The notes under the pieces: generated by a model | The model's database searches: none | What the model saw: the letters and a program-made list of their open reading frames with translations, nothing else | Told to the model about the DNA's origin: nothing | Made by a program: the position numbers and the translations under genes | Shown: positions 1 to 64,000 of the stretch, piece after piece | Layout: every line of letters starts with the position of its first letter | How positions within the stretch are numbered: position 1 is the first letter of the stretch | Source of the DNA: an uncultured Candidatus Saccharibacteria bacterium | GTDB lineage: Bacteria; Patescibacteriota; JABMPQ01; JAQVVF01 | Length of the DNA: 64,000 nt | Assembly: GCA_964574655.1 (NCBI GenBank) | Contig: CAZNOH010000001.1 | Span: 73,852 to 137,851, forward strand | Reading direction: 5' to 3'

Positions 1-103
1 ATATTATTAAAAATCATTGCGCCTGACCCTATGCCAATAAAGTCGATTCCTTTGCGTAGATTTTTTGAATTCATTTTAGTAAAAATTTTAATTAGAATTT
101 AGA

Positions 104-1117
104 TTATAACCATTTTTTCTTTCTGAAATAAATCATCATTGTAACTGCTACTCCAAACATTATCAATAAAACTGCTGGATAGCCCCAACGGGATTGAAGT
201 TCCGGCATGAATTCGAAATTCATTCCATAAAGTCCGACAATAAAAGTTAAAGGAATGAAAATTGTGGCAATCATTGTCAGGACTTTCATGATTTCATTCA
301 TTTTGTTGCTGATTGTAGATAGATAAATTTCAATCATGCCAGCCAAAATATCGCGTAAAGTTTCAACATTTTCAATTACTAAAACTGTGTGATCATAGAT
401 ATCTCTCAAATAAATTTTTGTATTTTCATTAATCAAAGGCGATTCTTCTCGTTGCATTCTATTGATTACTTCACGCAAAGGCCAGATAGATCTTCTTAGA
501 TCAATTATTATTCTCTTGAGATTGTTAATATCTTGAAGCGTGCTGGAATCTGGATCGTGCAACAATTCTTCTTCAACGTCTTCGATTTTATCGCCTAATT
601 TTTCGATGACTGTAAAATAGTTGTCAACTATTGCATCAATCAGCGAGTAGCATAAATAATCAGTGCCTAATTTAGAAATTTTATTTTTGCCTGTTTTGAT
701 TTGACTGCGGACAGGATTAAAAACATCGCCTTTTATTCCTTCTTGAAATGAGACAACAAATCCTGAGCTTAGAATAAGACTGATTTGTTCTGAAGCTAAT
801 TGATTGATATTGTTGTTTTGGTAGTAAACCATTCTTAAAACAATATAAATATAGTCACCATAATCTTCAATTTTTGGACGCTGTCTGGTGTGGTAAATGT
901 CTTCAATTACAAGCGGATGCAAGCCATAACATTTGCCAAGCTGTTCTAAGGCTTGTCTTTGTTGCAGTCCATCAATGTTAATCCAAGTGACTGTTGGTTT
1001 ATTCTTGTATGCAAAACATTCAGTGATTGATTTGATTGTTTTTTCTTGATAACTGGTTTTGCTATAATCAATTAGATTTATTTTTGGACGACGTCCATGT
1101 TTTGGTTTTAGTTGCAT
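104..1117 (-). CDS. corA: Magnesium/cobalt transporter CorA
   Basis: 337 aa; two C-terminal TM helices; YGMNFEFMPEL signature (GMN motif) diagnostic of the CorA family. Confidence 0.85.
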   Translation of the reverse strand: MQLKPKHGRRPKINLIDYSKTSYQEKTIKSITECFAYKNKPTVTWINIDGLQQRQALEQLGKCYGLHPLVIEDIYHTRQRPKIEDYGDYIYIVLRMVYYQNNNINQLASEQISLILSSGFVVSFQEGIKGDVFNPVRSQIKTGKNKISKLGTDYLCYSLIDAIVDNYFTVIEKLGDKIEDVEEELLHDPDSSTLQDINNLKRIIIDLRRSIWPLREVINRMQREESPLINENTKIYLRDIYDHTVLVIENVETLRDILAGMIEIYLSTISNKMNEIMKVLTMIATIFIPLTFIVGLYGMNFEFMPELQSRWGYPAVLLIMFGVAVTMMIYFRKKKWL

Positions 1118-1248
1118 AATTTATTTATATTTGTTTTAGTAATTAGAATTGTGAAGTGTGAATTCTAAATTTTAAATTTTATTTTTGAAAAATTGCAATA
1201 AGAAAGAAAATTATCCTACTTATATTATAATCTTTTGAAAGTAGATAA

Positions 1249-1560
1249 TCAAATCTGTTTTGTTTCTTCTAAAATAATTTTTTTCTTAAAGCTGCCTCGT
1301 TGCAATGCTTTTTTGATACGAATATTCTCTAGTTTTCTTTTTGTAATTTTTTTAGCCGTACTAATTGCATAAATCACTTCAAGAATATCAGCTAGCTCTT
1401 CAACATTATTATTTTTCTTGAATTCATCAACTTCTTCTTGCAATTTTTCAACTAATTTTTGATTATATTCTTTTTGTTTAGCAATGTGCGTAATTGGAAT
1501 TAAATTATCTTTTTTTATAATTTGTGGTATTTTGTCGCGAACTAACTTATTATATTTCAT
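1249..1560 (-). CDS. MazG-like nucleoside triphosphate pyrophosphohydrolase (small all-alpha NTP-PPase)
   Basis: 103 aa; N-terminal KLVRDKIP motif and EExxD/E acidic helix pattern typical of the MazG/HisE-like house-cleaning NTP pyrophosphatase family. Confidence 0.55.
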   Translation of the reverse strand: MKYNKLVRDKIPQIIKKDNLIPITHIAKQKEYNQKLVEKLQEEVDEFKKNNNVEELADILEVIYAISTAKKITKRKLENIRIKKALQRGSFKKKIILEETKQI

Positions 1561-1564
1561 AATA

Positions 1565-2050
1565 TTAGATTATTACAAAATCTTTTTGATCAATTATCTT
1601 TTCCATTTTTTTGAAAAGCTTTATAACTTCAGGAACGTTTTTTATCATTGGTTTGAAGGAGCTGATTTTATTAATTTCAACCCATTTATGATTTGAATAT
1701 TCGTTACTTAATTCTATTTTCCCATTTTTATAAATAGCATAATAATGAGGAAGAATCATGTGATTGCCATCTTTTTTTATATAAAAATAATTTGTTGTTA
1801 ACTTTTGATAAATCTTTATTTTGAAATCTTTGCCGACTTCTTCATTTTTTTCTCTTCTTAAGCCTTCTAATTCTTCTTTTTTTAAACCTTTAAAAAATTT
1901 TTGATCAGTTGTTTCCATTTTTCCGCCAATGAAAGAATAGAGGTCATTAAAATCAGCTTCTCCTTTTCTTTGGCATAATAAAACTCTTCTTCGATCTTTT
2001 GAAAAGACAATAATTTTTTGGCAAATTTGAAAGCTATATTTTTCGTTCAT
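1565..2050 (-). CDS. NUDIX hydrolase
   Basis: 161 aa; Nudix box GGKMETTDQKFFKGLKKEELEGLRREKNEEVG fits GX5EX7REUXEEXGU. Confidence 0.7.
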   Translation of the reverse strand: MNEKYSFQICQKIIVFSKDRRRVLLCQRKGEADFNDLYSFIGGKMETTDQKFFKGLKKEELEGLRREKNEEVGKDFKIKIYQKLTTNYFYIKKDGNHMILPHYYAIYKNGKIELSNEYSNHKWVEINKISSFKPMIKNVPEVIKLFKKMEKIIDQKDFVII

Positions 2051-2187
2051 AAAAGTAAATATTATATTAGTTTAACCCTAAAATAATAAACTTACAACCC
2101 TGTGGATTACTTTTCTTATGAAGTATGATAGAATATCATTGCTTATCTCAGAATTTCAAAAACAAAAACCAAACTTTCGAGAGGGGG

Positions 2188-2451
2188 GATGAAATGCAGA
2201 TAATAAGAGTAATGCATTTGTTGTTCGCTCAAAGCTTGCCTGTTGCAGGTTCAAGGTTTTTGACGCATTGCGGTAGAGAATTGCCCTTTGAAGGATTTTT
2301 GCCAACTGGAATGGCAGACGGAAGAATATGCAAAGAATGTTCAGGAAAAATAAATGGATATTCTGTTTTGTCAGGTTGTTCTGGATTGAAATGTTTTGTA
2401 GTTGTTGAATATGGAGAAGGTAGCTATTCCGAATCGTCGTGGGGAAATTAG
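2188..2451 (+). CDS. hypothetical small Cys-rich protein
   Basis: Internal ATG of ORF 2125..2451, preceded by strong SD gagaggggggat; no recognisable domain; could be spurious. Confidence 0.3.
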   Translation, partial: DEMQIIRVMHLLFAQSLPVAGSRFLTHCGRELPFEGFLPTGMADGRICKECSGKINGYSVLSGCSGLKCFVVVEYGEGSYSESSWGN

Positions 2452-2605
2452 TTTTGTTCTTTTTCGACCCTATTTGGGTCTTTTTGATTTTGGAGCTTCA
2501 GAACGTTGGATCTTCGGACCTTCGGAACATTAGAGTAAAAGCTGGATATTGATTATCTTTTTTGTGGTATAATATTGTTAGATTAGAATAATTAAATAAA
2601 AAAAT

Positions 2606-3301
2606 ATGAGAGGGAAATTTTTTGGAGCAACAATGGGTTGTTTTTTTGTTGCTTTGGTAATGTTGCTGGCAATGCCAGTTTCGGCAGCTACATCCTTCGC
2701 AAATAAAAGAGTATTCTTTGTGCATCATTCTACTGGCCAAATCTATTGGGACAATGGCATGAAATCTGCATTAAAAAGCAACGGCTATTCTGGTAAGGCG
2801 CCATGGTGGGATGGCAATACAGATCCTGGTGATTTTTATTCACTTTTTACAGATCCTAGCTCTTGGGCGACATTTGGAAATGCTGATATAATTATTTTTA
2901 AATCTTGTTATCCTGCAAGCTCTATAACTTCCAAATCAATGTTGAGCCAGTACAAAACTTGGTATAAAGAATTATTTACGATTTATAAAAGCCATCCTGA
3001 TAAATTGTTTGTTCCAATGTCAACTCCGCCATTGCCAAAAGCAATGACAAATGCTAAAGAGGCGAGCAGGGCAATTGAATTTGACACTTGGTTGGCAGGC
3101 AAATATGTTACAAAATATCATGAAAATTCAGGCAGAAATAATTTATTACCATACAGATTACACAAAAAATTAATGAATAATAATGGATATTTGGCAGGAA
3201 AATATGTTGTTGATCCTAATGATGGCCATCCAAATGTGTTATCTGGAAAAAGAGTTGGAAACACTTTAGTAAATTTGCTTAATAATTATTTTGCTAATTA
3301 A
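2606..3301 (+). CDS. secreted hypothetical protein
   Basis: 231 aa; N-terminal signal peptide (...LLAMPVSAATSF); followed by stem-loop plus T-run terminator at 3325-3354. Confidence 0.55.
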   Translation: MRGKFFGATMGCFFVALVMLLAMPVSAATSFANKRVFFVHHSTGQIYWDNGMKSALKSNGYSGKAPWWDGNTDPGDFYSLFTDPSSWATFGNADIIIFKSCYPASSITSKSMLSQYKTWYKELFTIYKSHPDKLFVPMSTPPLPKAMTNAKEASRAIEFDTWLAGKYVTKYHENSGRNNLLPYRLHKKLMNNNGYLAGKYVVDPNDGHPNVLSGKRVGNTLVNLLNNYFAN

Positions 3302-3324
3302 ATAATTATAGAAATTAGATTTTA

Positions 3325-3354
3325 AAACCAAAGAGCAGATCTTTGGTTTTTTTT
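3325..3354 (+). terminator. rho-independent terminator (ccaaag...ctttgg + T8)
   Basis: Perfect 6-bp stem followed by a T-run directly after the 2606..3301 stop. Confidence 0.6.
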
Positions 3355-3428
3355 GACATAATTTAAAATGTGGTGTACAGTATAATGTTTTGAGATAGCA
3401 CTTTTTCGGACAAAAAACGGAGGGGAAA

Positions 3429-3641
3429 ATGCCAAAAGCACCTGGTCCTGTTTCAAAGCGCGGAGATTTGGATTCTTCAGGAAAGAAAATTATTTTGAGA
3501 AGTGGCGATACTGGAAATATTTGTCCTGACGATATGGATTATTGTTGGGAATGCGGTTGTGTTGCCAAGAGAGAAGTCTTTCTGAAAAAAAATAGATGTC
3601 CAAATTTGAGATGTCCATCTCCTCATTTGTGGGATGATTGA
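3429..3641 (+). CDS. hypothetical zinc-ribbon small protein
   Basis: 70 aa; SD ggagggg upstream; CPDDMDYCWECGC...CPNLRCP Cys pattern. Confidence 0.4.
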   Translation: MPKAPGPVSKRGDLDSSGKKIILRSGDTGNICPDDMDYCWECGCVAKREVFLKKNRCPNLRCPSPHLWDD

Positions 3642-3681
3642 AATGATCTTTTGTAGCCGTTCAGTTTGTTGAGCGGTTTTT

Positions 3682-4371
3682 TTATTGTTCTAGATATTTG
3701 TTGTCTAGATAAACAGCAATTAGAGCTAAAATGGCGCAAATTAAGGCGAATTGGCAATAAATTGAAGGGAACATTACGCTCAAAGAAGGTAAAATAGTAA
3801 TTAGCAATAAAGCTGGTAATAAGCTTAAAAGATCAGCCATTAAAATAATTATATATATTTTTTTTCTAATTTTGTTTTTTTCTGATTTAATATCAAATAA
3901 CAGAATAATGCAAATGGAAATGATGTAGGTAAGGTAGTAAAAACAGTAAAGAACAGTTGGAATAAAATGGGTATCTAGTTGTGTAAAATGATTGTTCAGA
4001 ATAACAAAGATTGTTGAGCATTTTCCCAAGATAATAAAATCTTTGGTAAAAATTGCTATAAATGAAAAAATTATTGCTGGCAGATAAACTAGATAAACAA
4101 GTTTGTTTATTTTTTTATTAGCATATTTTAGGATAAAGTGAATGCCTAATGGCGGTAAAAATGTGTAGATAGTAAAAGCTATTGTGCCCCAAAGATTTGG
4201 ATTTGTAGTTTCGCAAAGCATGAATTGAGTGAATTGATAAAGTCCAAGCAAGATTATAAAGATAGCTAACAATTTGGCAATAGCTGGTTTTTTTGATTTT
4301 AGAAATATAAAAATACCGGCACCGAATTCAATCAGGGCAGTTGCTAAAGATATTTTTGGACTAAAACACAT
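3682..4371 (-). CDS. polytopic membrane protein, unknown function
   Basis: 229 aa, 6-7 hydrophobic helices. Confidence 0.5.
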   Translation of the reverse strand: MCFSPKISLATALIEFGAGIFIFLKSKKPAIAKLLAIFIILLGLYQFTQFMLCETTNPNLWGTIAFTIYTFLPPLGIHFILKYANKKINKLVYLVYLPAIIFSFIAIFTKDFIILGKCSTIFVILNNHFTQLDTHFIPTVLYCFYYLTYIISICIILLFDIKSEKNKIRKKIYIIILMADLLSLLPALLLITILPSLSVMFPSIYCQFALICAILALIAVYLDNKYLEQ

Positions 4372-4393
4372 AATTTATAATTTAAAAGGTATT

Positions 4394-4421
4394 GACTTTA
4401 TTGTATTTTTATATATAATTT
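4394..4421 (+). promoter_or_regulatory. sigma70-like promoter TTGACT-16-TATAAT
   Basis: Canonical -35/-10 upstream of SD aaggagggg and the ATG at 4490. Confidence 0.5.
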
Positions 4422-4489
4422 TTGGTATTGCACCTTATCAAAACAATCTGACTTTGCTTACGTTCTGGCGGACAAAGGAGGGGAAAACA

Positions 4490-4915
4490 ATGAGCGGACA
4501 ATGGGTAAGATGGGATCAGGATCCAAGCAAGATTAGTATGTTGGCGAGTGATCCGAATTTTACTTTAGATCTGACCAAGTTGGAAATGGGTGACAAGCTA
4601 TTGGTGACATATGGGAGTAAGGCAGAAGGATTGGCAAACTTTATTATTGTCTCTCCGGCGACTGGATATACAAATAAGGATATGGCTAAGGCTTTGACTG
4701 TACTGCCGGAAAATAGGACTCGAAGAACGGATGTATTGATAGGCGGTTCGTGTACTTATAATCCTGAATCGTTCTTGGGCATTACTTCTATTACTTTAGG
4801 AAATTTGACTATCGGTCGAGATCTGATTTTTTGGATCGGTGATACTGAAAATGCAGTAATTAGATTTATGGTTTCTAAGATTCAAGTAATTCGCCGGGCA
4901 AAAGCTGAAGCCTAA
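4490..4915 (+). CDS. hypothetical protein
   Basis: 141 aa from the internal ATG after a strong SD; GC about 42%, higher than surroundings; no recognisable domain. Confidence 0.5.
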   Translation: MSGQWVRWDQDPSKISMLASDPNFTLDLTKLEMGDKLLVTYGSKAEGLANFIIVSPATGYTNKDMAKALTVLPENRTRRTDVLIGGSCTYNPESFLGITSITLGNLTIGRDLIFWIGDTENAVIRFMVSKIQVIRRAKAEA

Positions 4916-5035
4916 TAGTTCTTTATGTTGATATCGTAACATTGGTTACGATTTTTTATTGACATTGGGCGTCTTTTTTGATTAGCCCAGTATTTTTTCA
5001 ATCTGAAATTTTGCCATCAATTCTGAAATTTGCAA

Positions 5036-5362
5036 TTATTTTTTTAGCAAGTCTAGAAAAACCAGAAATGATCCGATGATAAATATTATAATTAATATTT
5101 TACGATGATGCTTAATGAACCAATCAGGAAAATTATTTTCAAAATAATCTTTTTTGCTTTTTGAATATTTTTTGGCAATTTTAGTTAGCGGACAATTCCA
5201 ATGATTAGCAATTAAAATAATTCCTTCGCTGATAACAATAAAAAACGGAATTATCAGCCAATAATTAATTTTGTTAGCAATTCTTGCATAAAGAATATAA
5301 AAAATAGAGCAGGCAACAAGAAGCCAGACAAAACTATGAAAAATTTTTAGAAAAATTATCAA
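5036..5362 (-). CDS. small membrane protein, unknown function
   Basis: 108 aa, 3 TM helices. Confidence 0.45.
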   Translation of the reverse strand: MIIFLKIFHSFVWLLVACSIFYILYARIANKINYWLIIPFFIVISEGIILIANHWNCPLTKIAKKYSKSKKDYFENNFPDWFIKHHRKILIIIFIIGSFLVFLDLLKK

Positions 5363-5381
5363 TTTGTTTTATTAAAAAATC

Positions 5382-5780
5382 TTATTCTGTTGTTTTGTTG
5401 TCAAATTCTGGTGAATCTTTTATTGCGTCTTCTTTTGTTGCTCTAACAACGCCATCTTGATGATGAGCAGGCGAATAAATTGTGTAAAGTTTTAGATCTT
5501 CTGTGTCTGAAGTATTGATGATATTGTGTTGTGCGCCGGAAGGGACAATGATAACTGATCCGTCTTTTAATTCATATTCATTGCCATCAATAATACATTT
5601 GCCTTGGCCTTTTTCAAAACGGAAAAATTGGTCATTTTCATTATGAACTTCCATGCCGATTTCTTCTTTTGGTTTTAAACTCATTAAAACTAATTGGCTA
5701 TGTTTGCTGGTGTAAAGCACTTTGCGAAAGTTGGTGTTTTGTAAAGTTTCTTGCTCAATGTTGGCGTTGAATCCTTTCAT
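5382..5780 (-). CDS. cupin-domain protein
   Basis: 132 aa; cupin motif pattern (G..EY..K.GS....P.G..H...N) around VIIVPSGAQHNIINTSD. Confidence 0.6.
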   Translation of the reverse strand: MKGFNANIEQETLQNTNFRKVLYTSKHSQLVLMSLKPKEEIGMEVHNENDQFFRFEKGQGKCIIDGNEYELKDGSVIIVPSGAQHNIINTSDTEDLKLYTIYSPAHHQDGVVRATKEDAIKDSPEFDNKTTE

Positions 5781-5834
5781 ATTCTTTTTGTTAAATTGTT
5801 ATTAATCATATGATAAATTTTGTGAAATCGCTAA

Positions 5835-6086
5835 TTAAGTTCTGCTGCGTTTGATGCCAATTATCATTCCTAAAATTATGCCGATAATTATAAATAAAAT
5901 TACAGCGTAAAGATAGTTGAGATTATTTTGTGTGTCAGGAAAAAAGATCAAGGCAATCAGCCAAGATAGAAAATAGCCTAAAAGTCCGCCTAGAATTGTG
6001 TAGAGAGGAATGACAAAAATTGTTTGAATCCTCCTTTGTCTTGAGATTTCGGAGGACGAGGGATTTTTTTTGTTTTTTGATTTCAT
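5835..6086 (-). CDS. small membrane protein
   Basis: 83 aa, two TM helices, contiguous with flanking genes. Confidence 0.4.
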   Translation of the reverse strand: MKSKNKKNPSSSEISRQRRIQTIFVIPLYTILGGLLGYFLSWLIALIFFPDTQNNLNYLYAVILFIIIGIILGMIIGIKRSRT

Positions 6087-6476
6087 TTATTTTTCGACAA
6101 CTATTGTTTTACCACCAGCTTTCTTGATTATGCCAATTGCTAGATACTCAACATCTTTGGAACCAATATTTCTCATTCTATGCTTGGCTTGGGATGGGAT
6201 GTAAACAGTATCGGTAGCTTTTAATGTTGTTCTTTCTTCATCGATTTCAATTTCTGCTTTTCCAGATATGATAATAAAGATTTCGTTCATATTCTCATGA
6301 TAATGTTGAGCAAAGCTTTTATTTGGTTTCATTTTTGCCCAATTGATCATTTGAATAGTCCCTTTAATTTTAAGGTCGTCAATTGTGAAAATGATTTTTT
6401 TTAATACGCCAGGATTTTGAGTGTTTTCGTGGCTAGCAGGAATAAATTTTTTATTTTCTAGACTAAATTTTTTCAT
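6087..6476 (-). CDS. cupin-domain protein
   Basis: 129 aa; cupin beta-barrel motifs (IISGKAEIEID...VYIPSQAKHRMRN). Confidence 0.6.
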   Translation of the reverse strand: MKKFSLENKKFIPASHENTQNPGVLKKIIFTIDDLKIKGTIQMINWAKMKPNKSFAQHYHENMNEIFIIISGKAEIEIDEERTTLKATDTVYIPSQAKHRMRNIGSKDVEYLAIGIIKKAGGKTIVVEK

Positions 6477-6820
6477 TTTTGCTTGGTTAATTTTCTTATT
6501 TTTTTGATAACTGCATCTTGATAAAGACGAAAAGTTTTTTTATTTTCTTTAACGTAAATATAAGGCGTGCCAAGAATTTCGTTGCATTTTTTGCATTTTA
6601 AAACAGGAATTTTTTTTAGATCTAATGTTTGTAAATTTGTCAGCTCCTGTGGCGCAAAAATTCGATCTAAATACATTCTACGTAAATTACCTGGTCCATC
6701 TTTTTGATAAATAGCAACTATATTTTCACATTTTCGGCATAAAATATTTAACAGTCTTGAATGACCACCACGTGCTGATTTGTATTTATCTTTTTTGAAT
6801 GAGAAACTTGATTTTTTCAT
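6473..6820 (-). CDS. hypothetical zinc-ribbon protein
   Basis: 115 aa; CRKCEN...CKKCNE (two CxxC pairs); 4-bp overlaps with neighbours suggest an operon. Confidence 0.45.
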   Translation of the reverse strand: MKKSSFSFKKDKYKSARGGHSRLLNILCRKCENIVAIYQKDGPGNLRRMYLDRIFAPQELTNLQTLDLKKIPVLKCKKCNEILGTPYIYVKENKKTFRLYQDAVIKKIRKLTKQK

Positions 6821-7123
6821 CTAATTATTGGTCAATGTAAGAATAAAGCTAGTATTTTTATTGGCTTTTAGAGAATGAATTACATTTTTTTCCAAATAAA
6901 TAAATACTCCTGGTAACATTTTTATTTCTTTTTCTTCAAGATTGAAAATACCATCTCCTTCAATAACATAAACAAATCCTTGTTTTGTTGATGTATGATT
7001 TGATATCTCTGTATCTTTTGCCATGCAAAATAAGGTAATATTTAATTTACTATTTTTTACAATATCCTTGCTTAAGATTCCTTTTTTTGGATATTCAATT
7101 AGATCAGTCAACTTTTCATTCAT
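6821..7123 (-). CDS. cupin-domain protein
   Basis: 100 aa; GFVYVIEGDG...PGVFIYLEKNVIHSLKA cupin pattern. Confidence 0.55.
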   Translation of the reverse strand: MNEKLTDLIEYPKKGILSKDIVKNSKLNITLFCMAKDTEISNHTSTKQGFVYVIEGDGIFNLEEKEIKMLPGVFIYLEKNVIHSLKANKNTSFILTLTNN

Positions 7124-7581
7124 AATTTTTCAAATTTAATTTTGTCATTAATATTAATCATATTATTATTGCAGAATCCAGCATTAACTTCAACAACAAA
7201 TTGAGCAGGTATTTTTGATGGAATTGATATTTCGCTGAGCGGAACAGTATTGTTGTGAATAGCGATTATTTCTTCAAGCTTGTTGACATAGATAATATCA
7301 AGAGGAATTAAAGTATTTTTCATCCAGAAAGATAATTGTTTTTCTGCATCAAAAATAAATAGCATGCCGGAATTTTCTGGCAATGATTTCCGCCACATTA
7401 ATCCTTGAGTTCTGTTTTGATCATTATTAGCAATTTCGATATTGATTGTTGTAATCAGGCTATTATCTCTTCTTAAAAATTGCAGCTCGCCATCTTTGAT
7501 AAAGGCTGGAGTGATTCTATTTGTAACTTCATTATTTGTCTTGAAATAAAAAATTATAAAAATACTTGCTATGAAAAACAA
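7120..7581 (-). CDS. DUF192-family protein (COG1430-like)
   Basis: 153 aa; TQGLMWRKSLPENSGMLFIF...FWMKNTLIPLDIIYV matches the conserved DUF192 core. Confidence 0.55.
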   Translation of the reverse strand: MFFIASIFIIFYFKTNNEVTNRITPAFIKDGELQFLRRDNSLITTINIEIANNDQNRTQGLMWRKSLPENSGMLFIFDAEKQLSFWMKNTLIPLDIIYVNKLEEIIAIHNNTVPLSEISIPSKIPAQFVVEVNAGFCNNNMININDKIKFEKL

Positions 7582-7639
7582 TGCTATTAAAGAAATAACT
7601 AGTTTTTTATATTTGTAGAGAATATGATTTTAAAATTTA

Positions 7640-7900
7640 TTATATTAAGGCTGTGATGGCTGTAGCAATTCCTAAAATAATACCTGGAACATTGGCAATT
7701 ATAATAGGCCAGTCTTTTTTTGTTTTGAATGTACCATATGATGTCCAGGCAATACAGTTTATTGTTGTTATGATTGGCAGAACTATTGATCCTGTTTGAC
7801 CAGAGATATTTAATCTAATTTGATCTATATACGAAAAATACATGGTAACAGCCATTAAAGAAGCAAACCATCCAATTTTATTTACAATATTTTCGTTCAT
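7640..7900 (-). CDS. SemiSWEET-like small sugar transporter (3-TM PQ-loop/MtN3 family)
   Basis: 86 aa, three TM helices; size and topology of bacterial SemiSWEETs. Confidence 0.45.
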   Translation of the reverse strand: MNENIVNKIGWFASLMAVTMYFSYIDQIRLNISGQTGSIVLPIITTINCIAWTSYGTFKTKKDWPIIIANVPGIILGIATAITALI

Positions 7901-7940
7901 AATTATAAAAAATATTAATTAAGTTTTGTTTTGGAATTTC

Positions 7941-8043
7941 GCATAACGGAAGCATATATCTGATGTCCGTCGAAGCGTTAGCGTAGGCGGATATGGGTGA
8001 AGTTCACCTCGTGCGGGCATAACCAGAGATACGTTGTTGTGCG
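7941..8043. repeat. attC-like imperfect palindrome E1 (GCATAAC...GTTGTGC)
   Basis: Outer boxes fit RYYYAAC/GTTRRRY with one deviation; inner inverted repeats catatatctga/ccagagatac; abuts the stop of ORF 8047..8424. Confidence 0.45.
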
Positions 8044-8046
8044 ATG

Positions 8047-8424
8047 TTAAATAATTTTTTTCAAATTTCCCAAAATACTTTCCGTAAATGGTTTACTTAA
8101 TTCACCGTTAGTCATCCATTCAAAATATTCCATTTCAGTTTTATTATCGTCTAATTTGCGATAAGTATATTTTACAAAATAATTTTCATCTAAATCCGAC
8201 AAAATAAATACCTCATTTTTTTTAATGTCTACGACTTTATATTCATCCCAATTATCACTTTCTCCGCGATTTTTATATCTCGTATTTATTTTTGGAGGAT
8301 ATTCATCAGCAACCTCTACTGAAATGGAAGGAATCCATAAGTGAGTATTTTGGGGATTTGTTGTAAACTCAAATACTTTATCAATCGGTTTATCTATGAC
8401 AACTGTAATTTTGTTTTCTCTCAT
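8047..8424 (-). CDS. SRPBCC (Bet v1/polyketide-cyclase-like) ligand-binding domain protein
   Basis: 125 aa; size and hydrophobic pattern of the SRPBCC/START superfamily; cassette-like context. Confidence 0.45.
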   Translation of the reverse strand: MRENKITVVIDKPIDKVFEFTTNPQNTHLWIPSISVEVADEYPPKINTRYKNRGESDNWDEYKVVDIKKNEVFILSDLDENYFVKYTYRKLDDNKTEMEYFEWMTNGELSKPFTESILGNLKKII

Positions 8425-8447
8425 ATTTGAAAAAATTATTTAATTTC

Positions 8448-8515
8448 GTACAACGGTCGCGAATAAAACGCAGTTGCTTTACGCAGTAAACAATTGCGGT
8501 TATTCGCTGTTGTGC
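8448..8515. repeat. attC-like imperfect palindrome E2 (GTACAAC...GTTGTGC)
   Basis: 68 bp; inner 8-bp inverted repeats gcgaataa/ttattcgc; outer boxes fit RYYYAAC/GTTRRRY with one mismatch. Confidence 0.5.
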
Positions 8516-8539
8516 GATCGTACAAAACTTTGCATCAAT

Positions 8540-9070
8540 TTATTCAATTTCAAATTTGGTTATATTTATAATTTTTTCAACTATCTGATCTTCGGAATAT
8601 GATTCCGGTAGTATAGTTTCTAATTCATGACCTGATTTATGTGCTGCAGGAAACCACTGCCTTATTTCGTCCTGACCATACTCAAAATTTGCTTCTTTTT
8701 TTTGATGCCTCTTTACTGTTTCTTCAAAACTCACATCAAAATAAAAAATATAACTTTTACCACTATGTACTGTGATCAATCTTTCGATAATTGATTGATA
8801 GGACTTTACTGAAAGAATGCCCTCTAAAATAACATTATACCCAGCTTGTAGGGCAATAGCTGTATTATGTTCAATCATTTTATGGATAACATTAGCGTTT
8901 GATTTACTTCCACCTCCAGCGGGTTTAAAAATGAATCGATAATAATCTTGGTGAATGAGTGCGGTTTTGCTTTTTGCTTTTTTAAATAAATTTTTAGCAA
9001 CAGTTGTTTTTCCTGCAGCAGATGGACCACGTAAAATTATAAATATATTTTTAGATAACTTATTATTCAT
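8540..9070 (-). CDS. P-loop NTPase/kinase (AAA_33/zeta-toxin-like fold)
   Basis: Walker A ILRGPSAAGKTT; start refined to MNNKLSK so the CDS does not overlap element E3. Confidence 0.55.
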   Translation of the reverse strand: MNNKLSKNIFIILRGPSAAGKTTVAKNLFKKAKSKTALIHQDYYRFIFKPAGGGSKSNANVIHKMIEHNTAIALQAGYNVILEGILSVKSYQSIIERLITVHSGKSYIFYFDVSFEETVKRHQKKEANFEYGQDEIRQWFPAAHKSGHELETILPESYSEDQIVEKIINITKFEIE

Positions 9071-9093
9071 ATTTTTAGCAAAGTTTTGTATGT

Positions 9094-9190
9094 TGCACAA
9101 CGTATCCGAATATCGGAAGTTGTCGAAGCGTAGCGAAGGCAATTTGCGAAAATTGCGAGCTGAGCAATTTTCCCGATATTCGGTGTTAGG
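9094..9190. repeat. attC-like imperfect palindrome E3 (GCACAAC...GTTAGGC)
   Basis: 97 bp; perfect 11-bp inner inverted repeats ccgaatatcgg/ccgatattcgg; outer boxes RYYYAAC-like and GTTRRRY (GTTAGGC). Confidence 0.55.
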
Positions 9191-9266
9191 CGAGGGTTCT
9201 TTTGCTCTACCTTAATGTAATTATATCAGATAAAAGGGCAAAAGAAAGCGCAGCGACCCCTTGAGT
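9191..9266. repeat. conserved ~80-bp cassette leader, copy 1
   Basis: Near-identical to 10009-10085 (GAGGGTTC.TTTG.CT...AAAGCG.AGCG.CCCCTTG); internal inverted repeat cttttgc/gcaaaag. Confidence 0.5.
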
Positions 9267-9286
9267 TTCGCTTTTAAGCAATAATT

Positions 9287-9874
9287 TTATTTCGTTTTTC
9301 CTGCTAATTTCATTTTCTCGTTATAATGTGCTTCAACTTCTTTTTTTATTTCAGGCCACCTCATAATCCAATTAAGCCCATCACCAGCTGATTTTATTTC
9401 CTGGCTTTCTAAAATTTCTATACGCATGCAAAATCCAGCCTTATTTTTTTCAAGATACAAAAATTGTTTTTGCTCATCTGGCAGATTAAGCAAAAATTCA
9501 TCAGAAAAGTTTGGCCATGAATATTGCCCATCGCGAATCGGACGCAACTCTGTTCCGTTTGGCGCCTGGATATATGGCCTGCTGTGTATATTAAACCTGT
9601 ATATGCCGGATTGCCAATCTGACGTGTCAACTTCAAACCATCCTGGAAAATTTTTGCTTTCTGTCAGATTAACAGCTTCAATTCCAGAAATACGATGGCC
9701 TGGTTTATTTTTTTCAGATTCTTCTTTTACTCGCTCCTGTAATACACGCTGGTCATTGTTATCTATCGGGCCATCGGGGTTTGGTCCGATCCAAAGCTGG
9801 GCCTCGCCTAAACCCAATAATTCCTTATTGAGCAAAAACAAATTTTTGTCTTGGATTTTGATGAAGTTTTCCAT
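9287..9874 (-). CDS. hypothetical protein (cassette ORF)
   Basis: 195 aa; no recognisable domain; flanked by a perfect 23-bp inverted repeat (9267-9289 and 9881-9903). Confidence 0.5.
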   Translation of the reverse strand: MENFIKIQDKNLFLLNKELLGLGEAQLWIGPNPDGPIDNNDQRVLQERVKEESEKNKPGHRISGIEAVNLTESKNFPGWFEVDTSDWQSGIYRFNIHSRPYIQAPNGTELRPIRDGQYSWPNFSDEFLLNLPDEQKQFLYLEKNKAGFCMRIEILESQEIKSAGDGLNWIMRWPEIKKEVEAHYNEKMKLAGKTK

Positions 9875-9908
9875 AGATTTAAAAATTATTGCTTAAAAGC
9901 GAAATTTC

Positions 9909-10008
9909 GCCTAACGTCTGCCGATATGCGACGTTGTTACGACCGCAGGGAGTAACAATGTAGGTGAAGGCCGAGCCGAGGCCTGAACCGCATATCGTGC
10001 TGTTAGGC
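9909..10008. repeat. attC-like imperfect palindrome E4 (GCCTAAC...GTTAGGC)
   Basis: 100 bp; textbook outer boxes RYYYAAC and GTTRRRY; perfect 9-bp inner inverted repeats cgatatgcg/cgcatatcg; further internal palindromes gttgttac/gtaacaa and ggccgagccgaggcc. Confidence 0.6.
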
Positions 10009-10085
10009 GAGGGTTCATTTTGGCTTCCTTATTATAGTTTATCAAGAAAATGCCAAAATGAAAGCGTAGCGTCCCCTTGCGTTTA
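10009..10085. repeat. conserved ~80-bp cassette leader, copy 2
   Basis: Homologous to 9191-9266; internal inverted repeat cattttggc/gccaaaatg shows compensatory changes relative to copy 1. Confidence 0.5.
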
Positions 10086-10121
10086 TTTTTTCAAATTGCT
10101 TTTCACACCAGCTTTCGCTAC

Positions 10122-10151
10122 TTGACAGTTTGCCCGCCCTCGTGGTAATGT
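10122..10151 (+). promoter_or_regulatory. sigma70-like promoter TTGACA-18-TAATGT for the GC-rich ORF
   Basis: Canonical hexamers immediately upstream of SD aaggagg and the ATG at 10214. Confidence 0.45.
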
Positions 10152-10213
10152 GCAATGTCCTTTGGACCGTGCCTCACAAGGGGCGCGAAACCGCACTTTT
10201 AAGGAGGTGCAGG

Positions 10214-10447
10214 ATGGTCAAGAACGAGACCAAGATCAAGGTGTTCGAGGTGGGGAACGGCGACGACGAGTGTGTGAAGCGAAGCCGGAGCGTGGGCGAC
10301 GTGCTCGAGGAGCGCGTCAACGCGTGGCTCAGCGGACAGAGCATCAAGGTTCTGCAGGTCGTTCAGAGCACGAACACGTCGCCCGGGATGGCGAGCTCGA
10401 CCTACTTCAGCGTCACCCTCACGATCGTCTACGAGACGACTCGCTGA
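10214..10447 (+). CDS. small GC-rich xenologous protein (77 aa), possibly dodecin-like
   Basis: About 60% GC against a ~33% background; strong SD aaggagg 6 nt upstream; beta-alpha-beta-beta pattern loosely resembling dodecin flavin-binding proteins (weak); flanked by a 13-bp inverted repeat agtttgcccgccc/gggcgggcaaact. Confidence 0.5.
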   Translation: MVKNETKIKVFEVGNGDDECVKRSRSVGDVLEERVNAWLSGQSIKVLQVVQSTNTSPGMASSTYFSVTLTIVYETTR

Positions 10448-10464
10448 CGAACATCAAACCGCGC

Positions 10465-10509
10465 GCCCGTCCGTGTCCACTGACCAAGCGTTGGTGGGCA
10501 CGGGCGGGC
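10465..10509 (+). terminator. GC-rich hairpin downstream of GC-ORF1 (gcccgtccgtgtccac...gtgggcacgggcgggc)
   Basis: 16-bp imperfect stem followed by a T-rich tract about 30 nt downstream. Confidence 0.4.
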
Positions 10510-10585
10510 AAACTTCATTCACTCTACCGAGTGCTTTTTTATTTTACAAAACTTTCACGAAAAGCAATTTGAAAAAATAAATGTC

Positions 10586-10716
10586 GCTTAACGTTAAGAA
10601 TATCTGAAGTTCATTGTAGCATAGCGGAAATGAATTTGGGTCGAGAAAATTTCTTTTTCATTAATGTAAGGAATATAAAAGTGAGAAATTTTTGAGCCAG
10701 ATATTCTTTGTTATCG
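10586..10716. repeat. attC-like imperfect palindrome E5 (GCTTAAC...GTTATCG)
   Basis: 131 bp; perfect 11-bp inner inverted repeats aagaatatctg/cagatattctt; RYYYAAC outer box; reverse strand reads ...GTTAAGC (a GTTRRRY fit). Confidence 0.5.
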
Positions 10717-10734
10717 GATGTTTTACTCACGGTT

Positions 10735-11166
10735 TTATTGGAATAATTCCCTAATTTCATCCACATAAGGTTTTAGTTCATCAAACGACAAGTCCTGTTT
10801 AGTTTTGGGATCCCTATGAAAAAGATGATATTCAGGAAGCCTACTTTTATCACCATCCGTGCGAGGCATTACGTGAAAATGGAAATGTTCGACCATCTGT
10901 CCTGCATATTGACCTTCATTGAAACCATAATTAAAACCAGTTGGCTTCAAATATTCTTCATATTTTTTAGAAACCATTTGAACTGTAGTAATGAGGTCAA
11001 TCAATTCATCTTTGGTTAGTTCGCGAATATTTGTCACATGTCGTTTTGGCACCACAATACATTGTCCTTTATTTGCAGGACGAAAATTATGAATAACACG
11101 AACATTTTCATTTTCATACAATGATTGCGCTTCGATTATTTTTGGATCACAAAACGGACAGGTCAT
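10735..11166 (-). CDS. HIT-family (histidine triad) nucleotide hydrolase
   Basis: 143 aa; HFHFHVMPR histidine-triad motif; N-terminal CPFC. Confidence 0.8.
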   Translation of the reverse strand: MTCPFCDPKIIEAQSLYENENVRVIHNFRPANKGQCIVVPKRHVTNIRELTKDELIDLITTVQMVSKKYEEYLKPTGFNYGFNEGQYAGQMVEHFHFHVMPRTDGDKSRLPEYHLFHRDPKTKQDLSFDELKPYVDEIRELFQ

Positions 11167-11198
11167 ATTTTTAAAATTAAGTGAGTGAGCAAAATTTC

Positions 11199-11385
11199 CG
11201 ATAACGTTCCCGAGTATGCGAAGCCGCGCTATTGTTTTCAGTACAAACTTACGCTTTCAGATAATACTATTTTAGCACTTCAGACACTCGATTTCAAGAA
11301 GCGCGGTTTGGGAGAGGAAAATAGCGATACCTTTGAAAATATAAAAATTATCGCTATTTTCTGAACCGCATACTCGGTGTTATCG
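11199..11385. repeat. attC-like long imperfect palindrome E6 (CGATAAC...GTTATCG)
   Basis: 187 bp; perfect 10-bp inner inverted repeats cgagtatgcg/cgcatactcg; nested inverted repeats aagccgcgc/gcgcggttt and aaatagcgata/tatcgctattt. Confidence 0.45.
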
Positions 11386-11570
11386 GATGTAAATTATTTT
11401 CATTTTTCGATTTTTTTCAACTATTCAAGGGCGAATTTTGATTCCGTTTGGCGGGGGCGCAAGAGGGGAATAAAAGGGGTGAATTGCGCCCCCGCCAATC
11501 ACTTCGTTTAAAATGAAGAAGGCCAGCGGTAATTTTCGATTGCTCGAATTTCCCGCTGGCTTAGCCCTCC

Positions 11571-12035
11571 CTATTTCTCGCAAACACCGACGAGTACGCA
11601 GTGAGGACCGCAACGATCATCGTCGGCGTATTGCTTGAGGCCGCGCGTAGGACCTCCACTGATAAAGAAGCTGCTCCTCGAACCCCCAATGAAGGCCATA
11701 TACGGGGCATCATTCAGTCCCAAATTATGGTCTTTTGCAGGGGGCAAGAGAGCTTCTGCGGGGTCGCAGAGACGCACGCCAACCTCACGAAAAGCGGCTT
11801 CCACGTCCGCACGGTAGACGATCCCGTCTGCACGCTTGAACAGCTTGCCGGAGACGATGCAGAACATCACCGTCTCGACACCCTGCCGCTCGGTCGGGAA
11901 GTTGTTGTCGGTGATGTCCCTGTCTACGCCATGGTATTGACCCTCACTGGCGAGTTGGGCGATGATGTGCGAGTTCCTGTTGAGCTGGAGCACGATCTTG
12001 TTGTCCGCGATTGCTCTTTTGAGTGTTTGCGACAT
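11571..12035 (-). CDS. GC-rich xenologous hypothetical protein (154 aa)
   Basis: About 58% GC with strong GC3 bias at the 5' end; SD aaaggagag 5 nt upstream of the ATG; two GC-rich hairpins downstream (tggcgggggcgca...tgcgcccccgcca; gccagcgg...ccgctggc); no confident family. Confidence 0.5.
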   Translation of the reverse strand: MSQTLKRAIADNKIVLQLNRNSHIIAQLASEGQYHGVDRDITDNNFPTERQGVETVMFCIVSGKLFKRADGIVYRADVEAAFREVGVRLCDPAEALLPPAKDHNLGLNDAPYMAFIGGSRSSFFISGGPTRGLKQYADDDRCGPHCVLVGVCEK

Positions 12036-12104
12036 TTTCACTCTCCTTTTGTGTTTGTCTTTCCCCGCACCCGTCGCGGAGTTAGACAATTTAATCTATC
12101 ATGT

Positions 12105-12134
12105 ATATAATACTTGTAAATACTATATGTCAGT
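12105..12134 (-). promoter_or_regulatory. candidate promoter (CTGACA-18-TTATAT) reading into the cassette array
   Basis: On the minus strand, about 70 nt upstream of the GC-ORF2 start; a Pc-like position. Confidence 0.3.
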
Positions 12135-12265
12135 AAATAATGATAAAATATGCTAAAATAAAGCAAAATAATGAGATAAATTACAAAATGTAAGTAATTA
12201 TTGACACAATTTAGCTGTTGTGATAGGATAGAAAAATCTATCTTGGATATTTAGCCACCAAACCT

Positions 12266-13051
12266 ATGGAAAACTTAATCAAAGATCTCGGACTTGATGA
12301 AAACGAGGCGAATGTATATCAAGCCCTTTTGGAACTTGGGCCGTCTACTGTTAGCCAAATAACAAGAAAAGCGGGAATTACCCGAACATTCGGCTATCAA
12401 ATTTTAGAAAAGTTAAGTGTGTATGGATTTGTCAATCGTGTATCGGGGGAGGGTGCAAAAATTCGTTTTGTAGCAGAACACCCGAGACGCTTAGTGCAGT
12501 TTATCCAAAACAGAAAAAATCAATGGGAAAGACGTCTTAAAGAAGCAGAAGACAGATTACCTGATTTAGTATCTTTGTATAAACTTGCCGATAAACCTAC
12601 TATTAAATATCTGGAAGGCATAGAAGGAGTAAAGTCAATTTTCATCCAAACACTTGAGTCAAAAGAGGAAATTTTTTCTATTTTGGACATCGAGGGTTGG
12701 GATATTCCTGAATTTCAAAGTTGGGGTAGAGAATATAACCGAGAAAGAAGTGCGCGGAAAGTAAAAGAAAGAATACTTATGTATGACACGCCACAAGGTA
12801 GGGAGTGGATGGATGACTATCGGGGTTCGTTCAAATATACAAACTGTCGTTGGATAAAGCCCGAAGATTTACCAGGAATTAGAGAATTCGGTGGCGAAAT
12901 AAATGTTTATGAAAATAAAGTTGTAATGGCCTTGCTGAAAAAGCCAAACATAATGGGGGTGGTGATTGAAAGCCAAGCATTGTCAAATATTTTAAAAGGT
13001 TTGTTTGAGTTGGCGTGGAAGCAAGGTATTGAAGTCAAAAGAAAAAAATAA
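12266..13051 (+). CDS. TrmB-family transcriptional regulator
   Basis: 261 aa; N-terminal wHTH LGLDENEANVYQALLELGPSTVSQITRKAGITRTFGYQILEKL typical of TrmB; promoter TTGACA-17-TAGGAT at about 12203. Confidence 0.65.
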   Translation: MENLIKDLGLDENEANVYQALLELGPSTVSQITRKAGITRTFGYQILEKLSVYGFVNRVSGEGAKIRFVAEHPRRLVQFIQNRKNQWERRLKEAEDRLPDLVSLYKLADKPTIKYLEGIEGVKSIFIQTLESKEEIFSILDIEGWDIPEFQSWGREYNRERSARKVKERILMYDTPQGREWMDDYRGSFKYTNCRWIKPEDLPGIREFGGEINVYENKVVMALLKKPNIMGVVIESQALSNILKGLFELAWKQGIEVKRKK

Positions 13052-13057
13052 AAAATC

Positions 13058-13083
13058 GTCCCGCCCGAGTATACGGGCGGGAC
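13058..13083 (+). terminator. GC-rich hairpin gtcccgcccg-agtata-cgggcgggac
   Basis: Perfect 10-bp stem after the trmB-like stop; no T-run, so it could be a recombination or regulatory site instead. Confidence 0.35.
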
Positions 13084-13260
13084 ATCATATTTCCCCTAAT
13101 CAAATAATTATCAAAATTCGCCCCTCAATTATCAAAAAAATCGAAAAATGAAAATAATTTATTTCCGATAACTCGTTTATATCTATAATGTTTACAAATA
13201 GTATGCTAAATTTTGTATAATTGTGCTATATTATTGTTGTAAAAAGTAATTTTTTATTTA

Positions 13261-14072
13261 TGCCTAGTTTAATAGAAATTATGAAGCGGGACATGGAAAT
13301 CCTAAATTACAGCCAAAAGACAATTGATGCTTATCAACGAAATATTGCGGAATTGTATAGATTTGTAAAAAAGCCATTGAGGAATTTAGATGAGAATTCG
13401 ATAAAGGATTTTTTGAGCCAGAAACAGAAAAAAGGTTTATCAAGTCAGTCCATTGCTTTGGCGGTGAATGCGATTAATTTTCTTTATACTCGCATATACA
13501 AGGATCCTGATTATAAAAAAATGCGACATCCTAAGCGTTCTAAACGTTTGCCAGTGGTATTGTTGAAATCAGAGATTGAAAGAATTATTGAGCAGACAAA
13601 TAATAGAAAACATAAATTAATTATTGCATTGGCGTATGCTGGTGGTTTGCGTGTTAGTGAGGTTGTCAGTCTCAAGGTTCAAGATATTGATATAGATGCT
13701 TTGACATTGATAGTTCGACAGGGGAAAGGAAAAAAGGATAGATTAACAGTGCTTTCTAAAAGAATTATATCAGATTTGAGTGAAATGATAAATGGCAAGC
13801 ATAGTTTTGATTATGTTTTTGAAAGTGAACGAGGTGGCAAGTTGACTGTAACAACAGTTCAAAAAGTATTTAGCAAATGTTTAGAAAAATCAGGGGTTAA
13901 AAAACCTGTGACTTTTCATTCTTTGCGCCATAGTTTTGCAACGCACTTGTTAGAGAATGGCACTGATATTCGCTATATTCAAGAATTGCTAGGACATCAA
14001 AATATTCGAACAACGCAAATTTATACGCAAGTAACGAATCCGAGTATTAGGAAAATTGTAAGTCCGTTTTAG
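13261..14072 (+). CDS. tyrosine site-specific recombinase (XerC/XerD/IntI-like)
   Basis: C-terminal HSLRHSFATHLL...LLGHQNIRTTQIYTQV (R-H-R-Y catalytic region); RLPVVL and GKGKKDR boxes; N-terminal SAM-like core-binding domain resembling IntI/Xer; an alternative start at 13221 is possible. Confidence 0.85.
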
Positions 14073-14133
14073 AAAAGTAAAAAGTCAAAAGTAAAAAGGT
14101 AAAAGTTACAAGTAAAAATTAAAAAGTATTTTT

Positions 14134-17100
14134 ATGATAGGAAAGCCATCTGAAGAAATAAAAGAGCGGTTGGATATTGTGGATTTGATTTCAGAATATA
14201 TTCAACTAACACCTGCTGGTGTTAATAATTTTAAAGCAAGGTGTCCTTTTCATAATGAAAAAACGCCGTCTCTTTTTGTATCCAAAGATAAGCAGATTTT
14301 TAAATGTTTTGGATGTTTTCCCAAGGGTGCAATCATTAGAACGGTAGAAGGCAACAAGGCAATTGATCGATTGAAAATTGGTGATTTAGTCTTGACGCAT
14401 AAAAGTCGATATAAGCCGGTAATTAAGTTATTTAAAAGAGATTATAAGGGACTTATGGTTGATGTTATAACGCGAAAATTGAATGAAGTTGTTTCTCTGA
14501 CTTCTGATCATAAAGTTTTTGTAATAAAAACAATAAATTGTAAACAAAAAAATAGAGAATCAAGGATTTGCCAACTACGATGTACGCAGAATTGTCCGAC
14601 TAAATATTTTAAGGATTATAAAATTAAAAAAATATTAGCAGGAGAATTGAAGCAGAATGATTATTTGCTTTATCCAATCGATGAAAAAGTTGTTGATATA
14701 AAAAAAATAAATTTAAAAAAATATTTGACTAAGAAAAAACCAATTCATGGCAAGGAGATTAGAAAATTGCCTGATTACTTAACTGTTAATTCTGATTTAT
14801 TAAAGTTATTAGGCTATTGGATTGCTGAGGGCAGTAGTCATCGAGCATATATCAGATTTAGTCTTGGCAATCATGAAGAAATTTTTGCTAATGATATTGT
14901 AAAATTGCTTTTTAAAGTTTTTAAATTAAAAGCAAGTATTTATCGAAGAAAAAATACTGAAAAAACAGGCTTAGAGATAACTTGTTGCAATTCTAATTTG
15001 GCGAATATTTTTGAAAATTTGTGTGGAAAGGGTGCTTTGAATAAACATATACCATTTGAATTTGTGAATTTACTTGCTAGAAAACAAAGAATTTTGTTAG
15101 AGGCGATTCATCGAGGGGATGGTTATCAAGGGTTTGTGAATGATAGTAAAAGAAAATATAGAGCAATTACGGTAATTTCTAGAACTTTGACAGATCAGAT
15201 GAAAGAGATTTTGTTGCGTTTAAATTTAATGCCAACTTTGTTTATTGCTGATGAAAAAGTTGACAAGAAAGGGGTTCGTCATAAAAAATCTTACACTCTA
15301 AGCTGGCAGGAAAATATTTTAGGGCATTATGCTGATTTTTATAGATTTGATAAAATTAAATATTGGATTTTGCCAATAAGAAAAATTGTGAAAAGAAAAT
15401 TTTCTGGAACTGTTTATAATTTGATGGTAAAAGATGATCATTCTTATACAACAACAAATTTTACAGTTGGTAATTGTGGAGAGGGCGGCGATGTTTTTTC
15501 TTTTGTGATGAAAATGGAAGGATTGGAATTTGTTGATGCATTAAGAATTTTGGCGGTTAAAGCTGGCGTGGAATTGAAACGCGAACAGCCAGAATTTTAT
15601 TCTAAGCGAGCAAGAGTTTTAGAAATTTTAAAATTATCAGCGGAATATTATAATTTAGCATTATTAAAAAGTAAAAGCGGACAAATTGCTAGGGATTATA
15701 TTGCGACAAGGAAATTAAAATCAGAAACTGTTAGTCAATTTAAATTAGGATTTTCACCTGATGATTGGGAAATGCTGTCTAGGTTTTTAAAGTCTCGTGG
15801 ATTCAGAGATGATGAAATTTTAGCAAGTGGAATGGTTGTGCCAAAAGATTATGGCAGATATTATGATCGATTTAGATTTAGATTAATGTTTCCGATTTGG
15901 GATGGACAGAATAATGTGGTTGGATTTACGGCCAGACAATTGAGAGAAGAAAAAAATATGGGCAAGTATATTAATACTTCGCAAAGCTTGGTTTATGATA
16001 AGAGCCGAGTGATTTATGGATTGAATTTTGCTAAGTCAGATATAAGAAGAGAGGATAGGGTGGTAATAGTTGAGGGCAATATGGATGTGATTGCATCGCA
16101 TCAGGCAGGAGTTAAAAATGTTGTGGCATCTTCTGGGACGGCTTTGACTTCAATGCAAATTGATTTGATAAAAAGGTATACAAATAATGTTGTTTTTTCT
16201 TTTGATATGGATTTGGCTGGAAATATGGCAACACAGAGAGGAATTGATTTGGCATTGGAATCAGGATTGAATATTAAAGTGGCAGTACCTAAAAAAAACA
16301 ATGACGTGAAAGATCCTGATGATATTATAAAAACAGAAGGCGTTAAGGCATGGAAAGATGTAATTAATTCGGCAAAATCAATTATGGATTATTATTTTGA
16401 AAGCAATGCAGAAAAATTAAATTTAACTGAAGTTTTAGATAAAAAAATAATGGCAAAGTTTTTATTGCCAAAGATTAAAAAAATTCCGGACAAGGTTGAG
16501 CAGGCGCATTATTTGCAAAAATTGGCAGGATTGCTTTTGGTTGGTGAGGATATTTTGCGAGAAGCAATGGGAAAAACACGAGTTTTACATGGCTATGGAA
16601 GATCGGCAAGTGCAAAAGCATCCGCCTTCGCTCCAACTGTGGTTGGAGCTTCCACCTACGCAAATGCTTCGGCGGACAAGCCGGTGGACAAAGAAAGCGA
16701 AACTGAATTGTTGCAGGAGCGTCTTTTTGGCTTGATAATGTCTGATTTTGAGAACTTTAAAAAGCTAGAAAGCTTTGATTTAGGGTTATTTAATGATCAA
16801 ATAAGTTCACTTTACAAAAGAATAAAAGAATATTATAATGATAACAAATCATTTGAGTTCAACGTCTTTAGTTCTGAATTAGAAAAGGATTCAGTTGTTT
16901 TGTCTTTATTTGCCAAGGAGCTAGTTTTGGGGATTGAAAAGGAGCAAAGTCAGCGAGAGAAAGGTGAAATTTTTGAAATCAAAAAAGAGGTAGATAGATG
17001 CCTGAACAGATTGACAGAAAATGATTTAAAGAAAAGATTAATGGATATTGAGGCGCAAATGCGCAATGCAGAGGTCAGCAAAAATGTAGAGAAGGTTACT

Positions 17101-17163
17101 GATTTGAGCAAGCAGTTTAATGTTTTGTCACAAAAGTTAGATAAAGTTAACGAGATTATCTAA
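14134..17163 (+). CDS. dnaG: DNA primase DnaG interrupted by an intein
   Basis: CPFHNEKTPSLF...FKCFG | intein | CGEGGDVFSFVM reconstitutes the zinc-binding CHC2 motif; TOPRIM VVIVEGNMDVIASHQAG; 1009 aa including a 387-aa intein. Confidence 0.9.
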   Translation: MIGKPSEEIKERLDIVDLISEYIQLTPAGVNNFKARCPFHNEKTPSLFVSKDKQIFKCFGCFPKGAIIRTVEGNKAIDRLKIGDLVLTHKSRYKPVIKLFKRDYKGLMVDVITRKLNEVVSLTSDHKVFVIKTINCKQKNRESRICQLRCTQNCPTKYFKDYKIKKILAGELKQNDYLLYPIDEKVVDIKKINLKKYLTKKKPIHGKEIRKLPDYLTVNSDLLKLLGYWIAEGSSHRAYIRFSLGNHEEIFANDIVKLLFKVFKLKASIYRRKNTEKTGLEITCCNSNLANIFENLCGKGALNKHIPFEFVNLLARKQRILLEAIHRGDGYQGFVNDSKRKYRAITVISRTLTDQMKEILLRLNLMPTLFIADEKVDKKGVRHKKSYTLSWQENILGHYADFYRFDKIKYWILPIRKIVKRKFSGTVYNLMVKDDHSYTTTNFTVGNCGEGGDVFSFVMKMEGLEFVDALRILAVKAGVELKREQPEFYSKRARVLEILKLSAEYYNLALLKSKSGQIARDYIATRKLKSETVSQFKLGFSPDDWEMLSRFLKSRGFRDDEILASGMVVPKDYGRYYDRFRFRLMFPIWDGQNNVVGFTARQLREEKNMGKYINTSQSLVYDKSRVIYGLNFAKSDIRREDRVVIVEGNMDVIASHQAGVKNVVASSGTALTSMQIDLIKRYTNNVVFSFDMDLAGNMATQRGIDLALESGLNIKVAVPKKNNDVKDPDDIIKTEGVKAWKDVINSAKSIMDYYFESNAEKLNLTEVLDKKIMAKFLLPKIKKIPDKVEQAHYLQKLAGLLLVGEDILREAMGKTRVLHGYGRSASAKASAFAPTVVGASTYANASADKPVDKESETELLQERLFGLIMSDFENFKKLESFDLGLFNDQISSLYKRIKEYYNDNKSFEFNVFSSELEKDSVVLSLFAKELVLGIEKEQSQREKGEIFEIKKEVDRCLNRLTENDLKKRLMDIEAQMRNAEVSKNVEKVTDLSKQFNVLSQKLDKVNEII
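14314..15474 (+). mobile_element. intein with LAGLIDADG homing endonuclease inside dnaG
   Basis: Starts with Cys (CFPKGAIIRT); block B TSDHKV; two LAGLIDADG motifs (LLGYWIAEGSS and LLEAIHRGDGYQG); ends ...NFTVGN followed by the Cys+1 of the extein. Confidence 0.8.
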
Positions 17164-17166
17164 AAT

Positions 17167-18459
17167 ATGGCAAAAAAGAAAAAGAAAAAAATTATTAAAA
17201 AAACTGTAAAGAAAATGGTCAATAAAGCTAATAAAAAAATTAAGAAATCTTTTGTTTCTAAAAAAACGAAAGGTTCAAAAGAATTTTATTGCCGTGTCTG
17301 CAGTAAATATCATATAAAAAATTCTAAAATAGGAAGATCCCATCTTAGAAAATTTGTTTTGAGAAAAAAAAGCCGTCCGCAAAGAATGTTCATAGAAAAA
17401 AAGGAAATCAAAAAAGAAGATATTGATTATTTAATTAGAAAAGGACGCGAGCAAGGCTTTGTAACTGAGTATGAAATAATTTATACTATTCCTTATCTTG
17501 AAGATAACATTGATGTTTTAGAAGATTTGATTGATGAATTTATCAGAAATGGCATTGAAGTCAAAGAGCCAGAAGAAAGATTGATAATGGAAGACAAGAA
17601 AGAAAAAGCTGGATCCAAAATTGATTTAAGCGCATTATCTTCTGATTCTATTCAGATGTATTTGAGAGAAATTGGCAAGGTGCCATTATTAAAAAATGTA
17701 GAGGAAGTTGATTTGGCAAAAAGAAAAGATGCTGGAGATCAAGAGGCTTTTAAAATGTTGGTTGAAGCTAACTTGAGATTGGTTGTTTCAATTGCTAAAA
17801 AATATACTGGCCGAAATTTAACTTTGCTTGACTTAATTCAAGAAGGAAATATGGGCTTGTTCAAGGCTGTTGAAAAATTTGATTATCGCAGAGGTTATAA
17901 ATTTTCAACTTATGCAACTTGGTGGATTAGACAAGCAATAACGAGAGCTTTGGCTGATCAATCTAGAACAATCAGAATTCCTGTGCATATGGTTGAAACG
18001 ATTAATAAATTTACTCAAGTTGAAAGAAGGTTGGTTCAGGAATTGGGACGCGAGCCATTGCCAGAGGAAATTGCCGCTGAAATGGGAATTGAGATTGACA
18101 AGGCTAGAAATATAATTAAAATAAATCAAGATACTGTTTCTCTTGATACTTCTGTCGGCGATGATGATGATGAAAGCACATTGTCGGATTTTATTCAGGA
18201 TGTAAAAAGCGTTTCTCCAGATCAAGCGGCAGCTTTGAGATTATTGAAAGATCATATCAAAGAAGCGATTCAATATTTAACTCCGAGAGAACAGAAAATT
18301 CTTGAGATGCGTTTTGGATTGGTTGATGGAGTTGGACATACTTTGGAAGAGGTTGGACGAGAATTCGGCGTGACGCGTGAAAGAATTAGGCAGATTGAAG
18401 CGAAAGCATTGGAAAAAATTCGGGCTCATGATCTTGTTAAGAAGCTCCGTGAGTATTAG
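17167..18459 (+). CDS. rpoD: RNA polymerase sigma factor RpoD (sigma-70)
   Basis: Region 2.4 [13 protein letters not shown]; region 4.2 [20 protein letters not shown]; Lys-rich N-terminal extension; immediately downstream of dnaG as in the classical dnaG-rpoD operon. Confidence 0.9.
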
Positions 18460-18575
18460 TTGTTTGTGATATCTTTTTTAGAATAACAAAATAACTAAAT
18501 AACATAATAACAAAAGTGAATTATAAATTAGAAATTTTGTTATTTATAATTTAGTCATTTAGTTATTAATAATGT

Positions 18576-18647
18576 TCCCAGGTAGCGCAGTGGTAGCGCA
18601 GGAGACTGTTAATCTCTTGGTCGCGAGTTCGAATCTCGCCCTGGGAG
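18576..18647 (+). tRNA. tRNA-Asn (anticodon GUU)
   Basis: Cloverleaf resolved by hand: acceptor tcccagg/cctggga, D-stem gcgc/gcgc, anticodon stem ggaga/tctct with loop cuGUUaa, T-arm gcgag-ttcgaat-ctcgc; CCA not encoded. Confidence 0.8.
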
Positions 18648-18654
18648 TTCAAAA

Positions 18655-18680
18655 AACAAGGTTTGATGCCTTGTTTTTTG
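18655..18680. terminator. bidirectional terminator caagg-tttgatg-ccttg + T-run
   Basis: Stem-loop plus T6 between the tRNA-Asn (+) and the NHL gene (-). Confidence 0.5.
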
Positions 18681-18701
18681 TTGTCTAATTTTTAAAAATT
18701 A

Positions 18702-20747
18702 TTATCTTGATATTTCTCTGACAAGATCGTTGGCATAATCTGCAAGGTATATTTTTTTGTTGGCAAAATCAAATCCGTTGGGGTTGGAGAAGCGAGTATT
18801 ATTTTTTGAGCCATTTTGGAAGCCTCTTCTGCCATTACCAGAAATTAAAGAGGTGGTTTGATTGTCAAAATTGATCATTCTTAATCTTAAATTTCCAGCT
18901 TCTGTAAAATAGAGATTGCCGTCTGGTCCAATTTTGACATACACTGGAATGGATAGGCGAGCGTAAATTAAATAATCTTCAGAATAACCGCTTTTGCTTG
19001 GTCCGCCAGCTAAAGTGGAAACATAATTAGTGTCTAAATTAATGTTTCTGATAGCGCTATTATATTTGTCGGCAATGTAAAGAGTATTTCCAGAAGGTGA
19101 AACAGCAATAGTAAAAGGTCCGCGAAATTGAGCTTGATTATTATAGCCGTTAGCATAGCCTTCATTGCCTGAGCCGGCAATCAGCGAAGTTTGGCCGGTC
19201 GCAATATCGACTTTGCGAACGCGATTATTGGAAGCGTCAGCAATATATAAGGTTTTTTCATCTTTAGAAAGAGCAATGCCTGTTGGACGATCAAAATAGG
19301 CACAGCCAGCAATTCCTTTTCGCATTTCATTTTTGCAGGCTTTTCCTTCGGCATAGCCATTTCTTGATTCATTAGAAGAATTGATCTCGCCAGCGCCAGT
19401 AATGTAGGACGTTTTTTCTGTTTTAGTATCAATTTTTCTGATCCGATTATTATTGCGATCAGCAACATAAAGAGTTTTACCGTCTTTGGTTATGGCAATG
19501 CTGGTTGGGTCGGAAAGTCGGGCTTTGTTTCCTTTTCCTTCTTTATAGCTATCCATTGGATGGCCAGCAAGGTGTTGCAGTTTTTGCGATAGAAAGTTAA
19601 AAACGAAGACTTGATTATTAGCAGTAAAATACATTTTATTTTGAGCAATTGCAATATCTTTTGGCCGGCCAGCTTGGGCCTTTTTAATTTTTTTCATTTC
19701 TTGCGCGTAGCGATGTTTGCCAGCAATTCTTAATTTTGATTTTTTAGCGCCTTTTTTATTAAATTTATAAATACTTGATCCGCCATTGTAAAGAATATAT
19801 ATTTTTGGAACTAAGATTTTGTTTTTTTTGTTTTTTAATTTTACTTTTTCTTCTTTAATTAATACTTGTGATGGATAATTCAATAATTCTGTTTCTAAAA
19901 TTTTGTGCAATCTTTTTGTTTTTAGATTGCTTAGATTTATTTTCCATAATCTGTTCCAAACTCCATTATCGCTTTCAACAACATATAGAGAATTTTCGAA
20001 AACTTGAATGCCGCCGAAATTGTTGGCATTTCGGAAAACGGTAATTTTTTGTCCGGAAACTAGAGATAAACCGATCACGCCTTTCAATTGTTCGCTAGCA
20101 ATATAAAGCATGTTGTCGTTCCAGGCGAGTTTTTTTGGAGTCAAAATATCGCTATTAACAACTGACATATTATTACCGGAAAAATTAGTTTTAAGAATAC
20201 GATTATTATTGGTATCAGCAATAAATAGTTCATTGCCTTTGATCATGACATCTTTTGGTTGGCGAAGATCAGTAACAATTGTGCTGACATTATTTGTGCC
20301 GTGGTCAATTTTTCTAATTATGTTGTTGCTTGTATCGGCAACATAAATATTTTTTTGGGCATCAATGGCGATTCCTTCTGGAAAGCCGAAAGTTGCTCTA
20401 TCTGGCGAGCCGTTTATTTTGCCATAGTCGCCATTGCCGGCAATTTTGGTAACTTTACTTGTTTTGAAATTAATTTTTCGAATAATATTGTTCATGGTGT
20501 CAGCAATATAAAAATTGCCTTTGGAATCTTGGACAAAATCTTGAGACATATCAAGATAAGCTTTTAATGCTTTTTTGCCATCGCCGTAGAAGATCTTGCC
20601 AAAGTAAGTTTTGGAATCTCCCAAAGCGGCAGATGCAGGATTGACGGCGCAAAAGATTATTGCGCCGGCAATAAATGCGATGATTTTTTTGGTCATGTTG
20701 TTTTTTTTATTTTTTATAGTTTTTTTGAATTGAGTTAAGTATACCAT
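18702..20747 (-). CDS. secreted NHL-repeat beta-propeller protein
   Basis: 681 aa; signal/TM anchor; recurring YIADTxNNxIRKID NHL repeats. Confidence 0.75.
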   Translation of the reverse strand: MVYLTQFKKTIKNKKNNMTKKIIAFIAGAIIFCAVNPASAALGDSKTYFGKIFYGDGKKALKAYLDMSQDFVQDSKGNFYIADTMNNIIRKINFKTSKVTKIAGNGDYGKINGSPDRATFGFPEGIAIDAQKNIYVADTSNNIIRKIDHGTNNVSTIVTDLRQPKDVMIKGNELFIADTNNNRILKTNFSGNNMSVVNSDILTPKKLAWNDNMLYIASEQLKGVIGLSLVSGQKITVFRNANNFGGIQVFENSLYVVESDNGVWNRLWKINLSNLKTKRLHKILETELLNYPSQVLIKEEKVKLKNKKNKILVPKIYILYNGGSSIYKFNKKGAKKSKLRIAGKHRYAQEMKKIKKAQAGRPKDIAIAQNKMYFTANNQVFVFNFLSQKLQHLAGHPMDSYKEGKGNKARLSDPTSIAITKDGKTLYVADRNNNRIRKIDTKTEKTSYITGAGEINSSNESRNGYAEGKACKNEMRKGIAGCAYFDRPTGIALSKDEKTLYIADASNNRVRKVDIATGQTSLIAGSGNEGYANGYNNQAQFRGPFTIAVSPSGNTLYIADKYNSAIRNINLDTNYVSTLAGGPSKSGYSEDYLIYARLSIPVYVKIGPDGNLYFTEAGNLRLRMINFDNQTTSLISGNGRRGFQNGSKNNTRFSNPNGFDFANKKIYLADYANDLVREISR

Positions 20748-20906
20748 TTTTTATTTTATTGAATAGATTTTTTTGTTTGTTAACAATTTAAGATATAATA
20801 TAATTGATTTTAAAAAAATATGCAGAGAAAAGGAGGTTGAATGCCTTGTTTTTTGTTGGCTAGTTTTGTGATATAATTATATTAATATGTTTTATTAAAA
20901 TAAATT

Positions 20907-21533
20907 ATGATTTACTTAATTGGCGGTCCTCCAAAATGTGGAAAGACGACTTTGTCAAAAAAAATATCAAAATTGTTTGGTATTCCTTGGGTTTCAACCG
21001 ATACTCTTCAGTGTGTAATTAAGCCGTATTTGGCTAATAAAAATTTATCAAAAAGTTTTCCCACTTGCGATCAGCGTTGCAAAGATAATGACGAAAAATA
21101 TTCTAAGTATTCGATAGAAGAAATTATCAAAGCATATCAACAACAGGCAAAAACTGTATATAAAGCGATAGATATGTTTGTTGAATGTGAAATTACTGAT
21201 GGCAATGATTTTATTGTTGAAGGCTATCATGTTGAGCCAGAATTAGTTTCAAAATTAAATTCAAAATATCCTGGAAAAATAAAGAGTATTTTTCTTGTAA
21301 AATCTGATATGGAAAAATTTGTTAGTGATATAAAGAAAACTACAACTCCAAATGATTGGATAATTGCGAGAACTAAAAATGAAGAAACTTATAAAAAAAT
21401 TGCAAAGATGATTTGTGAATACGGAAATTATTTTGAAAAAGAATCCGAAAAATATAGATTAAAAGTATTGAATATGGATATTGATTTTGATAATAAAATA
21501 AAAGAGGCCGTTGATTATTTGAGGGCTGAATAA
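20907..21533 (+). CDS. P-loop NTPase/kinase, unknown specificity
   Basis: Walker A IGGPPKCGKTTL at the N-terminus; 208 aa. Confidence 0.5.
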   Translation: MIYLIGGPPKCGKTTLSKKISKLFGIPWVSTDTLQCVIKPYLANKNLSKSFPTCDQRCKDNDEKYSKYSIEEIIKAYQQQAKTVYKAIDMFVECEITDGNDFIVEGYHVEPELVSKLNSKYPGKIKSIFLVKSDMEKFVSDIKKTTTPNDWIIARTKNEETYKKIAKMICEYGNYFEKESEKYRLKVLNMDIDFDNKIKEAVDYLRAE

Positions 21534-21549
21534 AATTAATTTTTATAAT

Positions 21550-21795
21550 ATGGATAAAATAAATACAATAACTAAAATTGCTATATTTCGGAAAAAAGAA
21601 ATTCGAAGAATTATTTATAAAAATGAGTGGTGGTTTTCGGTCAATGATGTTATAGAGGTTTTGATAGGTACTAAAAGACCTAGAAAGTATTGGAGTGATT
21701 TAAAGAGAAAACTATTAAAAGAAGGATATTCTCAGTTGTCCGCAAAAATCGGACGACTGAAAGTATTCTCGTTTTGGGAACATTTGAGATGTTGA
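21550..21795 (+). pseudogene. Bro-N/DinD-like domain fragment (phage anti-repressor-type N-terminal domain)
   Basis: 81 aa; FRKKEIRRIIYKNEWWFSVNDVIEVLIG matches the Bro-N/DinD core; truncated, with further short in-frame fragments downstream (to about 21930). Confidence 0.4.
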
Positions 21796-21949
21796 TAAAA
21801 AAGAGATAAGGAGCTTAATTTCTACTGGGGGACAAATTGTCTCCTCCTTTGAAATGATGGCTAAGGATGGCAAAAAAGTTTCGACGAGCAGAAATTATTT
21901 GCCAAAATTAAAAAGTAGAAAAAAACTAAATTGATTAATTTAAAATAAA

Positions 21950-24388
21950 ATGCAAAATATAGGTTTAACTTCAGAAGAAGTTTTAAAAATTCAAGAAAAA
22001 AGCGGTCAAAATGTTTTACCTTCAGAAAAGAAATTTACTTGGTTTTCTATTTTGGTCAATCAATTCAAGAGTCCAATCATCTACGTTTATTTGGCGGTTA
22101 TTGCGATATCTTTGTTTTTGAAAGAATACATTGATATTTTATTGTTAGGCGCAGTAGTTATTTTGGATGTTGCGATGGGTTTTTTTCAAGAATACAAGGC
22201 ACAAAAAACTTTAGAAGAATTAAAAAAAATCTTGAAGCCAAGAGCTGTTGTATTTCGTGATGGAAAGAATCAAGAAATAAGCTCTTCTGATCTTGTGCCG
22301 GAAGATATTGTTGTTTTAAATTCTGGAGATAAGATACCAGCTGATGGGTTTTTAGTTGAAGGAATAAATTTGTTAGTCAATGAGGCAATATTGACTGGCG
22401 AGGAGGAAGCAGTTGAGAAAACTGTAGATTCCAAAAGACGAAAACTTTTTATGGGTACAACTGTTATCTATGGTCGAGGTTTGATGAAAATAGAAAAAAT
22501 TGGCAAAGAAACCGAGATTGGTAAAATTGGAAAAAGTTTAGTAACAATTGAGGATACAAAAACGCCATTGCAGAAAAAGCTGGAAAAGTTTTCCAAAAGT
22601 ATACTTTTTATAGTTTTGGCTATTTGTGGAATAATTTTTTTGTTTGGCGTTTTGAATCATCAGGATATTTGGCAGATGTTGCGAATTTCAATTATTTTAT
22701 CAATTGCGGCAATTCCAACTGGTTTGCCAGTTGTAATAACTGTTATCCTGGCTATAGGCATGAGACGGATTTTGAAGAAAAAGGGATTAGTGAAAAATTT
22801 GTTATCAATAGAAACATTAGGATCAACTTCAGTTATTTGTACTGATAAGACTGGCACTTTAACAGCAGGAAACATGATGGTGGCAAAGACTTGGTTTATG
22901 GATGAACAAAAAGCGAACTTGGCAATGATTTTGGATAATAACCAGAGAAGCAATTTAGAAATTGCTTTGTGGAATTACTTGAAAGATGAAAAAGATCTTA
23001 ATCCGCAAGAAATTTTCAATAAGAATAAAAGATTATACGAAGAGCCTTTTGATAGCGAGAAAAAATACAGTTTGACGGTTAATGATGTTAATGGCAAGGA
23101 AATGGCTTTGTTAATGGGAGCGCCAGAACTTGTTTTGTCTTTTTGTGAATTAACTGATGAGGAAACAAAAAATATTTTAAGCAAGATTGATGAATTTGCA
23201 GAGAGCGGTTTAAGAATTTTGGGAATAGCAGGAAAGGAAGATGGCGATTTGAAAAGAACTAATGATTATAAATGGCTAGGATTAATTGGCGTGTCTGATC
23301 CGATCAGACCTGAAGTAAAAGGCGTAATTAAGAAAGCCCAAGAAGCAGGCATAAAAGTAAAAATTGTGACTGGCGATTTTCGAAAAACTGCCGAGAGAGT
23401 GGCGATGAATTTAGGCTTTGAAATTCATGACGGCAATGTTTTGGAAGGCAAGGATTTGGAAAAAATGTCGGAAACAGAATTAAAAGAAAAAATTGAAAAA
23501 ATTGTGTTGTTTTCTAGAGTGACGCCACATCAGAAATTAAAAATCGTTAAGGCTTTGCAAGATAATGGCGAGGTTGTGGCAATGACAGGCGATGGCGTGA
23601 ATGACGCACCGGCTTTGAAGAAAGCTGATATTGGCGTGGCGGTTGGATCAGCAACCGAAGTTGCAAAAGAGGCGGCTGATTTGATTTTACTGGATAATAA
23701 TTTTAAAACTATTGTTGCTGCTTGTGAAGAAGGAAGATTGATCTTTTCGAACATGAAAAAAGTGATTGGTTATTGTTTGTCTAATTCTTTTGTGGAAATT
23801 GTTTTGATTTTTGGGGCAATGCTTTTAGGATTGCCAGCGCCTTTGTTGATTGTGCAAATTCTTTTTGTGCACTTAATTTGTGATGGTCCGCCAGATATAA
23901 TTTTGAGCTTTGAGCTAAAAGAAAAAGGTTTGATGTTAGAAGTTCCAAAGAAATTAAAGTCAGAACAGATTTTGAATAGATGGATGAAGTTTTTGATTTT
24001 TACAATAAGTTTGGCTGTTGGTGGTTTTGTCTTAGGATTGTTCTGGTATTTTAATAACAAAACTGGCGATATTAATTTGGCGAGGACAATTGCTTTTGCG
24101 ACGATTGCGGCAGTTGATTTGATTTATATTTTTTCTTATAAAGATTTGCGCAATTCCATTTTTAGCATGAAGAACTTTTTTGCTAACAAATGGCTGTTTT
24201 GGGGAGTAGGCTATGGTTTTGTTTTGTTGTTGTTGGCAATTTATGTGCCTTATTTAAATAAAGCATTGCAAGTTGTGCCTTTGAGAGCGCGGGATTGGGT
24301 GTTAGTTATTGGCGTTGGATTTTTGGCGATGGTTTGGGTAGAGATTGTGAAGTGGGTAAGTAATCGTAAACGAGTTAAAAGTTCATAA
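21950..24388 (+). CDS. cation-transporting P-type ATPase (P2-type, Ca2+/Mg2+-like)
   Basis: 812 aa; ICTDKTGTLT phosphorylation motif; TGDGVNDAPALKKADIGVAVG hinge; 8-10 TM helices. Confidence 0.85.
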   Translation: MQNIGLTSEEVLKIQEKSGQNVLPSEKKFTWFSILVNQFKSPIIYVYLAVIAISLFLKEYIDILLLGAVVILDVAMGFFQEYKAQKTLEELKKILKPRAVVFRDGKNQEISSSDLVPEDIVVLNSGDKIPADGFLVEGINLLVNEAILTGEEEAVEKTVDSKRRKLFMGTTVIYGRGLMKIEKIGKETEIGKIGKSLVTIEDTKTPLQKKLEKFSKSILFIVLAICGIIFLFGVLNHQDIWQMLRISIILSIAAIPTGLPVVITVILAIGMRRILKKKGLVKNLLSIETLGSTSVICTDKTGTLTAGNMMVAKTWFMDEQKANLAMILDNNQRSNLEIALWNYLKDEKDLNPQEIFNKNKRLYEEPFDSEKKYSLTVNDVNGKEMALLMGAPELVLSFCELTDEETKNILSKIDEFAESGLRILGIAGKEDGDLKRTNDYKWLGLIGVSDPIRPEVKGVIKKAQEAGIKVKIVTGDFRKTAERVAMNLGFEIHDGNVLEGKDLEKMSETELKEKIEKIVLFSRVTPHQKLKIVKALQDNGEVVAMTGDGVNDAPALKKADIGVAVGSATEVAKEAADLILLDNNFKTIVAACEEGRLIFSNMKKVIGYCLSNSFVEIVLIFGAMLLGLPAPLLIVQILFVHLICDGPPDIILSFELKEKGLMLEVPKKLKSEQILNRWMKFLIFTISLAVGGFVLGLFWYFNNKTGDINLARTIAFATIAAVDLIYIFSYKDLRNSIFSMKNFFANKWLFWGVGYGFVLLLLAIYVPYLNKALQVVPLRARDWVLVIGVGFLAMVWVEIVKWVSNRKRVKSS

Positions 24389-24412
24389 AGTTTTTAAAGT
24401 TGTAAAGTGTTA

Positions 24413-24445
24413 TTGACTTTTTGGTTTATATTAAGGTAAAATATC
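24413..24445 (+). promoter_or_regulatory. sigma70-like promoter TTGACT-18-TAAAAT
   Basis: Canonical hexamers upstream of SD aaaggaggag and the ATG at 24494. Confidence 0.4.
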
Positions 24446-24493
24446 TAGATAATTGTTTTTGCTAGGTTCTTTTCAAAAAAAGGAGGAGACACA

Positions 24494-24931
24494 ATGTTGT
24501 ACGCGAGTGAATTAAAGAAAGATGATGTTGTGTTTGTTGTCAGAGATATTGTATTGTCTGATCGTTTATGTATTGTTCGTGGTACGAGAGCAAAAGTGAT
24601 TTGTGTTGATGATTTTCGAGCAGATTTTGAAATCGTTTCGAGTAATGATGTGGTGTTGGGTGGAACCATATTTTCACTTTATGATGCATTAGGAAGGCAT
24701 GCGAATTGTAATGAATCTGTAGCGAGTGTTGTTCTTGTTTTTCGTAAAGATGGACTCGGACCTGGTTTGGATTATGAAATTTCTGAAGGTAATGAGCCGT
24801 ATCCAATAGTTCCTGTAGATAGATTTGTGACTGTTTTTGGACCGCCAGGCATTTGGGATTCTGCTGACTGCGGTGTTGATGCTCTTACTTCTTTTGGTAG
24901 GCATGTTATTGAGTCTGAAACTAGAAGTTAG
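24494..24931 (+). CDS. hypothetical protein
   Basis: 145 aa; strong SD; no recognisable domain. Confidence 0.45.
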   Translation: MLYASELKKDDVVFVVRDIVLSDRLCIVRGTRAKVICVDDFRADFEIVSSNDVVLGGTIFSLYDALGRHANCNESVASVVLVFRKDGLGPGLDYEISEGNEPYPIVPVDRFVTVFGPPGIWDSADCGVDALTSFGRHVIESETRS

Positions 24932-24975
24932 TTCATTTGTGTATTGCCTAGACTTTTTTGTCTGGGTTTTTTTTA

Positions 24976-25022
24976 TTGACAAGTATTATTTATTATTATA
25001 ATATATCAATATATATTGATAT
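24976..25022 (+). promoter_or_regulatory. duplicated arsR-type promoter plus 20-bp palindromic operator (ATATCAATATATATTGATAT)
   Basis: About 90% identical over ~85 bp to the arsR promoter region at 27149-27235; TTGACA-17-TAATAT followed by a perfect palindrome. Confidence 0.6.
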
Positions 25023-25092
25023 GAAAAAATGCAATTGTGAAAATAAGAAGAAAAAAGGTCGCGAGGAGGTCCAACCTCCAGCGGGAGGTTAG
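25021..25092 (+). pseudogene. truncated duplicate of the arsR 5' end (MKKCNCENKKKKG...) fused to a REP sequence
   Basis: First 12 codons match the arsR at 27194; the reading frame runs into the REP hairpins. Confidence 0.5.
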
Positions 25093-25117
25093 ACCTCCAG
25101 TTTAGACCTCCAGTTTA
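25061..25117. repeat. REP-like hairpin cluster (ggaggtccaacctcc / ggaggttagacctcc)
   Basis: Two or three tandem short hairpins; the same 30-mer gcgaggaggtccaacctccagcgggaggtt recurs at 25802. Confidence 0.65.
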
Positions 25118-25140
25118 GGTTTTTTTATTTTTAATAATAA

Positions 25141-25779
25141 ATGCTAAGAAAAGTTCCATTAGAAATTGAACATTATTATCATATATGTAATCGTGGTGTT
25201 GAAAAGATGGAGATTTTTAGAAATAATTTTGATTATTTTAGATTTTTGAGATCGATGAGAGAATTCAATGTTGAGAAAGCGATTGGGAGTTTACTTGAAT
25301 TAGAGATAAGAAGAAGAAATAATCTTGAAGTAAAAGCTTCCGGCCTGGTTGATATTATTTGTTATAGCTTGGTTTATAATCATGAACATATGATTTTGAA
25401 GCAATTGCAGGAGAAGGGTATTTCAAAATTTATGCATAAATTAGAGACGGGATATGCAATGTATTTTAATAATAAATATAAGCGGTCTGGATCTCTTTTT
25501 CAAGGGAAATTTAAGTCTATTCATATTACTAGTGAAACACAGTTGTGTTGGTTAAGCGCATATGTCAATTGTAATGTCGAAGTTCATAAAATAGCCAGTG
25601 CTGAAGGTTGGATGTGGTCGAGTTATCTTGATTATATTGGCAAGAGAAATGGGACTTTGTGCAAGAAAGATATCGTATTGGCTAATTTTCAGAATGTTGA
25701 AGAATATGGGCAATATTGTAAAGAGGTAATAAAAGAGGCGCAAGAAACTAAAAGAGCAGAGAAAGAGGATGATTTTTGA
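25141..25779 (+). CDS. REP-associated tyrosine transposase (RAYT, IS200/Y1 HUH family, COG1943-like)
   Basis: YHICNRGVEKMEIF N-terminal motif, HUH motif YNHEHMIL, GSLFQGKFKS and catalytic-Tyr region WMWSSYLDY; flanked by REP hairpins. Confidence 0.8.
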   Translation: MLRKVPLEIEHYYHICNRGVEKMEIFRNNFDYFRFLRSMREFNVEKAIGSLLELEIRRRNNLEVKASGLVDIICYSLVYNHEHMILKQLQEKGISKFMHKLETGYAMYFNNKYKRSGSLFQGKFKSIHITSETQLCWLSAYVNCNVEVHKIASAEGWMWSSYLDYIGKRNGTLCKKDIVLANFQNVEEYGQYCKEVIKEAQETKRAEKEDDF

Positions 25780-25801
25780 TAAAAAATTGCTAGGAGGAGT
25801 T

Positions 25802-25850
25802 GCGAGGAGGTCCAACCTCCAGCGGGAGGTTGGACCTCCAAGAAGTAAAA
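25802..25850. repeat. REP-like hairpin cluster (second copy)
   Basis: gcgaggaggtccaacctccagcgggaggttggacctcc, in direct orientation to the copy at 25061. Confidence 0.65.
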
Positions 25851-25921
25851 CCTCCAAGAAGTAAAAAATTTATAAAGTAAAAAAATCACCCCGTAATTTT
25901 GAGGTGATTTTTATTTTAGAA

Positions 25922-27016
25922 TTATCTTACAGTTAGTTTTATTTTCGGACTTTTCTTTTTATTATTAATAGTTTTTGCTTTGTAGTAGAATTTGCCTTTT
26001 TCAATTGCTTTGAATTTGTAGTCATAATAACCATTTTTCTTTTTTGTTTTTACTTGGGCTAAGAATGTAAATTCACTAGTGCCTTTTTTCTTATAGTAAA
26101 TATTAATTGCTGTGCCTTTTTTGCCTTTGGCTAACCAGCCGTAAAGTTTGGCGGTTTTATTTTTCTTGATTTTATTTTCGACAAAGGCAGCGCTTAATTT
26201 TTCTCTTTCTTGGGCCATAATTGTTTTACTGATTGTTGATGTAGCACTGGTATTGGTGTCGCCGGCTGTGAAAGTCAGATCAATATCAAAAATTACGCCG
26301 TTATCAGCAGTTACGGTTTTATTGATTGTGGATTGTTGGCCATCAATAAACAAAGCCATGTCAGCTGGAGTAACGGTCTTGCCAGACATAGTTGACATTA
26401 AGGTTAGCATTGTGCCAGGCATGTAAATTGTGTAGTAGCCTTTTAATCCGGCTGGGCCATTTAAGGTTAAACCAAAGCCCATTTGCTCTCTGGAAGTTGG
26501 AGGGCTGATTTGCCAATCAGTGATATTGGTGGAGACATAGCCGCCGGCCATGGAAGCAGGAGGTCCGGAAGTTTGAGGATTTTGCGGGGTTGGATCTTCG
26601 CCTGGAGCAATAAAGACAAAAGCTGATTCATTTGCTAGTTGGTTGTTGTCAGGAATAATAAATTGGTCGCCAATCCAGACAATTGTTGCTTGATGAGTCG
26701 TGGTATTGTAAGTGTAGCTTTGGATGAGCCCGCCGCTAATTAGTAGCATTGGAGAATAGAGTAGTTCTGTATCTGTGCCACTGACTGTAAAAATGCCAGT
26801 GTAGGTTGTGCCAGGAGCGTCATAACCAATGCCAAAAGTGACTTCTGTGCCACCTCTTGATGGTGTTGATTGGCGCGTGACTGGCGCTGCTGAGCCGTCT
26901 GAAAGCGTGATGGGAGCAGTGTCGTAGTCGACACTGTAAGCATCAGCTAATGTTGGGAGAAAGAATAGAATTCCTGCTCCAACAATAAAGAGGCTCAAGA
27001 CTAAGAGTCTTTTCAT
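25922..27016 (-). CDS. secreted Thr/Gly-rich surface protein with Lys-rich C-terminal tail
   Basis: Signal peptide ...FFLPTLADA; low-complexity T/G-rich central region; KKKGxxxYKxK C-terminal tail. Confidence 0.5.
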   Translation of the reverse strand: MKRLLVLSLFIVGAGILFFLPTLADAYSVDYDTAPITLSDGSAAPVTRQSTPSRGGTEVTFGIGYDAPGTTYTGIFTVSGTDTELLYSPMLLISGGLIQSYTYNTTTHQATIVWIGDQFIIPDNNQLANESAFVFIAPGEDPTPQNPQTSGPPASMAGGYVSTNITDWQISPPTSREQMGFGLTLNGPAGLKGYYTIYMPGTMLTLMSTMSGKTVTPADMALFIDGQQSTINKTVTADNGVIFDIDLTFTAGDTNTSATSTISKTIMAQEREKLSAAFVENKIKKNKTAKLYGWLAKGKKGTAINIYYKKKGTSEFTFLAQVKTKKKNGYYDYKFKAIEKGKFYYKAKTINNKKKSPKIKLTVR

Positions 27017-27148
27017 GTTTTTGTGTTAATTATTTATAATACGAATTTTACGAATGGCTTTGCCCGCGAATATCACGAATAAAATTTGTAAATTTTAATA
27101 TTTATATTATAGCATATTTTGTCAAGCAGGGTTGTGAATAACTTTTAT

Positions 27149-27195
27149 TTGACAAAGACTTGTTATTATTATAATATATCAATATATATTGATAT
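27149..27195 (+). promoter_or_regulatory. arsR promoter (TTGACA-17-TAATAT) with 20-bp palindromic operator overlapping the start codon
   Basis: Perfect palindrome ATATCAATATATATTGATAT (27176-27195) spans the ATG; typical autoregulatory ArsR/SmtB site. Confidence 0.6.
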
Positions 27196-27493
27196 GAAAA
27201 AGTGCAACTGTAAAAATAAGAGGAAAACTGGTCTATGTTGTCATGGGCGTTTTTTGGCGATCAGCGATCAAAATAGGTTGAGGATTTTGGAATTGTTAAG
27301 CGAAAAAGAGCTTTGTGTTTGTGAAATTTATGAAAAATTAAATTTAGCGCAGAATTTAGTTTCTCATCATTTAAAAGTATTGAGTGACAGTGGATTAGTT
27401 TCTTTTAGAAAGGTTGGAAAGAATGTTTATTATAAATTAAATAAAAAAGCTGTTGATGATTTGAACAAATTATTAGAATCTTTAAATCGATAG
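27194..27493 (+). CDS. ArsR/SmtB-family metal-responsive repressor
   Basis: 100 aa; wHTH ELCVCEIYEKLNLAQNLVSHHLKVLSDSGLV; N-terminal Cys cluster CNCKNKRKTGLCCHG; heads a znu-type uptake cluster. Confidence 0.75.
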   Translation: MKKCNCKNKRKTGLCCHGRFLAISDQNRLRILELLSEKELCVCEIYEKLNLAQNLVSHHLKVLSDSGLVSFRKVGKNVYYKLNKKAVDDLNKLLESLNR

Positions 27494-27600
27494 GTCGTTG
27501 TTAAATTTGGTTTCTAGGTAGAAATAATTTTGTGGAATTATATATTGTTTCATTGTTCAATTGTTCAATTGTTGAATTGTTAAATTTTAGTCAAATTATT

Positions 27601-28497
27601 ATGAGAAAAAAAACTGCTTTAATTTTGTTTTTGTTTTTGGTTTTTGTGGTAGTAGCGGGGACTGGTTGTAAGACAAAAAAGTTGGAGAATAATAAAATAA
27701 AAGTGGCGGCGACAATTTTTCCGCTTTTTGATATTATTAAAAATATTGCTGGAGATAAGATTAACGTAATCCAAATCTTACCAGCTGGTGCTAGTCCACA
27801 CACTTTTGAATTAACAACTGCAAAAGGAAAAGAACTACAAAATGCTTCTGATATTTTTATGATTGGCTACGGAATTGATAACTGGGCAAGTTCTGTTAAA
27901 GAGGCGATTGGTGACGTAAATGTTGTTACGGTTGACAAAAATATTAATTTAAAAACTGCCAAAGGCGATGAGGGGCAAGCGCAGTATGGGAATAAAGATC
28001 CTCATTATTGGCTATCTTTAGATAATGCCAAAGAAATATCAAAGACAATAGAACAAGAGCTTGAGAGAATTGATCCAAATAATTCAAAATATTATCAAGA
28101 TAATCTGAATAATTATCTTCAAAAACTTGATGTTTCTAAAAATAAAATTAATAAAGATCTTAAAGACGTAAAATCAAGAAAATTAGTGACTTTTCACGAT
28201 GCTTGGGAATATTTTGCAGATGAATTTAATTTAGATATTGTCGCGACATTTGAGCCATTTCCAGGAACTGAACCAACGCCTAAATATTTGCGAGATTTGA
28301 GCAATACGGTCAGAAATGAAAATGTTAAAGCCATTTTTTCAGAGCCGGAATTTTCAAATGAAACGATCAAGCCTTTTGTGAATGATGCTGGTTTGCAACT
28401 ATATATTTTGGATGCAGAAGGAAATTATTATGGAAATAGTTATATTGAAAATATGGAAGGAAATGCTAAGATTATTAAAGAAGCGTTGAGCCAATGA
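27601..28497 (+). CDS. znuA: metal ABC transporter substrate-binding lipoprotein (ZnuA/TroA family)
   Basis: Lipoprotein signal ...AGTGC; DPHYWLS motif; cluster-9 SBP fold. Confidence 0.75.
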   Translation: MRKKTALILFLFLVFVVVAGTGCKTKKLENNKIKVAATIFPLFDIIKNIAGDKINVIQILPAGASPHTFELTTAKGKELQNASDIFMIGYGIDNWASSVKEAIGDVNVVTVDKNINLKTAKGDEGQAQYGNKDPHYWLSLDNAKEISKTIEQELERIDPNNSKYYQDNLNNYLQKLDVSKNKINKDLKDVKSRKLVTFHDAWEYFADEFNLDIVATFEPFPGTEPTPKYLRDLSNTVRNENVKAIFSEPEFSNETIKPFVNDAGLQLYILDAEGNYYGNSYIENMEGNAKIIKEALSQ

Positions 28498-28550
28498 AAA
28501 ATAACAAAATAACGAAATAACAAAAATAATTATAAATTAAAAATTTAAAA

Positions 28551-28946
28551 ATGACTGAAATTTCTAATAAAGAATTGATTGAAAAAGCAAAGTCGGTTAT
28601 AAATACAAAAAAAGTTGCAAATGATATGATTGCAGGTGATGTTGGTTGCGCTTTGGTGACTGATCAGGGCAATGTTTATGTTGGCGTTTGCATTGATTTT
28701 GTTTGTGGATTAGGTTTTTGCGCTGAAACAGCTGCAATTGCCAACATGATAACAAATGGAGAATACAAAATTAAAAAGTTAGTGGCGTATGGCCATGATA
28801 CGATCATGTATCCTTGTGGACGATGTAGAGAATTAATTCATCAAGTTCATAAAGATAATATAGAAACTGAAATTATTGTTAAAGATGAAAAGATTTTAAA
28901 ACTAAAAGATTTGCTTCCATATACTTGGGAGGAAAGTTGGAAATAA
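28551..28946 (+). CDS. cdd: cytidine deaminase
   Basis: 131 aa; zinc ligands CAE (CAETAAI) and PCGRCRE motifs. Confidence 0.7.
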   Translation: MTEISNKELIEKAKSVINTKKVANDMIAGDVGCALVTDQGNVYVGVCIDFVCGLGFCAETAAIANMITNGEYKIKKLVAYGHDTIMYPCGRCRELIHQVHKDNIETEIIVKDEKILKLKDLLPYTWEESWK

Positions 28947-29005
28947 CGAAGTCCATAAAGTGTAGAGACGTAGCATTGTTACGTTTGTACAAAAGTTTAT
29001 AAAGT

Positions 29006-29734
29006 ATGACTCGAACGTGTCCGCATAGCGATATTGTTGCAATCAAAGTTTCTGATCTTACTATAAAGTATGATTCTTTTGTGGCGCTTGAAAATATTAA
29101 TTTAGAAATTAGCAAAGGCTGTTTTGTTTCAATCATTGGTCCAAATGGTAGCGGTAAAACTACGTTGCTTCGATCAATGCTGGGTCTAATCGTGCCGAAA
29201 AACGGAAAGATAGAAATTTTTGGTAAAAATATATGGGAACAAAAGAAAATGCTTGGTTATGTGCCACAAAGATTTAGTTTTGATAAAACCTTTCCTTTGA
29301 CAGTAGAAGAATTTTTGAAATTTTCTTTAAGAAAAGGAACATCATTTGAAAAAATCGATGAAATGCTTGGGGAGGTAAATATGGAAGATAAGAAAAAGAA
29401 ATTATTAGGTCATTTATCAGGCGGACAATTGCAAAGAGTTTTGATTGCTCGGGCAATTTTAAATGAACCGCAAATTTTATTTTTGGATGAACCTGCTTCT
29501 GGTATTGATATTGGAGGAGAGAAAAGTTTTTACGAGTTGATGGATTATTTGAATGAAAAATACAAAATGACAATTATAATGATTTCTCATGAATTAGATG
29601 TTGTGGCAAAATATGCGCATCGAGTGATTTGTTTGGATAAAAAATTAATATGTTATGGTGATCCGAAAACTATTTTGGATTTGGAAATGGTAAAAAGATT
29701 GTATGGAGAAGATACGGCGATACATCAGCACTAA
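29006..29734 (+). CDS. znuC: metal ABC transporter ATP-binding protein (ZnuC-like)
   Basis: Walker A GPNGSGKTTLL; signature LSGGQLQRV; Walker B FLDEP. Confidence 0.8.
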   Translation: MTRTCPHSDIVAIKVSDLTIKYDSFVALENINLEISKGCFVSIIGPNGSGKTTLLRSMLGLIVPKNGKIEIFGKNIWEQKKMLGYVPQRFSFDKTFPLTVEEFLKFSLRKGTSFEKIDEMLGEVNMEDKKKKLLGHLSGGQLQRVLIARAILNEPQILFLDEPASGIDIGGEKSFYELMDYLNEKYKMTIIMISHELDVVAKYAHRVICLDKKLICYGDPKTILDLEMVKRLYGEDTAIHQH

Positions 29735-29883
29735 TGTTAAAAAACTCTAAACTCTAAATACTAAATTCTAAATAAATTCAAATTGCAAAATTTAAAAATT
29801 AAAAACTTAACGTTGATATTTTAAATTTTTGTTATTATAATTTTGGATTTATTTAGGATTTAGAGTTTAGAATTTAGAAATTT

Positions 29884-30705
29884 ATGATAGAAATATTACA
29901 ATTTCCATTTATGCAGAGAGCTTTGATTGCTGGAATTATTCTAGCAGTGCTTTTAGCTTTTTTGGGAGTTTTTGCTGTTTTAAAAAGAATGTCTTTTTTA
30001 GGTGATGGTATTGCGCATGCATCGTTAGCTGGAATCGCAATCGGTCTTTTGGCATCTTTGAATCCGTTAGTAATTGCAATATTCTACAGTATAATTATTG
30101 CTTTATTAATTTATGTTTTGGAAAAAAAGACCAAGCTTTCAGTTGATGCGATCATTGGAATTTTGTTTACTGCAAGTTTGGCTTTGGGTGTTGTATTAAT
30201 GAGCTTCAAGTCTGGTTATCAGCCAGATTTGATAAGTTTTATGTTTGGCAATATTTTGGCTGTAAGTATTAATGATTTGATAATAATGGCTAGTATTTCT
30301 GTTGTCGTAATAATTTTCTTGGCAATATTTTACAAAAAATTATCGTTAGTTGCTTTTGATAAAGAAGGCGCTTATTTGGCTGGCATAAATGTTTCTTTAT
30401 TTGAAATATTATTTAATGTATTTTTGGCAGTTGCTATTGTTCTCGGAGTTAAAATATTAGGTATTATTTTAGTTTCTGCTTTATTAATAATTCCAGCCTC
30501 AACGGCAAAAATTATTTCAAAATCATTTAGATCATTAATTATTTTAAGTATTATATTGGGAGAGATTACAGTAATTTCAGGAATGATTTTGTCATATGTT
30601 TTTGATTTGCCATCTGGTGCAGTAATAGTGTTATGCGGGACTGCGATTTTTATTTTGGTAGCTTCTTTTTATCGGTTATTCATATTCGGAGGTTATAGAA
30701 AGTAA
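29884..30705 (+). CDS. znuB: metal ABC transporter permease (ZnuB-like)
   Basis: 273 aa, 8 TM helices; ABC-3 family layout downstream of znuC. Confidence 0.8.
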   Translation: MIEILQFPFMQRALIAGIILAVLLAFLGVFAVLKRMSFLGDGIAHASLAGIAIGLLASLNPLVIAIFYSIIIALLIYVLEKKTKLSVDAIIGILFTASLALGVVLMSFKSGYQPDLISFMFGNILAVSINDLIIMASISVVVIIFLAIFYKKLSLVAFDKEGAYLAGINVSLFEILFNVFLAVAIVLGVKILGIILVSALLIIPASTAKIISKSFRSLIILSIILGEITVISGMILSYVFDLPSGAVIVLCGTAIFILVASFYRLFIFGGYRK

Positions 30706-30847
30706 AATAGACAATCCAATGTTTTTAATTGTTAAGATTGTTTTGACGCAGAAGTAAAAATTTTTGTGACAAAATTCTTGACGCAGAAGCTAACGCAGAA
30801 AATGCGGAACTTAATTGGTTTATTTTCTAAAATTTTTTAAAAAAAAT

Positions 30848-32575
30848 ATGGCAATATCAATGCAAGAAGTTGAAGGGGGGATAGAAGAATATTTAGAAGG
30901 AGAAATAAATCCAGAATTGAAAAGGGCTTTGGGTTTGCATATTGTTGATAAGGAGCCAGGCGGAAAGGGCAATGTTGAAAAAACTAGAAGTTTGGGTGCG
31001 ATGGTTGGAGCAGTTAATTCTGAAATAAATCGTTGCGAACCAGCAATGAAAGTTGATCGTCTTGCTTTGGAAGCAGGCAAAAGTGTTGTTGTGATTGGAC
31101 CGAATGGTTCGGGCAAAACAACTATTTTTGATGCTTTAATGGAAATTAGAAATGCTGATTTTGAAACAAAAGGCGGTGCAGGAGGAATGGTTTATGGAAA
31201 GTCAGAGCATTCTAGAGATAAATTAAGAATTGCCAGGTTGAATCAAGAGGAAATATTAGGGCAGATTGGCGATATGAAAGCAAGAGATGTATTAGATCAA
31301 TCAGCAAAATATTTTAAAAAACAACTGCCAATAAATTGGGAAGATGTTGATCTCTTTGAACAAAATACAGCAAATGAAGAGGCGCATCGAAGAATTGAAG
31401 AATTAATTTCAAAAGTTGCTGGATTGTTTAATATGGAAGAATTTTTAGATCGAAATGTCAGTCAATTATCTGGTGGAGAGAGAACTAAAGTTGTTTTGCT
31501 GACTGTTTTAGCATCAGAGCCGGATGTTTTGTTATTAGATGAGCCAACAAATCATTTGGATATGGTGAGTATTGCAAAATTAACAGCTTTATTTAATGTT
31601 TATAAAAAATCTGGAACTTCAATTGCAAGCATTAGTCATGTTGATTGGTTTCTCCGAGGTGCAGGAAACGATGGAGTAATTGAAGCTGCAGCTGATGAAA
31701 AAGGAAGAGAAGTTAGACAATCAACTACGACTTATGAAAAATATTTGAAGGATAGATCAAGAAAAAATTTTCAAATTATTACAGGCGATATAGATTGGCG
31801 AAAAAAGAAATGGACGCATGGTGAGACAGTAATTAGTGCTCCAGAATGGCTGACTGTTCCTGATTCTCCATTGCAGAAAGTTAAATTTCCTTCGGTTCAG
31901 GCTGGCGAGGTAGTGTTTTTGTCTGGAGAGAATGGCACAGGAAAAACAAAGTTGATGGAGGCTTTAGTTGCTGGACGTGGTAAGGATTTACAAAGTTTTG
32001 ACAAGTTAAAAGGCGTCAATTTTGCGTATATGCCGCAATTCTGGCCAGAAGATGTTGCATCTGGAACTTTGGAAGATTTTTTTGGATGGGTGAAAGAGAG
32101 TGTTGATCCGCATAGCATAATTCAACCAGGAAGATTTTCTCAAGAAGCAAGAGATTTAAATTTTGGCGGCAATAAAAAATTTGAAGCATCCTGGTTAAAA
32201 AGAAAATTGAACACTTTTTCTGGCGGAGAACAAAGATTGCTTTGGTTTTTGGCTGTTAGCTCTGTTGAAAATGTTGATGTCTTAGTTTTGGATGAGCCAA
32301 CAAATCATATGGATCGACAATTGCAAGCAAGAATTACTAAAGCAATGCAGAATTTTCCAGGAGCCTTAGTTATTTCAACTCATGATGTTGATTTGATGAA
32401 AGCATTGTCATTGGATGTTGGAAAAAAAGTTGGGTCAACGGTAAAGCCAAGAAATTTGGTTTTGACAAAGCAAAAAGGATTGACGTCGATTGCTGAAGTA
32501 AAAGAGAGTCCTTATGCTTATGCGGAAAAAGTTAGAGAAGAGGCGTCGAGAAAGGCGAGGAACTTTAAACTATGA
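30848..32575 (+). CDS. ABC-F family ATPase (two NBDs, no TMD)
   Basis: NBD1 GPNGSGKTT / LSGGERTKV / LLLDEPTNHLD; NBD2 GENGTGKTK / FSGGEQRLL / LVLDEPTNHMD. Confidence 0.75.
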   Translation: MAISMQEVEGGIEEYLEGEINPELKRALGLHIVDKEPGGKGNVEKTRSLGAMVGAVNSEINRCEPAMKVDRLALEAGKSVVVIGPNGSGKTTIFDALMEIRNADFETKGGAGGMVYGKSEHSRDKLRIARLNQEEILGQIGDMKARDVLDQSAKYFKKQLPINWEDVDLFEQNTANEEAHRRIEELISKVAGLFNMEEFLDRNVSQLSGGERTKVVLLTVLASEPDVLLLDEPTNHLDMVSIAKLTALFNVYKKSGTSIASISHVDWFLRGAGNDGVIEAAADEKGREVRQSTTTYEKYLKDRSRKNFQIITGDIDWRKKKWTHGETVISAPEWLTVPDSPLQKVKFPSVQAGEVVFLSGENGTGKTKLMEALVAGRGKDLQSFDKLKGVNFAYMPQFWPEDVASGTLEDFFGWVKESVDPHSIIQPGRFSQEARDLNFGGNKKFEASWLKRKLNTFSGGEQRLLWFLAVSSVENVDVLVLDEPTNHMDRQLQARITKAMQNFPGALVISTHDVDLMKALSLDVGKKVGSTVKPRNLVLTKQKGLTSIAEVKESPYAYAEKVREEASRKARNFKL

Positions 32576-32663
32576 TGCCAATCTACGAATTTTATGCCAA
32601 TCTGCAAATTGCTAATATATGGTGCTAATCTATAAATTGTGAATAATTATAAATAACTAAATT

Positions 32664-33038
32664 ATGGAAAAATATACATCATTGGTTTTAGATCATTTTG
32701 AAAAGCCGAGAAATGTTGGCGAGGTGAAAGAGCATAATGCGATGGCAATGATGTCTAATTCTAAATCAATTTGTGGCGATACAATAAAATTAACTTTAAG
32801 AATTGAAAATAATATTATAAAAGATATTAAATTTCAAACTTTGGGTTGTGTGGCGAGTATGGCTTCAAGTTCAATGCTGACAAGTTTGGCAAAGAATAAA
32901 ACACTTGATCAGGCTTTGAAATTGACTGATCTAGATGTTGTTAAAGCATTAGGTGGAATGCCGGCGCAAAAAATGTTGTGTTCTAATTTTGCGGCATCTG
33001 TTTTGCATCAGGCGATAAAAGATTATTTAAAAAAATAA
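32664..33038 (+). CDS. NifU/IscU/SufU-like Fe-S cluster scaffold protein
   Basis: 124 aa; conserved Cys positions CGDT, GCVASMAS, MLCSNFA. Confidence 0.7.
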   Translation: MEKYTSLVLDHFEKPRNVGEVKEHNAMAMMSNSKSICGDTIKLTLRIENNIIKDIKFQTLGCVASMASSSMLTSLAKNKTLDQALKLTDLDVVKALGGMPAQKMLCSNFAASVLHQAIKDYLKK

Positions 33039-33102
33039 AATATAATTTGGAATAAAAAAATACCAATTAATTTCGGTATTTTATTTTTGAGCTATATAAT
33101 TA

Positions 33103-33939
33103 TTATTCAGTCTTGATCTTGTTAGCAAAAGTCTGAACTGTATCTCCACCGCCGATTTTGATTCTTGGTAATTTCAGTAATTGGCTGGTTTTGTGATTAT
33201 TGTTGTCTTCAGTTGTGAAAGCAGCTTTAAATTTATTTTTTTTGATTGCATTCAAAACATTGTCATTATAACTGCCATAAGGATAGGCGAAATAGTCAAT
33301 TTTTGTGTCCAATCCTTCTTCTAAAGCAGTTTTGTTGATGGTTATTTCTTGGTCTAACTGTTCTGGCGATATTTTTGTCAACTTCATGTGATTCAAAGTA
33401 TGTCCGCCAATAAAAACTCTGCCAGATGCTACCATATATTTTAAATGGTACCAATCAAGATATTTTTCACGGCCTAAGAAATTCGAAATTATAAAGTTAG
33501 TGGCTGTTAAACGATTGTCGCGTAGAATTGGAAAAACTTCTTCAAAAAAATCTAAATAGCCATCATCAAAAGTGAGCATTATTGGTTTTTCTGGCAATGG
33601 CGTTCCATATTTTAGATATTGATAAAGATCATTTGGAGTAATTGTTGTATAATTTTCTTTAACTAAATAATCCATCTGTTGTTGAAATGTAGATGGAGGA
33701 ATTGAAAGGCCCCAGCCTAGACTATCAGGTTGAGGAGCAATATCTCTGACGTAATGATAGAGAATAATTGGTATTTTTGTTTCACGTTCAATAATCTCTG
33801 AATCAATTTTCAAGTGTTTAATTAAGGCTCCGCTTGCTTCTTGTGAGTTTGTTTTGTTTGGCTTTTTTTGAGAGTAGGAAGTATAGATGACTGTTGCAAA
33901 AACAATAATCAAGCCAAAAATTATTAGATATTTTTTCAT
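33103..33939 (-). CDS. polysaccharide deacetylase (NodB-homology, CE4)
   Basis: LTFDDGYLDF (Asp-Asp metal motif) and GGHTLNH; N-terminal TM anchor. Confidence 0.75.
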   Translation of the reverse strand: MKKYLIIFGLIIVFATVIYTSYSQKKPNKTNSQEASGALIKHLKIDSEIIERETKIPIILYHYVRDIAPQPDSLGWGLSIPPSTFQQQMDYLVKENYTTITPNDLYQYLKYGTPLPEKPIMLTFDDGYLDFFEEVFPILRDNRLTATNFIISNFLGREKYLDWYHLKYMVASGRVFIGGHTLNHMKLTKISPEQLDQEITINKTALEEGLDTKIDYFAYPYGSYNDNVLNAIKKNKFKAAFTTEDNNNHKTSQLLKLPRIKIGGGDTVQTFANKIKTE

Positions 33940-34225
33940 GGTTAAATTCAGTATAGCATTTTGTATAAAAAAATTAAAATATATTAAATATAATTTAGAA
34001 TAGGGAAGATAGCAGTTGATAATTTAATCCCCTACACTTCCCTATTGTCGAATTTTTTTAATTGCTCGAATAAAAAAGTTATTTGATAAATATATAGCAG
34101 GAGAGAGACTTGTTTTGTCTAATATTTATGTTTTTATGATTTTTATTATGACTATTTTTTTGATTTTTAAAAATAATTTTTTTTGACTTGTTGTATCGGT
34201 TGTGCTATATTGTTATGTCCGTAAA

Positions 34226-34549
34226 ATGGCGGACCAGCTTGAGGAGGTTGTGATGTTGCAATGCAGATGTTGCAAACAAAATTTTGAGCCAGGTGATAAT
34301 GATCAAGCTGTTTGTGATATTTGTAGAGATGAGAATTCAGTTTTTGCAGATCTGGCAAGGATGGAGGCCGAATGTGTACCACTGACTATTGTAGAATTTG
34401 ATTTGCAAAAGAAGCAACGAGAAGAAGCAGAGATGAGAGAAAATCCTTTTTCAGAAAATGGGGAAGCAAGTGTTTCGTCAGAAGCTGGTTTGGAAGAACA
34501 AAGAAAAATTAATCTTGATCCTTTTTATTTGAACAGAGATACCTTTTGA
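34226..34549 (+). CDS. hypothetical zinc-ribbon protein
   Basis: CRCCKQ...CDICRDE; acidic C-terminus; weak call. Confidence 0.3.
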   Translation: MADQLEEVVMLQCRCCKQNFEPGDNDQAVCDICRDENSVFADLARMEAECVPLTIVEFDLQKKQREEAEMRENPFSENGEASVSSEAGLEEQRKINLDPFYLNRDTF

Positions 34550-34870
34550 TCTTTTTAACCCATTATGATTTCCTAACGGGTTTTTTATTTGAATTAATTT
34601 TCAGGCTAGGTATTGTTTGGACCGGATAATAATAAATTAATTAATATATAAACACACTTGTTTTATATTTGAAAGTAGGTTAAAGGTGACAAGATAAAGA
34701 AGAAAGCTACTAACAATAATCAATAATAAATCTCTGAGTATTCAGATGGAATTTTTTGAAAAGTCTAGTTCCCTATTTTGCCATATTTTTGTGGATAATT
34801 ATTTAATAAATTAATTTAATTAGTATATAATATATATCGGTAGGCAATATATTGGATAACTATATAAAAC

Positions 34871-35224
34871 ATGAAACTAGAATCAAAAAAATATTGGGAC
34901 GATTTAATTAAAAAATCAATTACGAAATTTTTCATTTTGTCAGCGCTTTATGGCAAAGAATGCTATGGTTATGAGCTTGCTTCTTTGGTTTTTAATAATT
35001 CTTATGGTTCTTGTTCCCCATCTTTCGGGACTATATATCCAACTTTGAATTTATTATTGAGAGGCAAGTATGTCGAAAAGAATGATGTTTTTATTGGCAG
35101 GAGAAAGAAAAAAGTTTATTTTTTGACAGGCAAAGGCAGAAAAGCTTATCAGGTTGCTTTGCGAGCTTTTTGTGATCAAGCGGTATTATTATCAAGTATT
35201 TGCGATAATGATTTGAGAGGTTAA
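34871..35224 (+). CDS. PadR-family transcriptional regulator
   Basis: 117 aa; wHTH pattern FILSALYGKECYGYELASLV...GTIYPTLNLLLRGKYVEK. Confidence 0.55.
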   Translation: MKLESKKYWDDLIKKSITKFFILSALYGKECYGYELASLVFNNSYGSCSPSFGTIYPTLNLLLRGKYVEKNDVFIGRRKKKVYFLTGKGRKAYQVALRAFCDQAVLLSSICDNDLRG

Positions 35225-35428
35225 ATTGCTAAATTGCTAAATTGTTTTTGAATAATATTGCTAATTTTATAAATGAGTTTGCGAATTAGGTTAATTCTAC
35301 TCTGCCCATGGCAGATATTTTGGGTTTAAATAACCCTTGCCCCAGCCATGAAGGCGGGGCAGGCATGGGCAAGGTAGAAGGGCTCTAAAATTTGACAAAA
35401 TCATTATAATGTTATATACTTAAACATT

Positions 35429-36802
35429 ATGAAAAAGAGCCTAATTCTGACAACTTTAGTGCTATTTCTGGCAAGCGTGTTTTTGCCTGGTTTAAGCTTG
35501 GCTAAGGTAAATCCTATTCCTTATAAAGACAAGGTTGGATTGAATGTGCATTGGGCTTTGGGTGGAGATAATGACGGGTTAGATGCAGATTATGAGACAA
35601 GGTTGAAAGATAGTAAGACTAAGCTTGTGAGAGAGCATTTTCAAATGGAATCATTATGGGGCAATGATATTAATGCTTGGTTAAGGCGCTATGATTTAAT
35701 AATGGAGAATTATAGAAAACAAAACATAAAAGTAGTAGGTATGTTGGCATACAACAAGGATTATGGAGATTTTAGAGCTCCGAATGAAGTAATTTGGCGA
35801 GAATTTGTGGCTTTAGTTGCGGATCGTTATAAAGATTATGTTGATGTTTGGGAAATTTGGAATGAGCCTGACTCACCTACTTATTTGACTCCAAATAATC
35901 CAAAAGCATACGGAATGATTTTGAAGCCTGCTTATACTGTTATAAAAATGGTTGACCCAGAAGCGATTGTTATAACAGGCGGATTATCTTGGCCAAATCC
36001 GTATTTTATTAAGCAAATGTATCAAAAATATGGAAATTATTTTGATGGACTTGGTCTTCATTTATATTATGCTGACCAATATTTTGCGGAAGGAAAAAGC
36101 TTGAATGCTTTATTGTCTGATTTGGATCGAGCAAGTTTGATTATGAAAAAATATAATAAAAATCATAAAATTTGGATTACAGAAATGGGCGTTTCAACTG
36201 GCGGGACAGGCATTACTGATGATATGCAAAAAGAATATTTTCGAAATGCAATTCCAGAGATTTTGAGACGCAAATACGTAGAAATGATTTTGATTTATAA
36301 TATTAGAAATTATGATTATCGCGGATTATTTGAAAATCATTTTGGTTTGTTAAAAACTGATATGCAACCAAAACCAGCTTGGGGCTGGTATACAAATATT
36401 AAGATCGGACCTTATGGCAAGAAAAAAGTTGCCAAGGTTGAACAAAAAATATTGGCGACAGAGCTAATGACTAATTTAAAGGCAGACTACTTTAAAACAA
36501 AGAAAGATCGCGCAAAATATTTGCCAAAAACATTTACATGGAAATGGTTGAATTTGAGAAACGCTTATATTTATGGCGGATATAATACAAAACAAATTGC
36601 TTATTCTTTGAAATATGGAAAAGCAGTAAGCTATACCATTCCTTTCAAATTATGGAAAGAAACAAAAGATTATAAAGAAGTGATGAAGAAGCAATTCAAG
36701 GACAATAGGGCGAGTGTTGCGAAAAAGAAGGCAAAAAATGAAAAAAAGGTAAAAGTAAAAAGTAAAAAGGAAAAAGCTACAAGTAAAAAGTCAAAAAAAT
36801 AA
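35429..36802 (+). CDS. secreted glycoside hydrolase (clan GH-A, GH5-like) with Lys-rich C-terminal tail
   Basis: Signal peptide; VWEIWNEPD (acid/base NEP) and WITEMG (nucleophile TE) motifs; KKKAKNEKKVKVKSKK tail. Confidence 0.6.
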   Translation: MKKSLILTTLVLFLASVFLPGLSLAKVNPIPYKDKVGLNVHWALGGDNDGLDADYETRLKDSKTKLVREHFQMESLWGNDINAWLRRYDLIMENYRKQNIKVVGMLAYNKDYGDFRAPNEVIWREFVALVADRYKDYVDVWEIWNEPDSPTYLTPNNPKAYGMILKPAYTVIKMVDPEAIVITGGLSWPNPYFIKQMYQKYGNYFDGLGLHLYYADQYFAEGKSLNALLSDLDRASLIMKKYNKNHKIWITEMGVSTGGTGITDDMQKEYFRNAIPEILRRKYVEMILIYNIRNYDYRGLFENHFGLLKTDMQPKPAWGWYTNIKIGPYGKKKVAKVEQKILATELMTNLKADYFKTKKDRAKYLPKTFTWKWLNLRNAYIYGGYNTKQIAYSLKYGKAVSYTIPFKLWKETKDYKEVMKKQFKDNRASVAKKKAKNEKKVKVKSKKEKATSKKSKK

Positions 36803-36853
36803 CGGGAATATTGAATATTAAAATATTACGGATATTTTTAAATTGTTGAACTG

Positions 36854-37432
36854 TTATTTTATCAATTTTGCTTGGATAGCCAGACGGGAGAGAGTGGTGT
36901 TTGGAGGCCAACAGGTGAGGAGAGTGATAATTTTGTTATTTTCTTGGTCAAAAATTGAAAGGTCTGAAGGGCTCAGGTAAAATTTTTGAAAAGTTTTATA
37001 TTTATATAGTTTATTTTTATAGGCTATAAAGACGAGGTCGTCTTTTTTTATTTGGTTTAAATTTAAGAAAACAGAATCATAGTCTCCCCTGTTCCATAAA
37101 AAATTTGAGGAATGTCCAATATAGACTGAATTGCCGATTTTATTTGGCTTGGCAGTATAGGGGAAATGGACAATCCCCTTTTTTAGATTTTCTAAAATTA
37201 TTTTTTCATTTTGATTTTTAATAAAAATAATTGGCACAGAAATTCCTAAATTTGGAATGATTAGCGTGTTATTTTTATAGATTTTGTGATTAAGAATTTT
37301 GCTTATCTTTTTAATCTTTTTTTGTTTATTTAAATTAAAATTCGTTTGATGAATAATTGTTGGCGTGTTGATCAAAAGATAGGATGTTAAAATTAAAGCG
37401 AAGATGATGAAAATGTGTTTTGATAATTTCAT
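36854..37432 (-). CDS. sortase-family transpeptidase
   Basis: N-terminal TM anchor; conserved His (VYIGHSSN) and TLxTC-type catalytic motif IITLLTCWP. Confidence 0.6.
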   Translation of the reverse strand: MKLSKHIFIIFALILTSYLLINTPTIIHQTNFNLNKQKKIKKISKILNHKIYKNNTLIIPNLGISVPIIFIKNQNEKIILENLKKGIVHFPYTAKPNKIGNSVYIGHSSNFLWNRGDYDSVFLNLNQIKKDDLVFIAYKNKLYKYKTFQKFYLSPSDLSIFDQENNKIITLLTCWPPNTTLSRLAIQAKLIK

Positions 37433-37631
37433 TATAAAAAATTCTAAATTCTAAACACTAAATCCTAAATAAATTCAAATTATCAAAATTCAAAAAGTGT
37501 TTTTTGTTTTTGGTATTTTTTTATTTTAAATTTATTTAGAGTTTAGAATTTAGGATTTTTAATTTTAGTTCATTTCTATTATAATACATTTGGGAAGAGT
37601 ATTCCCGTCCTTTGAAAAATAGGAGGGCAGG

Positions 37632-38288
37632 ATGAGGAAAATGGGAGGGTTTTTTATTTGGTTGAGTTTTTTGTTTTTAAGCTGTGTTGATAGTATCAAC
37701 AGTAACGGAGTTATCTCAGATACTAAATTGCAAAATAACGGTTCAAGCAATGCGAAAGATGAAGAATCTGAGACTGAAAATGTTAATTCTGGAAAAAAAG
37801 AACCTTGGGATTATCGCCAAACAAATTATCAAAATAATGATTTAGGATTTAGATTGTCGTATCCGAATAGTTGGAATTTCTTGGAAACTGGCGATGTTGA
37901 TTCTGGGCTTGTTTTAATGATGGGTAATTTTGATTTTGATGGTTTATATCATCCAAAAGAAAATGAGATTTCAGTCGAAGGACTATATTATGATAATCCT
38001 GAAAATATTGATTTGTGGAATTTTGCAATTTTGAAACGTCCTAATTTTCGAGGAATGTTGGTAAATTATGAAATAAGCGATGAAAGCTTGAGGCTATTAT
38101 TTGATTGCATAGAAATGCCGGAAGATTATCAAGGCGAATGGATGTCTGGATATGTTGAAGATTATTATTTTGCAAAAGATGATAGAGTTTACTTTTTTTC
38201 AGCATCTGTTTTGGAAAGAGACGCGATTTTTTTGGCAGAGTTTGAAACAATGATGGCTAGTTTTGAATTTTATCCTCCTTCGTTTTAG
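37632..38288 (+). CDS. acidic lipoprotein, unknown function
   Basis: Lipobox LFLSC; Asp/Glu-rich. Confidence 0.45.
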   Translation: MRKMGGFFIWLSFLFLSCVDSINSNGVISDTKLQNNGSSNAKDEESETENVNSGKKEPWDYRQTNYQNNDLGFRLSYPNSWNFLETGDVDSGLVLMMGNFDFDGLYHPKENEISVEGLYYDNPENIDLWNFAILKRPNFRGMLVNYEISDESLRLLFDCIEMPEDYQGEWMSGYVEDYYFAKDDRVYFFSASVLERDAIFLAEFETMMASFEFYPPSF

Positions 38289-38348
38289 GATTTTGGATGA
38301 TAAGAGGTCTGCCTTCGCTAAAGCTTCGGCAGACGAGGGAGGTCGAAA

Positions 38349-40151
38349 ATGAACGCTAGAAAATTTGTTGTTTTGTTTGGCTTGTTGATTTTTGGGATTG
38401 ATTCTGAAATTTTTGCCTCGCCAATTGAATTGTATGCTCCGTGGAGATCTGGACAGCGCTGGCAAATTGGCGGAGGCGGTAATTTTTATGGCGAGGGCTA
38501 TCATGTTGGATTGAGCCATTTCTGCGTTGATGTAAATGCTGTTGATTCTGATGACATGGGCCAAGATATTTTGGCTGTAGCAGACGGAGTTGTTTCGCAA
38601 GCATTTTTTAATGATGGCTATGGTTGGATGGTGAGAATTAATCATGCCAATAATACCCAAACTTTGTACGCGCATTTATTGGAACAGCCGTCTGTTTCTG
38701 TAGGCCAAAGAGTTTTGCGTGGTGATGCAATTGGAAGATGCGACAATACGCCAGGCATGCCTTTTTCTACTGGTTCTCATTTGCATTTTTGCTTATTCCA
38801 AAATGGAGCATCTGTTGAACCATCTCCAATTGAAGGGCATGATTTGTTCAATGGAATCATAATAACTTCAGGAAATTTTGGCCAGCCAAGATATTCGTGC
38901 GAGTATTATCGGCAGGATCCAGATGATTTAATAGAATTAAATCCAGATGAAGAAAAAGATTTTATTGTTGCTTTTAGAAATACCGGATCAAATTATTGGA
39001 GTAATGACAGAGAGAATGATAATTATGTTGAACTAAGATCTGTTAATCGAGATGGCGATATAATATCTAGTTTTTTGTGCCATGATTCTTGGTTGGGAAA
39101 TAATTGTCAAAGAGTAATCAGTCAAACAACTGCAAGAGTTTCATCTTCCGAGGTTGCTTGGTTTAGGTTTAAGGTTAAAGCAAGAGATGATGCTGAATTG
39201 GGTCATGAATATACTGTGTATTTTAGAATTTGGCATAAGTCAGCGGGATTTTTGAATGATTGGGCAGAAATGCATTTCAGAGTTGTTGTTAGAAGAATTG
39301 TTGAATGCCAAGTTGGTCAAATTGAAAAAAGACCTTGCGATTTTTGTGGTGAACAAATTAGACAATGTAATAATAGATTGCTTTGGACTGAATGGAGTCA
39401 ATGCGGATTGTTAGCTGGACTTGAATGTGAGTCTTTGCAATTTCAGATTCAATCTTGCGGACATTGCGGGACAATGAGAAGAGACTGTGATATTTCTTGC
39501 TTGTGGCTGGCTTGGGATATTTGTCAAGAAGCTGGAGTCTGCGAACCAAATCAGGTTGAAGAATTTGAATGTCCATATAATATAGGAGAGTGCAGAGTTG
39601 GCAGAGCAAGGCGAACTTGCGGACCGACATGTCTTTGGGCGAGTTTGACGGATTGCGTACCACAAGGCAGAAGTCCAGAAGTTTGTGATTTGAAAGATAA
39701 TGATTGCAATGGATTAATTGATGATGGAGCACATTGTAAACAGCAAGTCTTTAGATATTACTATAACAGGAATGGAGATGTAGCACATTTACTAAGGTTA
39801 GAAAATGATGGAGTAGACGGTTATAGATTTGAAGGCGAGAAATTTAAGACTTATCGAGAAAAGGTTGATGGTCGGTTGACTGAATTATGGAAATTGAAAA
39901 GAGCGAATCCGCGCGATCATTTTTATACGATTTCCGACAATGAAAGAGATGGAGCAAATAACTATGAACAAAAAGGAAATATTGGTTTTTGTGCAAGACA
40001 AGAAGTAGCAGGATCTGTGCCTTTATATAGATTATATAATAATCAAGCGACAGATCATTTGTATACAATAAGTAGAGATGAACGCAATAATGCTAGAGAT
40101 AATTTAGGCTATCAAACTGAAGGGATTGAATGTTGGGTTTGGCAACCGTGA
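38349..40151 (+). CDS. secreted M23-family metallopeptidase fused to Cys-rich repeats and DUF5648-like repeats
   Basis: HxH motif GSHLHFCLF and HxxxD region (M23/LytM); eight or more CxxC-type repeats; C-terminal DHFYTISDNER / DHLYTISRDER repeats. Confidence 0.65.
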   Translation: MNARKFVVLFGLLIFGIDSEIFASPIELYAPWRSGQRWQIGGGGNFYGEGYHVGLSHFCVDVNAVDSDDMGQDILAVADGVVSQAFFNDGYGWMVRINHANNTQTLYAHLLEQPSVSVGQRVLRGDAIGRCDNTPGMPFSTGSHLHFCLFQNGASVEPSPIEGHDLFNGIIITSGNFGQPRYSCEYYRQDPDDLIELNPDEEKDFIVAFRNTGSNYWSNDRENDNYVELRSVNRDGDIISSFLCHDSWLGNNCQRVISQTTARVSSSEVAWFRFKVKARDDAELGHEYTVYFRIWHKSAGFLNDWAEMHFRVVVRRIVECQVGQIEKRPCDFCGEQIRQCNNRLLWTEWSQCGLLAGLECESLQFQIQSCGHCGTMRRDCDISCLWLAWDICQEAGVCEPNQVEEFECPYNIGECRVGRARRTCGPTCLWASLTDCVPQGRSPEVCDLKDNDCNGLIDDGAHCKQQVFRYYYNRNGDVAHLLRLENDGVDGYRFEGEKFKTYREKVDGRLTELWKLKRANPRDHFYTISDNERDGANNYEQKGNIGFCARQEVAGSVPLYRLYNNQATDHLYTISRDERNNARDNLGYQTEGIECWVWQP

Positions 40152-40340
40152 CACAAATTTTATACAAATTTAAGACAGATTTTACACAAATAACACAAAT
40201 ATAAAAATAAAAAATTGCTCTTTTTGAGGCTAACTGAATTAAGTTAGCTTTTTTGTCTGTTGATAACTTTCTTGTGGGGGGGGTTATATATGTTAGGTTT
40301 AAGTTAAAGAAATTTTTATAAAAAAATAAAATTTAAAAAC

Positions 40341-42842
40341 ATGAGAAAGTATTTATTAACAAGTTTTTTTTGTGCTGTGTTTTTGTTGTTAGGTATTTTG
40401 GGAATAACGAAAACAAGTTTAGCTACTGATGGAACTTGGAGCGCAGTCAGCGCAGGAATGAATGGCGGAATTAATTCTTTGGCAGTTTATAACAGCGAGT
40501 TGTATGCTGGTGGCAGTTTTACAACTGCTGGCGGTACAACAACTAACTATATTGCTAAGTGGAATGGCTCATCTTGGAGCGCAGTTGGCTCAGGGGTAAA
40601 CGGTGAAGTAAACTCGTTAGCAGTTTATAATAATGCATTGTATGTTACTGGCAGTTTTACATCAGCTGGTGGTAGTTCTGCTGTTCGTATTGCCAAATGG
40701 GATGGCTCATCTTGGAGCGCGCTTGGTTTAGGAATTGGAGGCGAAGGCTATTCTTTAGCAGTTTATAATAATGAATTATATGTCGGTGGCAATTTTACAT
40801 CTGCTGGCGGTCTTGTTAGAAATTATATTGCTAAATGGAATGGCAGTACTTGGAGCAAAGCTTATGATATTGTAGAGCCGAATTCAACTGTCAATGCTTT
40901 AACAGTATACAACAGTGAGCTATATGTTGGCGGAGCTTTTTCAAATATTGGAGCAAATATTTCTAAATTGACTGTTACAGGCTGGCAGGCATTGAGTTCA
41001 GGCACTAATGCTTCTGTTTTATCATTAACATCGTATAACAGTAATGTTTATGCTGGAGGCAATTTTACAACTGCTGGTGGTACAGCAACTAACTATATTG
41101 CTAAGTGGACAGAAGCGACTCCAACTCCAGCGCCAACAGTTGTTGAAATACAACAACAGAATTTAGTTGATGGAAAGAAAGTAAAACTAAAAAAAGCATT
41201 AAAAAAGCAAACAATATCTGGTCAAGACTTAAAATTGAATTTCAAAAAACTGCCAACGAAATTAACAAAAGGCAGCAAGTATTATATGAAATGGAACAAG
41301 AATGAAAAATATCCAAAAAATGTTATAAAAGTCAAGAAGATGGCGATGAAAAAAGTATGGAATTTGAAGACTGACTTGAAAAAATACAAGGCAAAAAAGA
41401 AAAAAGATAATTACAAGATTAAAGTGACATTTCAATATACTGATGCTGAGTTTGAGGCGATGAAGAAAAAGAACAAAAAGCTGAAAGAAGAAGAATTGGC
41501 ATTGTATGCAAAAAAGAAAAGAGATACAGAATGGAGAATTGCTAGTGAAATGTATTCAAATGCTGATGTTGAACATGATGCCGAAAACAACGCTTTTATT
41601 TTTTACACAACAAATCTTTTAACTTCAACTCTTTTAACTTCAACTGTTACATCTTCTGATCCATTAACTGCCAATTTTGATTTTATGATTGCTGATGCGG
41701 GTTGGGAACCAATGGGTTCGGGAATTAATAATGGTACTATTAAGGATATGCAGTTTTATAAAGGTAACTGGTATGTAGGAGGTCATTTTAATATTGGAGG
41801 AGAATATAATCTTGCTAAATGGGAACATGGTACATGGACAGCAGTGGGTGGTGGAATTGGAGCTAGATTTGGTGTTGTAAATGCTTTGGAGGTTTATCGT
41901 AATGAACTTTATGTAGGTGGAACATATTATAATGATCAAGGTAATGAAGCCGATTATGGTAATCTTAGAATCTGGGATGGTAGACGCTGGAAACGCGGGG
42001 ATATTTTAAGGATTATAAAAGGTCGACCGAGATCCCAACCCAGTGTAACATCGATGTTGGTTCATAATAATGAACTTTATGTTGGATTTGCAGAGAGTTG
42101 TGTAAGAAGGGGAACACCTCATCATTTCGAAGTAGAAAACTCACCCGTTGCTGCTTGGAATGGTGCTAGTTATAGTTGGAGAACTTTTCCTGTTCGTGTA
42201 GATTTGTGTAGGGGCTCGTTGGGTCGTCCTGACCTGGTTCAGGTTGGGTCTATTCAGTTTTACCAGGACCAACTTTATATGATTGGTAATTTCGCTTTTG
42301 TGCATTATCGTGGAGATAACATTGGAAATGCTTATTATACTATGGGCATAGCAAAATGGGGTGGTACTGATCTTGGACATATTGGTTGGGAATCAGTAGG
42401 AACACTTAATGATAGTCCTTTTACTAATACTAATCATATAGATCCTAATACTCATATTGATAGTCCGCTTGCGACTGTTGCTGCTGTTTGGCAAAATAGA
42501 TTATATGTAGCAAGTTCAAATTTAAATAATGGAGTTAGGATGCACTCTTTTGATGGTTCAAACTGGGAAGAAGCTGGAGGTTTGGGATTAAATGATAACA
42601 ATATTATAAGATCAATGTTGGTTGATAAATGGGATGGAAATTTGTATCTTGCTGGAGATGGATTTTTTGGGAAATTACAGGAGTTTTGGGATTATGAATT
42701 TCTGTTTGATTGGCCGGGAATGACAAGATTTAATGTTATTAATCAGTCGTTATCTGGTTTATATATATATGCAGGTGGTAACTTTACGGATGTCGGTGGA
42801 TTACCAGCAAATCGTATTGCAAGAAAAAATCTTAGTCGTTAA
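40341..42842 (+). CDS. secreted beta-propeller repeat protein with central Lys-rich linker
   Basis: Signal peptide; eight or more SLAVYNxELYxGGxFTxAGG repeats; K-rich segment 41160-41520. Confidence 0.55.
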   Translation: MRKYLLTSFFCAVFLLLGILGITKTSLATDGTWSAVSAGMNGGINSLAVYNSELYAGGSFTTAGGTTTNYIAKWNGSSWSAVGSGVNGEVNSLAVYNNALYVTGSFTSAGGSSAVRIAKWDGSSWSALGLGIGGEGYSLAVYNNELYVGGNFTSAGGLVRNYIAKWNGSTWSKAYDIVEPNSTVNALTVYNSELYVGGAFSNIGANISKLTVTGWQALSSGTNASVLSLTSYNSNVYAGGNFTTAGGTATNYIAKWTEATPTPAPTVVEIQQQNLVDGKKVKLKKALKKQTISGQDLKLNFKKLPTKLTKGSKYYMKWNKNEKYPKNVIKVKKMAMKKVWNLKTDLKKYKAKKKKDNYKIKVTFQYTDAEFEAMKKKNKKLKEEELALYAKKKRDTEWRIASEMYSNADVEHDAENNAFIFYTTNLLTSTLLTSTVTSSDPLTANFDFMIADAGWEPMGSGINNGTIKDMQFYKGNWYVGGHFNIGGEYNLAKWEHGTWTAVGGGIGARFGVVNALEVYRNELYVGGTYYNDQGNEADYGNLRIWDGRRWKRGDILRIIKGRPRSQPSVTSMLVHNNELYVGFAESCVRRGTPHHFEVENSPVAAWNGASYSWRTFPVRVDLCRGSLGRPDLVQVGSIQFYQDQLYMIGNFAFVHYRGDNIGNAYYTMGIAKWGGTDLGHIGWESVGTLNDSPFTNTNHIDPNTHIDSPLATVAAVWQNRLYVASSNLNNGVRMHSFDGSNWEEAGGLGLNDNNIIRSMLVDKWDGNLYLAGDGFFGKLQEFWDYEFLFDWPGMTRFNVINQSLSGLYIYAGGNFTDVGGLPANRIARKNLSR

Positions 42843-42954
42843 AATGTTTTGGATAATTACTTGTAAAAAGATTAAGACGGATTTGAAAAAGTTCACTTTC
42901 GTCTCCCTTTTCGGGGGAGACTTTGGTGAATAAGTCCGTCTTTTTTTGTTTGCT

Positions 42955-43006
42955 GAAGACGCTCGGCTTTTTCCGGAGAAAGCCGAGCGTCTTTAAATTT
43001 TTTTGG
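42955..43006 (+). terminator. rho-independent terminator (agacgctcggcttt...aaagccgagcgtct + T-run), preceded by a second hairpin at 42901-42921
   Basis: 16-bp perfect stem followed by a T-run after the 40341..42842 stop. Confidence 0.65.
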
Positions 43007-43156
43007 TTGTAAAAATGTTAAATTGTGGTATAATTAGGATAGTTTGGATTTCAGAAATGTCTTGGCAATCGTCTATCATTCGTCTATTTTTAGTCTATAG
43101 AAATTCATAAAAAGCTTATGTTCAAGCCAAAATTTAAAAAATAAATTATTTAATTT

Positions 43157-43318
43157 TATGTCAAAAAAAAATAGGGAAGAAATCGAAAAAAAATATTTTG
43201 GGGAGTTGCAATTTCCTAAAGATAGGCCTGCTTTTAAATTTGATGAAGCTTTAAGAAAGGCAGCAGAGGATGCCAAAAAAGCTATTGAATTGGAGGAGAA
43301 ATATGCTAGACAAAGTTA
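43157..43318 (+). CDS. putative small antitoxin-like protein (53 aa)
   Basis: Not in the ORF track (under 60 aa); overlaps a downstream PIN-like fragment in a TA-like arrangement. Confidence 0.25.
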
Positions 43319-43387
43319 AATATAAGCACCTTATTATTGATACTAATATAATTATTGAAGCAACGAGGCATTATGATGAATTCAAAT
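43301..43387 (+). pseudogene. truncated VapC-like PIN-domain toxin fragment
   Basis: MLDKVKYKHLIIDTNIIIE carries the first PIN acidic motif, then terminates; a further out-of-frame fragment follows at about 43395-43530. Confidence 0.3.
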
Positions 43388-43691
43388 AACGATCATTTTT
43401 CGACTAAATTGTTTGATAGAATAGGTATCTATACAATACCAACAGATAATAAGATATTTAATATTAGAATATATAAGTTTTCGGAAGTGAAATACAATGG
43501 ATTAAAGAATCGATTTGTAAGAATAAAAAAATAATAAAAAATTTTCAAACGAATATCTAAAGTTCGTTTTTTGTTATTTTGTGCTAATAATTTAGTAAAA
43601 GCAAATTTTTATAAGTATTATGTTGATAACTTTTATTCTATTAATGTTATAATAATATAAAGAAAAAAATTATAAAAAATAAACTAAAAAA

Positions 43692-44171
43692 ATGAAAAAA
43701 ATTGTTTTTTCAAGCATTATGTTTTGTCTATGTTTTGTTTTGGTGTCACCAAATTTTGCTGATGCCAAGACTTTTAAGAATCATTTGAATATGATTGGTA
43801 ATTATTTGAATCAGGCAAGATATGGTCAATTAGTAAATTCTTATGCTAATTCAAGAAATACTGGTTATTTAATCGGTACTTTTATGTCAGAAGGTCATTA
43901 TTATCCAAAAAGTATTTTGAAGAATGAAATAAAGCAAACTGATTATTTAGTATTGCAGAAAAAGATTTTGACAAAAGATCAATGGAATAATTATTTTACT
44001 AAAGTTAAGGCAAGAAAAAGAGGAATAGTAATTACTCAAAAAGTACCAACCAGCAGTTTAAGTCCCGAAGCTGTTATTTTTCAAGTTATTAAGAAGAATA
44101 ATGGCATTGTAACTTTGAGAGGTTATTTGGAATCTCAAGTTGAGACATTAGAGTTTTTCGGATTATTATAA
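43692..44171 (+). CDS. secreted hypothetical protein
   Basis: Signal peptide ...SPNFADA; 159 aa. Confidence 0.45.
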   Translation: MKKIVFSSIMFCLCFVLVSPNFADAKTFKNHLNMIGNYLNQARYGQLVNSYANSRNTGYLIGTFMSEGHYYPKSILKNEIKQTDYLVLQKKILTKDQWNNYFTKVKARKRGIVITQKVPTSSLSPEAVIFQVIKKNNGIVTLRGYLESQVETLEFFGLL

Positions 44172-44210
44172 AAAAAGGTAAAAAATAAGATTAAAAAGTA
44201 AGAAAAATAT

Positions 44211-46997
44211 ATGGCGAACAAAATAAAATTTTTATTATTTTCCGTTTTGGTGATATCTTGTGTTTTGTTAGTTTCTAATTTGGTTTTAGCGGCTGATGAG
44301 TATGTGCCTGATGAAATCATTGTTAAGTTAAATGAAAATGTGGCGACAACTGCGGAAAGCGCTGGCAAGATAGCTCAAGGTTTTGGAGCAAGTGTAGATA
44401 GAGTTGATACTTCGTCTGAATTTATGGTTTTGAAGTTGCCGACAACGGCAACAGTTGATCAGGCATTAGCGTATTATAATAATAAGAAGTTGCGACCGGA
44501 AGTGGAATATGCAGAGCCGAACTATATTTATCATGCTAGCTGGGCTCCGACGACTGATCCGAATTATCAATATCAATGGCATTTTCAAACGATAAGCTTA
44601 CCGCAAGCTTGGGACTATGATACAACGTTGCCTTTGCATGGCGGAGATTCTTCTGTTGTGGTGGCAGTTGTTGATACTGGTGTTGCTTATGAGAATTGGG
44701 ATATTTATTCTAAAGCAACTGATTTTACAGGCAGTTATCCGGCTTTTACATCTGGTTATGATTTTGTGAATAATGATGCTCATCCGAATGATGATCAGGG
44801 ACATGGAACTCATGTTGCGAGTACAATTGCAGAAAGTACTGATAATGGGGTTGGCGGAGCAGGAGTTGCTTTTAATTCAACAATAATGCCAATAAAGGTT
44901 TTGAATAGCGCAGGTAGCGGGCAAAGCGATTGGATTGCTTCTGGCATAACGTATGCCAAGGATCATGGTGCGCAAATACTAAACATGAGTTTGGGCAGTA
45001 CGAGTTATTCTCAAGTAATTGCTGATGCGGTGACAGGTGCGTCAAATGCTGGAGTTGTCATGTTCGCTGCAGCAGGGAATGGAGGAGGAGATGGCGTAGG
45101 AGATGCAGAATTGGATTATCCAGCTAGGCTATCTCAAGTAATTTCTGTTGGATCAACAAGATATCATAATAATCTAAGATCTTCTTTTTCAAATTATGGA
45201 ACTGGTCTTGATTTGGTAGCGCCTGGTGGGCAAACTGATGAAGGTTATTTTAATGGTTTTTATGGCTGGGGTTTGAGCAATTATGCTACTTTGTCTGCTT
45301 GTGTAACTGCAGTTTGGTTAAATTATGGCGTGGCAGATCCAAATTTATGTTCCGGCGATGGAATTGTTCAGCAAAGTTTTGCATCATTTTTTGAACCAGA
45401 TTATTATACTGGTTATACTACATTTGCAAATTGGCCGATTAATGGAACATCGCAGGCAACTCCGCATGTTGCAGGAACAGCAGCGCTTTTGAAAGCGTAT
45501 GGCGTTCCAAATAATAATATCAGATCAATTATTGATAATTCAGCAACTGATTTGGGATCAAGCGGTTATGATACAGAATATGGCCATGGACTTTTGAATG
45601 CAGCTAATGCTTTTACTTTTCCAACTATAAAATCTTTATCAGCATCTTCAGCTGATAATTCAGAGAATACAAATATTACAGTAACTGGAACTAATTTTAC
45701 GGCAGGAGCAACTATGGCAATTGGAACAACCTCCATGACAAATGTCAGTGTTACCAATAGTACAACAATTACAGCAACAGTGCCAAAACATATTTCGGCT
45801 GGGACTTATGATCTTTCAGTAACTTCTAATGGAAAAACAACTTCAGCATCTAGCGTTTTTACAGTTTTGAATTCTGCTCCTGATGATATTTCAAATTTAA
45901 GAATGATTGTAAAAAATGGCAGTGTTTATTTTAAATGGAAAAATCCGACAACCTGGGATTTTGAAAAGGTAAAAATATTAAGAAAAAATAAATCATTTCC
46001 GACAAGTTATGCTGATGGCAAGAAAGTTTTTCATAAAAAGAAAACGAGCTTTACTAATAAAAATTTAAATTCGAATAAAAAATATTATTATAAAATATAT
46101 ACTTATGATACAGCTGGCAATTATTCATCTGGCGTGCCAGTGGTAATTGTGCCAAAAACTAATTCTGTAGTTTCAGAAAATTCTAATAATTATTCGGCTA
46201 TTGGCGATGTTAATGCTGATGGCTTGGATGAAATAATTGTTGGCGCGAAAAAGGGCCATGATCCTAAGATTTTTATTACTGATAAAAATGGCAAGAAATT
46301 ATTTAAGAAAAATGGTTTTTATCCGTTTGGAAGTGGTAAGAGCAATTGTGGTGTAAATGTGGCAGCTGGAGATTTGAATATGGATGGAACTGACGAAATT
46401 ATTGCAAGCCAAGGATCTCCATGCAAGTCAAGAGTCAAAGTTTTTAATAAATCAGGAAAAGCTAAATTCAAGAAAAAAGGTTTTAAACCTTTCAAAAAAG
46501 CTGTTGGCGTAACAGTTGCATCAGGTGATTTAGATGGAGATAATTATGATGAAATTATAGTTGGCCAGGAAAAAGATTCGGCAAAGATTTATACTTATAA
46601 ATTATCAGGCAGTGATTTTGTAAAAACTTTTAAAACAAAAGGATGGAAAGCTTATTCTAATAATAGTGGAGTCAGATTAAATAGCGGAGATTTAGATTTT
46701 GATGGCAAAGATGAGATTGTAGCAATTCCAAATTCTGGAAAAAAGGAGATTAGAGTTTTTAATAAGAATGGTAAAAAGAAATTTAAATCTTTGGGCTTTC
46801 AACCGTATGCTAATTATTCCAATTATATGAGAGTGTTTGTTGGCGATGCTAATAATGATGGTTATGCAGAAATTTTGACAGCTTCTTTAGCAAACGCTAC
46901 AATAGACGCATGGAGCTATAAAGGACAGAACAGAGTTCCAAAGATTGCTGATAGATATGCTCTGGGAAGCAAAGAGTTTGTGGTTGGCAGGTTTTGA
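44211..46997 (+). CDS. secreted subtilisin-like serine protease (S8) with IPT-like and FG-GAP repeat domains
   Basis: Catalytic triad VVAVVDTGV (Asp), HGTHVAS (His), GTSQATPHVAG (Ser); five or more GDxNxDGxDEIIVG FG-GAP-type repeats at the C-terminus. Confidence 0.85.
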   Translation: MANKIKFLLFSVLVISCVLLVSNLVLAADEYVPDEIIVKLNENVATTAESAGKIAQGFGASVDRVDTSSEFMVLKLPTTATVDQALAYYNNKKLRPEVEYAEPNYIYHASWAPTTDPNYQYQWHFQTISLPQAWDYDTTLPLHGGDSSVVVAVVDTGVAYENWDIYSKATDFTGSYPAFTSGYDFVNNDAHPNDDQGHGTHVASTIAESTDNGVGGAGVAFNSTIMPIKVLNSAGSGQSDWIASGITYAKDHGAQILNMSLGSTSYSQVIADAVTGASNAGVVMFAAAGNGGGDGVGDAELDYPARLSQVISVGSTRYHNNLRSSFSNYGTGLDLVAPGGQTDEGYFNGFYGWGLSNYATLSACVTAVWLNYGVADPNLCSGDGIVQQSFASFFEPDYYTGYTTFANWPINGTSQATPHVAGTAALLKAYGVPNNNIRSIIDNSATDLGSSGYDTEYGHGLLNAANAFTFPTIKSLSASSADNSENTNITVTGTNFTAGATMAIGTTSMTNVSVTNSTTITATVPKHISAGTYDLSVTSNGKTTSASSVFTVLNSAPDDISNLRMIVKNGSVYFKWKNPTTWDFEKVKILRKNKSFPTSYADGKKVFHKKKTSFTNKNLNSNKKYYYKIYTYDTAGNYSSGVPVVIVPKTNSVVSENSNNYSAIGDVNADGLDEIIVGAKKGHDPKIFITDKNGKKLFKKNGFYPFGSGKSNCGVNVAAGDLNMDGTDEIIASQGSPCKSRVKVFNKSGKAKFKKKGFKPFKKAVGVTVASGDLDGDNYDEIIVGQEKDSAKIYTYKLSGSDFVKTFKTKGWKAYSNNSGVRLNSGDLDFDGKDEIVAIPNSGKKEIRVFNKNGKKKFKSLGFQPYANYSNYMRVFVGDANNDGYAEILTASLANATIDAWSYKGQNRVPKIADRYALGSKEFVVGRF

Positions 46998-47051
46998 TTT
47001 CGCAGAAAACGTAGAAGTCTAAAAAATTTAAATAATATTAAATAAAAAATT

Positions 47052-48542
47052 ATGAGTATGTTGAGACGGACTAATGTCCTTTGGAGTTTGGTTATTATGT
47101 TTCTAGTAATTTTTGGAGTGGGAATTTTTGGTTTAAATTTTGCCAAGGCTCAAGATAATAATTTGGGTTATAGGCCTGATGAAGTGGTTGTGAAATTTAA
47201 AAAAGGTTTTGAGCCATTATCGGGAGGAAGTCTAGGCAGTGATTTAGGAATGATCGTTAAAAAAAGAGGATTGTCAGGTTATTTGGTTTTGCAGGTGCCT
47301 AAAGGTGGATCAGTAGAAGAGATGATTGCTAAGTTAAAAAAAGATAAACGGGTAAAATATGTTCATCCAAATTATGAAGGGACATTGGCTTGGAAACCGA
47401 ATGATCCTTATTATCCAGTGCAATGGAATTTTGACAAAAATCATTTGAACATGGAAAAGGCTTGGGGGAAGACAAGGGGCAAGAGCAGTGTTAAAGTTGC
47501 TATTGTTGATACTGGAGTTGCTTATGAAAATTATGGTATTTATGGCAAGGCTCCAGATTTGGCTAATACAAAATTTGTTTATCCTTATGATAATGCAGTT
47601 GATTATTACGGAACAGTTGATTATCATGCCAATGATGACTATGGCCATGGAACGCATGTAGCTGGAACAATTGCTCAGAGCACAAATAATTCAAAGGGCG
47701 TGGCTGGTGTTGCTCCTAGCATATCAATTATCCCGATTGATGTTTTTTATTCAACTGGAACAACAGATTCTTCGAATGTTGCTGATGGAATTTATTGGGC
47801 GATTAACCATGGAGCCAATGTGATTACAATGAGCTTGGAATTTCAATATCCAGTAGAAGTTGTTGAAGAGGCGATTCAAACAGCAAATGATCATGGCATA
47901 TTAGTAACTGTTGCTGTTGGCAATGGCAAAAGGCCTTGGCCATATGGCGATGGTATTGATTCAACAGGTGATGCGTCATTAGCTTATCCGGCGACGTATA
48001 AAGAATCTTTTGCAGTTGGCGCAACTGATTATGCTGATATTCGTTCTTATTATTCTAATTATGGCAACAATTTGGATATGATGGCGCCAGGCGGAGATAT
48101 TTATGCTGACTTGAATAATGATGGCTATTTGGATGGAATTTTACAGCAGACTTATACTGATCCAACAACAAGTTATAAGAATTTTTCTTTGCAATTATAT
48201 CAAGGAACATCAATGGCGACTCCGCATGTGGCTGGAGTAGCAGCATTATTGTTTTCTCAAGGAAAAACTTTTTCTCAAGTTAAAAAAGCTTTGAAAAGAA
48301 CTGCAAAAAAAAGTATGACAAATTATAGTAATTTTGAATATGGCGCTGGTCGTTTGAATGCTGGAAGCGCTTTAAGTTATAAATTCTGTTCTAATAGTTC
48401 TTTGAAGATATATCAAAGCAATGTTTCAAAATATAAAAAATTGATGAATCAATATAAAAAAGGCTCTACTAAATATGATAAATACAAAGCCTTGAAGAAA
48501 AAATGGGCAAAAAAAGTGACGTGGTGCAAAAGCCACATTTAG
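47052..48542 (+). CDS. secreted subtilisin-like serine protease (S8), paralogue of the upstream gene
   Basis: VAIVDTGVAYENYG, HGTHVAGTIAQ, GTSMATPHVAGVAALL; a tandem duplicate of the 44211 catalytic domain. Confidence 0.85.
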   Translation: MSMLRRTNVLWSLVIMFLVIFGVGIFGLNFAKAQDNNLGYRPDEVVVKFKKGFEPLSGGSLGSDLGMIVKKRGLSGYLVLQVPKGGSVEEMIAKLKKDKRVKYVHPNYEGTLAWKPNDPYYPVQWNFDKNHLNMEKAWGKTRGKSSVKVAIVDTGVAYENYGIYGKAPDLANTKFVYPYDNAVDYYGTVDYHANDDYGHGTHVAGTIAQSTNNSKGVAGVAPSISIIPIDVFYSTGTTDSSNVADGIYWAINHGANVITMSLEFQYPVEVVEEAIQTANDHGILVTVAVGNGKRPWPYGDGIDSTGDASLAYPATYKESFAVGATDYADIRSYYSNYGNNLDMMAPGGDIYADLNNDGYLDGILQQTYTDPTTSYKNFSLQLYQGTSMATPHVAGVAALLFSQGKTFSQVKKALKRTAKKSMTNYSNFEYGAGRLNAGSALSYKFCSNSSLKIYQSNVSKYKKLMNQYKKGSTKYDKYKALKKKWAKKVTWCKSHI

Positions 48543-48576
48543 ACAATAACAAAATAACTAAATTCTAAATAACAAA

Positions 48577-48600
48577 AAGACGAGCGTTGCTCGTCTTTTT
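48577..48600. terminator. bidirectional terminator agacgagc-gtt-gctcgtct + T-run
   Basis: Perfect 8-bp stem between convergent genes. Confidence 0.6.
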
Positions 48601-48620
48601 AAATTATTGAGAATAGTGAT

Positions 48621-49565
48621 TTACTTTTTTCTCTTGATTCTAATCAAACCAGAACATGGAATTATTTCAATACCCTTTTGTTCTAGTTTGTCTAAGAATA
48701 AATTCATTCCTAAAGAATCAGATGAATAATGGCCGGCAACTATAACATTGACATTGGCTTTTTCAGCTTCTTTTCTATGTTCTTCAGAAAGATGCATTGC
48801 AATTGTGGTGCCAATTCCAGCTTGAGCCATTTTTTCGTAGATTTCTTTTGAACCTTCTGTTCCGCCAGTTATTTCAGTAATAGCAATTTTTCCTAAGCGG
48901 TGTTTTTGATTTCCAATAGTAAATGGTCCGAATCCCATTTTTTTTGCTTCTTTATATTCTGGAATTTTTAATAAACAATTCAAAGCTTCTTCAACAGTAT
49001 AAGGTTTTTCTTTAGAAAAATGTTTTTCTAAAAAATTGGCAGCTAAATTATCGCAAACAGTATGAGTGCAGATAAAGCCAATATTAAGAAGTTGCGCTAC
49101 TTGAACAGCTTGGTAATGATTTACTGGTTTAACATTTCTTGCAACTTCAGAAATTCTTTTTTCTAGTAATTTTTCTGCAATGTTAATTGGAATTCCATAT
49201 TTCGCTAAGATATCGGCTTGCATTTTCATGACATCTTCAAGCCCATCTGCCAATGCTTTTCCAGTTGGATGGTGCATGATAATTAAATCAACATTAAGAT
49301 GATTAGCTAGTAAAACTTCAGCAGTATCAATGTCAATGCCTGTTAATATTTTTTTTATTTTCTTTTCTGGCTTGTCAATTAAAATTCTAGTATCAGAGTA
49401 GGGATTAAAAAGTTTGTCTTTATCAAAATATTCTTTTTCTTGTTTTGGCAAATCTTGATATTCTTTTTTGGCTGAAGTCAAAACACGTTCTACTTCTTGT
49501 TTAGAACGGAGGTCTGAGTGTTTGCCAAGCTCGATAACTAATTTATAAATTTGTTGAATTGTCAT
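48621..49565 (-). CDS. Nif3-family dinuclear metal-centre protein (YqfO/GCH1-type-2-like)
   Basis: DLIIMHHP and VIVAGHYSSD metal-binding motifs; start set at MTIQQ, downstream of the ATTCGTAT-repeat leader. Confidence 0.65.
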   Translation of the reverse strand: MTIQQIYKLVIELGKHSDLRSKQEVERVLTSAKKEYQDLPKQEKEYFDKDKLFNPYSDTRILIDKPEKKIKKILTGIDIDTAEVLLANHLNVDLIIMHHPTGKALADGLEDVMKMQADILAKYGIPINIAEKLLEKRISEVARNVKPVNHYQAVQVAQLLNIGFICTHTVCDNLAANFLEKHFSKEKPYTVEEALNCLLKIPEYKEAKKMGFGPFTIGNQKHRLGKIAITEITGGTEGSKEIYEKMAQAGIGTTIAMHLSEEHRKEAEKANVNVIVAGHYSSDSLGMNLFLDKLEQKGIEIIPCSGLIRIKRKK

Positions 49566-49712
49566 AAATAATAATACGAATGGCCATACGAATAATGCAA
49601 ATGATACGAATTGCGAATCGGTAGCGTTTTCTACCTTGCCCATGGCAAGGGTTCATTACTTTGTAATAAAATTTATTTTTAAAACCCTCCTGTGAGGGAG
49701 GGTAAAGATTTG

Positions 49713-50057
49713 TTATTTTACAGTTTCAACAATTTTCTTGAATGTTTCAGGATTATTGACTACTAGTTCAGCTAATATTTTGCGGTCTAATTCGATTTTA
49801 TGTTTTTTCAAAGCAAAGATAAATCTGCTGTAAGAAAAATCATATTGTTTTAAAGCTGCATTAAGTCTGATAATCCAGATTTGTCTAAATTCAGCTTTCT
49901 TTTTTTTGCGATCTCGGAAAGCATATTTTTGCGCGTGAAGATAAGCTTCCTTGGCAGCTCTATATCTTTTTGAACGGCCATTAGTATAGCCCTTAGTTCT
50001 TTTTAAGATTTTTTTTCTTCTTTTATTAGCAATTGTACCGCGTTTTACTCTTGGCAT
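49713..50057 (-). CDS. rplT: 50S ribosomal protein L20
   Basis: MPRVKRGTIANKRRKKIL...KGY...RDRKKKKAEFRQIWIIRLNAA. Confidence 0.9.
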   Translation of the reverse strand: MPRVKRGTIANKRRKKILKRTKGYTNGRSKRYRAAKEAYLHAQKYAFRDRKKKKAEFRQIWIIRLNAALKQYDFSYSRFIFALKKHKIELDRKILAELVVNNPETFKKIVETVK

Positions 50058-50118
50058 TGTTATTAAATTAAAAGTCTAAAATTATCCGCCTTCGCTAAAG
50101 CTTCGGCGGACAAAGAAA

Positions 50119-50316
50119 TTAAGCGTAAGGTAATGATTTTTTGATATGGCTAACGTTGCCTGCAAAAACTATTTGATCAGATTTTTTAGCGCGAGAAGCT
50201 TTTCCATTATCACGTGCGTTAAAATGGTCTTGTCCGCAAGATCTTTGAATAAATTTTTTCGTTCCCGTTCTTTTAAATCTTTTTAATGTGGCTTTGTGAG
50301 TTTTTAGTTTAGGCAT
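50119..50316 (-). CDS. rpmI: 50S ribosomal protein L35
   Basis: MPKLKTHKATLKRFKRTGTKK...; 65 aa. Confidence 0.85.
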   Translation of the reverse strand: MPKLKTHKATLKRFKRTGTKKFIQRSCGQDHFNARDNGKASRAKKSDQIVFAGNVSHIKKSLPYA

Positions 50317-50400
50317 CTGTTTAAAATAAATTGAAAATAATTAAAATAAAGAATCTTGTCTTTGGTAGGTTATCACAATGTTTGTTTTTTGGCAAGGTTT

Positions 50401-50961
50401 TTAAGCTTTTGCAACTACCATGGCCATACCCAGTCTTTGTCTCTTTGGTTGTTGTTCGACTTTGATCTTTGTCTTTATGGTATCAACAAATTTATGAAGA
50501 GTTGCATTGACCAAGTCTATGTGAGCATTTTCGCGTCCCTTGATGACTATTTCTATTCTAACTTTGTTGCCTTCGTCCAAAAATTTGTCAGCTTGTTTAG
50601 CTTTAAATTCTAAATCGTTTTGGGAAATTCTTGGTGAGATGCGGACGCCTTTAATTTCAACCTTTCTAGCTTTTTTCTTTTGTTGCTGTTCTTGTTTTTC
50701 TTTCTGATATTTGTATTTTCCGAAATCTAAAAATTTGCAGACAGGAGGATGAATATTAGCCGCTACTTCAACAAGATCAAAACCCCCTTCTTTTGCTAGA
50801 GCAATGGCTTTGTAGGTTGGCATAACGCCCAGGCTTTTTCCTGTTTCATCGATGACTGCTACTTGAGGCAATCTAATTTCTTCGTTAACCCATGTTCTTT
50901 TGGATTTACTTGGGTTAAATTTTTTGTAGTGTGATCTATATTTTATACGTTTAGGTTTAAT
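50401..50961 (-). CDS. infC: translation initiation factor IF-3
   Basis: Conserved IF3 N- and C-domains (VNEEIRLPQVAVIDETGKSLGV...); probable non-AUG (AUU) start as in other infC genes; the ORF-track start at 51129 reads through a low-complexity repeat and is unlikely. Confidence 0.75.
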   Translation of the reverse strand: MKPKRIKYRSHYKKFNPSKSKRTWVNEEIRLPQVAVIDETGKSLGVMPTYKAIALAKEGGFDLVEVAANIHPPVCKFLDFGKYKYQKEKQEQQQKKKARKVEIKGVRISPRISQNDLEFKAKQADKFLDEGNKVRIEIVIKGRENAHIDLVNATLHKFVDTIKTKIKVEQQPKRQRLGMAMVVAKA

Positions 50962-51108
50962 TAATAAAAATTTTTTTCGATAATAGCTAATAATCAATAA
51001 CCAATAATCAATTAATAACCAATTATCAATAATCAAAAGTTTTGAAATTTGGTTATTGAGTATTGGATATTGTTTGGTGATTGGATATTGGTTATTATGT
51101 TTAATTAA

Positions 51109-51507
51109 TGGAGGTGGCGAGAATTGCACTCGCGTGTAAAAAGTTTGCTTAAAAAACTTTTACAAGTTTATTTAGTTTTGGTTGTCTCGAATAATAAACT
51201 TAAAACCAAAAAAATATTTATTACTCAAAGCCATTAAAGTTTTCAATAATCTCTAAGGCGAGAGATTATCTACATTCGTACGATGACACCCAAATTCCCA
51301 CACACGAATCTAGCGGGATGGATGGTAATCGGGTATTAAGCGATTACAGTTGAAGGTTGAAATGAAAAAGATTGAGCAAAAGCTTTTACTTTTTCAGAGA
51401 CCTTTGTTAATAAGTTTGCACTTATAAAATGCAAGAAGTTTTGAGAGTATCTTGCGACTCTACATGAATTTTTTAAACTGCGCTCTTTAGCGAAGCTTTT
51501 CACCCCC
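51109..51507 (-). ncRNA. ssrA: candidate tmRNA (ssrA)
   Basis: Minus-strand 5' GGGGGUG pairs with 3' CACCUCC-A to form a 7-bp acceptor stem with a G3:U70 wobble (alanine identity) and an A discriminator; T-arm-like GCGAG-UGCAAUU-CUCGC just 5' of the 3' acceptor strand; about 400 nt; adjacent to smpB. The tag ORF is not confidently resolved. Confidence 0.5.
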
Positions 51508-51590
51508 ATGATATGATGCTAATCTACTAATATTATGCCAATAATGCTAATTGCGAATCGTATTGGCAATTTGTAGATTGGCATCTTTGT

Positions 51591-52055
51591 TTATATTTTT
51601 TGACGGAGCATTCTGTTCATTTCGCGTTGGCTTTGTTTTTTCTTCAGATCCTCTCTCTTATCATATAATTTCTTGCCGCGGCAAACGCCAAGCAAAAGCT
51701 TAACTAATCCCTTTTTAGTATAAACTGAAATAGGGATAAATGTCAAGCCCTTTTGCTTTTTTAAGCCAATAAGTCCAATTATTTCGTTTTTGTTTAAAAG
51801 CAATTTTCTTGATCTGGTAGGATTATATGATTTTAAATTTCCAGCGAATTTGTATGGTGAAATGTGGGCGTTTAAGAGCCATGCTTCTGGTTGATGATTA
51901 TGTCCTGTATAGCTGATTGTAACATAGGCGCCTTTCAAGCTGATATTTTTTTGTTTAGCAGATTTTACTTCTTGCCCTTCCAATTTTAAGCCAGCCTCGA
52001 TTTTGTCGAGGATATGATAGTTGAAATATGCTTTTTTGTTGGTAGCTAATATCAT
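51591..52055 (-). CDS. smpB: SsrA-binding protein SmpB
   Basis: 154 aa; KKAYFNYHILDKIEAGLKLEGQEVKS...; conserved SmpB core. Confidence 0.85.
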   Translation of the reverse strand: MILATNKKAYFNYHILDKIEAGLKLEGQEVKSAKQKNISLKGAYVTISYTGHNHQPEAWLLNAHISPYKFAGNLKSYNPTRSRKLLLNKNEIIGLIGLKKQKGLTFIPISVYTKKGLVKLLLGVCRGKKLYDKREDLKKKQSQREMNRMLRQKI

Positions 52056-52196
52056 AATACGAATGACGATACGAATAATGCGAATGATACGAATTACGAA
52101 TCTGACTTTTTGTTGATTATATTATACTAAGTAAATATTGTAAATCCAAATAAAAAACGCTAGAAACTAGCGTAATAAAAAGTGCAATCTGGTGGT

Positions 52197-52502
52197 TTAG
52201 GGTTCAAACATTTCGGGTGGAAGTTCGTAGCAGCGTAGTGAAGGGTCAAAGATTAGTTGGAATGGTCCAACATTGTTGATTCCAGCTTTTTCGTTGCCAT
52301 TCATTATAAATATATGAAATCTTGCTCTTCTTCCTTCCAGCCGTTCTATTTTTGTAATTCGGAATGTTAGTAATTCATCAGTATCTTTTCCTTCAGAAAT
52401 AAGATGAGCGATGAATCCGTCTCCGAGCAATAGCATCTTGAACAGATTGTTGTCTGATTGTTCTTCGGGAATGATATGTAAGCCAGTAAATTTTTGAGTC
52501 AT
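52197..52502 (-). CDS. hypothetical protein
   Basis: 101 aa; moderately elevated GC; no recognisable family. Confidence 0.4.
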   Translation of the reverse strand: MTQKFTGLHIIPEEQSDNNLFKMLLLGDGFIAHLISEGKDTDELLTFRITKIERLEGRRARFHIFIMNGNEKAGINNVGPFQLIFDPSLRCYELPPEMFEP

Positions 52503-52514
52503 GGCGATCTCCTA

Positions 52515-53363
52515 TCAGGCGAGCCAGCAAAGAAAGAGATTTCTCTCTTTGTGTCCGCGGACATTTGACCACATCTGTGGACGGTCAGGAAATTGTTCAC
52601 GACCTTGGCAACTGGTACAGCTAGCACTAATTTCAACTGGCATTCCAGAATGGCTGACGGCAATTTGGGAGATCATTGCTCTATTGTCATAAGATACTTG
52701 ACCTTTTCTTGGTCCATGGAGGACAAGTCCAGTTGATTCAATTAGATCATCCTTATATTTGTAGCCAACGACTGGCAAGTTTTTATAACCAAATTCTCTG
52801 TTGAGTTTTTCGCCAAGTTCGGCGTTCTTTGGATCAGAGTGGTCATAGCCATTACAGCAAGGACCGATTCCAGCTCCAGCCCAGAATTGCAATTCGCGAA
52901 CAGGTACGCCAAGAGCATAAATAGCTTGATCAATAATATTCGATGAGCCGTCTTCGCGATAAAAACATTTCAGGCCAAGATGGATTAAGACAAAACGATG
53001 GGTTTTTTCGTGATACAAGATTCCGATGTGGCAGTCGGCGTTGAAGATGGCAGCAGATTCATCTGTTGAGCTTACAATGACACCATCGGCTGGTTTTTCT
53101 GTGCGATGAAGACCAGTTTGATTTTGAAAGGCGAAATCATCATCAGGGATGGCAATTCTATTTGTGAAGGCTACTTTGGGAGCGAGCACTGTTCTGGTTG
53201 CAATAGTATGGTAAGCATCTTCTACGATTTTTTGGACCATTGCAAGTCGGATTTCGAAGCCATTGCTTTGAGGATGAAAATTGTCAGGACAACCGAGATG
53301 AAGATATTTCACTTTGCCATGGAATAAAGTTTGTACTTGTGAAAGAACGTGCTGTTCGTGCAT
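52515..53363 (-). CDS. DUF152/Cu-oxidase_4-like protein (YfiH/PgeF family candidate)
   Basis: ADC (FNADCHIG), GxGIGPCC and CTSC motifs in the order seen in YfiH/PgeF; GC about 47%, well above the window average; strong SD aaggagga plus a hairpin upstream. Confidence 0.4.
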   Translation of the reverse strand: MHEQHVLSQVQTLFHGKVKYLHLGCPDNFHPQSNGFEIRLAMVQKIVEDAYHTIATRTVLAPKVAFTNRIAIPDDDFAFQNQTGLHRTEKPADGVIVSSTDESAAIFNADCHIGILYHEKTHRFVLIHLGLKCFYREDGSSNIIDQAIYALGVPVRELQFWAGAGIGPCCNGYDHSDPKNAELGEKLNREFGYKNLPVVGYKYKDDLIESTGLVLHGPRKGQVSYDNRAMISQIAVSHSGMPVEISASCTSCQGREQFPDRPQMWSNVRGHKERNLFLCWLA

Positions 53364-53727
53364 TTATCCCTTCCTCCTTCTCTGGGGAACGTTGATTAAA
53401 TCCGCCTTCGTCTTGCGAGACTTCGGCGGACAAGGTAGTATTGCATAAAAATGTTGGGAAATCAAGGTTTGAGTGTGATGTCGAAGAAGCTCGGCTTTTT
53501 CTAAAGTTGTATGCGCTTGCAATTAAGGGAGACTTTATTAAAAAGATTGACATTGGTTTTGAATAAAAAGCCGAGCTTCTTCGTCTTTGTATTTTGGCTT
53601 TCATTTTTGAAAAATCTTGCTATAATTTGATTGACTAGTTATTTACTTATTAGGTATTTTTGTTATACTGAAGGGGTCAAAAGAGATTCCTTTCCATGCT
53701 TCAAGTGGCGGAGTAGTCTACAGAAAA

Positions 53728-54120
53728 TTGGATAATAAAATTGAAATTATATTGCTTCATAGAAATAATACTGATACTTATCATTTTCCAAAGGGAACAG
53801 TTGAGGATGATGAGACTTTAGAACAGACTGCAATAAGAGAGGTGATTGAAGAAACAGGTTACAGAATTAAATTAGAAAGTTACTTAGGTTTTTTGAATTC
53901 GGAATTTGAAAAAGATGACACAATAATAAAAAAAGTAACAAATTATTTTTTATTTACTGTGATTGATGGAGAGCGAGGTGATTTTATTAAAGAGCATGAT
54001 AAAGTTCTTTGGGTAGAAATTGATAAAGCAAAAAAATTAGTTTTGGAAAATAGATTGGATTGGATGGAGAAAGAAAATGAAATGATTGAAATAGCGGAAC
54101 GAGTAATTTGTAACAGGTAA
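53728..54120 (+). CDS. NUDIX hydrolase
   Basis: Nudix box GTVEDDETLEQTAIREVIEETG. Confidence 0.7.
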   Translation: MDNKIEIILLHRNNTDTYHFPKGTVEDDETLEQTAIREVIEETGYRIKLESYLGFLNSEFEKDDTIIKKVTNYFLFTVIDGERGDFIKEHDKVLWVEIDKAKKLVLENRLDWMEKENEMIEIAERVICNR

Positions 54121-54135
54121 CTAGTAAGCTAGTAA

Positions 54136-55737
54136 TTGAATTTTATGATTAAAGACAAAATTAGAAAAAATTTAGAAGAGGCAATAAAAGAGGCTGGTTT
54201 TACTTTGCCAAAAGAAATTGCTATTTTGCAACCACAAAATGAAGAGTACGGCGATTATTCTAGTAATATTGCGATGATTTTGGCTAAACAAGAAAAACAA
54301 AATCCGATGCTTGTGGCCGAGAAAATATTCGGATATTTGGATATTCGGAAATTAGGTGGTATTTACAAAGATATCACAATTGCCAAGCCTGGATTTATTA
54401 ATTTTAAATTATCAGAAAAATATTTGATTAATGAGTTAAATATAATTCTGGATGTTAAAGAAAAATACGGACAAGGAAGAATCGAAAAAAGAAATAAAAT
54501 TAATGTTGAATTTATTTCAGCAAATCCAACTGGCAAATTACATGTTGGACATGGACGAGGCGCTTTTTATGGAGATGTGCTATCTAATGTTTTGAAAAAA
54601 GCTGGATTTGATGTGACTCGAGAATTTTATATTAATGATGCTAAAGATTCAAAACAAATAAGAACATTAGGTGAGATTTTGCATGGAAAGAAAAATCCTT
54701 ATGCAACTCTTTTTGTAGAAAAATTAATTAAAGAATTATCTGGAACAGCAGAATATTGGAAAACAACACAATTGGGAGATGCTGGTTTTAAATTAGCTGA
54801 AAAAATTCAGTTAGCAAATCGTGAATTTATTGAAAGAGATTTGGGTATACATTATGATGTGTGGATGTCAGAGCAAGGCATGTATATATTAGGCGCTCGA
54901 GAAAAATTGATCAAGTGGCTCGAAACAATGGGTTTGACTTATGAAAAAGATAAGGCTTTATGGATGAAGACAACAAAATTTGGCGATGATAAAGATCGAG
55001 TTTTAATTAGAACAACTGGAGAACAGACATATTTTTTCTCGGATATTATTTATCATTGGGACAAATTTGAAAGAGGCTTTGATAAATTGGTTGATGTCTG
55101 GGGAGCTGATCATCATGGTTATATCGGCCGAATGATGTCGGCGGTCAAAGCGATGGAACGAGATGGTGATTTTAAAGTTGTCATTACGCAGTTAGTGAGA
55201 CTAGTTTCTGGCGGTAAAGAGGTAAAGATGTCAAAAAGAGCGGGAACAGTTGTAAATTTAGACTGGCTTGTTTCCGAAGTTGGTTTGGATGCAGTTCGAT
55301 TTTTCTTTTTGATGAAGGCAGTTGAAACACACATGGATTTTAATCTTGATTTGGCAAAAGAGCAGTCGAAAAAGAATCCAGTGTATTACGTACAATACGC
55401 TTATGCTAGAATTTGTAGCATTATGGAAAAATCAGGAAGGAAATTCGGATATTCGGATATTCGGAAATTAACCGAACGACCGGAATTTGATTTGGCCAAA
55501 ATTTTATTGAAATTTCCGGAAATGGTTTTTGATGTGGCAAATAATTATGAAGTGCAGAGATTGCCTTTTTATGCGATGGCGATTGCTGATAAATTCCATG
55601 TTTTTTATGAAAAATGCAGAGTGTTGAGTGAAGACAAAGATTTGACTGAGGCGAGGCTTGGATTGGTTGAGGCAACGAGAATTGTGTTGGGTGAGACAAT
55701 GAACTTGATGGGTATTGAAAAGAAGACAAAGATGTAA
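54136..55737 (+). CDS. argS: arginine--tRNA ligase
   Basis: Class I motifs HVGH (SANPTGKLHVGHGRGA) and KMSKR; C-terminal DALR anticodon-binding region. Confidence 0.9.
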   Translation: MNFMIKDKIRKNLEEAIKEAGFTLPKEIAILQPQNEEYGDYSSNIAMILAKQEKQNPMLVAEKIFGYLDIRKLGGIYKDITIAKPGFINFKLSEKYLINELNIILDVKEKYGQGRIEKRNKINVEFISANPTGKLHVGHGRGAFYGDVLSNVLKKAGFDVTREFYINDAKDSKQIRTLGEILHGKKNPYATLFVEKLIKELSGTAEYWKTTQLGDAGFKLAEKIQLANREFIERDLGIHYDVWMSEQGMYILGAREKLIKWLETMGLTYEKDKALWMKTTKFGDDKDRVLIRTTGEQTYFFSDIIYHWDKFERGFDKLVDVWGADHHGYIGRMMSAVKAMERDGDFKVVITQLVRLVSGGKEVKMSKRAGTVVNLDWLVSEVGLDAVRFFFLMKAVETHMDFNLDLAKEQSKKNPVYYVQYAYARICSIMEKSGRKFGYSDIRKLTERPEFDLAKILLKFPEMVFDVANNYEVQRLPFYAMAIADKFHVFYEKCRVLSEDKDLTEARLGLVEATRIVLGETMNLMGIEKKTKM

Positions 55738-55821
55738 ATATTGGTGAGTTTTTTTTGAAATGTTATACTTAGAATGTTATTTACTTAAAATAAATAAAAA
55801 ATTGAAAGGGGGTGAATAGAA

Positions 55822-56559
55822 TTGAAAAAAAAATTGTTTGTGTTTTTTAGGACGATAGTAGCTTTAATGTTTGGTTTTGGTTTTACTTTTGGAATTTATA
55901 CTCCGACGACTTTTGCGGTTGCAGATACTGATCATGATGGAATTTTTGATTATAAAGATCATTGGTTGAACGATCATGATAATGACGGCAAAACTGACAA
56001 GAAAGATAAAGATGATGATAACGATGGACTTCGCGATAAAGTGGAAAAAGGCAAATATAAGCTAGATCATGATAATGATGGTCTTCGTGATGACAAAGAT
56101 AGCGATGATGACAATGATTGTATAAAAGAAAAAAATGAGAAGAATTTACAAAGAAGATTTGATCATGACAATGATAACATTATGGATAATAAGGATAAAG
56201 ATGATGATCAGGATGGAACAAAAGATGTTGATGAGGCTGAAGATGAGGAGTTTGATCATGATAATGATGGATTAGAAGATTGCAGTACAGGATTGGAGAA
56301 TGAAGATATTGATGATGATAATGACGGCATAGAAGATAATAAGGATGATGACGATTTTGATCATGACAATGACGGTGTTGAAGATGCAGATGATTCTGAT
56401 GATGATAATGACGATATAAATGATATTGATGAAGATGATGACGAGCAGTTTGATCATGATAATGATGGCATAGAAGATGATCATGATTCTGATGATGATA
56501 ATGATGGGAACAATGATGATGAAGACGAAGATGATGATGAATTTGAAACTGAAGATTAA
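55822..56559 (+). CDS. secreted acidic repeat protein (DHDNDG/DxDxDG repeats, likely Ca2+-binding)
   Basis: Signal/TM anchor, then 12 or more repeats of DHDNDGxxDxxDxDDDND; terminator hairpin at 56583-56615. Confidence 0.55.
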   Translation: MKKKLFVFFRTIVALMFGFGFTFGIYTPTTFAVADTDHDGIFDYKDHWLNDHDNDGKTDKKDKDDDNDGLRDKVEKGKYKLDHDNDGLRDDKDSDDDNDCIKEKNEKNLQRRFDHDNDNIMDNKDKDDDQDGTKDVDEAEDEEFDHDNDGLEDCSTGLENEDIDDDNDGIEDNKDDDDFDHDNDGVEDADDSDDDNDDINDIDEDDDEQFDHDNDGIEDDHDSDDDNDGNNDDEDEDDDEFETED

Positions 56560-56715
56560 TTATCTTTTAGATAGTTAGTAATAAAAAACGGGCTTGACAA
56601 AAAGCCTGTTTTTTATTAATGAGTCTTGAAATTTGATTATTTTAATGCTAGTTTATAGATGTATGGAGGTTTTTTTGTAAAATTTATTGATCATGAAAAA
56701 AATAAGTTTATTTTT

Positions 56716-57864
56716 ATGCGAATAGGCATTGATTGTCGAACAATTTTAGATCCAGAACATGGTGAAGCAGCAGGTGTAGGTCATTATACTTATCATTTGA
56801 TTGAAAATCTATTAAAAATTGATACAAAAAATAAGTATGTGCTGTTTTTTGATCGCAGAGTCGGAGATGCTGGCCATTTTAAACAACGAAATTCGGAAAT
56901 AAAATTTTTCCCTTTTATTGAATATAAGACTTTTTTGCCGATTGCTTATTCTCATTTTTTAGTCGCTGCTTATGTATCAAGAGAAAAGCTTGATGTATTC
57001 CATTCTCCAGCTTGCACTGTTCCTCTGGCTTATTCTAAAAATTCTGTCGTTACAATTCATGATATGGCAATTTATCAAAACAAGTCTTGGTTTCCAGGTC
57101 AAATTTTTTCAACTAGAATTGTAGTTCCACAAAGTGTTAAAAAAGCGAAAAGAGTGATTTCTGTTTCTAATTATACAAAGCAGGATTTAGTTAAATTCAT
57201 GCAAATACCTGAAGAGAGAGTGACAGTTGTTTATAATGGAGTTGATATTAAAATTGATGAACGTCAATCAGCGGAATCTAGAAAGGATTTTTTGAAAAAC
57301 AAATTTGGAATAGAGAAAAAATATATTTTGTTTGTTGGAACAATCCAGCCAAGGAAAAATGTAATGGGAGTGATTCAGGCATTTGATCGTTTGCGCGGAA
57401 CAAGCGCTTATGAAGATTTTCAATTAGTCATTTCTGGCAAAAAAGGTTGGGATAATGATGATGTGTTTAGAGCAATCAGGCAATTTGGTTTAACAAAAAA
57501 AGTTATTTTTACTGGCTATATTACTTCAAGTGATAAGGCTTTGTTAATGAGGAATGCTTCACTTTTTGTTTTTCCATCTTTTTATGAAGGTTTTGGGCTC
57601 TCAATTTTAGAAGCGCAAAAAGTTGGAACACCAGTTATTACTTCAGATATTACATCAATGCCAGAAGTTGCAGACGATGGAGCACTTTTAATAGATCCTT
57701 ACGATATCGATGCTTTATCCAAAGCAATGAGAAAAGTTTTGACTGAACAGAATCTTAGAAATGATTTGATAAAGAAGGGTTATGAAAATGTGAAGAAATT
57801 TTCATGGGATAAATGTGCGAGAGAAACCTTGGCTGTTTATGAAGAAGTTGTGGGAAAAAAATAA
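56716..57864 (+). CDS. glycosyltransferase family 4 (GT-B, Glycos_transf_1)
   Basis: FPSFYEGFGLSILEAQKVGTPVITSD (EX7E region); FVGTIQPRKN. Confidence 0.8.
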   Translation: MRIGIDCRTILDPEHGEAAGVGHYTYHLIENLLKIDTKNKYVLFFDRRVGDAGHFKQRNSEIKFFPFIEYKTFLPIAYSHFLVAAYVSREKLDVFHSPACTVPLAYSKNSVVTIHDMAIYQNKSWFPGQIFSTRIVVPQSVKKAKRVISVSNYTKQDLVKFMQIPEERVTVVYNGVDIKIDERQSAESRKDFLKNKFGIEKKYILFVGTIQPRKNVMGVIQAFDRLRGTSAYEDFQLVISGKKGWDNDDVFRAIRQFGLTKKVIFTGYITSSDKALLMRNASLFVFPSFYEGFGLSILEAQKVGTPVITSDITSMPEVADDGALLIDPYDIDALSKAMRKVLTEQNLRNDLIKKGYENVKKFSWDKCARETLAVYEEVVGKK

Positions 57865-57874
57865 TTCGACATCT

Positions 57875-58246
57875 ATGAAAAAATTTTTACTGTTATTTTT
57901 AGGAATGTTTGTTTTGTTAGGAGTAGGTTGTAAGAGTGAAATTCAGAATACTGTCAATCAATCTTTAGGTATTGATGCTTTGAATACTGAACAAAAATTA
58001 CAGAAAGATATTGCAGAATCAAAAGCAAAGGAATTGTTTGCGCAAAAAGCAAATCAGGAAATTGATTTGTCATCTGGTCCTTGTTTAGCAGAAGAAATTA
58101 TTGTTGATTGGTCAGTTGATATTATTCATAATCCAAGAACAGCTATTGATAATAAACCAGAGAATCAATGTCAAAATATTTTGAATGGCAAGACTCATCA
58201 TTTTGTAGAATTGGATTTAAATGGAAATGTGATACAGATAAAGTAA
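57875..58246 (+). CDS. small lipoprotein
   Basis: MKKFLLLFLGMFVLLGVGC lipobox. Confidence 0.45.
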   Translation: MKKFLLLFLGMFVLLGVGCKSEIQNTVNQSLGIDALNTEQKLQKDIAESKAKELFAQKANQEIDLSSGPCLAEEIIVDWSVDIIHNPRTAIDNKPENQCQNILNGKTHHFVELDLNGNVIQIK

Positions 58247-58298
58247 AAAGTCAAAAGGAAAAAGGTAAAAGCTACAATTAAAAAGTAAAAAAATATAA

Positions 58299-60917
58299 AT
58301 GGCAGTAAAGAAAATTAAAAAACCAATAAAGAAAAATGTTGTTAGAAAGACTTTAAACAAAAAGCCGATTTTGAGTTTGAAAAGGAAAGTAAAGAAACAG
58401 ATAAAACTAGCTAAGCCAATTAGAATAAAGCCAAAAAAGATCAAGAAAATTAAGAAGCAAAAGAAAGGCGGAAAGATTTGGTTGATTTTGCCAATTATTA
58501 TTTTAGTTCTTCTAGCAGGATATTTTATGGTTGCTAGTTATTATACTTTTTGGCCATTCTCTAAGAGCTATAATGTTTTGGAAGATAAGGTGATTATTAA
58601 AAAAGATATTCCAATTGGTGCTGCAAGATTGGATTGGGATAATATGCAAATTCAAACAGAAGAAAAAATTTCTGATACAGATGATGAAAAAAAGAATTTA
58701 CTAAGCTCTTCATGGTCTGCTGATTCTTCAAGGTTAGTTTTTTTGGATGAAGATAAGAGTTTATCTAAAGAAAATGATGTAGATTATCCTTGGAAAGGAA
58801 AACTATTTATTTTGGAAAATAAAGAAAGAAAAGATCTGGCTAATTTTTTCTATAATACATCGGCAAATGATTTGAAAATTATTGGCAAGACTGCGATTGA
58901 TATTTTTAATAATGAGAGACAAATTATCAAGACTAATTTTAATGGCGATGATTTAAAGAAAGTTGATTTAGATAAAGCTGTTAGCTATGATTTGTCTTCT
59001 GACGGTAGAAAAATAGTTTTAGTTAAAAATAACGGTGAAGTTATAATTAAAGATTTACAAACTGGACAATCAAGAAGTTTAGGCAAAGAAAAGACGGGCG
59101 AAAAAGTTATTTTCTTGAATCCAAGATGGTCGCATGATGGCAATCATATTGCTTTCTTGAAAAAATTGGACAATAAAGATGTTTATCAAAAATCTGAAAA
59201 TTTTGAAGTCGGAATAATTGATTCTAAAATTGAGAAATTAGTTGATTTTAAGAGATTGGGAGTAACATATATTCCAGATAACTCAAATATTTCTGTTGAT
59301 ATGATATGGTCAGTAAACGATAAATTTTTGCTTGATAATGTTTCAAGCAATGTTTATTCAATTGATCCAGCAAAAACTTTGATTTCTAATGATGAAGATT
59401 CTTATACCAGAATGAAAAGTGTTTTATCGCCAACTTCAGACAAGGTTTTGGTTTATGAGTATTATAAAGATAATATTAATTTGGATCCAAATCATGCAAT
59501 TTTTGATCTTTATGTTATGAATTTAGATGGATCAAAAAGAATTGAATTATTACATAAAGAAGGTGATGTTAATGATACAGGATTATTAAACATTTTTGGA
59601 ACTTGGTCTCCAGATGGCGAAAAGATTATTTATAATAATGATCAAAAATTATGGATGGTTGGATCTGATGGAACAAATTTAAGACAAATTTCTAAAGAAG
59701 ATAAAGATTATTTTAATGTGATATGGTCTCTTGATGGCAGAAAATTGGCTTATCTTTTGGGTAATGAAGTGTGGTTGATTAACTTTTCCGACAAGGAAGA
59801 AAAAGTAGCTCAAATTGGCAGCAACGATAATGTCACTGTTAAATTAGATGAACAATTAACATCGACAGCGGAAGAAGAATATTTAATAGGACAGACTTTT
59901 TCGCTTGATAGCAAAAATATTTTGTCAGAAAGATTTTTTAAAAATAATGAGGGCGTTACTTCGCCCTTGATTTATTATTATTTAACTAATCTTGAAAATA
60001 AAGAATCAAAAAAAATAAGCGATGAAATCTATTCATTGGGTGGAAGTTATAAAACAAGATGGTTTGATGATGGAACTGTTGTTTATGATAATCTGATAGG
60101 CAATAATTTGAATATAATTTGGATGGATAAAGACGGAAATCTGGTTGACAAAAAAGAGATTAGCAATTGGAATATGAATTGGTTTGGCTGGGATATTTCG
60201 AATGATGGAAAAGAAGTCATTACATTAGACTCTAATAATCGAATTTATTTGTATAAAAAAGGAGAGGTTGATTCCAAAATAATTTATGAAGGCGATCCAA
60301 AGAGTACGACAAATTGGATAAGATGGTCGCCAGATAAAAAGTATATTGCATTGTTAAAAGGCGACAAGGATGTTTGGTTGTTAAGATTAGAAAACGATAA
60401 AGTCGTAGAAAATAAAAGATTAGGAGGAAATCAAGTTTTTGGCAGAGACGGCGGTTTTGATCCAGAAAGTTTTGTTTTGTGGTCGCCTGACAGTACAAAA
60501 ATGGTTGTTCAAGATTCTGGCAATGTTTTTGATGTTGGTAGCGGGTTAATAGCAGAAGGACTATTTCCATGCTTTTCAACTAAATTTGAAGTCAAGCCAG
60601 TTTCTTCGGATTATAAATGGTCGCCTGATAGTTTGAATATTGCTTTTAGGCAAGATGATAACTTGTTCGCTGTAAAACCTAATGGATCTGACAAAAAAAC
60701 TTTAGCTGAAAAAAACATAACTGCTTTTGGTTGGAGTCCTGATTCAAGCAAAATATTTTTTGCAGATGATAAGGGTATTTCTGTTGTGAATTTAGATGGA
60801 AGCGAAAATAAAAGATTAGTCGAAAAGTCTGGGAATTATAGCTATATTAAATTATCTGCTGATAATGAAAAATTAGTATATGCTAGAGATGGAGAGTTGT
60901 GGGTGGCATATTTATAA
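58299..60917 (+). CDS. membrane-anchored TolB-like (PD40/WD40-like) beta-propeller protein with Lys-rich N-terminus
   Basis: Six or more WSPDG/WSLDG/WSPDS repeat units; K-rich N-terminal tail followed by a TM helix. Confidence 0.6.
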   Translation: MAVKKIKKPIKKNVVRKTLNKKPILSLKRKVKKQIKLAKPIRIKPKKIKKIKKQKKGGKIWLILPIIILVLLAGYFMVASYYTFWPFSKSYNVLEDKVIIKKDIPIGAARLDWDNMQIQTEEKISDTDDEKKNLLSSSWSADSSRLVFLDEDKSLSKENDVDYPWKGKLFILENKERKDLANFFYNTSANDLKIIGKTAIDIFNNERQIIKTNFNGDDLKKVDLDKAVSYDLSSDGRKIVLVKNNGEVIIKDLQTGQSRSLGKEKTGEKVIFLNPRWSHDGNHIAFLKKLDNKDVYQKSENFEVGIIDSKIEKLVDFKRLGVTYIPDNSNISVDMIWSVNDKFLLDNVSSNVYSIDPAKTLISNDEDSYTRMKSVLSPTSDKVLVYEYYKDNINLDPNHAIFDLYVMNLDGSKRIELLHKEGDVNDTGLLNIFGTWSPDGEKIIYNNDQKLWMVGSDGTNLRQISKEDKDYFNVIWSLDGRKLAYLLGNEVWLINFSDKEEKVAQIGSNDNVTVKLDEQLTSTAEEEYLIGQTFSLDSKNILSERFFKNNEGVTSPLIYYYLTNLENKESKKISDEIYSLGGSYKTRWFDDGTVVYDNLIGNNLNIIWMDKDGNLVDKKEISNWNMNWFGWDISNDGKEVITLDSNNRIYLYKKGEVDSKIIYEGDPKSTTNWIRWSPDKKYIALLKGDKDVWLLRLENDKVVENKRLGGNQVFGRDGGFDPESFVLWSPDSTKMVVQDSGNVFDVGSGLIAEGLFPCFSTKFEVKPVSSDYKWSPDSLNIAFRQDDNLFAVKPNGSDKKTLAEKNITAFGWSPDSSKIFFADDKGISVVNLDGSENKRLVEKSGNYSYIKLSADNEKLVYARDGELWVAYL

Positions 60918-60972
60918 TTAAAAATCCTAAATCCTAAATAAATACAAAATTTAAATAATCAAAATCTAAAAA

Positions 60973-61005
60973 TAAAAAAACCGCTTAATATTTTGGCGGT
61001 TTTTT
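60973..61005. terminator. bidirectional terminator aaccgc...gcggtt + T-run
   Basis: Stem-loop between convergent genes. Confidence 0.55.
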
Positions 61006-61008
61006 GTT

Positions 61009-61365
61009 TTAATGTCTTATGATTTCTGATTGAAAATATTTTTCTTGAAAATTTGTTATTTTTTTTATTTCCTGATCTGTTAAATTTGTATTATCCGGTA
61101 CTATGATTAACTTATCATCATTATCATTAATACGGTGAATGACTGCGATGCATTGGCCCGTAAATTCTTTTAAGGGTTTTTCAATATCCAAAATGTAAGC
61201 ATCTACTTCTTTGTTATCAGGTGCTTTTGTATTTGGAACAAAACCATAATTGATAGGATAATGATAATTATGTCTTGGGTGTTTTGAACCGAGAGGTCTG
61301 TCTATCATGATATGGACTTTTTTATTGATGAATTTTGTTGCGTAATTTTTAATATTTTTTTGCAT
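61009..61365 (-). CDS. short inorganic-pyrophosphatase-like protein (family I PPase core, N-terminally truncated relative to canonical enzymes)
   Basis: YPINYGFVPNT...DAYILD...GQCIAVIHRINDNDDKLI parallels E. coli PPase YPCNYGYI...DGDPVDVLV...[25 protein letters not shown]; only 118 aa. Confidence 0.45.
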   Translation of the reverse strand: MQKNIKNYATKFINKKVHIMIDRPLGSKHPRHNYHYPINYGFVPNTKAPDNKEVDAYILDIEKPLKEFTGQCIAVIHRINDNDDKLIIVPDNTNLTDQEIKKITNFQEKYFQSEIIRH

Positions 61366-61446
61366 TATAATAAAATAGTTATTGACATTTTTAATTGATT
61401 TGTTATATTGTTTTTTGTGTTGCCATGGTTAGGGAGGAGGAAAAGA

Positions 61447-61835
61447 TGGGAGGGAAATGGGCGGTCTTTCGTTGTGTTGACGGTCGTTTGAATGTACCTT
61501 TAGAAATATTTTTGAAGAATTTAGGCGTACCGCCTGATTATTATCCTTTTACTTTAATTGGCGGTATGAGACAGAGTCATCAAGTTATAAGTGATTTAGA
61601 TTTTGCTGTTGGTCGTTTGGGTATTCGTCATGCTATTTTTGTTCAACATACTGATTGCAAAGCATATGGCGGAAGAATAATGTGCGGGAATACGGAAAAA
61701 GCGGATAAAGAATTTCAGACGAGAGAACTGAGGCGAATCATTGATGATGTAAGAAGGTGTGAAAGATTGGTCAGTCGTTTTGTTTTGGCTCACATTGATA
61801 ATAATGGGCAAGTGTTCTTTGAAGAAATAGATTAA
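61447..61835 (+). CDS. hypothetical protein with beta-carbonic-anhydrase-like CxDxR / HxxC motif pair
   Basis: SD ggaggagg upstream; FRCVDGRL ... VQHTDCKAYGG; only 129 aa, so the assignment is tentative. Confidence 0.35.
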
Positions 61836-61885
61836 ATTATTTCTATTACGCTGTTTAGACGGCGTTTTTTTTATTAACACTAATT

Positions 61886-64000
61886 TTATTTTTTATTTTC
61901 AGGATGTTTTTTGGGATCTTCTTGGTTTTTGTCCTGATTATTTTGCATTTTTTCTGGTTGTGTCGTTGTATTATTCATTTTAGAACTTATACGGCCGAAT
62001 TGCAAGAATAACAATGTAAAAAATATTGCCATTACAAATGGAGCAATAATAGAGAGATAATTTTTTTTGTTGGGCTTGAAATATCTAAGCAAAAGAGAAT
62101 TTGTAACAACTGATATTGAAGAGAATGCCATGGCAAGTCCGGCTAATTCTGGTTTTAAGACTAGTCCATATTTTGCAAAGACCCTGGCAGCAATTGGAAT
62201 GCCAATAACATTGTAAAATAAAGCGAAAAACATATTTTGTCGGATCTTGCTCATTGTTTCTTTGGAAAGTTGTATAGCTGTTATAACAGCGCGAAGGTCA
62301 TTCTTGATAATAACAATTCCGCCAGTTTCCATGGCAATGTCAGTGCCAGATCCCATGGCAATTCCTAAATTAGCTTGGGCAAGAGCTGGAGCATCATTAA
62401 TGCCATCGCCAACCATGGCAACAATTTTTCCTTGATCTTGAAGTTTTTTGATTTCATTGGCTTTGTCTTCTGGCAAAACTTCGGCAAGGACATTAGTAAT
62501 GCCAACTTCTTTGGCAATGGCATTAGCTGTTCTTTGATTGTCGCCTGTAATTAGAAAAGTTTCTATGCCAAGATTTTTTAGCTGTTGAATTGCTTCTTTT
62601 GATGTCTCTTTAATTGTATCAGCAACAGCAATGATTCCTAGAATTTCAGATTTATTTGCTAGAATCATAGCTGTTTTTCCTTGTTCTTCTAAGCGAGTAA
62701 TCTTTCGATTAATTTTTGATAGATCAAGATTGATAATGTCGGTGATCAGTCTGCGATTGCCAAAGTAATATTCTGTATCATTTATTTTTCCTTCTATTCC
62801 ATGGCCTGGAATTGCTTTAAAATTAGCAACATTAATTGAATCAATACCTTCTTCTTCAGCATAATTAAGGATTGCTTCAGCAAGAGGATGTTCGGATGAT
62901 TTTTCTAAAGAAGCAGAAATTTGAATAATATCGTCTTCGTCATTTGCGCCTAAAGATAAAACATCTGTAACAAGAGGTTCGCCGTTGGTTAAAGTTCCTG
63001 TCTTGTCAAAGATGATTGTTCTTACTTTTTCAGCAATTTCCAAAGGCTCTCCGCCTTTTATTAAGATTCCTTGTTCAGCGCCTCTGCCAGTGCCAACCAT
63101 GATTGCAGTTGGCGTTGCTAATCCCAAAGCACAGGGGCAAGCAATGACGATAACAGCAGTGAAAGCCATGAGCGAGAAAGATAAGCTAGCGCCAAGTACA
63201 AAAAACCAAACAATAAAAGTAAGCATTGCAATGCCAATTACAATTGGAACAAATTTGGCTGAAATCTTATCAGCAAAGGCTTGAATTGGAGCTTTTGAGC
63301 CTTGTGCTTCTTCAATAAGATGGATGATTTGAGCTAATGCAGTTTCAGATCCAACTTTTGTGGCTTTAAATTCAAAACTGCCGTGTTTATTAATGGTTGC
63401 GCCGATAACATTATCGCCAACATTTTTTTCAACAGGCAAGCTTTCGCCTGTAATCATTGATTCATTAATAGATGATGAACCTTTTGTAATAATTCCATCA
63501 ACTGGTATTTTTTCTCCAGGCTTAACAAGGATAATATCATTATGATTAACTTGATCGATCGGAATGTCTATGACTTTGTTATTTTTCAAGACATGGGCTG
63601 TTTTTGCTTGAAGCCCCATTAGTTTTTTGATTGCATCACTGGTTTTGCTTTTGGCTTTTGTTTCTAGCCATTTTCCTAGAAGGACAAAAGTAATCAAAAA
63701 GGCTGCAGTTTCAAAATATAAATCAGGAATTTTTTCGCCATTAATTCCAATAAGGCTTTGATTAGTAACAGCGTAGTAAATAAGCGTGGCTAAACTATAA
63801 AAAAAGGCAGTGCTTGTTCCAATGGCAATAAGGCTGTCCATGCCGAATGTTTTCATTTTCAAACTGCTCCAAAATCCTTTATAAAATCCGGCACCTAAGA
63901 TGAATTGTATTGGGATTGTAAGAGCAAGAGAAATGATGCCAATATATGGCAAGATGGATTTTCCAGGCATCCAGGAAAAGAAATCAAAAAGCATAAAATA
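61886..64000 (-). CDS. heavy-metal-translocating P1B-type ATPase (CopA/ZntA-like); N-terminus runs off the window
   Basis: CPC motif ([11 protein letters not shown]), [17 protein letters not shown] and HP region; the ORF reaches the window edge. Confidence 0.85.

Follow-up and report, generated by a model that had tools for sequence, protein, structure and literature searches.

The locus examined here raises the question of how an array of gene cassettes ending in hairpins that resemble integron attC sites comes to lie beside a tyrosine recombinase of the Xer type. The I2 insertion of integron integrases is held to be necessary for the recombination of folded attC sites and is seen as a key innovation (Escudero et al. 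2016, 2020), and IntegronFinder requires an IntI-specific profile, so that clusters of attC sites without both IntI profiles nearby are classed as CALINs. In the literature searched, neither a CPR integron nor one of Xer type is described.

The initial annotation of this DNA offered two readings, a co-opted Xer-type enzyme and a CALIN serviced in trans. The former gains from a linked dif-like site and from recurring arrays, and the latter is very unlikely. We consider it likely that the locus is an integron-like cassette platform run by a Xer-family enzyme without the IntI-specific (I2) insertion, and it looks like a Xer-run integron because the same arrangement recurs across Patescibacteria. 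In what follows, the window is the whole 64-kb stretch of DNA that was analysed, and the inventory of enzymes in this genome covers those 64 kb of a 654-kb contig; a canonical IntI or a second Xer may lie elsewhere.

Results

The recombinase

The recombinase gene (13260..14072, + strand) encodes a Xer-family, XerA-like protein of 270 aa and, as first described, diverges from the minus-strand cassettes; its end at 14072 stands, and its start moves by 1 nt, from 13261 to the ATG at 13260. Pfam identifies Phage_integrase (PF00589, 6e-44) plus SAM_4, and the conserved tyrosine-recombinase motifs GLRVSE, GKGKKDR, HSLRH, LGH and IYTQ are all found. The boxes already picked out in the protein lie at aa 96 (RLPVVL), 155-161 (GKGKKDR) and 220 (HSLRH), and the spacing from KDR to HSLRH, estimated at about 60 aa, measures 58 aa. 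Alignment with VchIntIA (2a3v) splits into two blocks, query 9-193 with IntI4 10-198 and query 192-269 with IntI4 239-316, so that some 40 IntI residues (199-238) have no counterpart. The skipped residues are those of the IntI-specific domain (I2 helix region, patch III), in agreement with the initial annotation, which had this domain absent.

An equal resemblance to IntI and Xer had also been proposed, and the single sequence gives 158 bits against VchIntIA, 156 against XerA and 105 against XerD; the corresponding family-profile scores are 193, 190 and 133 bits. Equal family scores against IntI and XerA would fit a place close to the root of IntI. The XerA-type model NF040815 is passed (234.8 bits, curated cut-off 220), which, with the missing insertion, bears out the description of the enzyme as Xer-like. 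Both IntI models are failed (TIGR02249, 209 bits in two stretches, cut-off 265; NF011946, 146 bits, cut-off 435), as are those for XerC (TIGR02224, 201.9 bits, cut-off 335) and XerD (TIGR02225, 198.8 bits, cut-off 329.6). Placement within housekeeping XerC/D had been named beforehand as part of the result that would speak against a co-opted enzyme; the protein scores about 200 bits against models whose cut-offs lie near 330.

Homologues show the same character. All 22 of those aligned match NF040815 (E up to 1e-20), and none reaches the IntI length of about 320 aa, since all 120 matches listed are of 239-291 aa. Every homologue among the matches listed comes from a Patescibacteria-type MAG, and the family is very widespread, constant in length and highly conserved (about 60% identity across CPR classes). 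The recombinase probably belongs to the 'Cand' subgroup. This subgroup comprises simple tyrosine recombinases near Xer, exclusive to candidate phyla, which were grouped with presumed dimer-resolution proteins and for which no link to cassettes was given (Smyshlyaev, Barabas and Bateman, bioRxiv 10.1101/542381). The family's main role may be housekeeping, because it is highly conserved and had earlier been taken for a presumed dimer-resolution Xer.

A dif-like site beside the gene

A dif-like core site, the putative attI equivalent, lies at 13161..13188 (+ strand) and reads ATTTCCGATAA/C TCGTTTA TATCTATAA (slash, predicted point of cleavage). Its left arm is ATTTC-RYYY-AA, its right arm is (T)TATnYGAA-like and its central region is probably about 7 nt long; the AAC, at 13170-13172, lies 90 nt ahead of the recombinase ATG. 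The initial annotation made no mention of this site. It had asked for a dif-like site elsewhere in the chromosome, and the sole good match in the window is this one, at the recombinase gene itself. GTTAGAC at 12083 was tried as an attI candidate and rejected, having the wrong polarity and a context that is not conserved; the conserved site is that at 13161.

The consensus tATTTC-RNMT-AAC-TSGTT-tTTAT-nCGAA occurs upstream of 72 of 83 homologous genes, most commonly 79 nt from the gene start, and can be read in those genes as a pair of inverted arms, each about 11 bp long, with a short spacer between them, ATTTCRNMTAA-CTSGTTW-TTATNCGAA. Viral contigs gave three matches to the dif pattern, roughly the level of chance and none with an adjacent homologue, and no match to the attC-arm pattern, so they give no sign of a phage reservoir.

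attC-like hairpins

Six attC-like hairpins, all of one polarity, lie between 7941 and 11385. The first (7941..8042, +; R' GCATAAC, R'' GTTGTGC; covariance model 41 bits, E 1.8e-8) abuts the stop codon of the ORF at 8047-8424 and folds no better than shuffled sequence (z -1.5). Hairpin 2 (8448..8515, +; R' GTACAAC, R'' GTTGTGC; 38.7 bits, E 8e-8) folds at -21.8 kcal/mol on the + strand (z -5.4) against -16.4 on the - strand. Then come hairpin 3 (9095..9191, +; R' GCACAAC, R'' GTTAGGC; 50.7 bits) and hairpin 4 (9909..10008, +; R' GCCTAAC, R'' GTTAGGC; 51.9 bits, E 1.7e-11), the latter folding at -30.7 kcal/mol (z -6.3). Hairpin 5 (10586..10716, +; R' GCTTAAC, R'' GTTATCG; z -4.3) has a long variable loop, and the covariance model aligns only part of it. 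Hairpin 6 (11199..11385, +; R' CGATAAC, R'' GTTATCG; loop 187 nt) folds at -39 kcal/mol (z -6.0) and shows the R stem, 3-nt bulge and L stem of the others.

The strict RYYYAAC/GTTRRRY pattern returned three sites only and was relaxed to AAC...GTT plus a stem; the two sites with long loops, 10586-10716 and 11199-11385, emerged from stem scan and folding. Over the whole 64 kb and both strands, the covariance model matches only at 7933-8050, 8440-8523, 9087-9199 and 9901-10016, all four on the + strand with E from 2e-11 to 8e-8, and hairpins 1, 2 and 4 were outside its training set. Rfam, run on 7000-14200, gave sub-threshold chance matches only (Spot_42 at 27.6 bits, gathering score 80, and a microRNA family). 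The array of hairpins is beyond chance.

Each hairpin shares with the dif-like site the left arm (ATTTC-RYYY-AAC) and a portion of the right one (TATnYG), and in each of the five sites compared the + strand gives a better fold than the - strand. Several features for which the scan made no provision recur among 36 sites, namely ATTTC before R' (26-34 sites, depending on position), GT after AAC (34-35 sites), TAT in the L box and GATGTA after R''. The recombining strand was judged from Nivina 2016, the position of the junctions, folding energies and the strand of the ORFs; asymmetry of arm length, after the aadA7 attC, was tried as an indicator and found unreliable. On the strand that we infer to recombine, the R'-L' (5') arm bears the unpaired bases, which form a 3-nt bulge and an AW bulge. 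The analogy with attC may fail in detail, because canonical attC has its unpaired bases on the opposite arm.

Complementarity of neighbouring sites

The R'' box of one site complements the R' box of the next at all four variable bases in 30 of 69 pairs, and in 25 of the 38 listed pairs separated by less than 1 kb (counted by hand). Controls give far fewer such matches: 6 of 71 against the site's own R', 2 of 34 against the previous R' and 5.5% of random pairs. The rule was replicated in 12 of 21 further pairs (11 of 14 with gaps below 1 kb). In the window, with R boxes read by hand, it holds at four of six junctions, among them that from attC 6 to the dif-like site, whose variable left-arm bases match R'' of the proximal attC. 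As far as sequence can speak to it, this complementarity is the signature of cassette exchange at AAC.

Cassette contents and flanks

From the distal end, the minus-strand cassette ORFs begin with one of 125 aa (8047..8424) that weakly matches SRPBCC/polyketide cyclase and is the dif-proximal cassette in another locus, L037 (8412-8787, 77% nucleotide identity). They continue with an AAA_33/zeta-toxin-like P-loop kinase (8540..9142, likely start ATG near 9072), a 195-aa ORF with no family match (9287..9874) and a HIT-family hydrolase (10735..11166; 2e-21). Between the last two lies an ORF of high GC on the opposite strand (10130..10447, +; GC 0.45-0.47 against about 0.32 for the window; no family match), with promoter-like and hairpin elements of its own as judged by eye. 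A second high-GC ORF (11571..12089, -; no family match) falls in the dif-proximal cassette. No recombinase gene is encoded among the window cassettes.

The TrmB-family HTH protein that was first placed between the array and the recombinase is present (12266..13051, +; 2.6e-15), but it is not a conserved part of the platform, being absent from loci L001, L004 and L006. It lies inside the dif-proximal cassette (11205-13171), because the R-box rule holds at 4/4 between attC 6 and the dif-like site. Judged on these sequence features, TrmB is cargo of that cassette and not a platform regulator, and it appears to have a promoter of its own. The GC-rich hairpin reported at 13058-13083 is found at 13057..13084, with a stem of 10-11 bp; it is terminator-like on both strands, with a T-run on the minus strand. 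A search for a Pc-type promoter gave a leftward promoter-like match at 13135-13107, which is followed on the same strand by this terminator-like hairpin.

An inverted repeat of 39 nt and 95% identity is also present (left copy 11379..11417, +; partner 13133-13171), stretching with gaps to about 63 nt by eye. Its left copy starts at R'' of attC 6, and its partner stops at the left arm of the dif-like site. The repeat may stem from an inversion between these two sites; the R-box rule is satisfied with no such event.

The left chromosomal flank (7120..7900, -) carries DUF192 (7120-7581), syntenic in L001, and MtN3/PQ-loop (7640-7900); an MtN3_slv gene is also found distal to the array of L004, with one model match (1653-1784) beyond it. 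The right flank (14134..18459, +) carries dnaG, with an intein, and rpoD, both syntenic with L001.

Recurrence across Patescibacteria

The covariance model finds 57 matches in 82 Patescibacteria loci (36 of them outside the training set), and all 57 lie upstream of the recombinase on its strand. Whether attC-like sites occur near homologues had been set beforehand as a test. Same-polarity arrays lie directly upstream in 28 of the 39 loci whose upstream sequence exceeds 2 kb; in the other 11 of these 39 there is no covariance-model match. The 333 kb upstream contain 51 perfect-stem sites and the 640 kb downstream contain 2; sites of opposite polarity number one on each side. In an independent metagenome set, 30 of 35 matches lie upstream of the site on its strand.

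Of 60 cassettes, whose median length is 1.0 kb, 55 have their longest ORF on the minus strand. In L001, where the recombinase is 83% identical, both flanks are kept and the content between them is wholly dissimilar. Contigs end within 1 kb of the gene far more often on the upstream side (38 of 82 loci) than on the downstream side (5 of 82).

Discussion

A proposed mechanism

The platform as we picture it would consist of the recombinase gene, the dif-like core site 90 nt upstream of it and an array of cassettes that all run one way, most of them with a single ORF on the opposite strand and each ending in an imperfect hairpin of 68-187 nt. The recombinase-coding (+) strand of each hairpin would fold, and the folded hairpin would rebuild both dif-like arms, interrupted by the 3-nt bulge. 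The recombinase would then cleave between AA and C; exchange of hairpin with hairpin would excise cassette circles, and exchange of hairpin with dif would insert cassettes beside the recombinase gene. Only a single strand would be exchanged, and replication would resolve the product. This course of cassette exchange is modelled on integrons and on the integration of CTX phage by XerCD, and the single-stranded substrate and the resolution of the junction are likewise proposed by analogy. The recombinase is the presumptive catalyst by virtue of its linkage.

Alternative explanations

The strongest competitor, which we consider unlikely, holds that the recombinase and the dif-like site form a chromosome-dimer-resolution system at which the cassettes pile up as IMEX-like parasites, the platform being a by-product and not an integron-like adaptation. 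It differs from the cassette platform mainly in the primary role of the system and not in its chemistry. Strong conservation, constant length and very wide distribution of the family would suit such a role, as would its presumed Xer-like nature in the literature and the classical dif architecture of the site. The XerCD enzymes used by CTX phage can, moreover, act on a folded single-stranded hairpin.

The site is also found without arrays and away from the gene: in a metagenome sample searched site-first, 44 of 65 informative dif-pattern matches had no adjoining recombinase, and roughly 26 of these 44 look genuine on inspection. Hairpins are nevertheless denser at gene-linked sites, with 18 perfect-stem hairpins of the site's polarity in 87 kb upstream of gene-linked sites (or sites with too little downstream sequence), against 2 in 139 kb upstream of gene-less ones. 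The arrays are also ordered and polar with one ORF per unit, as integron cassettes are. The locus shows no switch of GC skew such as a terminus would give; the baseline is positive on both sides with no change of sign within the 64-kb window, where the 12 kb available on one side make a thin sample.

A second alternative, that this is a true CALIN whose attC sites are serviced in trans by a canonical IntI encoded elsewhere, with an unrelated recombinase next to it, seems very improbable. CALINs are common, the IntegronFinder definition, with its need for an IntI-specific profile, would score the locus as one, and inspection covered 64 kb of the genome. An unrelated neighbour would nevertheless not be expected to have beside its gene a site whose left arm and part of whose right arm are borne by the hairpins, and whose variable left-arm bases come from the adjacent cassette. 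Many distant CPR lineages show the association again, with its polarity fixed, and no second tyrosine recombinase occurs in any of the ~20-kb loci. The arm with the bulges, too, is not the one on which IntI reads extrahelical bases, but its opposite.

Least credible of all is the notion that the hairpins are structured repeats between genes, either terminators or REP-like elements, within a generic variable island and have no link to recombination, for although they lie just downstream of ORFs as terminators do and attC 1 folds no better than shuffled sequence, terminators would not have AAC/GTT boxes and an ATTTC arm in common with the recombinase core site, would not be expected to show R''-to-next-R' complementarity across about 1 kb, and would not fall 57 times out of 57 on one side and one strand of one gene.

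Significance

Across a huge and little-studied radiation, hairpin-ended arrays thus appear to be tied to an insertion-less Xer-like enzyme and a dif-like site, in what is probably an integron-like platform run by that enzyme. A broader proposition, on which we are evenly divided, is that Patescibacteria carry a natural insertion-less integron in which dif represents the ancestral attI, and that single-stranded cassette recombination predates the IntI-specific domain or is independent of it. If confirmed, these loci would offer a living model for the origin of integrons from Xer/dif, or else a convergent second solution. Cassette-based gene capture would extend to the accessory and defence genes of CPR genomes, of which a restriction-modification set beside the L001 site and the zeta-like kinase of the window are examples among array cargo. 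Current integron finders would file the whole class of platforms as orphan CALINs, and the platform would account for the breaks in CPR metagenome assemblies just upstream of the recombinase gene.

Comparison with known systems

With archaeal XerA/dif the locus shares a protein that passes the XerA model and a site whose inverted arms, each about 11 bp long, flank a short spacer. Archaeal dif consists of two 11-bp inverted repeats with a 6-nt spacer, whereas the central region here is probably about 7 nt; PaXerA is reported to bind stem-loop att structures weakly. Among bacterial Xer systems, XerS/difSL and XerH/difH work with a single recombinase, and difSL adjoins the xerS gene, as the site does here. 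Unlike those systems, the present one has a hairpin-ended cassette array abutting the site, and in the 64-kb window it does not lie at a GC-skew switch.

IMEX such as CTX phage have no recombinase of their own and integrate at dif through a folded single-stranded hairpin that mimics it, by exchange of one strand that replication resolves. The cassettes here likewise encode no recombinase, and their junctions at the dif-like site follow the R-box rule. The units differ, however, in being tandem single-gene cassettes of about 1 kb with their own hairpins and not phage genomes, and one recombinase here takes the place of the XerC/XerD pair. In pdif/dif modules the sites lie in alternating orientation. 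Such modules, known from Acinetobacter plasmids, are accessory genes bounded by Xer sites and thought to be Xer-mobile (PMC7399989), but their sites are 28-bp double-stranded XerC/XerD sites where hairpins are found here, and they form no polar array beside a recombinase gene.

By position the recombinase gene is of the IntI type, since it adjoins an attI-like site and an array of attC-ended cassettes; the locus falls under the CALIN definition because no IntI-type protein is present. The CALIN label would hide the linked Xer-type enzyme. The differences from class 1 integrons and the chromosomal integron of Vibrio cholerae (VchIntIA) lie in an enzyme without the IntI-defining insertion, an attI equivalent that is a symmetric dif-like core, hairpins with sequence-specific arms (ATTTC..AAC, TATnYG) and bulges on the R'-L' arm and not near L''. 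In canonical attC, the extrahelical bases lie near L'' on the bottom strand and are read by IntI (Nivina 2016). As in those integrons, the recombinase gene points away from an array of short cassettes that all run one way and mostly hold a single ORF. Each of them ends in an imperfect hairpin that has RYYYAAC and GTTRRRY boxes, a stem formed by the L boxes and a variable loop, and the better-folding strand is the complement of the ORF strand. The likeness would extend to the reaction itself, with crossover at AAC on a probably single-stranded substrate, cassettes as circularly permuted units and insertion at a double-stranded site beside the recombinase gene.

An array of attC-like hairpins

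Between the minus-strand ORFs, a reading of the DNA reveals six imperfect hairpins, all of one polarity (+ strand), at 7941–8042, 8448–8515, 9095–9191, 9909–10008, 10586–10716 and 11199–11385 (attC 1 to attC 6). Each runs in the order RYYYAAC (outer box R'), about 4 nt, a stem of 8–11 bp carrying the inner L boxes, a variable loop, the return stem, T and GTTRRRY (outer box R''). When the complete window is scanned for such stems, the architecture turns up nowhere else but in a few AT-rich chance matches. A covariance model trained on 34 hairpin sites, two of them from the window, regains four of the six (E 2e-11 to 8e-8 for the three outside the training set) and has no match beyond those four on either strand of the 64 kb; the two hairpins with the longest loops are missed or partly aligned. 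Folded as single-stranded DNA, the + strand is the better folder at all five sites compared, giving an R stem of ~10 bp and an L stem, with a 3-nt bulge in the 5' arm between them.

Two blocks of high GC lie inside cassettes (10100–10500 and 11450–12090; 0.45–0.47 per kb vs 32% for the genome), which suggests import from high-GC donors, and the + strand ORF at 10130–10447 has, by eye, its own TTGACA/TAATGT promoter and a hairpin. Directly after the R'' of attC 3 and attC 4 lies an element of ~85 nt (9192–9285 and 10009–10095; 83% identical) with no Rfam match; a similar attC-plus-flank family of ~220 bp is common to five of the compared loci (L004 at 5083–5321, L009, L037, L069 and L077).

A dif-like site upstream of the recombinase gene

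The recombinase gene begins at an ATG at 13260, one base from the start in the initial annotation (13261), and extends on the + strand to 14072, encoding 270 amino acids. Downstream, in a window that is AT-rich overall (GC ~32%), Pfam identifies dnaG, split by an intein, and then rpoD. In the DnaG primase (window 14134–17163), the intein consists of Hint and LAGLIDADG at about residues 56–443; in the close relative L001, DnaG has 617 amino acids and no intein, and the tblastx alignment jumps window 14346–15459.

Alignment of the regions upstream of homologous genes uncovers an element that the initial annotation had not seen, ATTTCCGATAAC-TCGTT-TATATCTATAA at 13161–13188, 90 nt 5' of the recombinase ATG. 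It is present in 72 of 83 loci, the commonest spacing from AAC to the start codon being 79 nt, with most of the remainder at 100–120 nt, and its consensus is tATTTC-R-N-M-T-AAC-T-S-G-T-T-t-t-TAT-n-C-G-A-A. The arms, ATTTCRNATAA and TTATNCGAA, are inverted with ~7 nt between them; published descriptions of archaeal dif give a 6-nt spacer between two inverted repeats of 11 bp. Judged from its sequence, the element is a classical dif-like core, and the dif pattern has this single match in the window.

In most homologous loci the interval from the dif-like site to the ATG (13189–13259 in the window) retains TTGTATGTTATGCAAAC, which resembles the right arm of the site, TTATGCGAAC, and may be a promoter, an extra, autoregulatory binding site for the recombinase, or both. 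At seven loci (L055, L063, L035, L042, L017, L078 and L086) the left arm forms the 3' half of a short hairpin (such as GTTATTCAAAAT-loop-ATTTTGAATAAC) 100–150 nt before the recombinase gene. These short hairpins, inside which contig ends often fall, resemble mini-cassettes with no ORF, or half-sites stacked together.

In sequence, the hairpins are copies of the dif-like site. A hairpin consensus drawn from 36 sites has several features that the scan did not impose, namely ATTTC before R' (26–34 of 36, by position), GT directly after AAC (34–35 of 36), an L box of TAT-S-Y-G, an additional AW bulge with GTT/AAC pairs after it, and GATGTA after R''. With these shared features, the folded + strand rebuilds the dif-like left arm together with the TATnYG of the right arm, interrupted by a bulge.

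Recurrence in other genomes

The arrangement recurs in a sample of 80 loci around homologues 46–63% identical to the recombinase (GTDB genomes), together with three further contexts. With the window's polarity, perfect stems occur at 51 sites across the 333 kb upstream of the gene and at 2 across the 640 kb downstream; with the opposite polarity there is one site on each side. The covariance model gives 57 matches at E <= 1e-3 in 1.0 Mb (36 outside the training set), every one upstream of the gene and on its strand, and among the 39 loci whose upstream sequence exceeds 2 kb, 28 have at least one match. The longest ORF between successive sites lies opposite to the recombinase strand in 55 of 60 cases, and the median cassette unit is 1.0 kb.

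A second sample was assembled from metagenome contigs holding the dif pattern, and here 30 of 35 covariance matches lie upstream of the dif-like site on its strand. Among the dif-pattern matches of this sample, the gene is directly downstream in 21, sequence is too short to tell in 15, and 44 are gene-less, of which ~26 look genuine by inspection; these usually have an accessory gene just to the left on the minus strand, by eye of restriction-modification, HicAB-like or OLD-like type. Given such sites, the array appears to go with the site, the gene being usually but not always adjacent. The genuine-looking gene-less sites are those of L149 (8481–8502), L167 (5757–5778) and ~24 other metagenome loci, and their neighbours include gyrB, itself with an apparent intein, and prfB.

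Three loci depart from the usual layout. In L125 a pair of dif-like sites lies in tandem with a separation of 444 bp (3951–4416), L101 has two hairpins downstream of its dif-like site (2968–3659), and the three hairpins of L146 all occupy the opposite strand (8748–14123), suggesting an inverted segment. Eight loci of CPR (Patescibacteria) type (L014, L035, L036, L043, L045, L062, L071 and L074) come from MAGs labelled Actinomycetota, Deltaproteobacteria, Gammaproteobacteria, Nitrospirae, Bdellovibrionales or Pacearchaeota; these contigs are probably mis-binned, and the Pacearchaeota-labelled case hints that some reported archaeal CALINs (attC clusters without IntI) may be of this type.

Evidence for exchange at AAC and for cassette turnover

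In an integron array, a single cassette contributes both the R'' of an attC and the RYYY of the R' that follows, and the two should be complementary, while a hairpin's own R' derives from the neighbouring cassette and need not match its R''. Comparing four variable bases, we find full complementarity between R'' and the next site's R' in 30 of 69 gene-first and 12 of 21 metagenome pairs, rising to 25 of 38 (counted from listed pairs) and 11 of 14 for gaps below 1 kb. R'' matches its own R' in 6 of 71 and 1 of 21 cases and the previous R' in 2 of 34 (gene-first), and random pairs match at 5.5% and ~11%, respectively. Read from the R boxes, four of the six junctions in the window agree at 4/4, the junction of attC 6 with the dif-like site among them, and the other two at 3/4. 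In many pairs it is the dif-like site that comes next, so its left arm would be supplied by the adjacent cassette; and since the dif-like site keeps AAC-TSGTT and the hairpins AAC-GTYY, the junction must fall at the left edge of the central region, the expected point of + strand cleavage. Junction position, folding energies and ORF strand agree in pointing to the + strand as the recombining "bottom" strand.

Comparison with L001, whose recombinase is 83% identical and which retains the left flank with DUF192 and the right flank with xer-dnaG-rpoD, finds no similarity between these conserved flanks (5.8 kb in the window, 8.3 kb in L001). The L001 interval includes a HinfI-type restriction-modification set, and by the R-box rule (R'' complementing the next R') a single cassette of ~4.3 kb (5572–9990; GTTATGT to ACATAAC, 4/4) beside its dif-like site carries a HinfI-type endonuclease and two methyltransferases; if this reading holds, a whole defence system would be one cassette. 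Of 82 contigs, 38 stop within 1 kb on the upstream side of the gene vs 5 on the downstream side, and calculated coordinates put the left end of a same-strain short-read contig near attC 5. The SRPBCC-like cassette gene at 8047–8424 has 77% nucleotide identity to the dif-proximal cassette gene of the compared locus L037.

By the same rule, the cassette adjoining the dif-like site is 11205–13171 and holds attC 6 along with a high-GC minus-strand ORF and, on the + strand, the TrmB gene. The latter (12266–13051) and the GC-rich hairpin between array and recombinase (13057–13084), which looks like a bidirectional terminator, are both confirmed. Because TrmB is not found at the corresponding position in L001, L004 and L006, it is cargo and not a regulator of the platform. 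The cassette has an inverted repeat at its ends (11379–11417 and 13133–13171; 39 nt, 95% identity, stretching to ~63 nt with gaps) and a lone GTTAGAC inside it (12083–12089) that breaks the R-box rule; it may be composite or rearranged.

The recombinase family and comparison with known systems

Pfam recognizes a Phage_integrase domain (6e-44) and a SAM-like N-terminal domain in the recombinase. The motifs first reported are in place (RLPVVL at residue 96, GKGKKDR at 155–161, HSLRH at 220), and the KDR-to-HSLRH spacing, estimated at ~60 residues, counts 58. Among NCBIfam models, the protein exceeds the cut-off of the XerA equivalog NF040815 (234.8 bits; cut-off 220) and falls below those of IntI TIGR02249 (209 bits, split over two stretches; 265), XerC (202 bits; 335) and XerD (199 bits; 330). 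Against PDB entries, the single sequence scores 158 bits with VchIntIA, 156 with P. abyssi XerA and 105 with XerD, and a profile of 22 homologues 193, 190 and 133, respectively. The VchIntIA alignment splits into two blocks (query 9–193 with IntI4 10–198; query 192–269 with IntI4 239–316), so an IntI-specific segment of ~40 residues is without counterpart, in keeping with the initial claim that the IntI-specific insertion (I2) is absent. By profile the recombinase is of the Xer family, and it does not qualify as an IntI on the defining test. Homologues number more than 7,800 matches in all; among the matches listed, identity is ~60% across Parcubacteria, Uhrbacteria, Magasanikbacteria and others, and nearly all are ~270 residues long. 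The recombinase is probably a member of the 'Cand' subgroup of simple tyrosine recombinases, which is near Xer, occurs in candidate phyla only and is presumed to act in dimer resolution (bioRxiv 10.1101/542381).

We consider a functional link between the recombinase and the cassette array likely. The enzyme may at the same time be the housekeeping Xer, a role that family conservation and the shape of the site would suit, and one enzyme may then serve both functions, or the cassettes may simply parasitize dif; the 64-kb window, cut from a contig of 654 kb, has no GC-skew switch at the locus, which speaks, if thinly, against a terminus.

Searches of the accessible literature yielded no account of integrons, or of cassette arrays linked to Xer, in CPR bacteria, and integron detection tools demand the IntI-specific domain. 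Acquisition of the I2 helix is considered to be how IntI gained single-strand recombination (Escudero et al. 2016, 2020). The system described here resembles integrons in geometry, hairpin sites, AAC crossover and cassettes, but canonical attC sites carry their unpaired bases on the arm opposite to that in these hairpins (Nivina 2016). Bulges on the opposite arm fit an enzyme without the I2 helix and also make the integron analogy inexact. The hairpins recall, too, the integration of CTX phage by XerCD, in which a folded hairpin likewise mimics dif.

Follow-up and report, generated by a model that had tools for sequence, protein, structure and literature searches.

How does a transposase-like gene, bracketed by two copies of one palindrome, come to lie directly behind the promoter and first codons of a truncated arsR, when an intact arsR with the same operator stands a short distance downstream? 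The question is raised by a stretch of 64 kb (hereafter the window, about 10% of a 654 kb genome, which is the scope of all hairpin and gene copy counts given for this genome) from an uncultured Candidatus Saccharibacteria bacterium. An earlier reading, made from the sequence only, had interpreted the locus as a REPtron, that is a RAYT gene with its REP palindromes, which had copied host regulatory DNA. The features it described are present, but its interpretation is supported only in part. The features discussed here are collected in Table 1.

Table 1. Features of the insertion and its surroundings, with positions in the window.
Feature	Position	Strand	Details
Lineage-specific insertion	24389..25865	.	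1.48 kb; ORF145, arsR stump and hairpin-flanked RAYT-like cassette
ORF145, orphan gene	24494..24931	+	Strong Shine-Dalgarno AAAGGAGGAG, own promoter-like site, own terminator
arsR stump (copy 1)	24970..25060	+	-35 TTGACA 24976-24981, -10 box 24997-25004
39-nt identical core	24990..25028	+	Equals 27163-27201
Stump operator (predicted), 20-bp palindrome	25003-25022		ATATCAATATATATTGATAT, perfect
Left REP-like element	25058..25119	+	Hairpin 25065-25098, 15-bp arms, AGCG loop, one mismatch
RAYT-like Y1 HUH gene	25141..25779	+	212 aa; H81-E-H83, Y141, GSLFQG, WSSY
Right REP-like element	25799..25865	+	Perfect hairpin 25806-25839
Palindrome of the window cassette			GGAGGTNNNACCTCC
Native bidirectional terminator	25881..25912	.	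Common to ATPase and ORF364 in relatives
ORF364, secreted hypothetical protein	25922..27016	-	Native, outside the insertion
Resident arsR promoter, operator (predicted) and 5' end (copy 2)	27143..27233	+	Operator 27176-27195 (ATATCAATATATATTGATAT)
Intact ArsR/SmtB-family metalloregulator (P0121)	27194..27493	+	99 aa, ELCVCE motif, Cys-rich N-terminus

The cassette and the insertion that carries it

The hallmarks that had been assigned to the cassette gene, an HUH motif, GxLFQGKFKS and WSSY, are confirmed by translation (NHEHMIL, GSLFQGKFKS and WSSY are all present in the ORF). Both histidines of the HUH motif and Y141 are invariant across 31 homologs of the protein. Its score against Pfam Y1_Tnp is 23.7 bits (cut-off 23), and against the NCBIfam equivalog REP_Tyr_transpos (NF047646) it is 19.8 bits, far under the cut-off of 80. 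As a sequence-profile search of the PDB returned nothing at E<=0.01, a fold search was required. For the AF2 model (pLDDT 90.4), the best match of Foldseek in the PDB is 4er8_A (E 2.9e-6, TM 0.55/0.70), the E. coli TnpA-REP (YafM) bound to a REP hairpin, and the next matches are the TnpA proteins of ISDra2 and IS608. Judged by this model, the ORF product is a RAYT-type Y1 HUH protein. Enzymes of this type recognise palindromes folded from single strands, at whose foot they cleave and religate the DNA. The closest protein besides the strain's own sequence is 59% identical (among 5.8 billion sequences), and the window contains no second copy of the gene.

One direct repeat lies on each side of the gene (25058-25099 and 25799-25840, 42 nt, 95% identical). 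Direct repeats had indeed been claimed here, though as tandem short hairpins; each repeat instead consists of two inverted 15-mers which form one stem. The mismatch in the left hairpin is a single G to A change, and as single-stranded DNA this hairpin folds at -16.5 kcal/mol (z -5.7). The 3' arm of the left element is repeated as a 'stutter' (AGTTTAGACCTCC, AGTTTAGG); the right element has its own stutter, ACCTCCAAGAAGTAAA twice at 25834-25865, and its end is the point where homology to related genomes resumes. Both hairpins are preceded by GCGA at the 5' flank, and a GTAG or GT[AG]G foot is absent. I considered the hairpin as an intrinsic terminator and rejected this, as there is no T run within 2 nt and a terminator scan lists none there. 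With up to three mismatches allowed, the 15-mer occurs nowhere in the 64 kb window beyond the two flanks (0.26 matches expected by chance), and a REPtron with dispersed REPs, as proposed, finds no support within these 64 kb. Because no further hairpin copy was found in the 64 kb, the GTAG foot is missing and the score of the RAYT model is low, the cassette is here called a RAYT-like variant, not a demonstrated REPtron.

The cassette is part of a larger insertion. In blastn comparisons, collinearity with the relatives L131 and L133 breaks at 24366, in a P-type ATPase gene, and resumes at 25870-25880, with the terminator and ORF364; in L137, it likewise breaks at 24366 and resumes at 25870. In relatives, the ATPase gene directly adjoins ORF364(-)-arsR, its stop lying 20-70 nt from the common terminator, from which it follows that the window has a 1.48 kb insertion, holding the stump and an orphan gene, between the ATPase and this terminator. 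A check of relatives for the insertion, as had been suggested, showed that four related lineages lack the RAYT-like gene at the syntenic position, and about 47 kb of syntenic sequence from relatives contained neither a RAYT nor a REP nor a second operator. Exact-protein look-ups for variants of the same species without the insertion returned only Logan unitigs of the same strain, broken in the repeat core.

The orphan gene, ORF145, is followed by a terminator (24946-24967) and a T run. It has no match in Pfam or NCBIfam, and no homolog in any fetched locus except Logan contigs of the same strain; elsewhere in the window there are neither homologs of it nor remnants of ZnRibbon or ArsP. ORF364 was suspected to be insertion cargo from its GC content of 0.41-0.45, which was rejected: L129, L131 and L133-L137 have orthologs (78-83% aa identity) at this position, likewise divergent from arsR, and the GC of other genes in the window is similar. 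A scenario in which all arrangements descend from an ancient tandem duplication of arsR-ZnRibbon-ArsP-ORF364 was also rejected, because the paralogs ORF364 and ORF385 are only 41% identical, against 86% for the arsR 5' copies.

A family of hairpin-flanked genes in Patescibacteria

The RAYT-like gene belongs to a large Patescibacteria family with the same hairpin-gene-hairpin anatomy. Matching hairpins on both sides are present at 28 of the 70 homolog loci, versus 1 of 211 control ORFs, the upstream hairpin at -12 to -45 relative to the ATG and the downstream one 0 to 25 past the stop, with the consensus foot (C)ACTTGG...CCAAGT(G). Most family ORFs (62/76) also contain an internal hairpin. The promoter pattern TTGNNN-17-TANNNT occurs just before the ATG at 19 of 75 family loci versus 8 of 223 controls; this hairpin-embedded promoter, typical of the family, is lacking in the window cassette. 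The HuH motif is NHYH (H-Y-H) in the family consensus, as opposed to H-E-H in the window protein.

Scanning contigs with GGAGGTNNNACCTCCNNNNGGAGGTNNNACCTCC located the motif at 41 loci of other Patescibacteria. At 39 of these, hairpins of the same class have no adjacent gene, with several per genome, and in one genome the class is found on up to 7 contigs, distant from any RAYT. Doublets of GGAGGTnnnACCTCC lie in-frame within long open reading frames or genes in 30 of the 41 cases. Duplications of host sequence flank the family cassettes at 9 of 65 loci, compared with 3 of 59 controls, which is not a significant enrichment, and long host duplications as a general signature of cassette insertion were thus rejected. 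The loci concerned are L073, L082, L110/L112 and L059/L063, where the flanking repeat of L063 is the end of a three-copy dockerin-like gene; the duplications at L073, L082, L110 and L059/L063 hint, at most, at a more general insertion-linked mechanism.

The collection of papers searched for RAYTs or REPs of Patescibacteria/CPR contained none of relevance. The systems best suited for comparison are the REPtrons of the gamma-proteobacteria, with their TnpA-REP or RAYT (Nunvar 2010, PMC2817692; Ton-Hoang 2012, PMC3333891; Corneloup 2021, PMC8266576). As there, the window protein has the Y1 HUH fold, with 4er8_A as best match and with the HuH and Tyr motifs, its gene occurs once in the region, between copies of a single palindrome, and the palindromes form an inverted doublet (REP/iREP, REPIN-like). 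In contrast to REPtrons, the window hairpins have no GTAG or GT[AG]G foot, the protein falls short of REP_Tyr_transpos and has no sequence match in the PDB, and dispersed REPs are not seen within the 64 kb window. While RAYTs are described as immobile and vertically inherited, the presence of the window gene is lineage-specific.

The survey of Quentin et al. (2018, PMC6006769) covers complete genomes and does not mention Patescibacteria. In its TnpA-Y1 subclass 2.8, from Cyanobacteria, the HuH motif is HYH, the REPs carry a 5' GT[AG]G, and some members have a REP inside the gene; in class 3 and subclass 2.6 the hairpins are atypical, lack GTAG and can be recognised by inspection only (PMC6006769). 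The NHYH consensus and the internal hairpin of the Patescibacteria family recall subclass 2.8, a likeness by description, and the Patescibacteria hairpins without GTAG recall class 3 and subclass 2.6 (PMC6006769), again by description. A further likeness concerns the palindromes within genes: the GGAGGTnnnACCTCC doublets in open frames of other Patescibacteria, and the window stump reading in-frame into the left hairpin, resemble the Rickettsia palindromic elements (RPE). These are in-frame palindromes of 100-150 bp inside genes, and I know of no cognate transposase for them. Unlike with RPE, no intact gene in the window carries the palindrome.

The two arsR copies and a proposed history of the insertion

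The intact arsR lies directly upstream of znuA in this genome. By its matches to Pfam HTH_5 (4.7e-17) and NCBIfam HTH_metalloreg (NF033788, 93 bits), its product is an ArsR/SmtB metalloregulator, and the 20-bp palindrome is predicted to be an operator for autoregulation. This palindrome shares bases with both the -10 box and the ATG, and it precedes arsR without any change in L126, L129, L131 and L133. The duplication of the arsR 5' end is real, but it includes 13 codons counting Met (stump ATG at 25021), not 12 as had been stated, and its identity is below the 90% given: aligning the two copies, a check proposed at the time, yields 91 nt at 86% ungapped (BLAST: 85 nt, 88%, E 4e-23) around the identical core, with a spacing of 2173 bp. 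At 25060|25061 the stump meets the hairpin repeat, and its reading frame runs on in-frame into the left hairpin, up to a TAG ending at 25092. An extra operator copy could possibly titrate the ArsR repressor, as had been suggested.

The similarity of the two copies is a mosaic. Within the 39-nt core, the 13-nt spacer/-10 is shared 13/13 by the window copies, versus 8-10/13 for relatives, and left of the core there is a sharp shift to about 50% mismatch. In the 38-nt coding part, the stump matches relatives at 31-36 of 38 positions and the resident arsR matches them at 27-32, the stump being closer to every relative by 4 positions each time. The N-terminus of the stump, MKKCNCENKKKKG, is that of P0122, while the resident ArsR has K7, R10 and T12, and the coding part resembles that of L129, where arsR likewise diverges from an ORF364 homolog. 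Had the resident gene been copied recently, the opposite would be expected of the coding part, and on these alignments the stump is not a plain copy of it. The comparison extends over no more than 38 nt of coding sequence and 13 nt of spacer, which makes its statistics weak.

The account I favour, although I would give it no better than an even chance, is that two diverged arsR loci recombined with a breakpoint at the hairpin, that gene conversion followed, and that the RAYT-like gene was left behind an ArsR-repressed promoter. The stump would derive from a second arsR locus, with an 'ORFx-terminator-arsR' arrangement as in the relative L126. The end of the stump coincides with the outer edge of the left hairpin, and from this I infer that the hairpin marked the breakpoint, either through a RAYT nick at the hairpin foot or through recombination between two REP copies, one of which had previously been inserted in arsR, as in other Patescibacteria genes. 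The event would have fused the cassette to the second or foreign arsR locus, with loss of the rest of arsR. Gene conversion, or heteroduplex repair in the same recombination, would then have made the 39-nt tracts of the stump and the resident arsR promoter identical. The RAYT-like gene now lies 118 nt downstream of a consensus promoter overlapping the ArsR operator, and the terminator scan predicts no terminator between 25004 and 25141. Capture of the stump promoter by this gene is plausible as far as the sequence goes, and the gene is probably transcribed from that promoter and repressed by ArsR.

Some observations do not sit easily with two recombining loci. Transcription from the stump promoter would have to pass the hairpin, which has a stable RNA fold (-42 kcal/mol). 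The cassette is found in no relative, which leaves donor and pre-recombination state unobserved, and ORF145 has no homologs that would tie it to any donor. The shared derived 13-mer would also fit a local duplication, if the N-terminus of copy 2 evolved fast.

Such local copying, in which the RAYT, or replication slippage at its hairpin, placed a copy of about 91 bp from the promoter and 5' end of the resident arsR beside the element, is unlikely, though it holds up best among the alternatives. Possible routes include template switching and strand transfer of a one-ended or aberrant kind, with later divergence except in a selected promoter/operator. The 13-nt spacer/-10, common to both window copies and found in no relative, would follow directly, and selection could preserve the operator, which is invariant across species. 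HUH enzymes are able to capture flanking DNA, as is established for IS91/ISCR and Helitrons. However, the coding part and the P0122-like N-terminus of the stump point away from the resident gene, and the spacer is identical here though unconserved between species, with a sharp left edge, which argues for a conversion tract over selection. Local copying also leaves ORF145, inside the same insertion, unexplained. The earlier suggestion that the element copied host regulatory DNA does not fit a stump that lies within a 1.48 kb insertion, together with an orphan gene, and is closer to the relatives in its coding part than the resident arsR is.

The cassette might alternatively be an autonomous minimal IS200-like insertion sequence (hairpin-tnpA-hairpin) which transposed recently, not a domesticated RAYT with a REP population; this I rate as improbable, behind local copying. 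Its presence is lineage-specific, no hairpins are dispersed in the 64 kb, the fold also matches the TnpA of IS608 and ISDra2, and the Pfam family is named 'Transposase IS200 like'. With IS200/IS605 elements such as IS608 and ISDra2 the cassette shares the Y1 HUH fold and subterminal hairpins on both sides in direct orientation. The ends of IS200/IS605 elements differ from each other and bound a multi-copy mobile unit, with a TnpA of about 130-150 aa. In contrast, the window cassette ends in the same palindrome on both sides, as REPtrons do, and has no second copy in the 64 kb window; its protein, at 212 aa, has RAYT-type YxNxN and WSS regions and TnpA-REP as best fold match. As the nearest protein apart from the strain's own is only 59% identical, nothing suggests an IS that has spread recently, and the gene-free dispersal of the same hairpin class elsewhere in Patescibacteria (39/41 loci) also speaks against it.

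Less probable again is a Campbell-type integration, in which a circle excised from a related genome, carrying 13 arsR codons-REP-RAYT-REP-terminator-ORF364-arsR promoter, entered a recipient ATPase-ORF145-arsR-znuA through one homologous crossover within the promoter of arsR. I know of no RAYT product that resembles the required 2.2 kb circle with a host gene, and no genome with the recipient arrangement was found. In the closest relatives, L131 and L133, ORF364 and the common terminator adjoin the ATPase, which makes a simple 1.48 kb insertion more parsimonious. The attraction of a crossover is that one step would duplicate the promoter and account for the missing ZnRibbon-ArsP-ORF385, and that the direct repeats around the block, the identical crossover core and the diverged flanks it predicts are all seen. 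The arsR-znuA adjacency occurs in L130, the coding part of the stump is like that of L129, with its arsR divergent from an ORF364 homolog, and Y1 transposases produce circular ssDNA intermediates (PMC6006769, PMC8266576). An assembly artefact, by mis-joining at an AT-rich palindromic promoter, is very improbable: the Logan unitigs L001 and L044 do break inside the 39-nt core, so that short-k graphs alone cannot link the flanks, but 13 of the 91 positions are not the same in the two copies, and their flanks are distinct, where artefactual duplications would be identical, the same unitigs recur in Logan assemblies of two further sequencing runs of the strain, and the stump-hairpin and ORF364-promoter junctions each lie within single unitigs.

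A possible palindrome system in small genomes

Beyond this locus, the family may represent a REP/RAYT system of a distinct type, spread over the whole Patescibacteria phylum, a proposal that I regard as unlikely in its entirety. Its palindromes may be short and perfect, without a GTAG foot, conserved across candidate phyla with compensatory stem changes; they may insert in-frame into coding genes, among them the RAYT gene, where the site is a fixed loop; they may also serve as the RAYT promoter; and, as portable sites of recombination, they may rearrange gene neighbourhoods from one lineage to another. In the present genome, the RAYT may have been rewired to an ArsR-repressed promoter, which would make palindrome mobilisation inducible by metal stress.

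To my knowledge, what is understood of RAYTs and REPs comes nearly all from Proteobacteria, and the way in which REPs spread is still unsolved. The single locus is of modest weight, with no extra REP copies in 64 kb and a history derived from short sequences. Should the Patescibacteria family prove to be a functional REP/RAYT system, it would be a minimal and sequence-simple version in tiny genomes, with perfect stems of 6-15 bp, no GTAG foot, and palindromes tolerated in genes and in the enzyme's own ORF. The window locus would provide a natural example of a palindrome marking a recombination breakpoint, and of an enzyme gene predicted to stand behind a repressor-controlled promoter, making it testable whether RAYT expression is inducible and whether REPs drive changes in gene order.

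Hairpins and the RAYT-like gene

In the AT-rich window (GC 0.33), the RAYT-like ORF is bracketed by 42-nt direct repeats, each of which consists of two inverted 15-mers, GGAGGTCCAACCTCC-AGCG-GGAGGTT[A/G]GACCTCC. The sequence-only reading had proposed direct copies on both sides, which are indeed present, and tandem short hairpins within them; instead, each repeat folds as single-stranded DNA into a single 15-bp stem, at -16.5 and -19.3 kcal/mol (z about -6). Even with 3 mismatches allowed, the 15-mer has no further occurrence in the 64 kb window (0.26 expected by chance), nor were other families of GC-rich palindromes found there, and the stretch free of further copies is about 10% of the genome. 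Right after each hairpin comes a short "stutter", in which the end of the 3' arm and a few next bases are directly repeated. It is also observed in the loci L053, L062, L072, L114, L139 and L016 from other genomes (6/115 flank hairpins vs. about 0.4% expected by chance), and could mark a site of cleavage or joining. Elsewhere in the window, a GC-rich ORF-like stretch with a nearby hairpin is possibly an RNA gene region.

Positions of features and gene orders in the window and in loci from other genomes (L-numbers)
Locus	Position	Strand	Feature
Window	25141-25779	+	RAYT-like ORF, 212 aa; NHEHMIL, GSLFQGKFKS, SAYVNCNVEVH, WSSY
Window	25058-25099; 25799-25840		flanking direct repeats, 42 nt, 95% identical
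Window	25086-25119; 25834-25865		stutters
Window	24990-25028; 27163-27201		identical 39-nt cores of the arsR copies
Window	9380-9838	-	ORF163 homolog, 44% identical
Window	11571-12035	-	ORF-like stretch, GC 0.56 (genome 0.33)
Window	13058-13083		GC-rich hairpin, 10-bp stem
L131/L132, L133-L136			ATPase - terminator - ORF364(-) - arsR - Zn-ribbon - ArsP - (2TM) - ORF385(-); then znuA - cdd - znuC in L131, contig end at ORF385 in L132-L136
L137			1.8 kb fragment: ORF364(-) - arsR - ...
L126-L128			ATPase - ORF163 - arsR - Zn-ribbon - ArsP - ORF387(-) - znuA
L129			ORF364(-) - arsR - Zn-ribbon - ArsP
L130			x - arsR - znuA
L073	1339-1432/2313-2406		host duplication around cassette
L082	1257-1322/2059-2124		host duplication around cassette
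L110	953-1018/1709-1774		host duplication around cassette
L063	5740-5939/6700-6899 (+7646-7897)		host duplication around cassette
L059	2014-2211/2971-3168		host duplication around cassette
L016	2070-2112		doublet within ~1000-codon tRNA-synthetase-like frame
L016	3246-3270		doublet within L016's own RAYT

The ORF scores barely above the cut-off of Pfam Y1_Tnp (23.7 bits, cut-off 23) and far below that of the NCBI RAYT equivalog model (19.8 bits, cut-off 80), and a profile of 31 homologs matched no PDB sequence. Its AlphaFold model is confident (pLDDT 90.4), with 4er8_A, E. coli TnpA-REP in complex with a REP hairpin, as the top structural match (E 2.9e-6, TM 0.55/0.70). An alignment of 31 homologs shows no variation at H81, H83 and Y141. 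The RAYT-type identity first read from the HUH, GxLFQGKFKS and WSSY motifs is supported by the presence of these motifs and by the predicted fold. A rival view takes the cassette, i.e. the hairpin-gene-hairpin unit, for an autonomous IS; ISDra2 TnpA and IS608 TnpA rank behind 4er8_A as structural matches. Homologs all come from Patescibacteria, as does the window. The RAYT-like family is large (1,535 clusters of 50% identity at E<=1e-30), its closest member being only 59% identical when the own strain's sequence is set aside.

Among 80 metagenomic loci of RAYT-like homologs, perfect-stem hairpins of shared sequence occur on both sides in 28/70 loci, vs. 1/211 control ORFs from the same loci. 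Because the hairpin on the 5' side mostly has its end 12-15 nt 5' of the ATG, with a TAnnAT box after it, and TTGNNN-17-TANNNT is found just 5' of the ATG in 19/75 family loci vs. 8/223 controls, the palindrome seems to double as the promoter of the gene; the identical palindrome returns 0-25 nt past the stop codon. These palindromes are lineage-specific in sequence with a common outline, (C)ACTTGG...CCAAGT(G), and all lack the GTAG foot known from classical REPs (PMC8266576). The anatomy of the window cassette is the same except in two details: 42 nt separate its upstream hairpin from the ATG, and this interval has no promoter-like site. Perfect, GC-containing internal hairpins are present in 62/76 complete homolog ORFs (L046-L125) vs. 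22/129 controls, 53 of the hairpins lying within codons 50-79 and 20 within codons 140-169. In 52/65 loci, the internal hairpin and the flanking palindrome have 11 nt or more in common; the window ORF is among the few family genes that have none.

Perfect DnaA boxes (TTATCCACA) cluster beside RAYT cassettes (L111, L083, L016, L124, L110 and L138:~2098-2108), 12 of 29 in 508 kb lying within 150 nt of the ends of the RAYT gene, in a zone that accounts for 4.4% of the sequence; there are none near the window cassette. Several other family cassettes are bracketed by direct host duplications of 66-200 nt (80-94% identical, often gene 3' ends), which resemble the situation of the truncated arsR copy in the window; their enrichment is not significant (9/65 vs. 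3/59 controls).

The arsR duplication and the insertion

The left repeat is directly preceded by 91 nt (the stump, 24970-25060) that duplicate the 5' region of the arsR-family gene at 27194-27493 (the resident arsR), namely its promoter, a perfect 20-bp palindrome and its first 13 codons, with 86% identity (BLAST E 4e-23); the junction at 25060|25061 is the exact start of the hairpin repeat. The duplication seen in the sequence-only reading, promoter and palindrome included, is real, with these values replacing the about 85 bp, about 90% and 12 codons given there.

Syntenic contigs were reached via homologs of ArsR (77-92% identity) and of ORF364 (78-83% identity), a secreted hypothetical protein (window 25922-27016, -). 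In blastn, the window is collinear with L131 and L133 up to 24366 and again from 25870-25880, where all three have a conserved bidirectional terminator; the window therefore carries a 1.48 kb insertion consisting of the orphan gene ORF145 (24494-24931, +), the stump and the cassette. The insertion ends on the right with the stutter of the right hairpin. A Campbell-type integration of a circle bearing ORF364 is a rival explanation; judged from the synteny, ORF364 and the intact arsR are native and lie outside the insertion. No RAYT homolog, GC-rich palindrome or second operator is found in the syntenic regions of the relatives. The Zn-ribbon - ArsP - (2TM) - ORF385 block, which follows arsR in four related lineages, is missing at window 27494-27693 when compared with L131 (reverse complement, 11511-14672); the window arsR lies directly 5' of znuA-cdd-znuC, likewise arsR-znuA in L130, and there is no palindrome at the window arsR/znuA junction. 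ORF163, of which the window has a homolog, fills the ATPase/arsR slot in L126.

The similarity of the two arsR copies falls sharply left of their 39-nt core, which includes the operator, invariant in relatives, and a 13-nt stretch of spacer/-10 sequence that differs from every relative (8-10/13 match), a tract in which both copies share a derived state. Over the 38 nt of coding sequence, relatives match the stump at 31-36 positions vs. 27-32 for the resident arsR, and each of them is closer to the stump; its peptide MKKCNCENKKKKG is the same as in the related protein P0122, and the resident ArsR has K7, R10 and T12. Local copying by the element, as in the earlier suggestion that it had copied host regulatory DNA, is a rival origin for the stump, and this mosaic identity speaks against it, as does a coding part nearer to all relatives than that of the resident arsR is: a fresh copy of the latter would not give such a mosaic, and a diverged second arsR 5' end with short-tract exchange with the resident promoter would. 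An assembly artefact, a possibility raised along with the duplication, is improbable: there are 13 differences between the copies, and the junction-bearing unitigs recur in Logan assemblies from two further sequencing runs.

The inferred history is the fusion, at the hairpin, of the cassette with a second arsR locus whose "upstream ORF - terminator - arsR" layout would resemble L126; either RAYT nicked the foot of the palindrome or two palindrome copies recombined. The stump frame runs in-frame into the left hairpin, and a palindrome within the arsR frame as the joint would parallel the in-frame intragenic palindromes found elsewhere (30/41). The remainder of the second arsR would have been lost, and a conversion tract would have rendered both cores identical. 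The stump would be the remnant of this second locus at a palindrome-marked recombination joint within a lineage-specific insertion.

The stump's consensus promoter, TTGACA-17-TAATAT, overlaps the ArsR operator and is directed towards the RAYT-like gene, from which it is separated by 118 nt without a predicted terminator; a strong secondary structure is predicted for the leader (-42 kcal/mol, z -4.8). Expression of the RAYT-like gene from this promoter is plausible.

Dispersed palindromes and known systems

In a scan of a genome collection covering genomes other than the source genome, GGAGGTnnnACCTCC-N4-GGAGGTnnnACCTCC doublets were found at 41 loci from many Patescibacteria lineages, with compensatory changes at the middle three stem positions across lineages. 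A RAYT homolog is nearby in only 2 of the 41 loci and one genome has up to 7 doublet-bearing contigs; therefore, palindromes of this class are dispersed in other Patescibacteria. Of the 41 (L003-L043), 30 are located in frames that run for 150 or more codons without a stop; these are thus palindromes within genes and in frame with them, which recall the Rickettsia palindromic elements.

That the window cassette is a REPtron is unproven. It may work like one and its modelled structure is closest to TnpA-REP, but it falls short of the curated sequence model and lacks the GTAG foot. Among the subclasses described in a published survey of the Y1 superfamily are some with HYH motifs, with REP insertions within the gene and with atypical hairpins lacking GTAG; Patescibacteria are not mentioned there (PMC6006769), and literature searches for REP/RAYT in Patescibacteria found no description. 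For these reasons the cassette is best filed as a variant of the REP/RAYT kind, undescribed in Patescibacteria as far as these searches went. The main value of these observations lies in the family-level features and in a promoter capture that can be tested.
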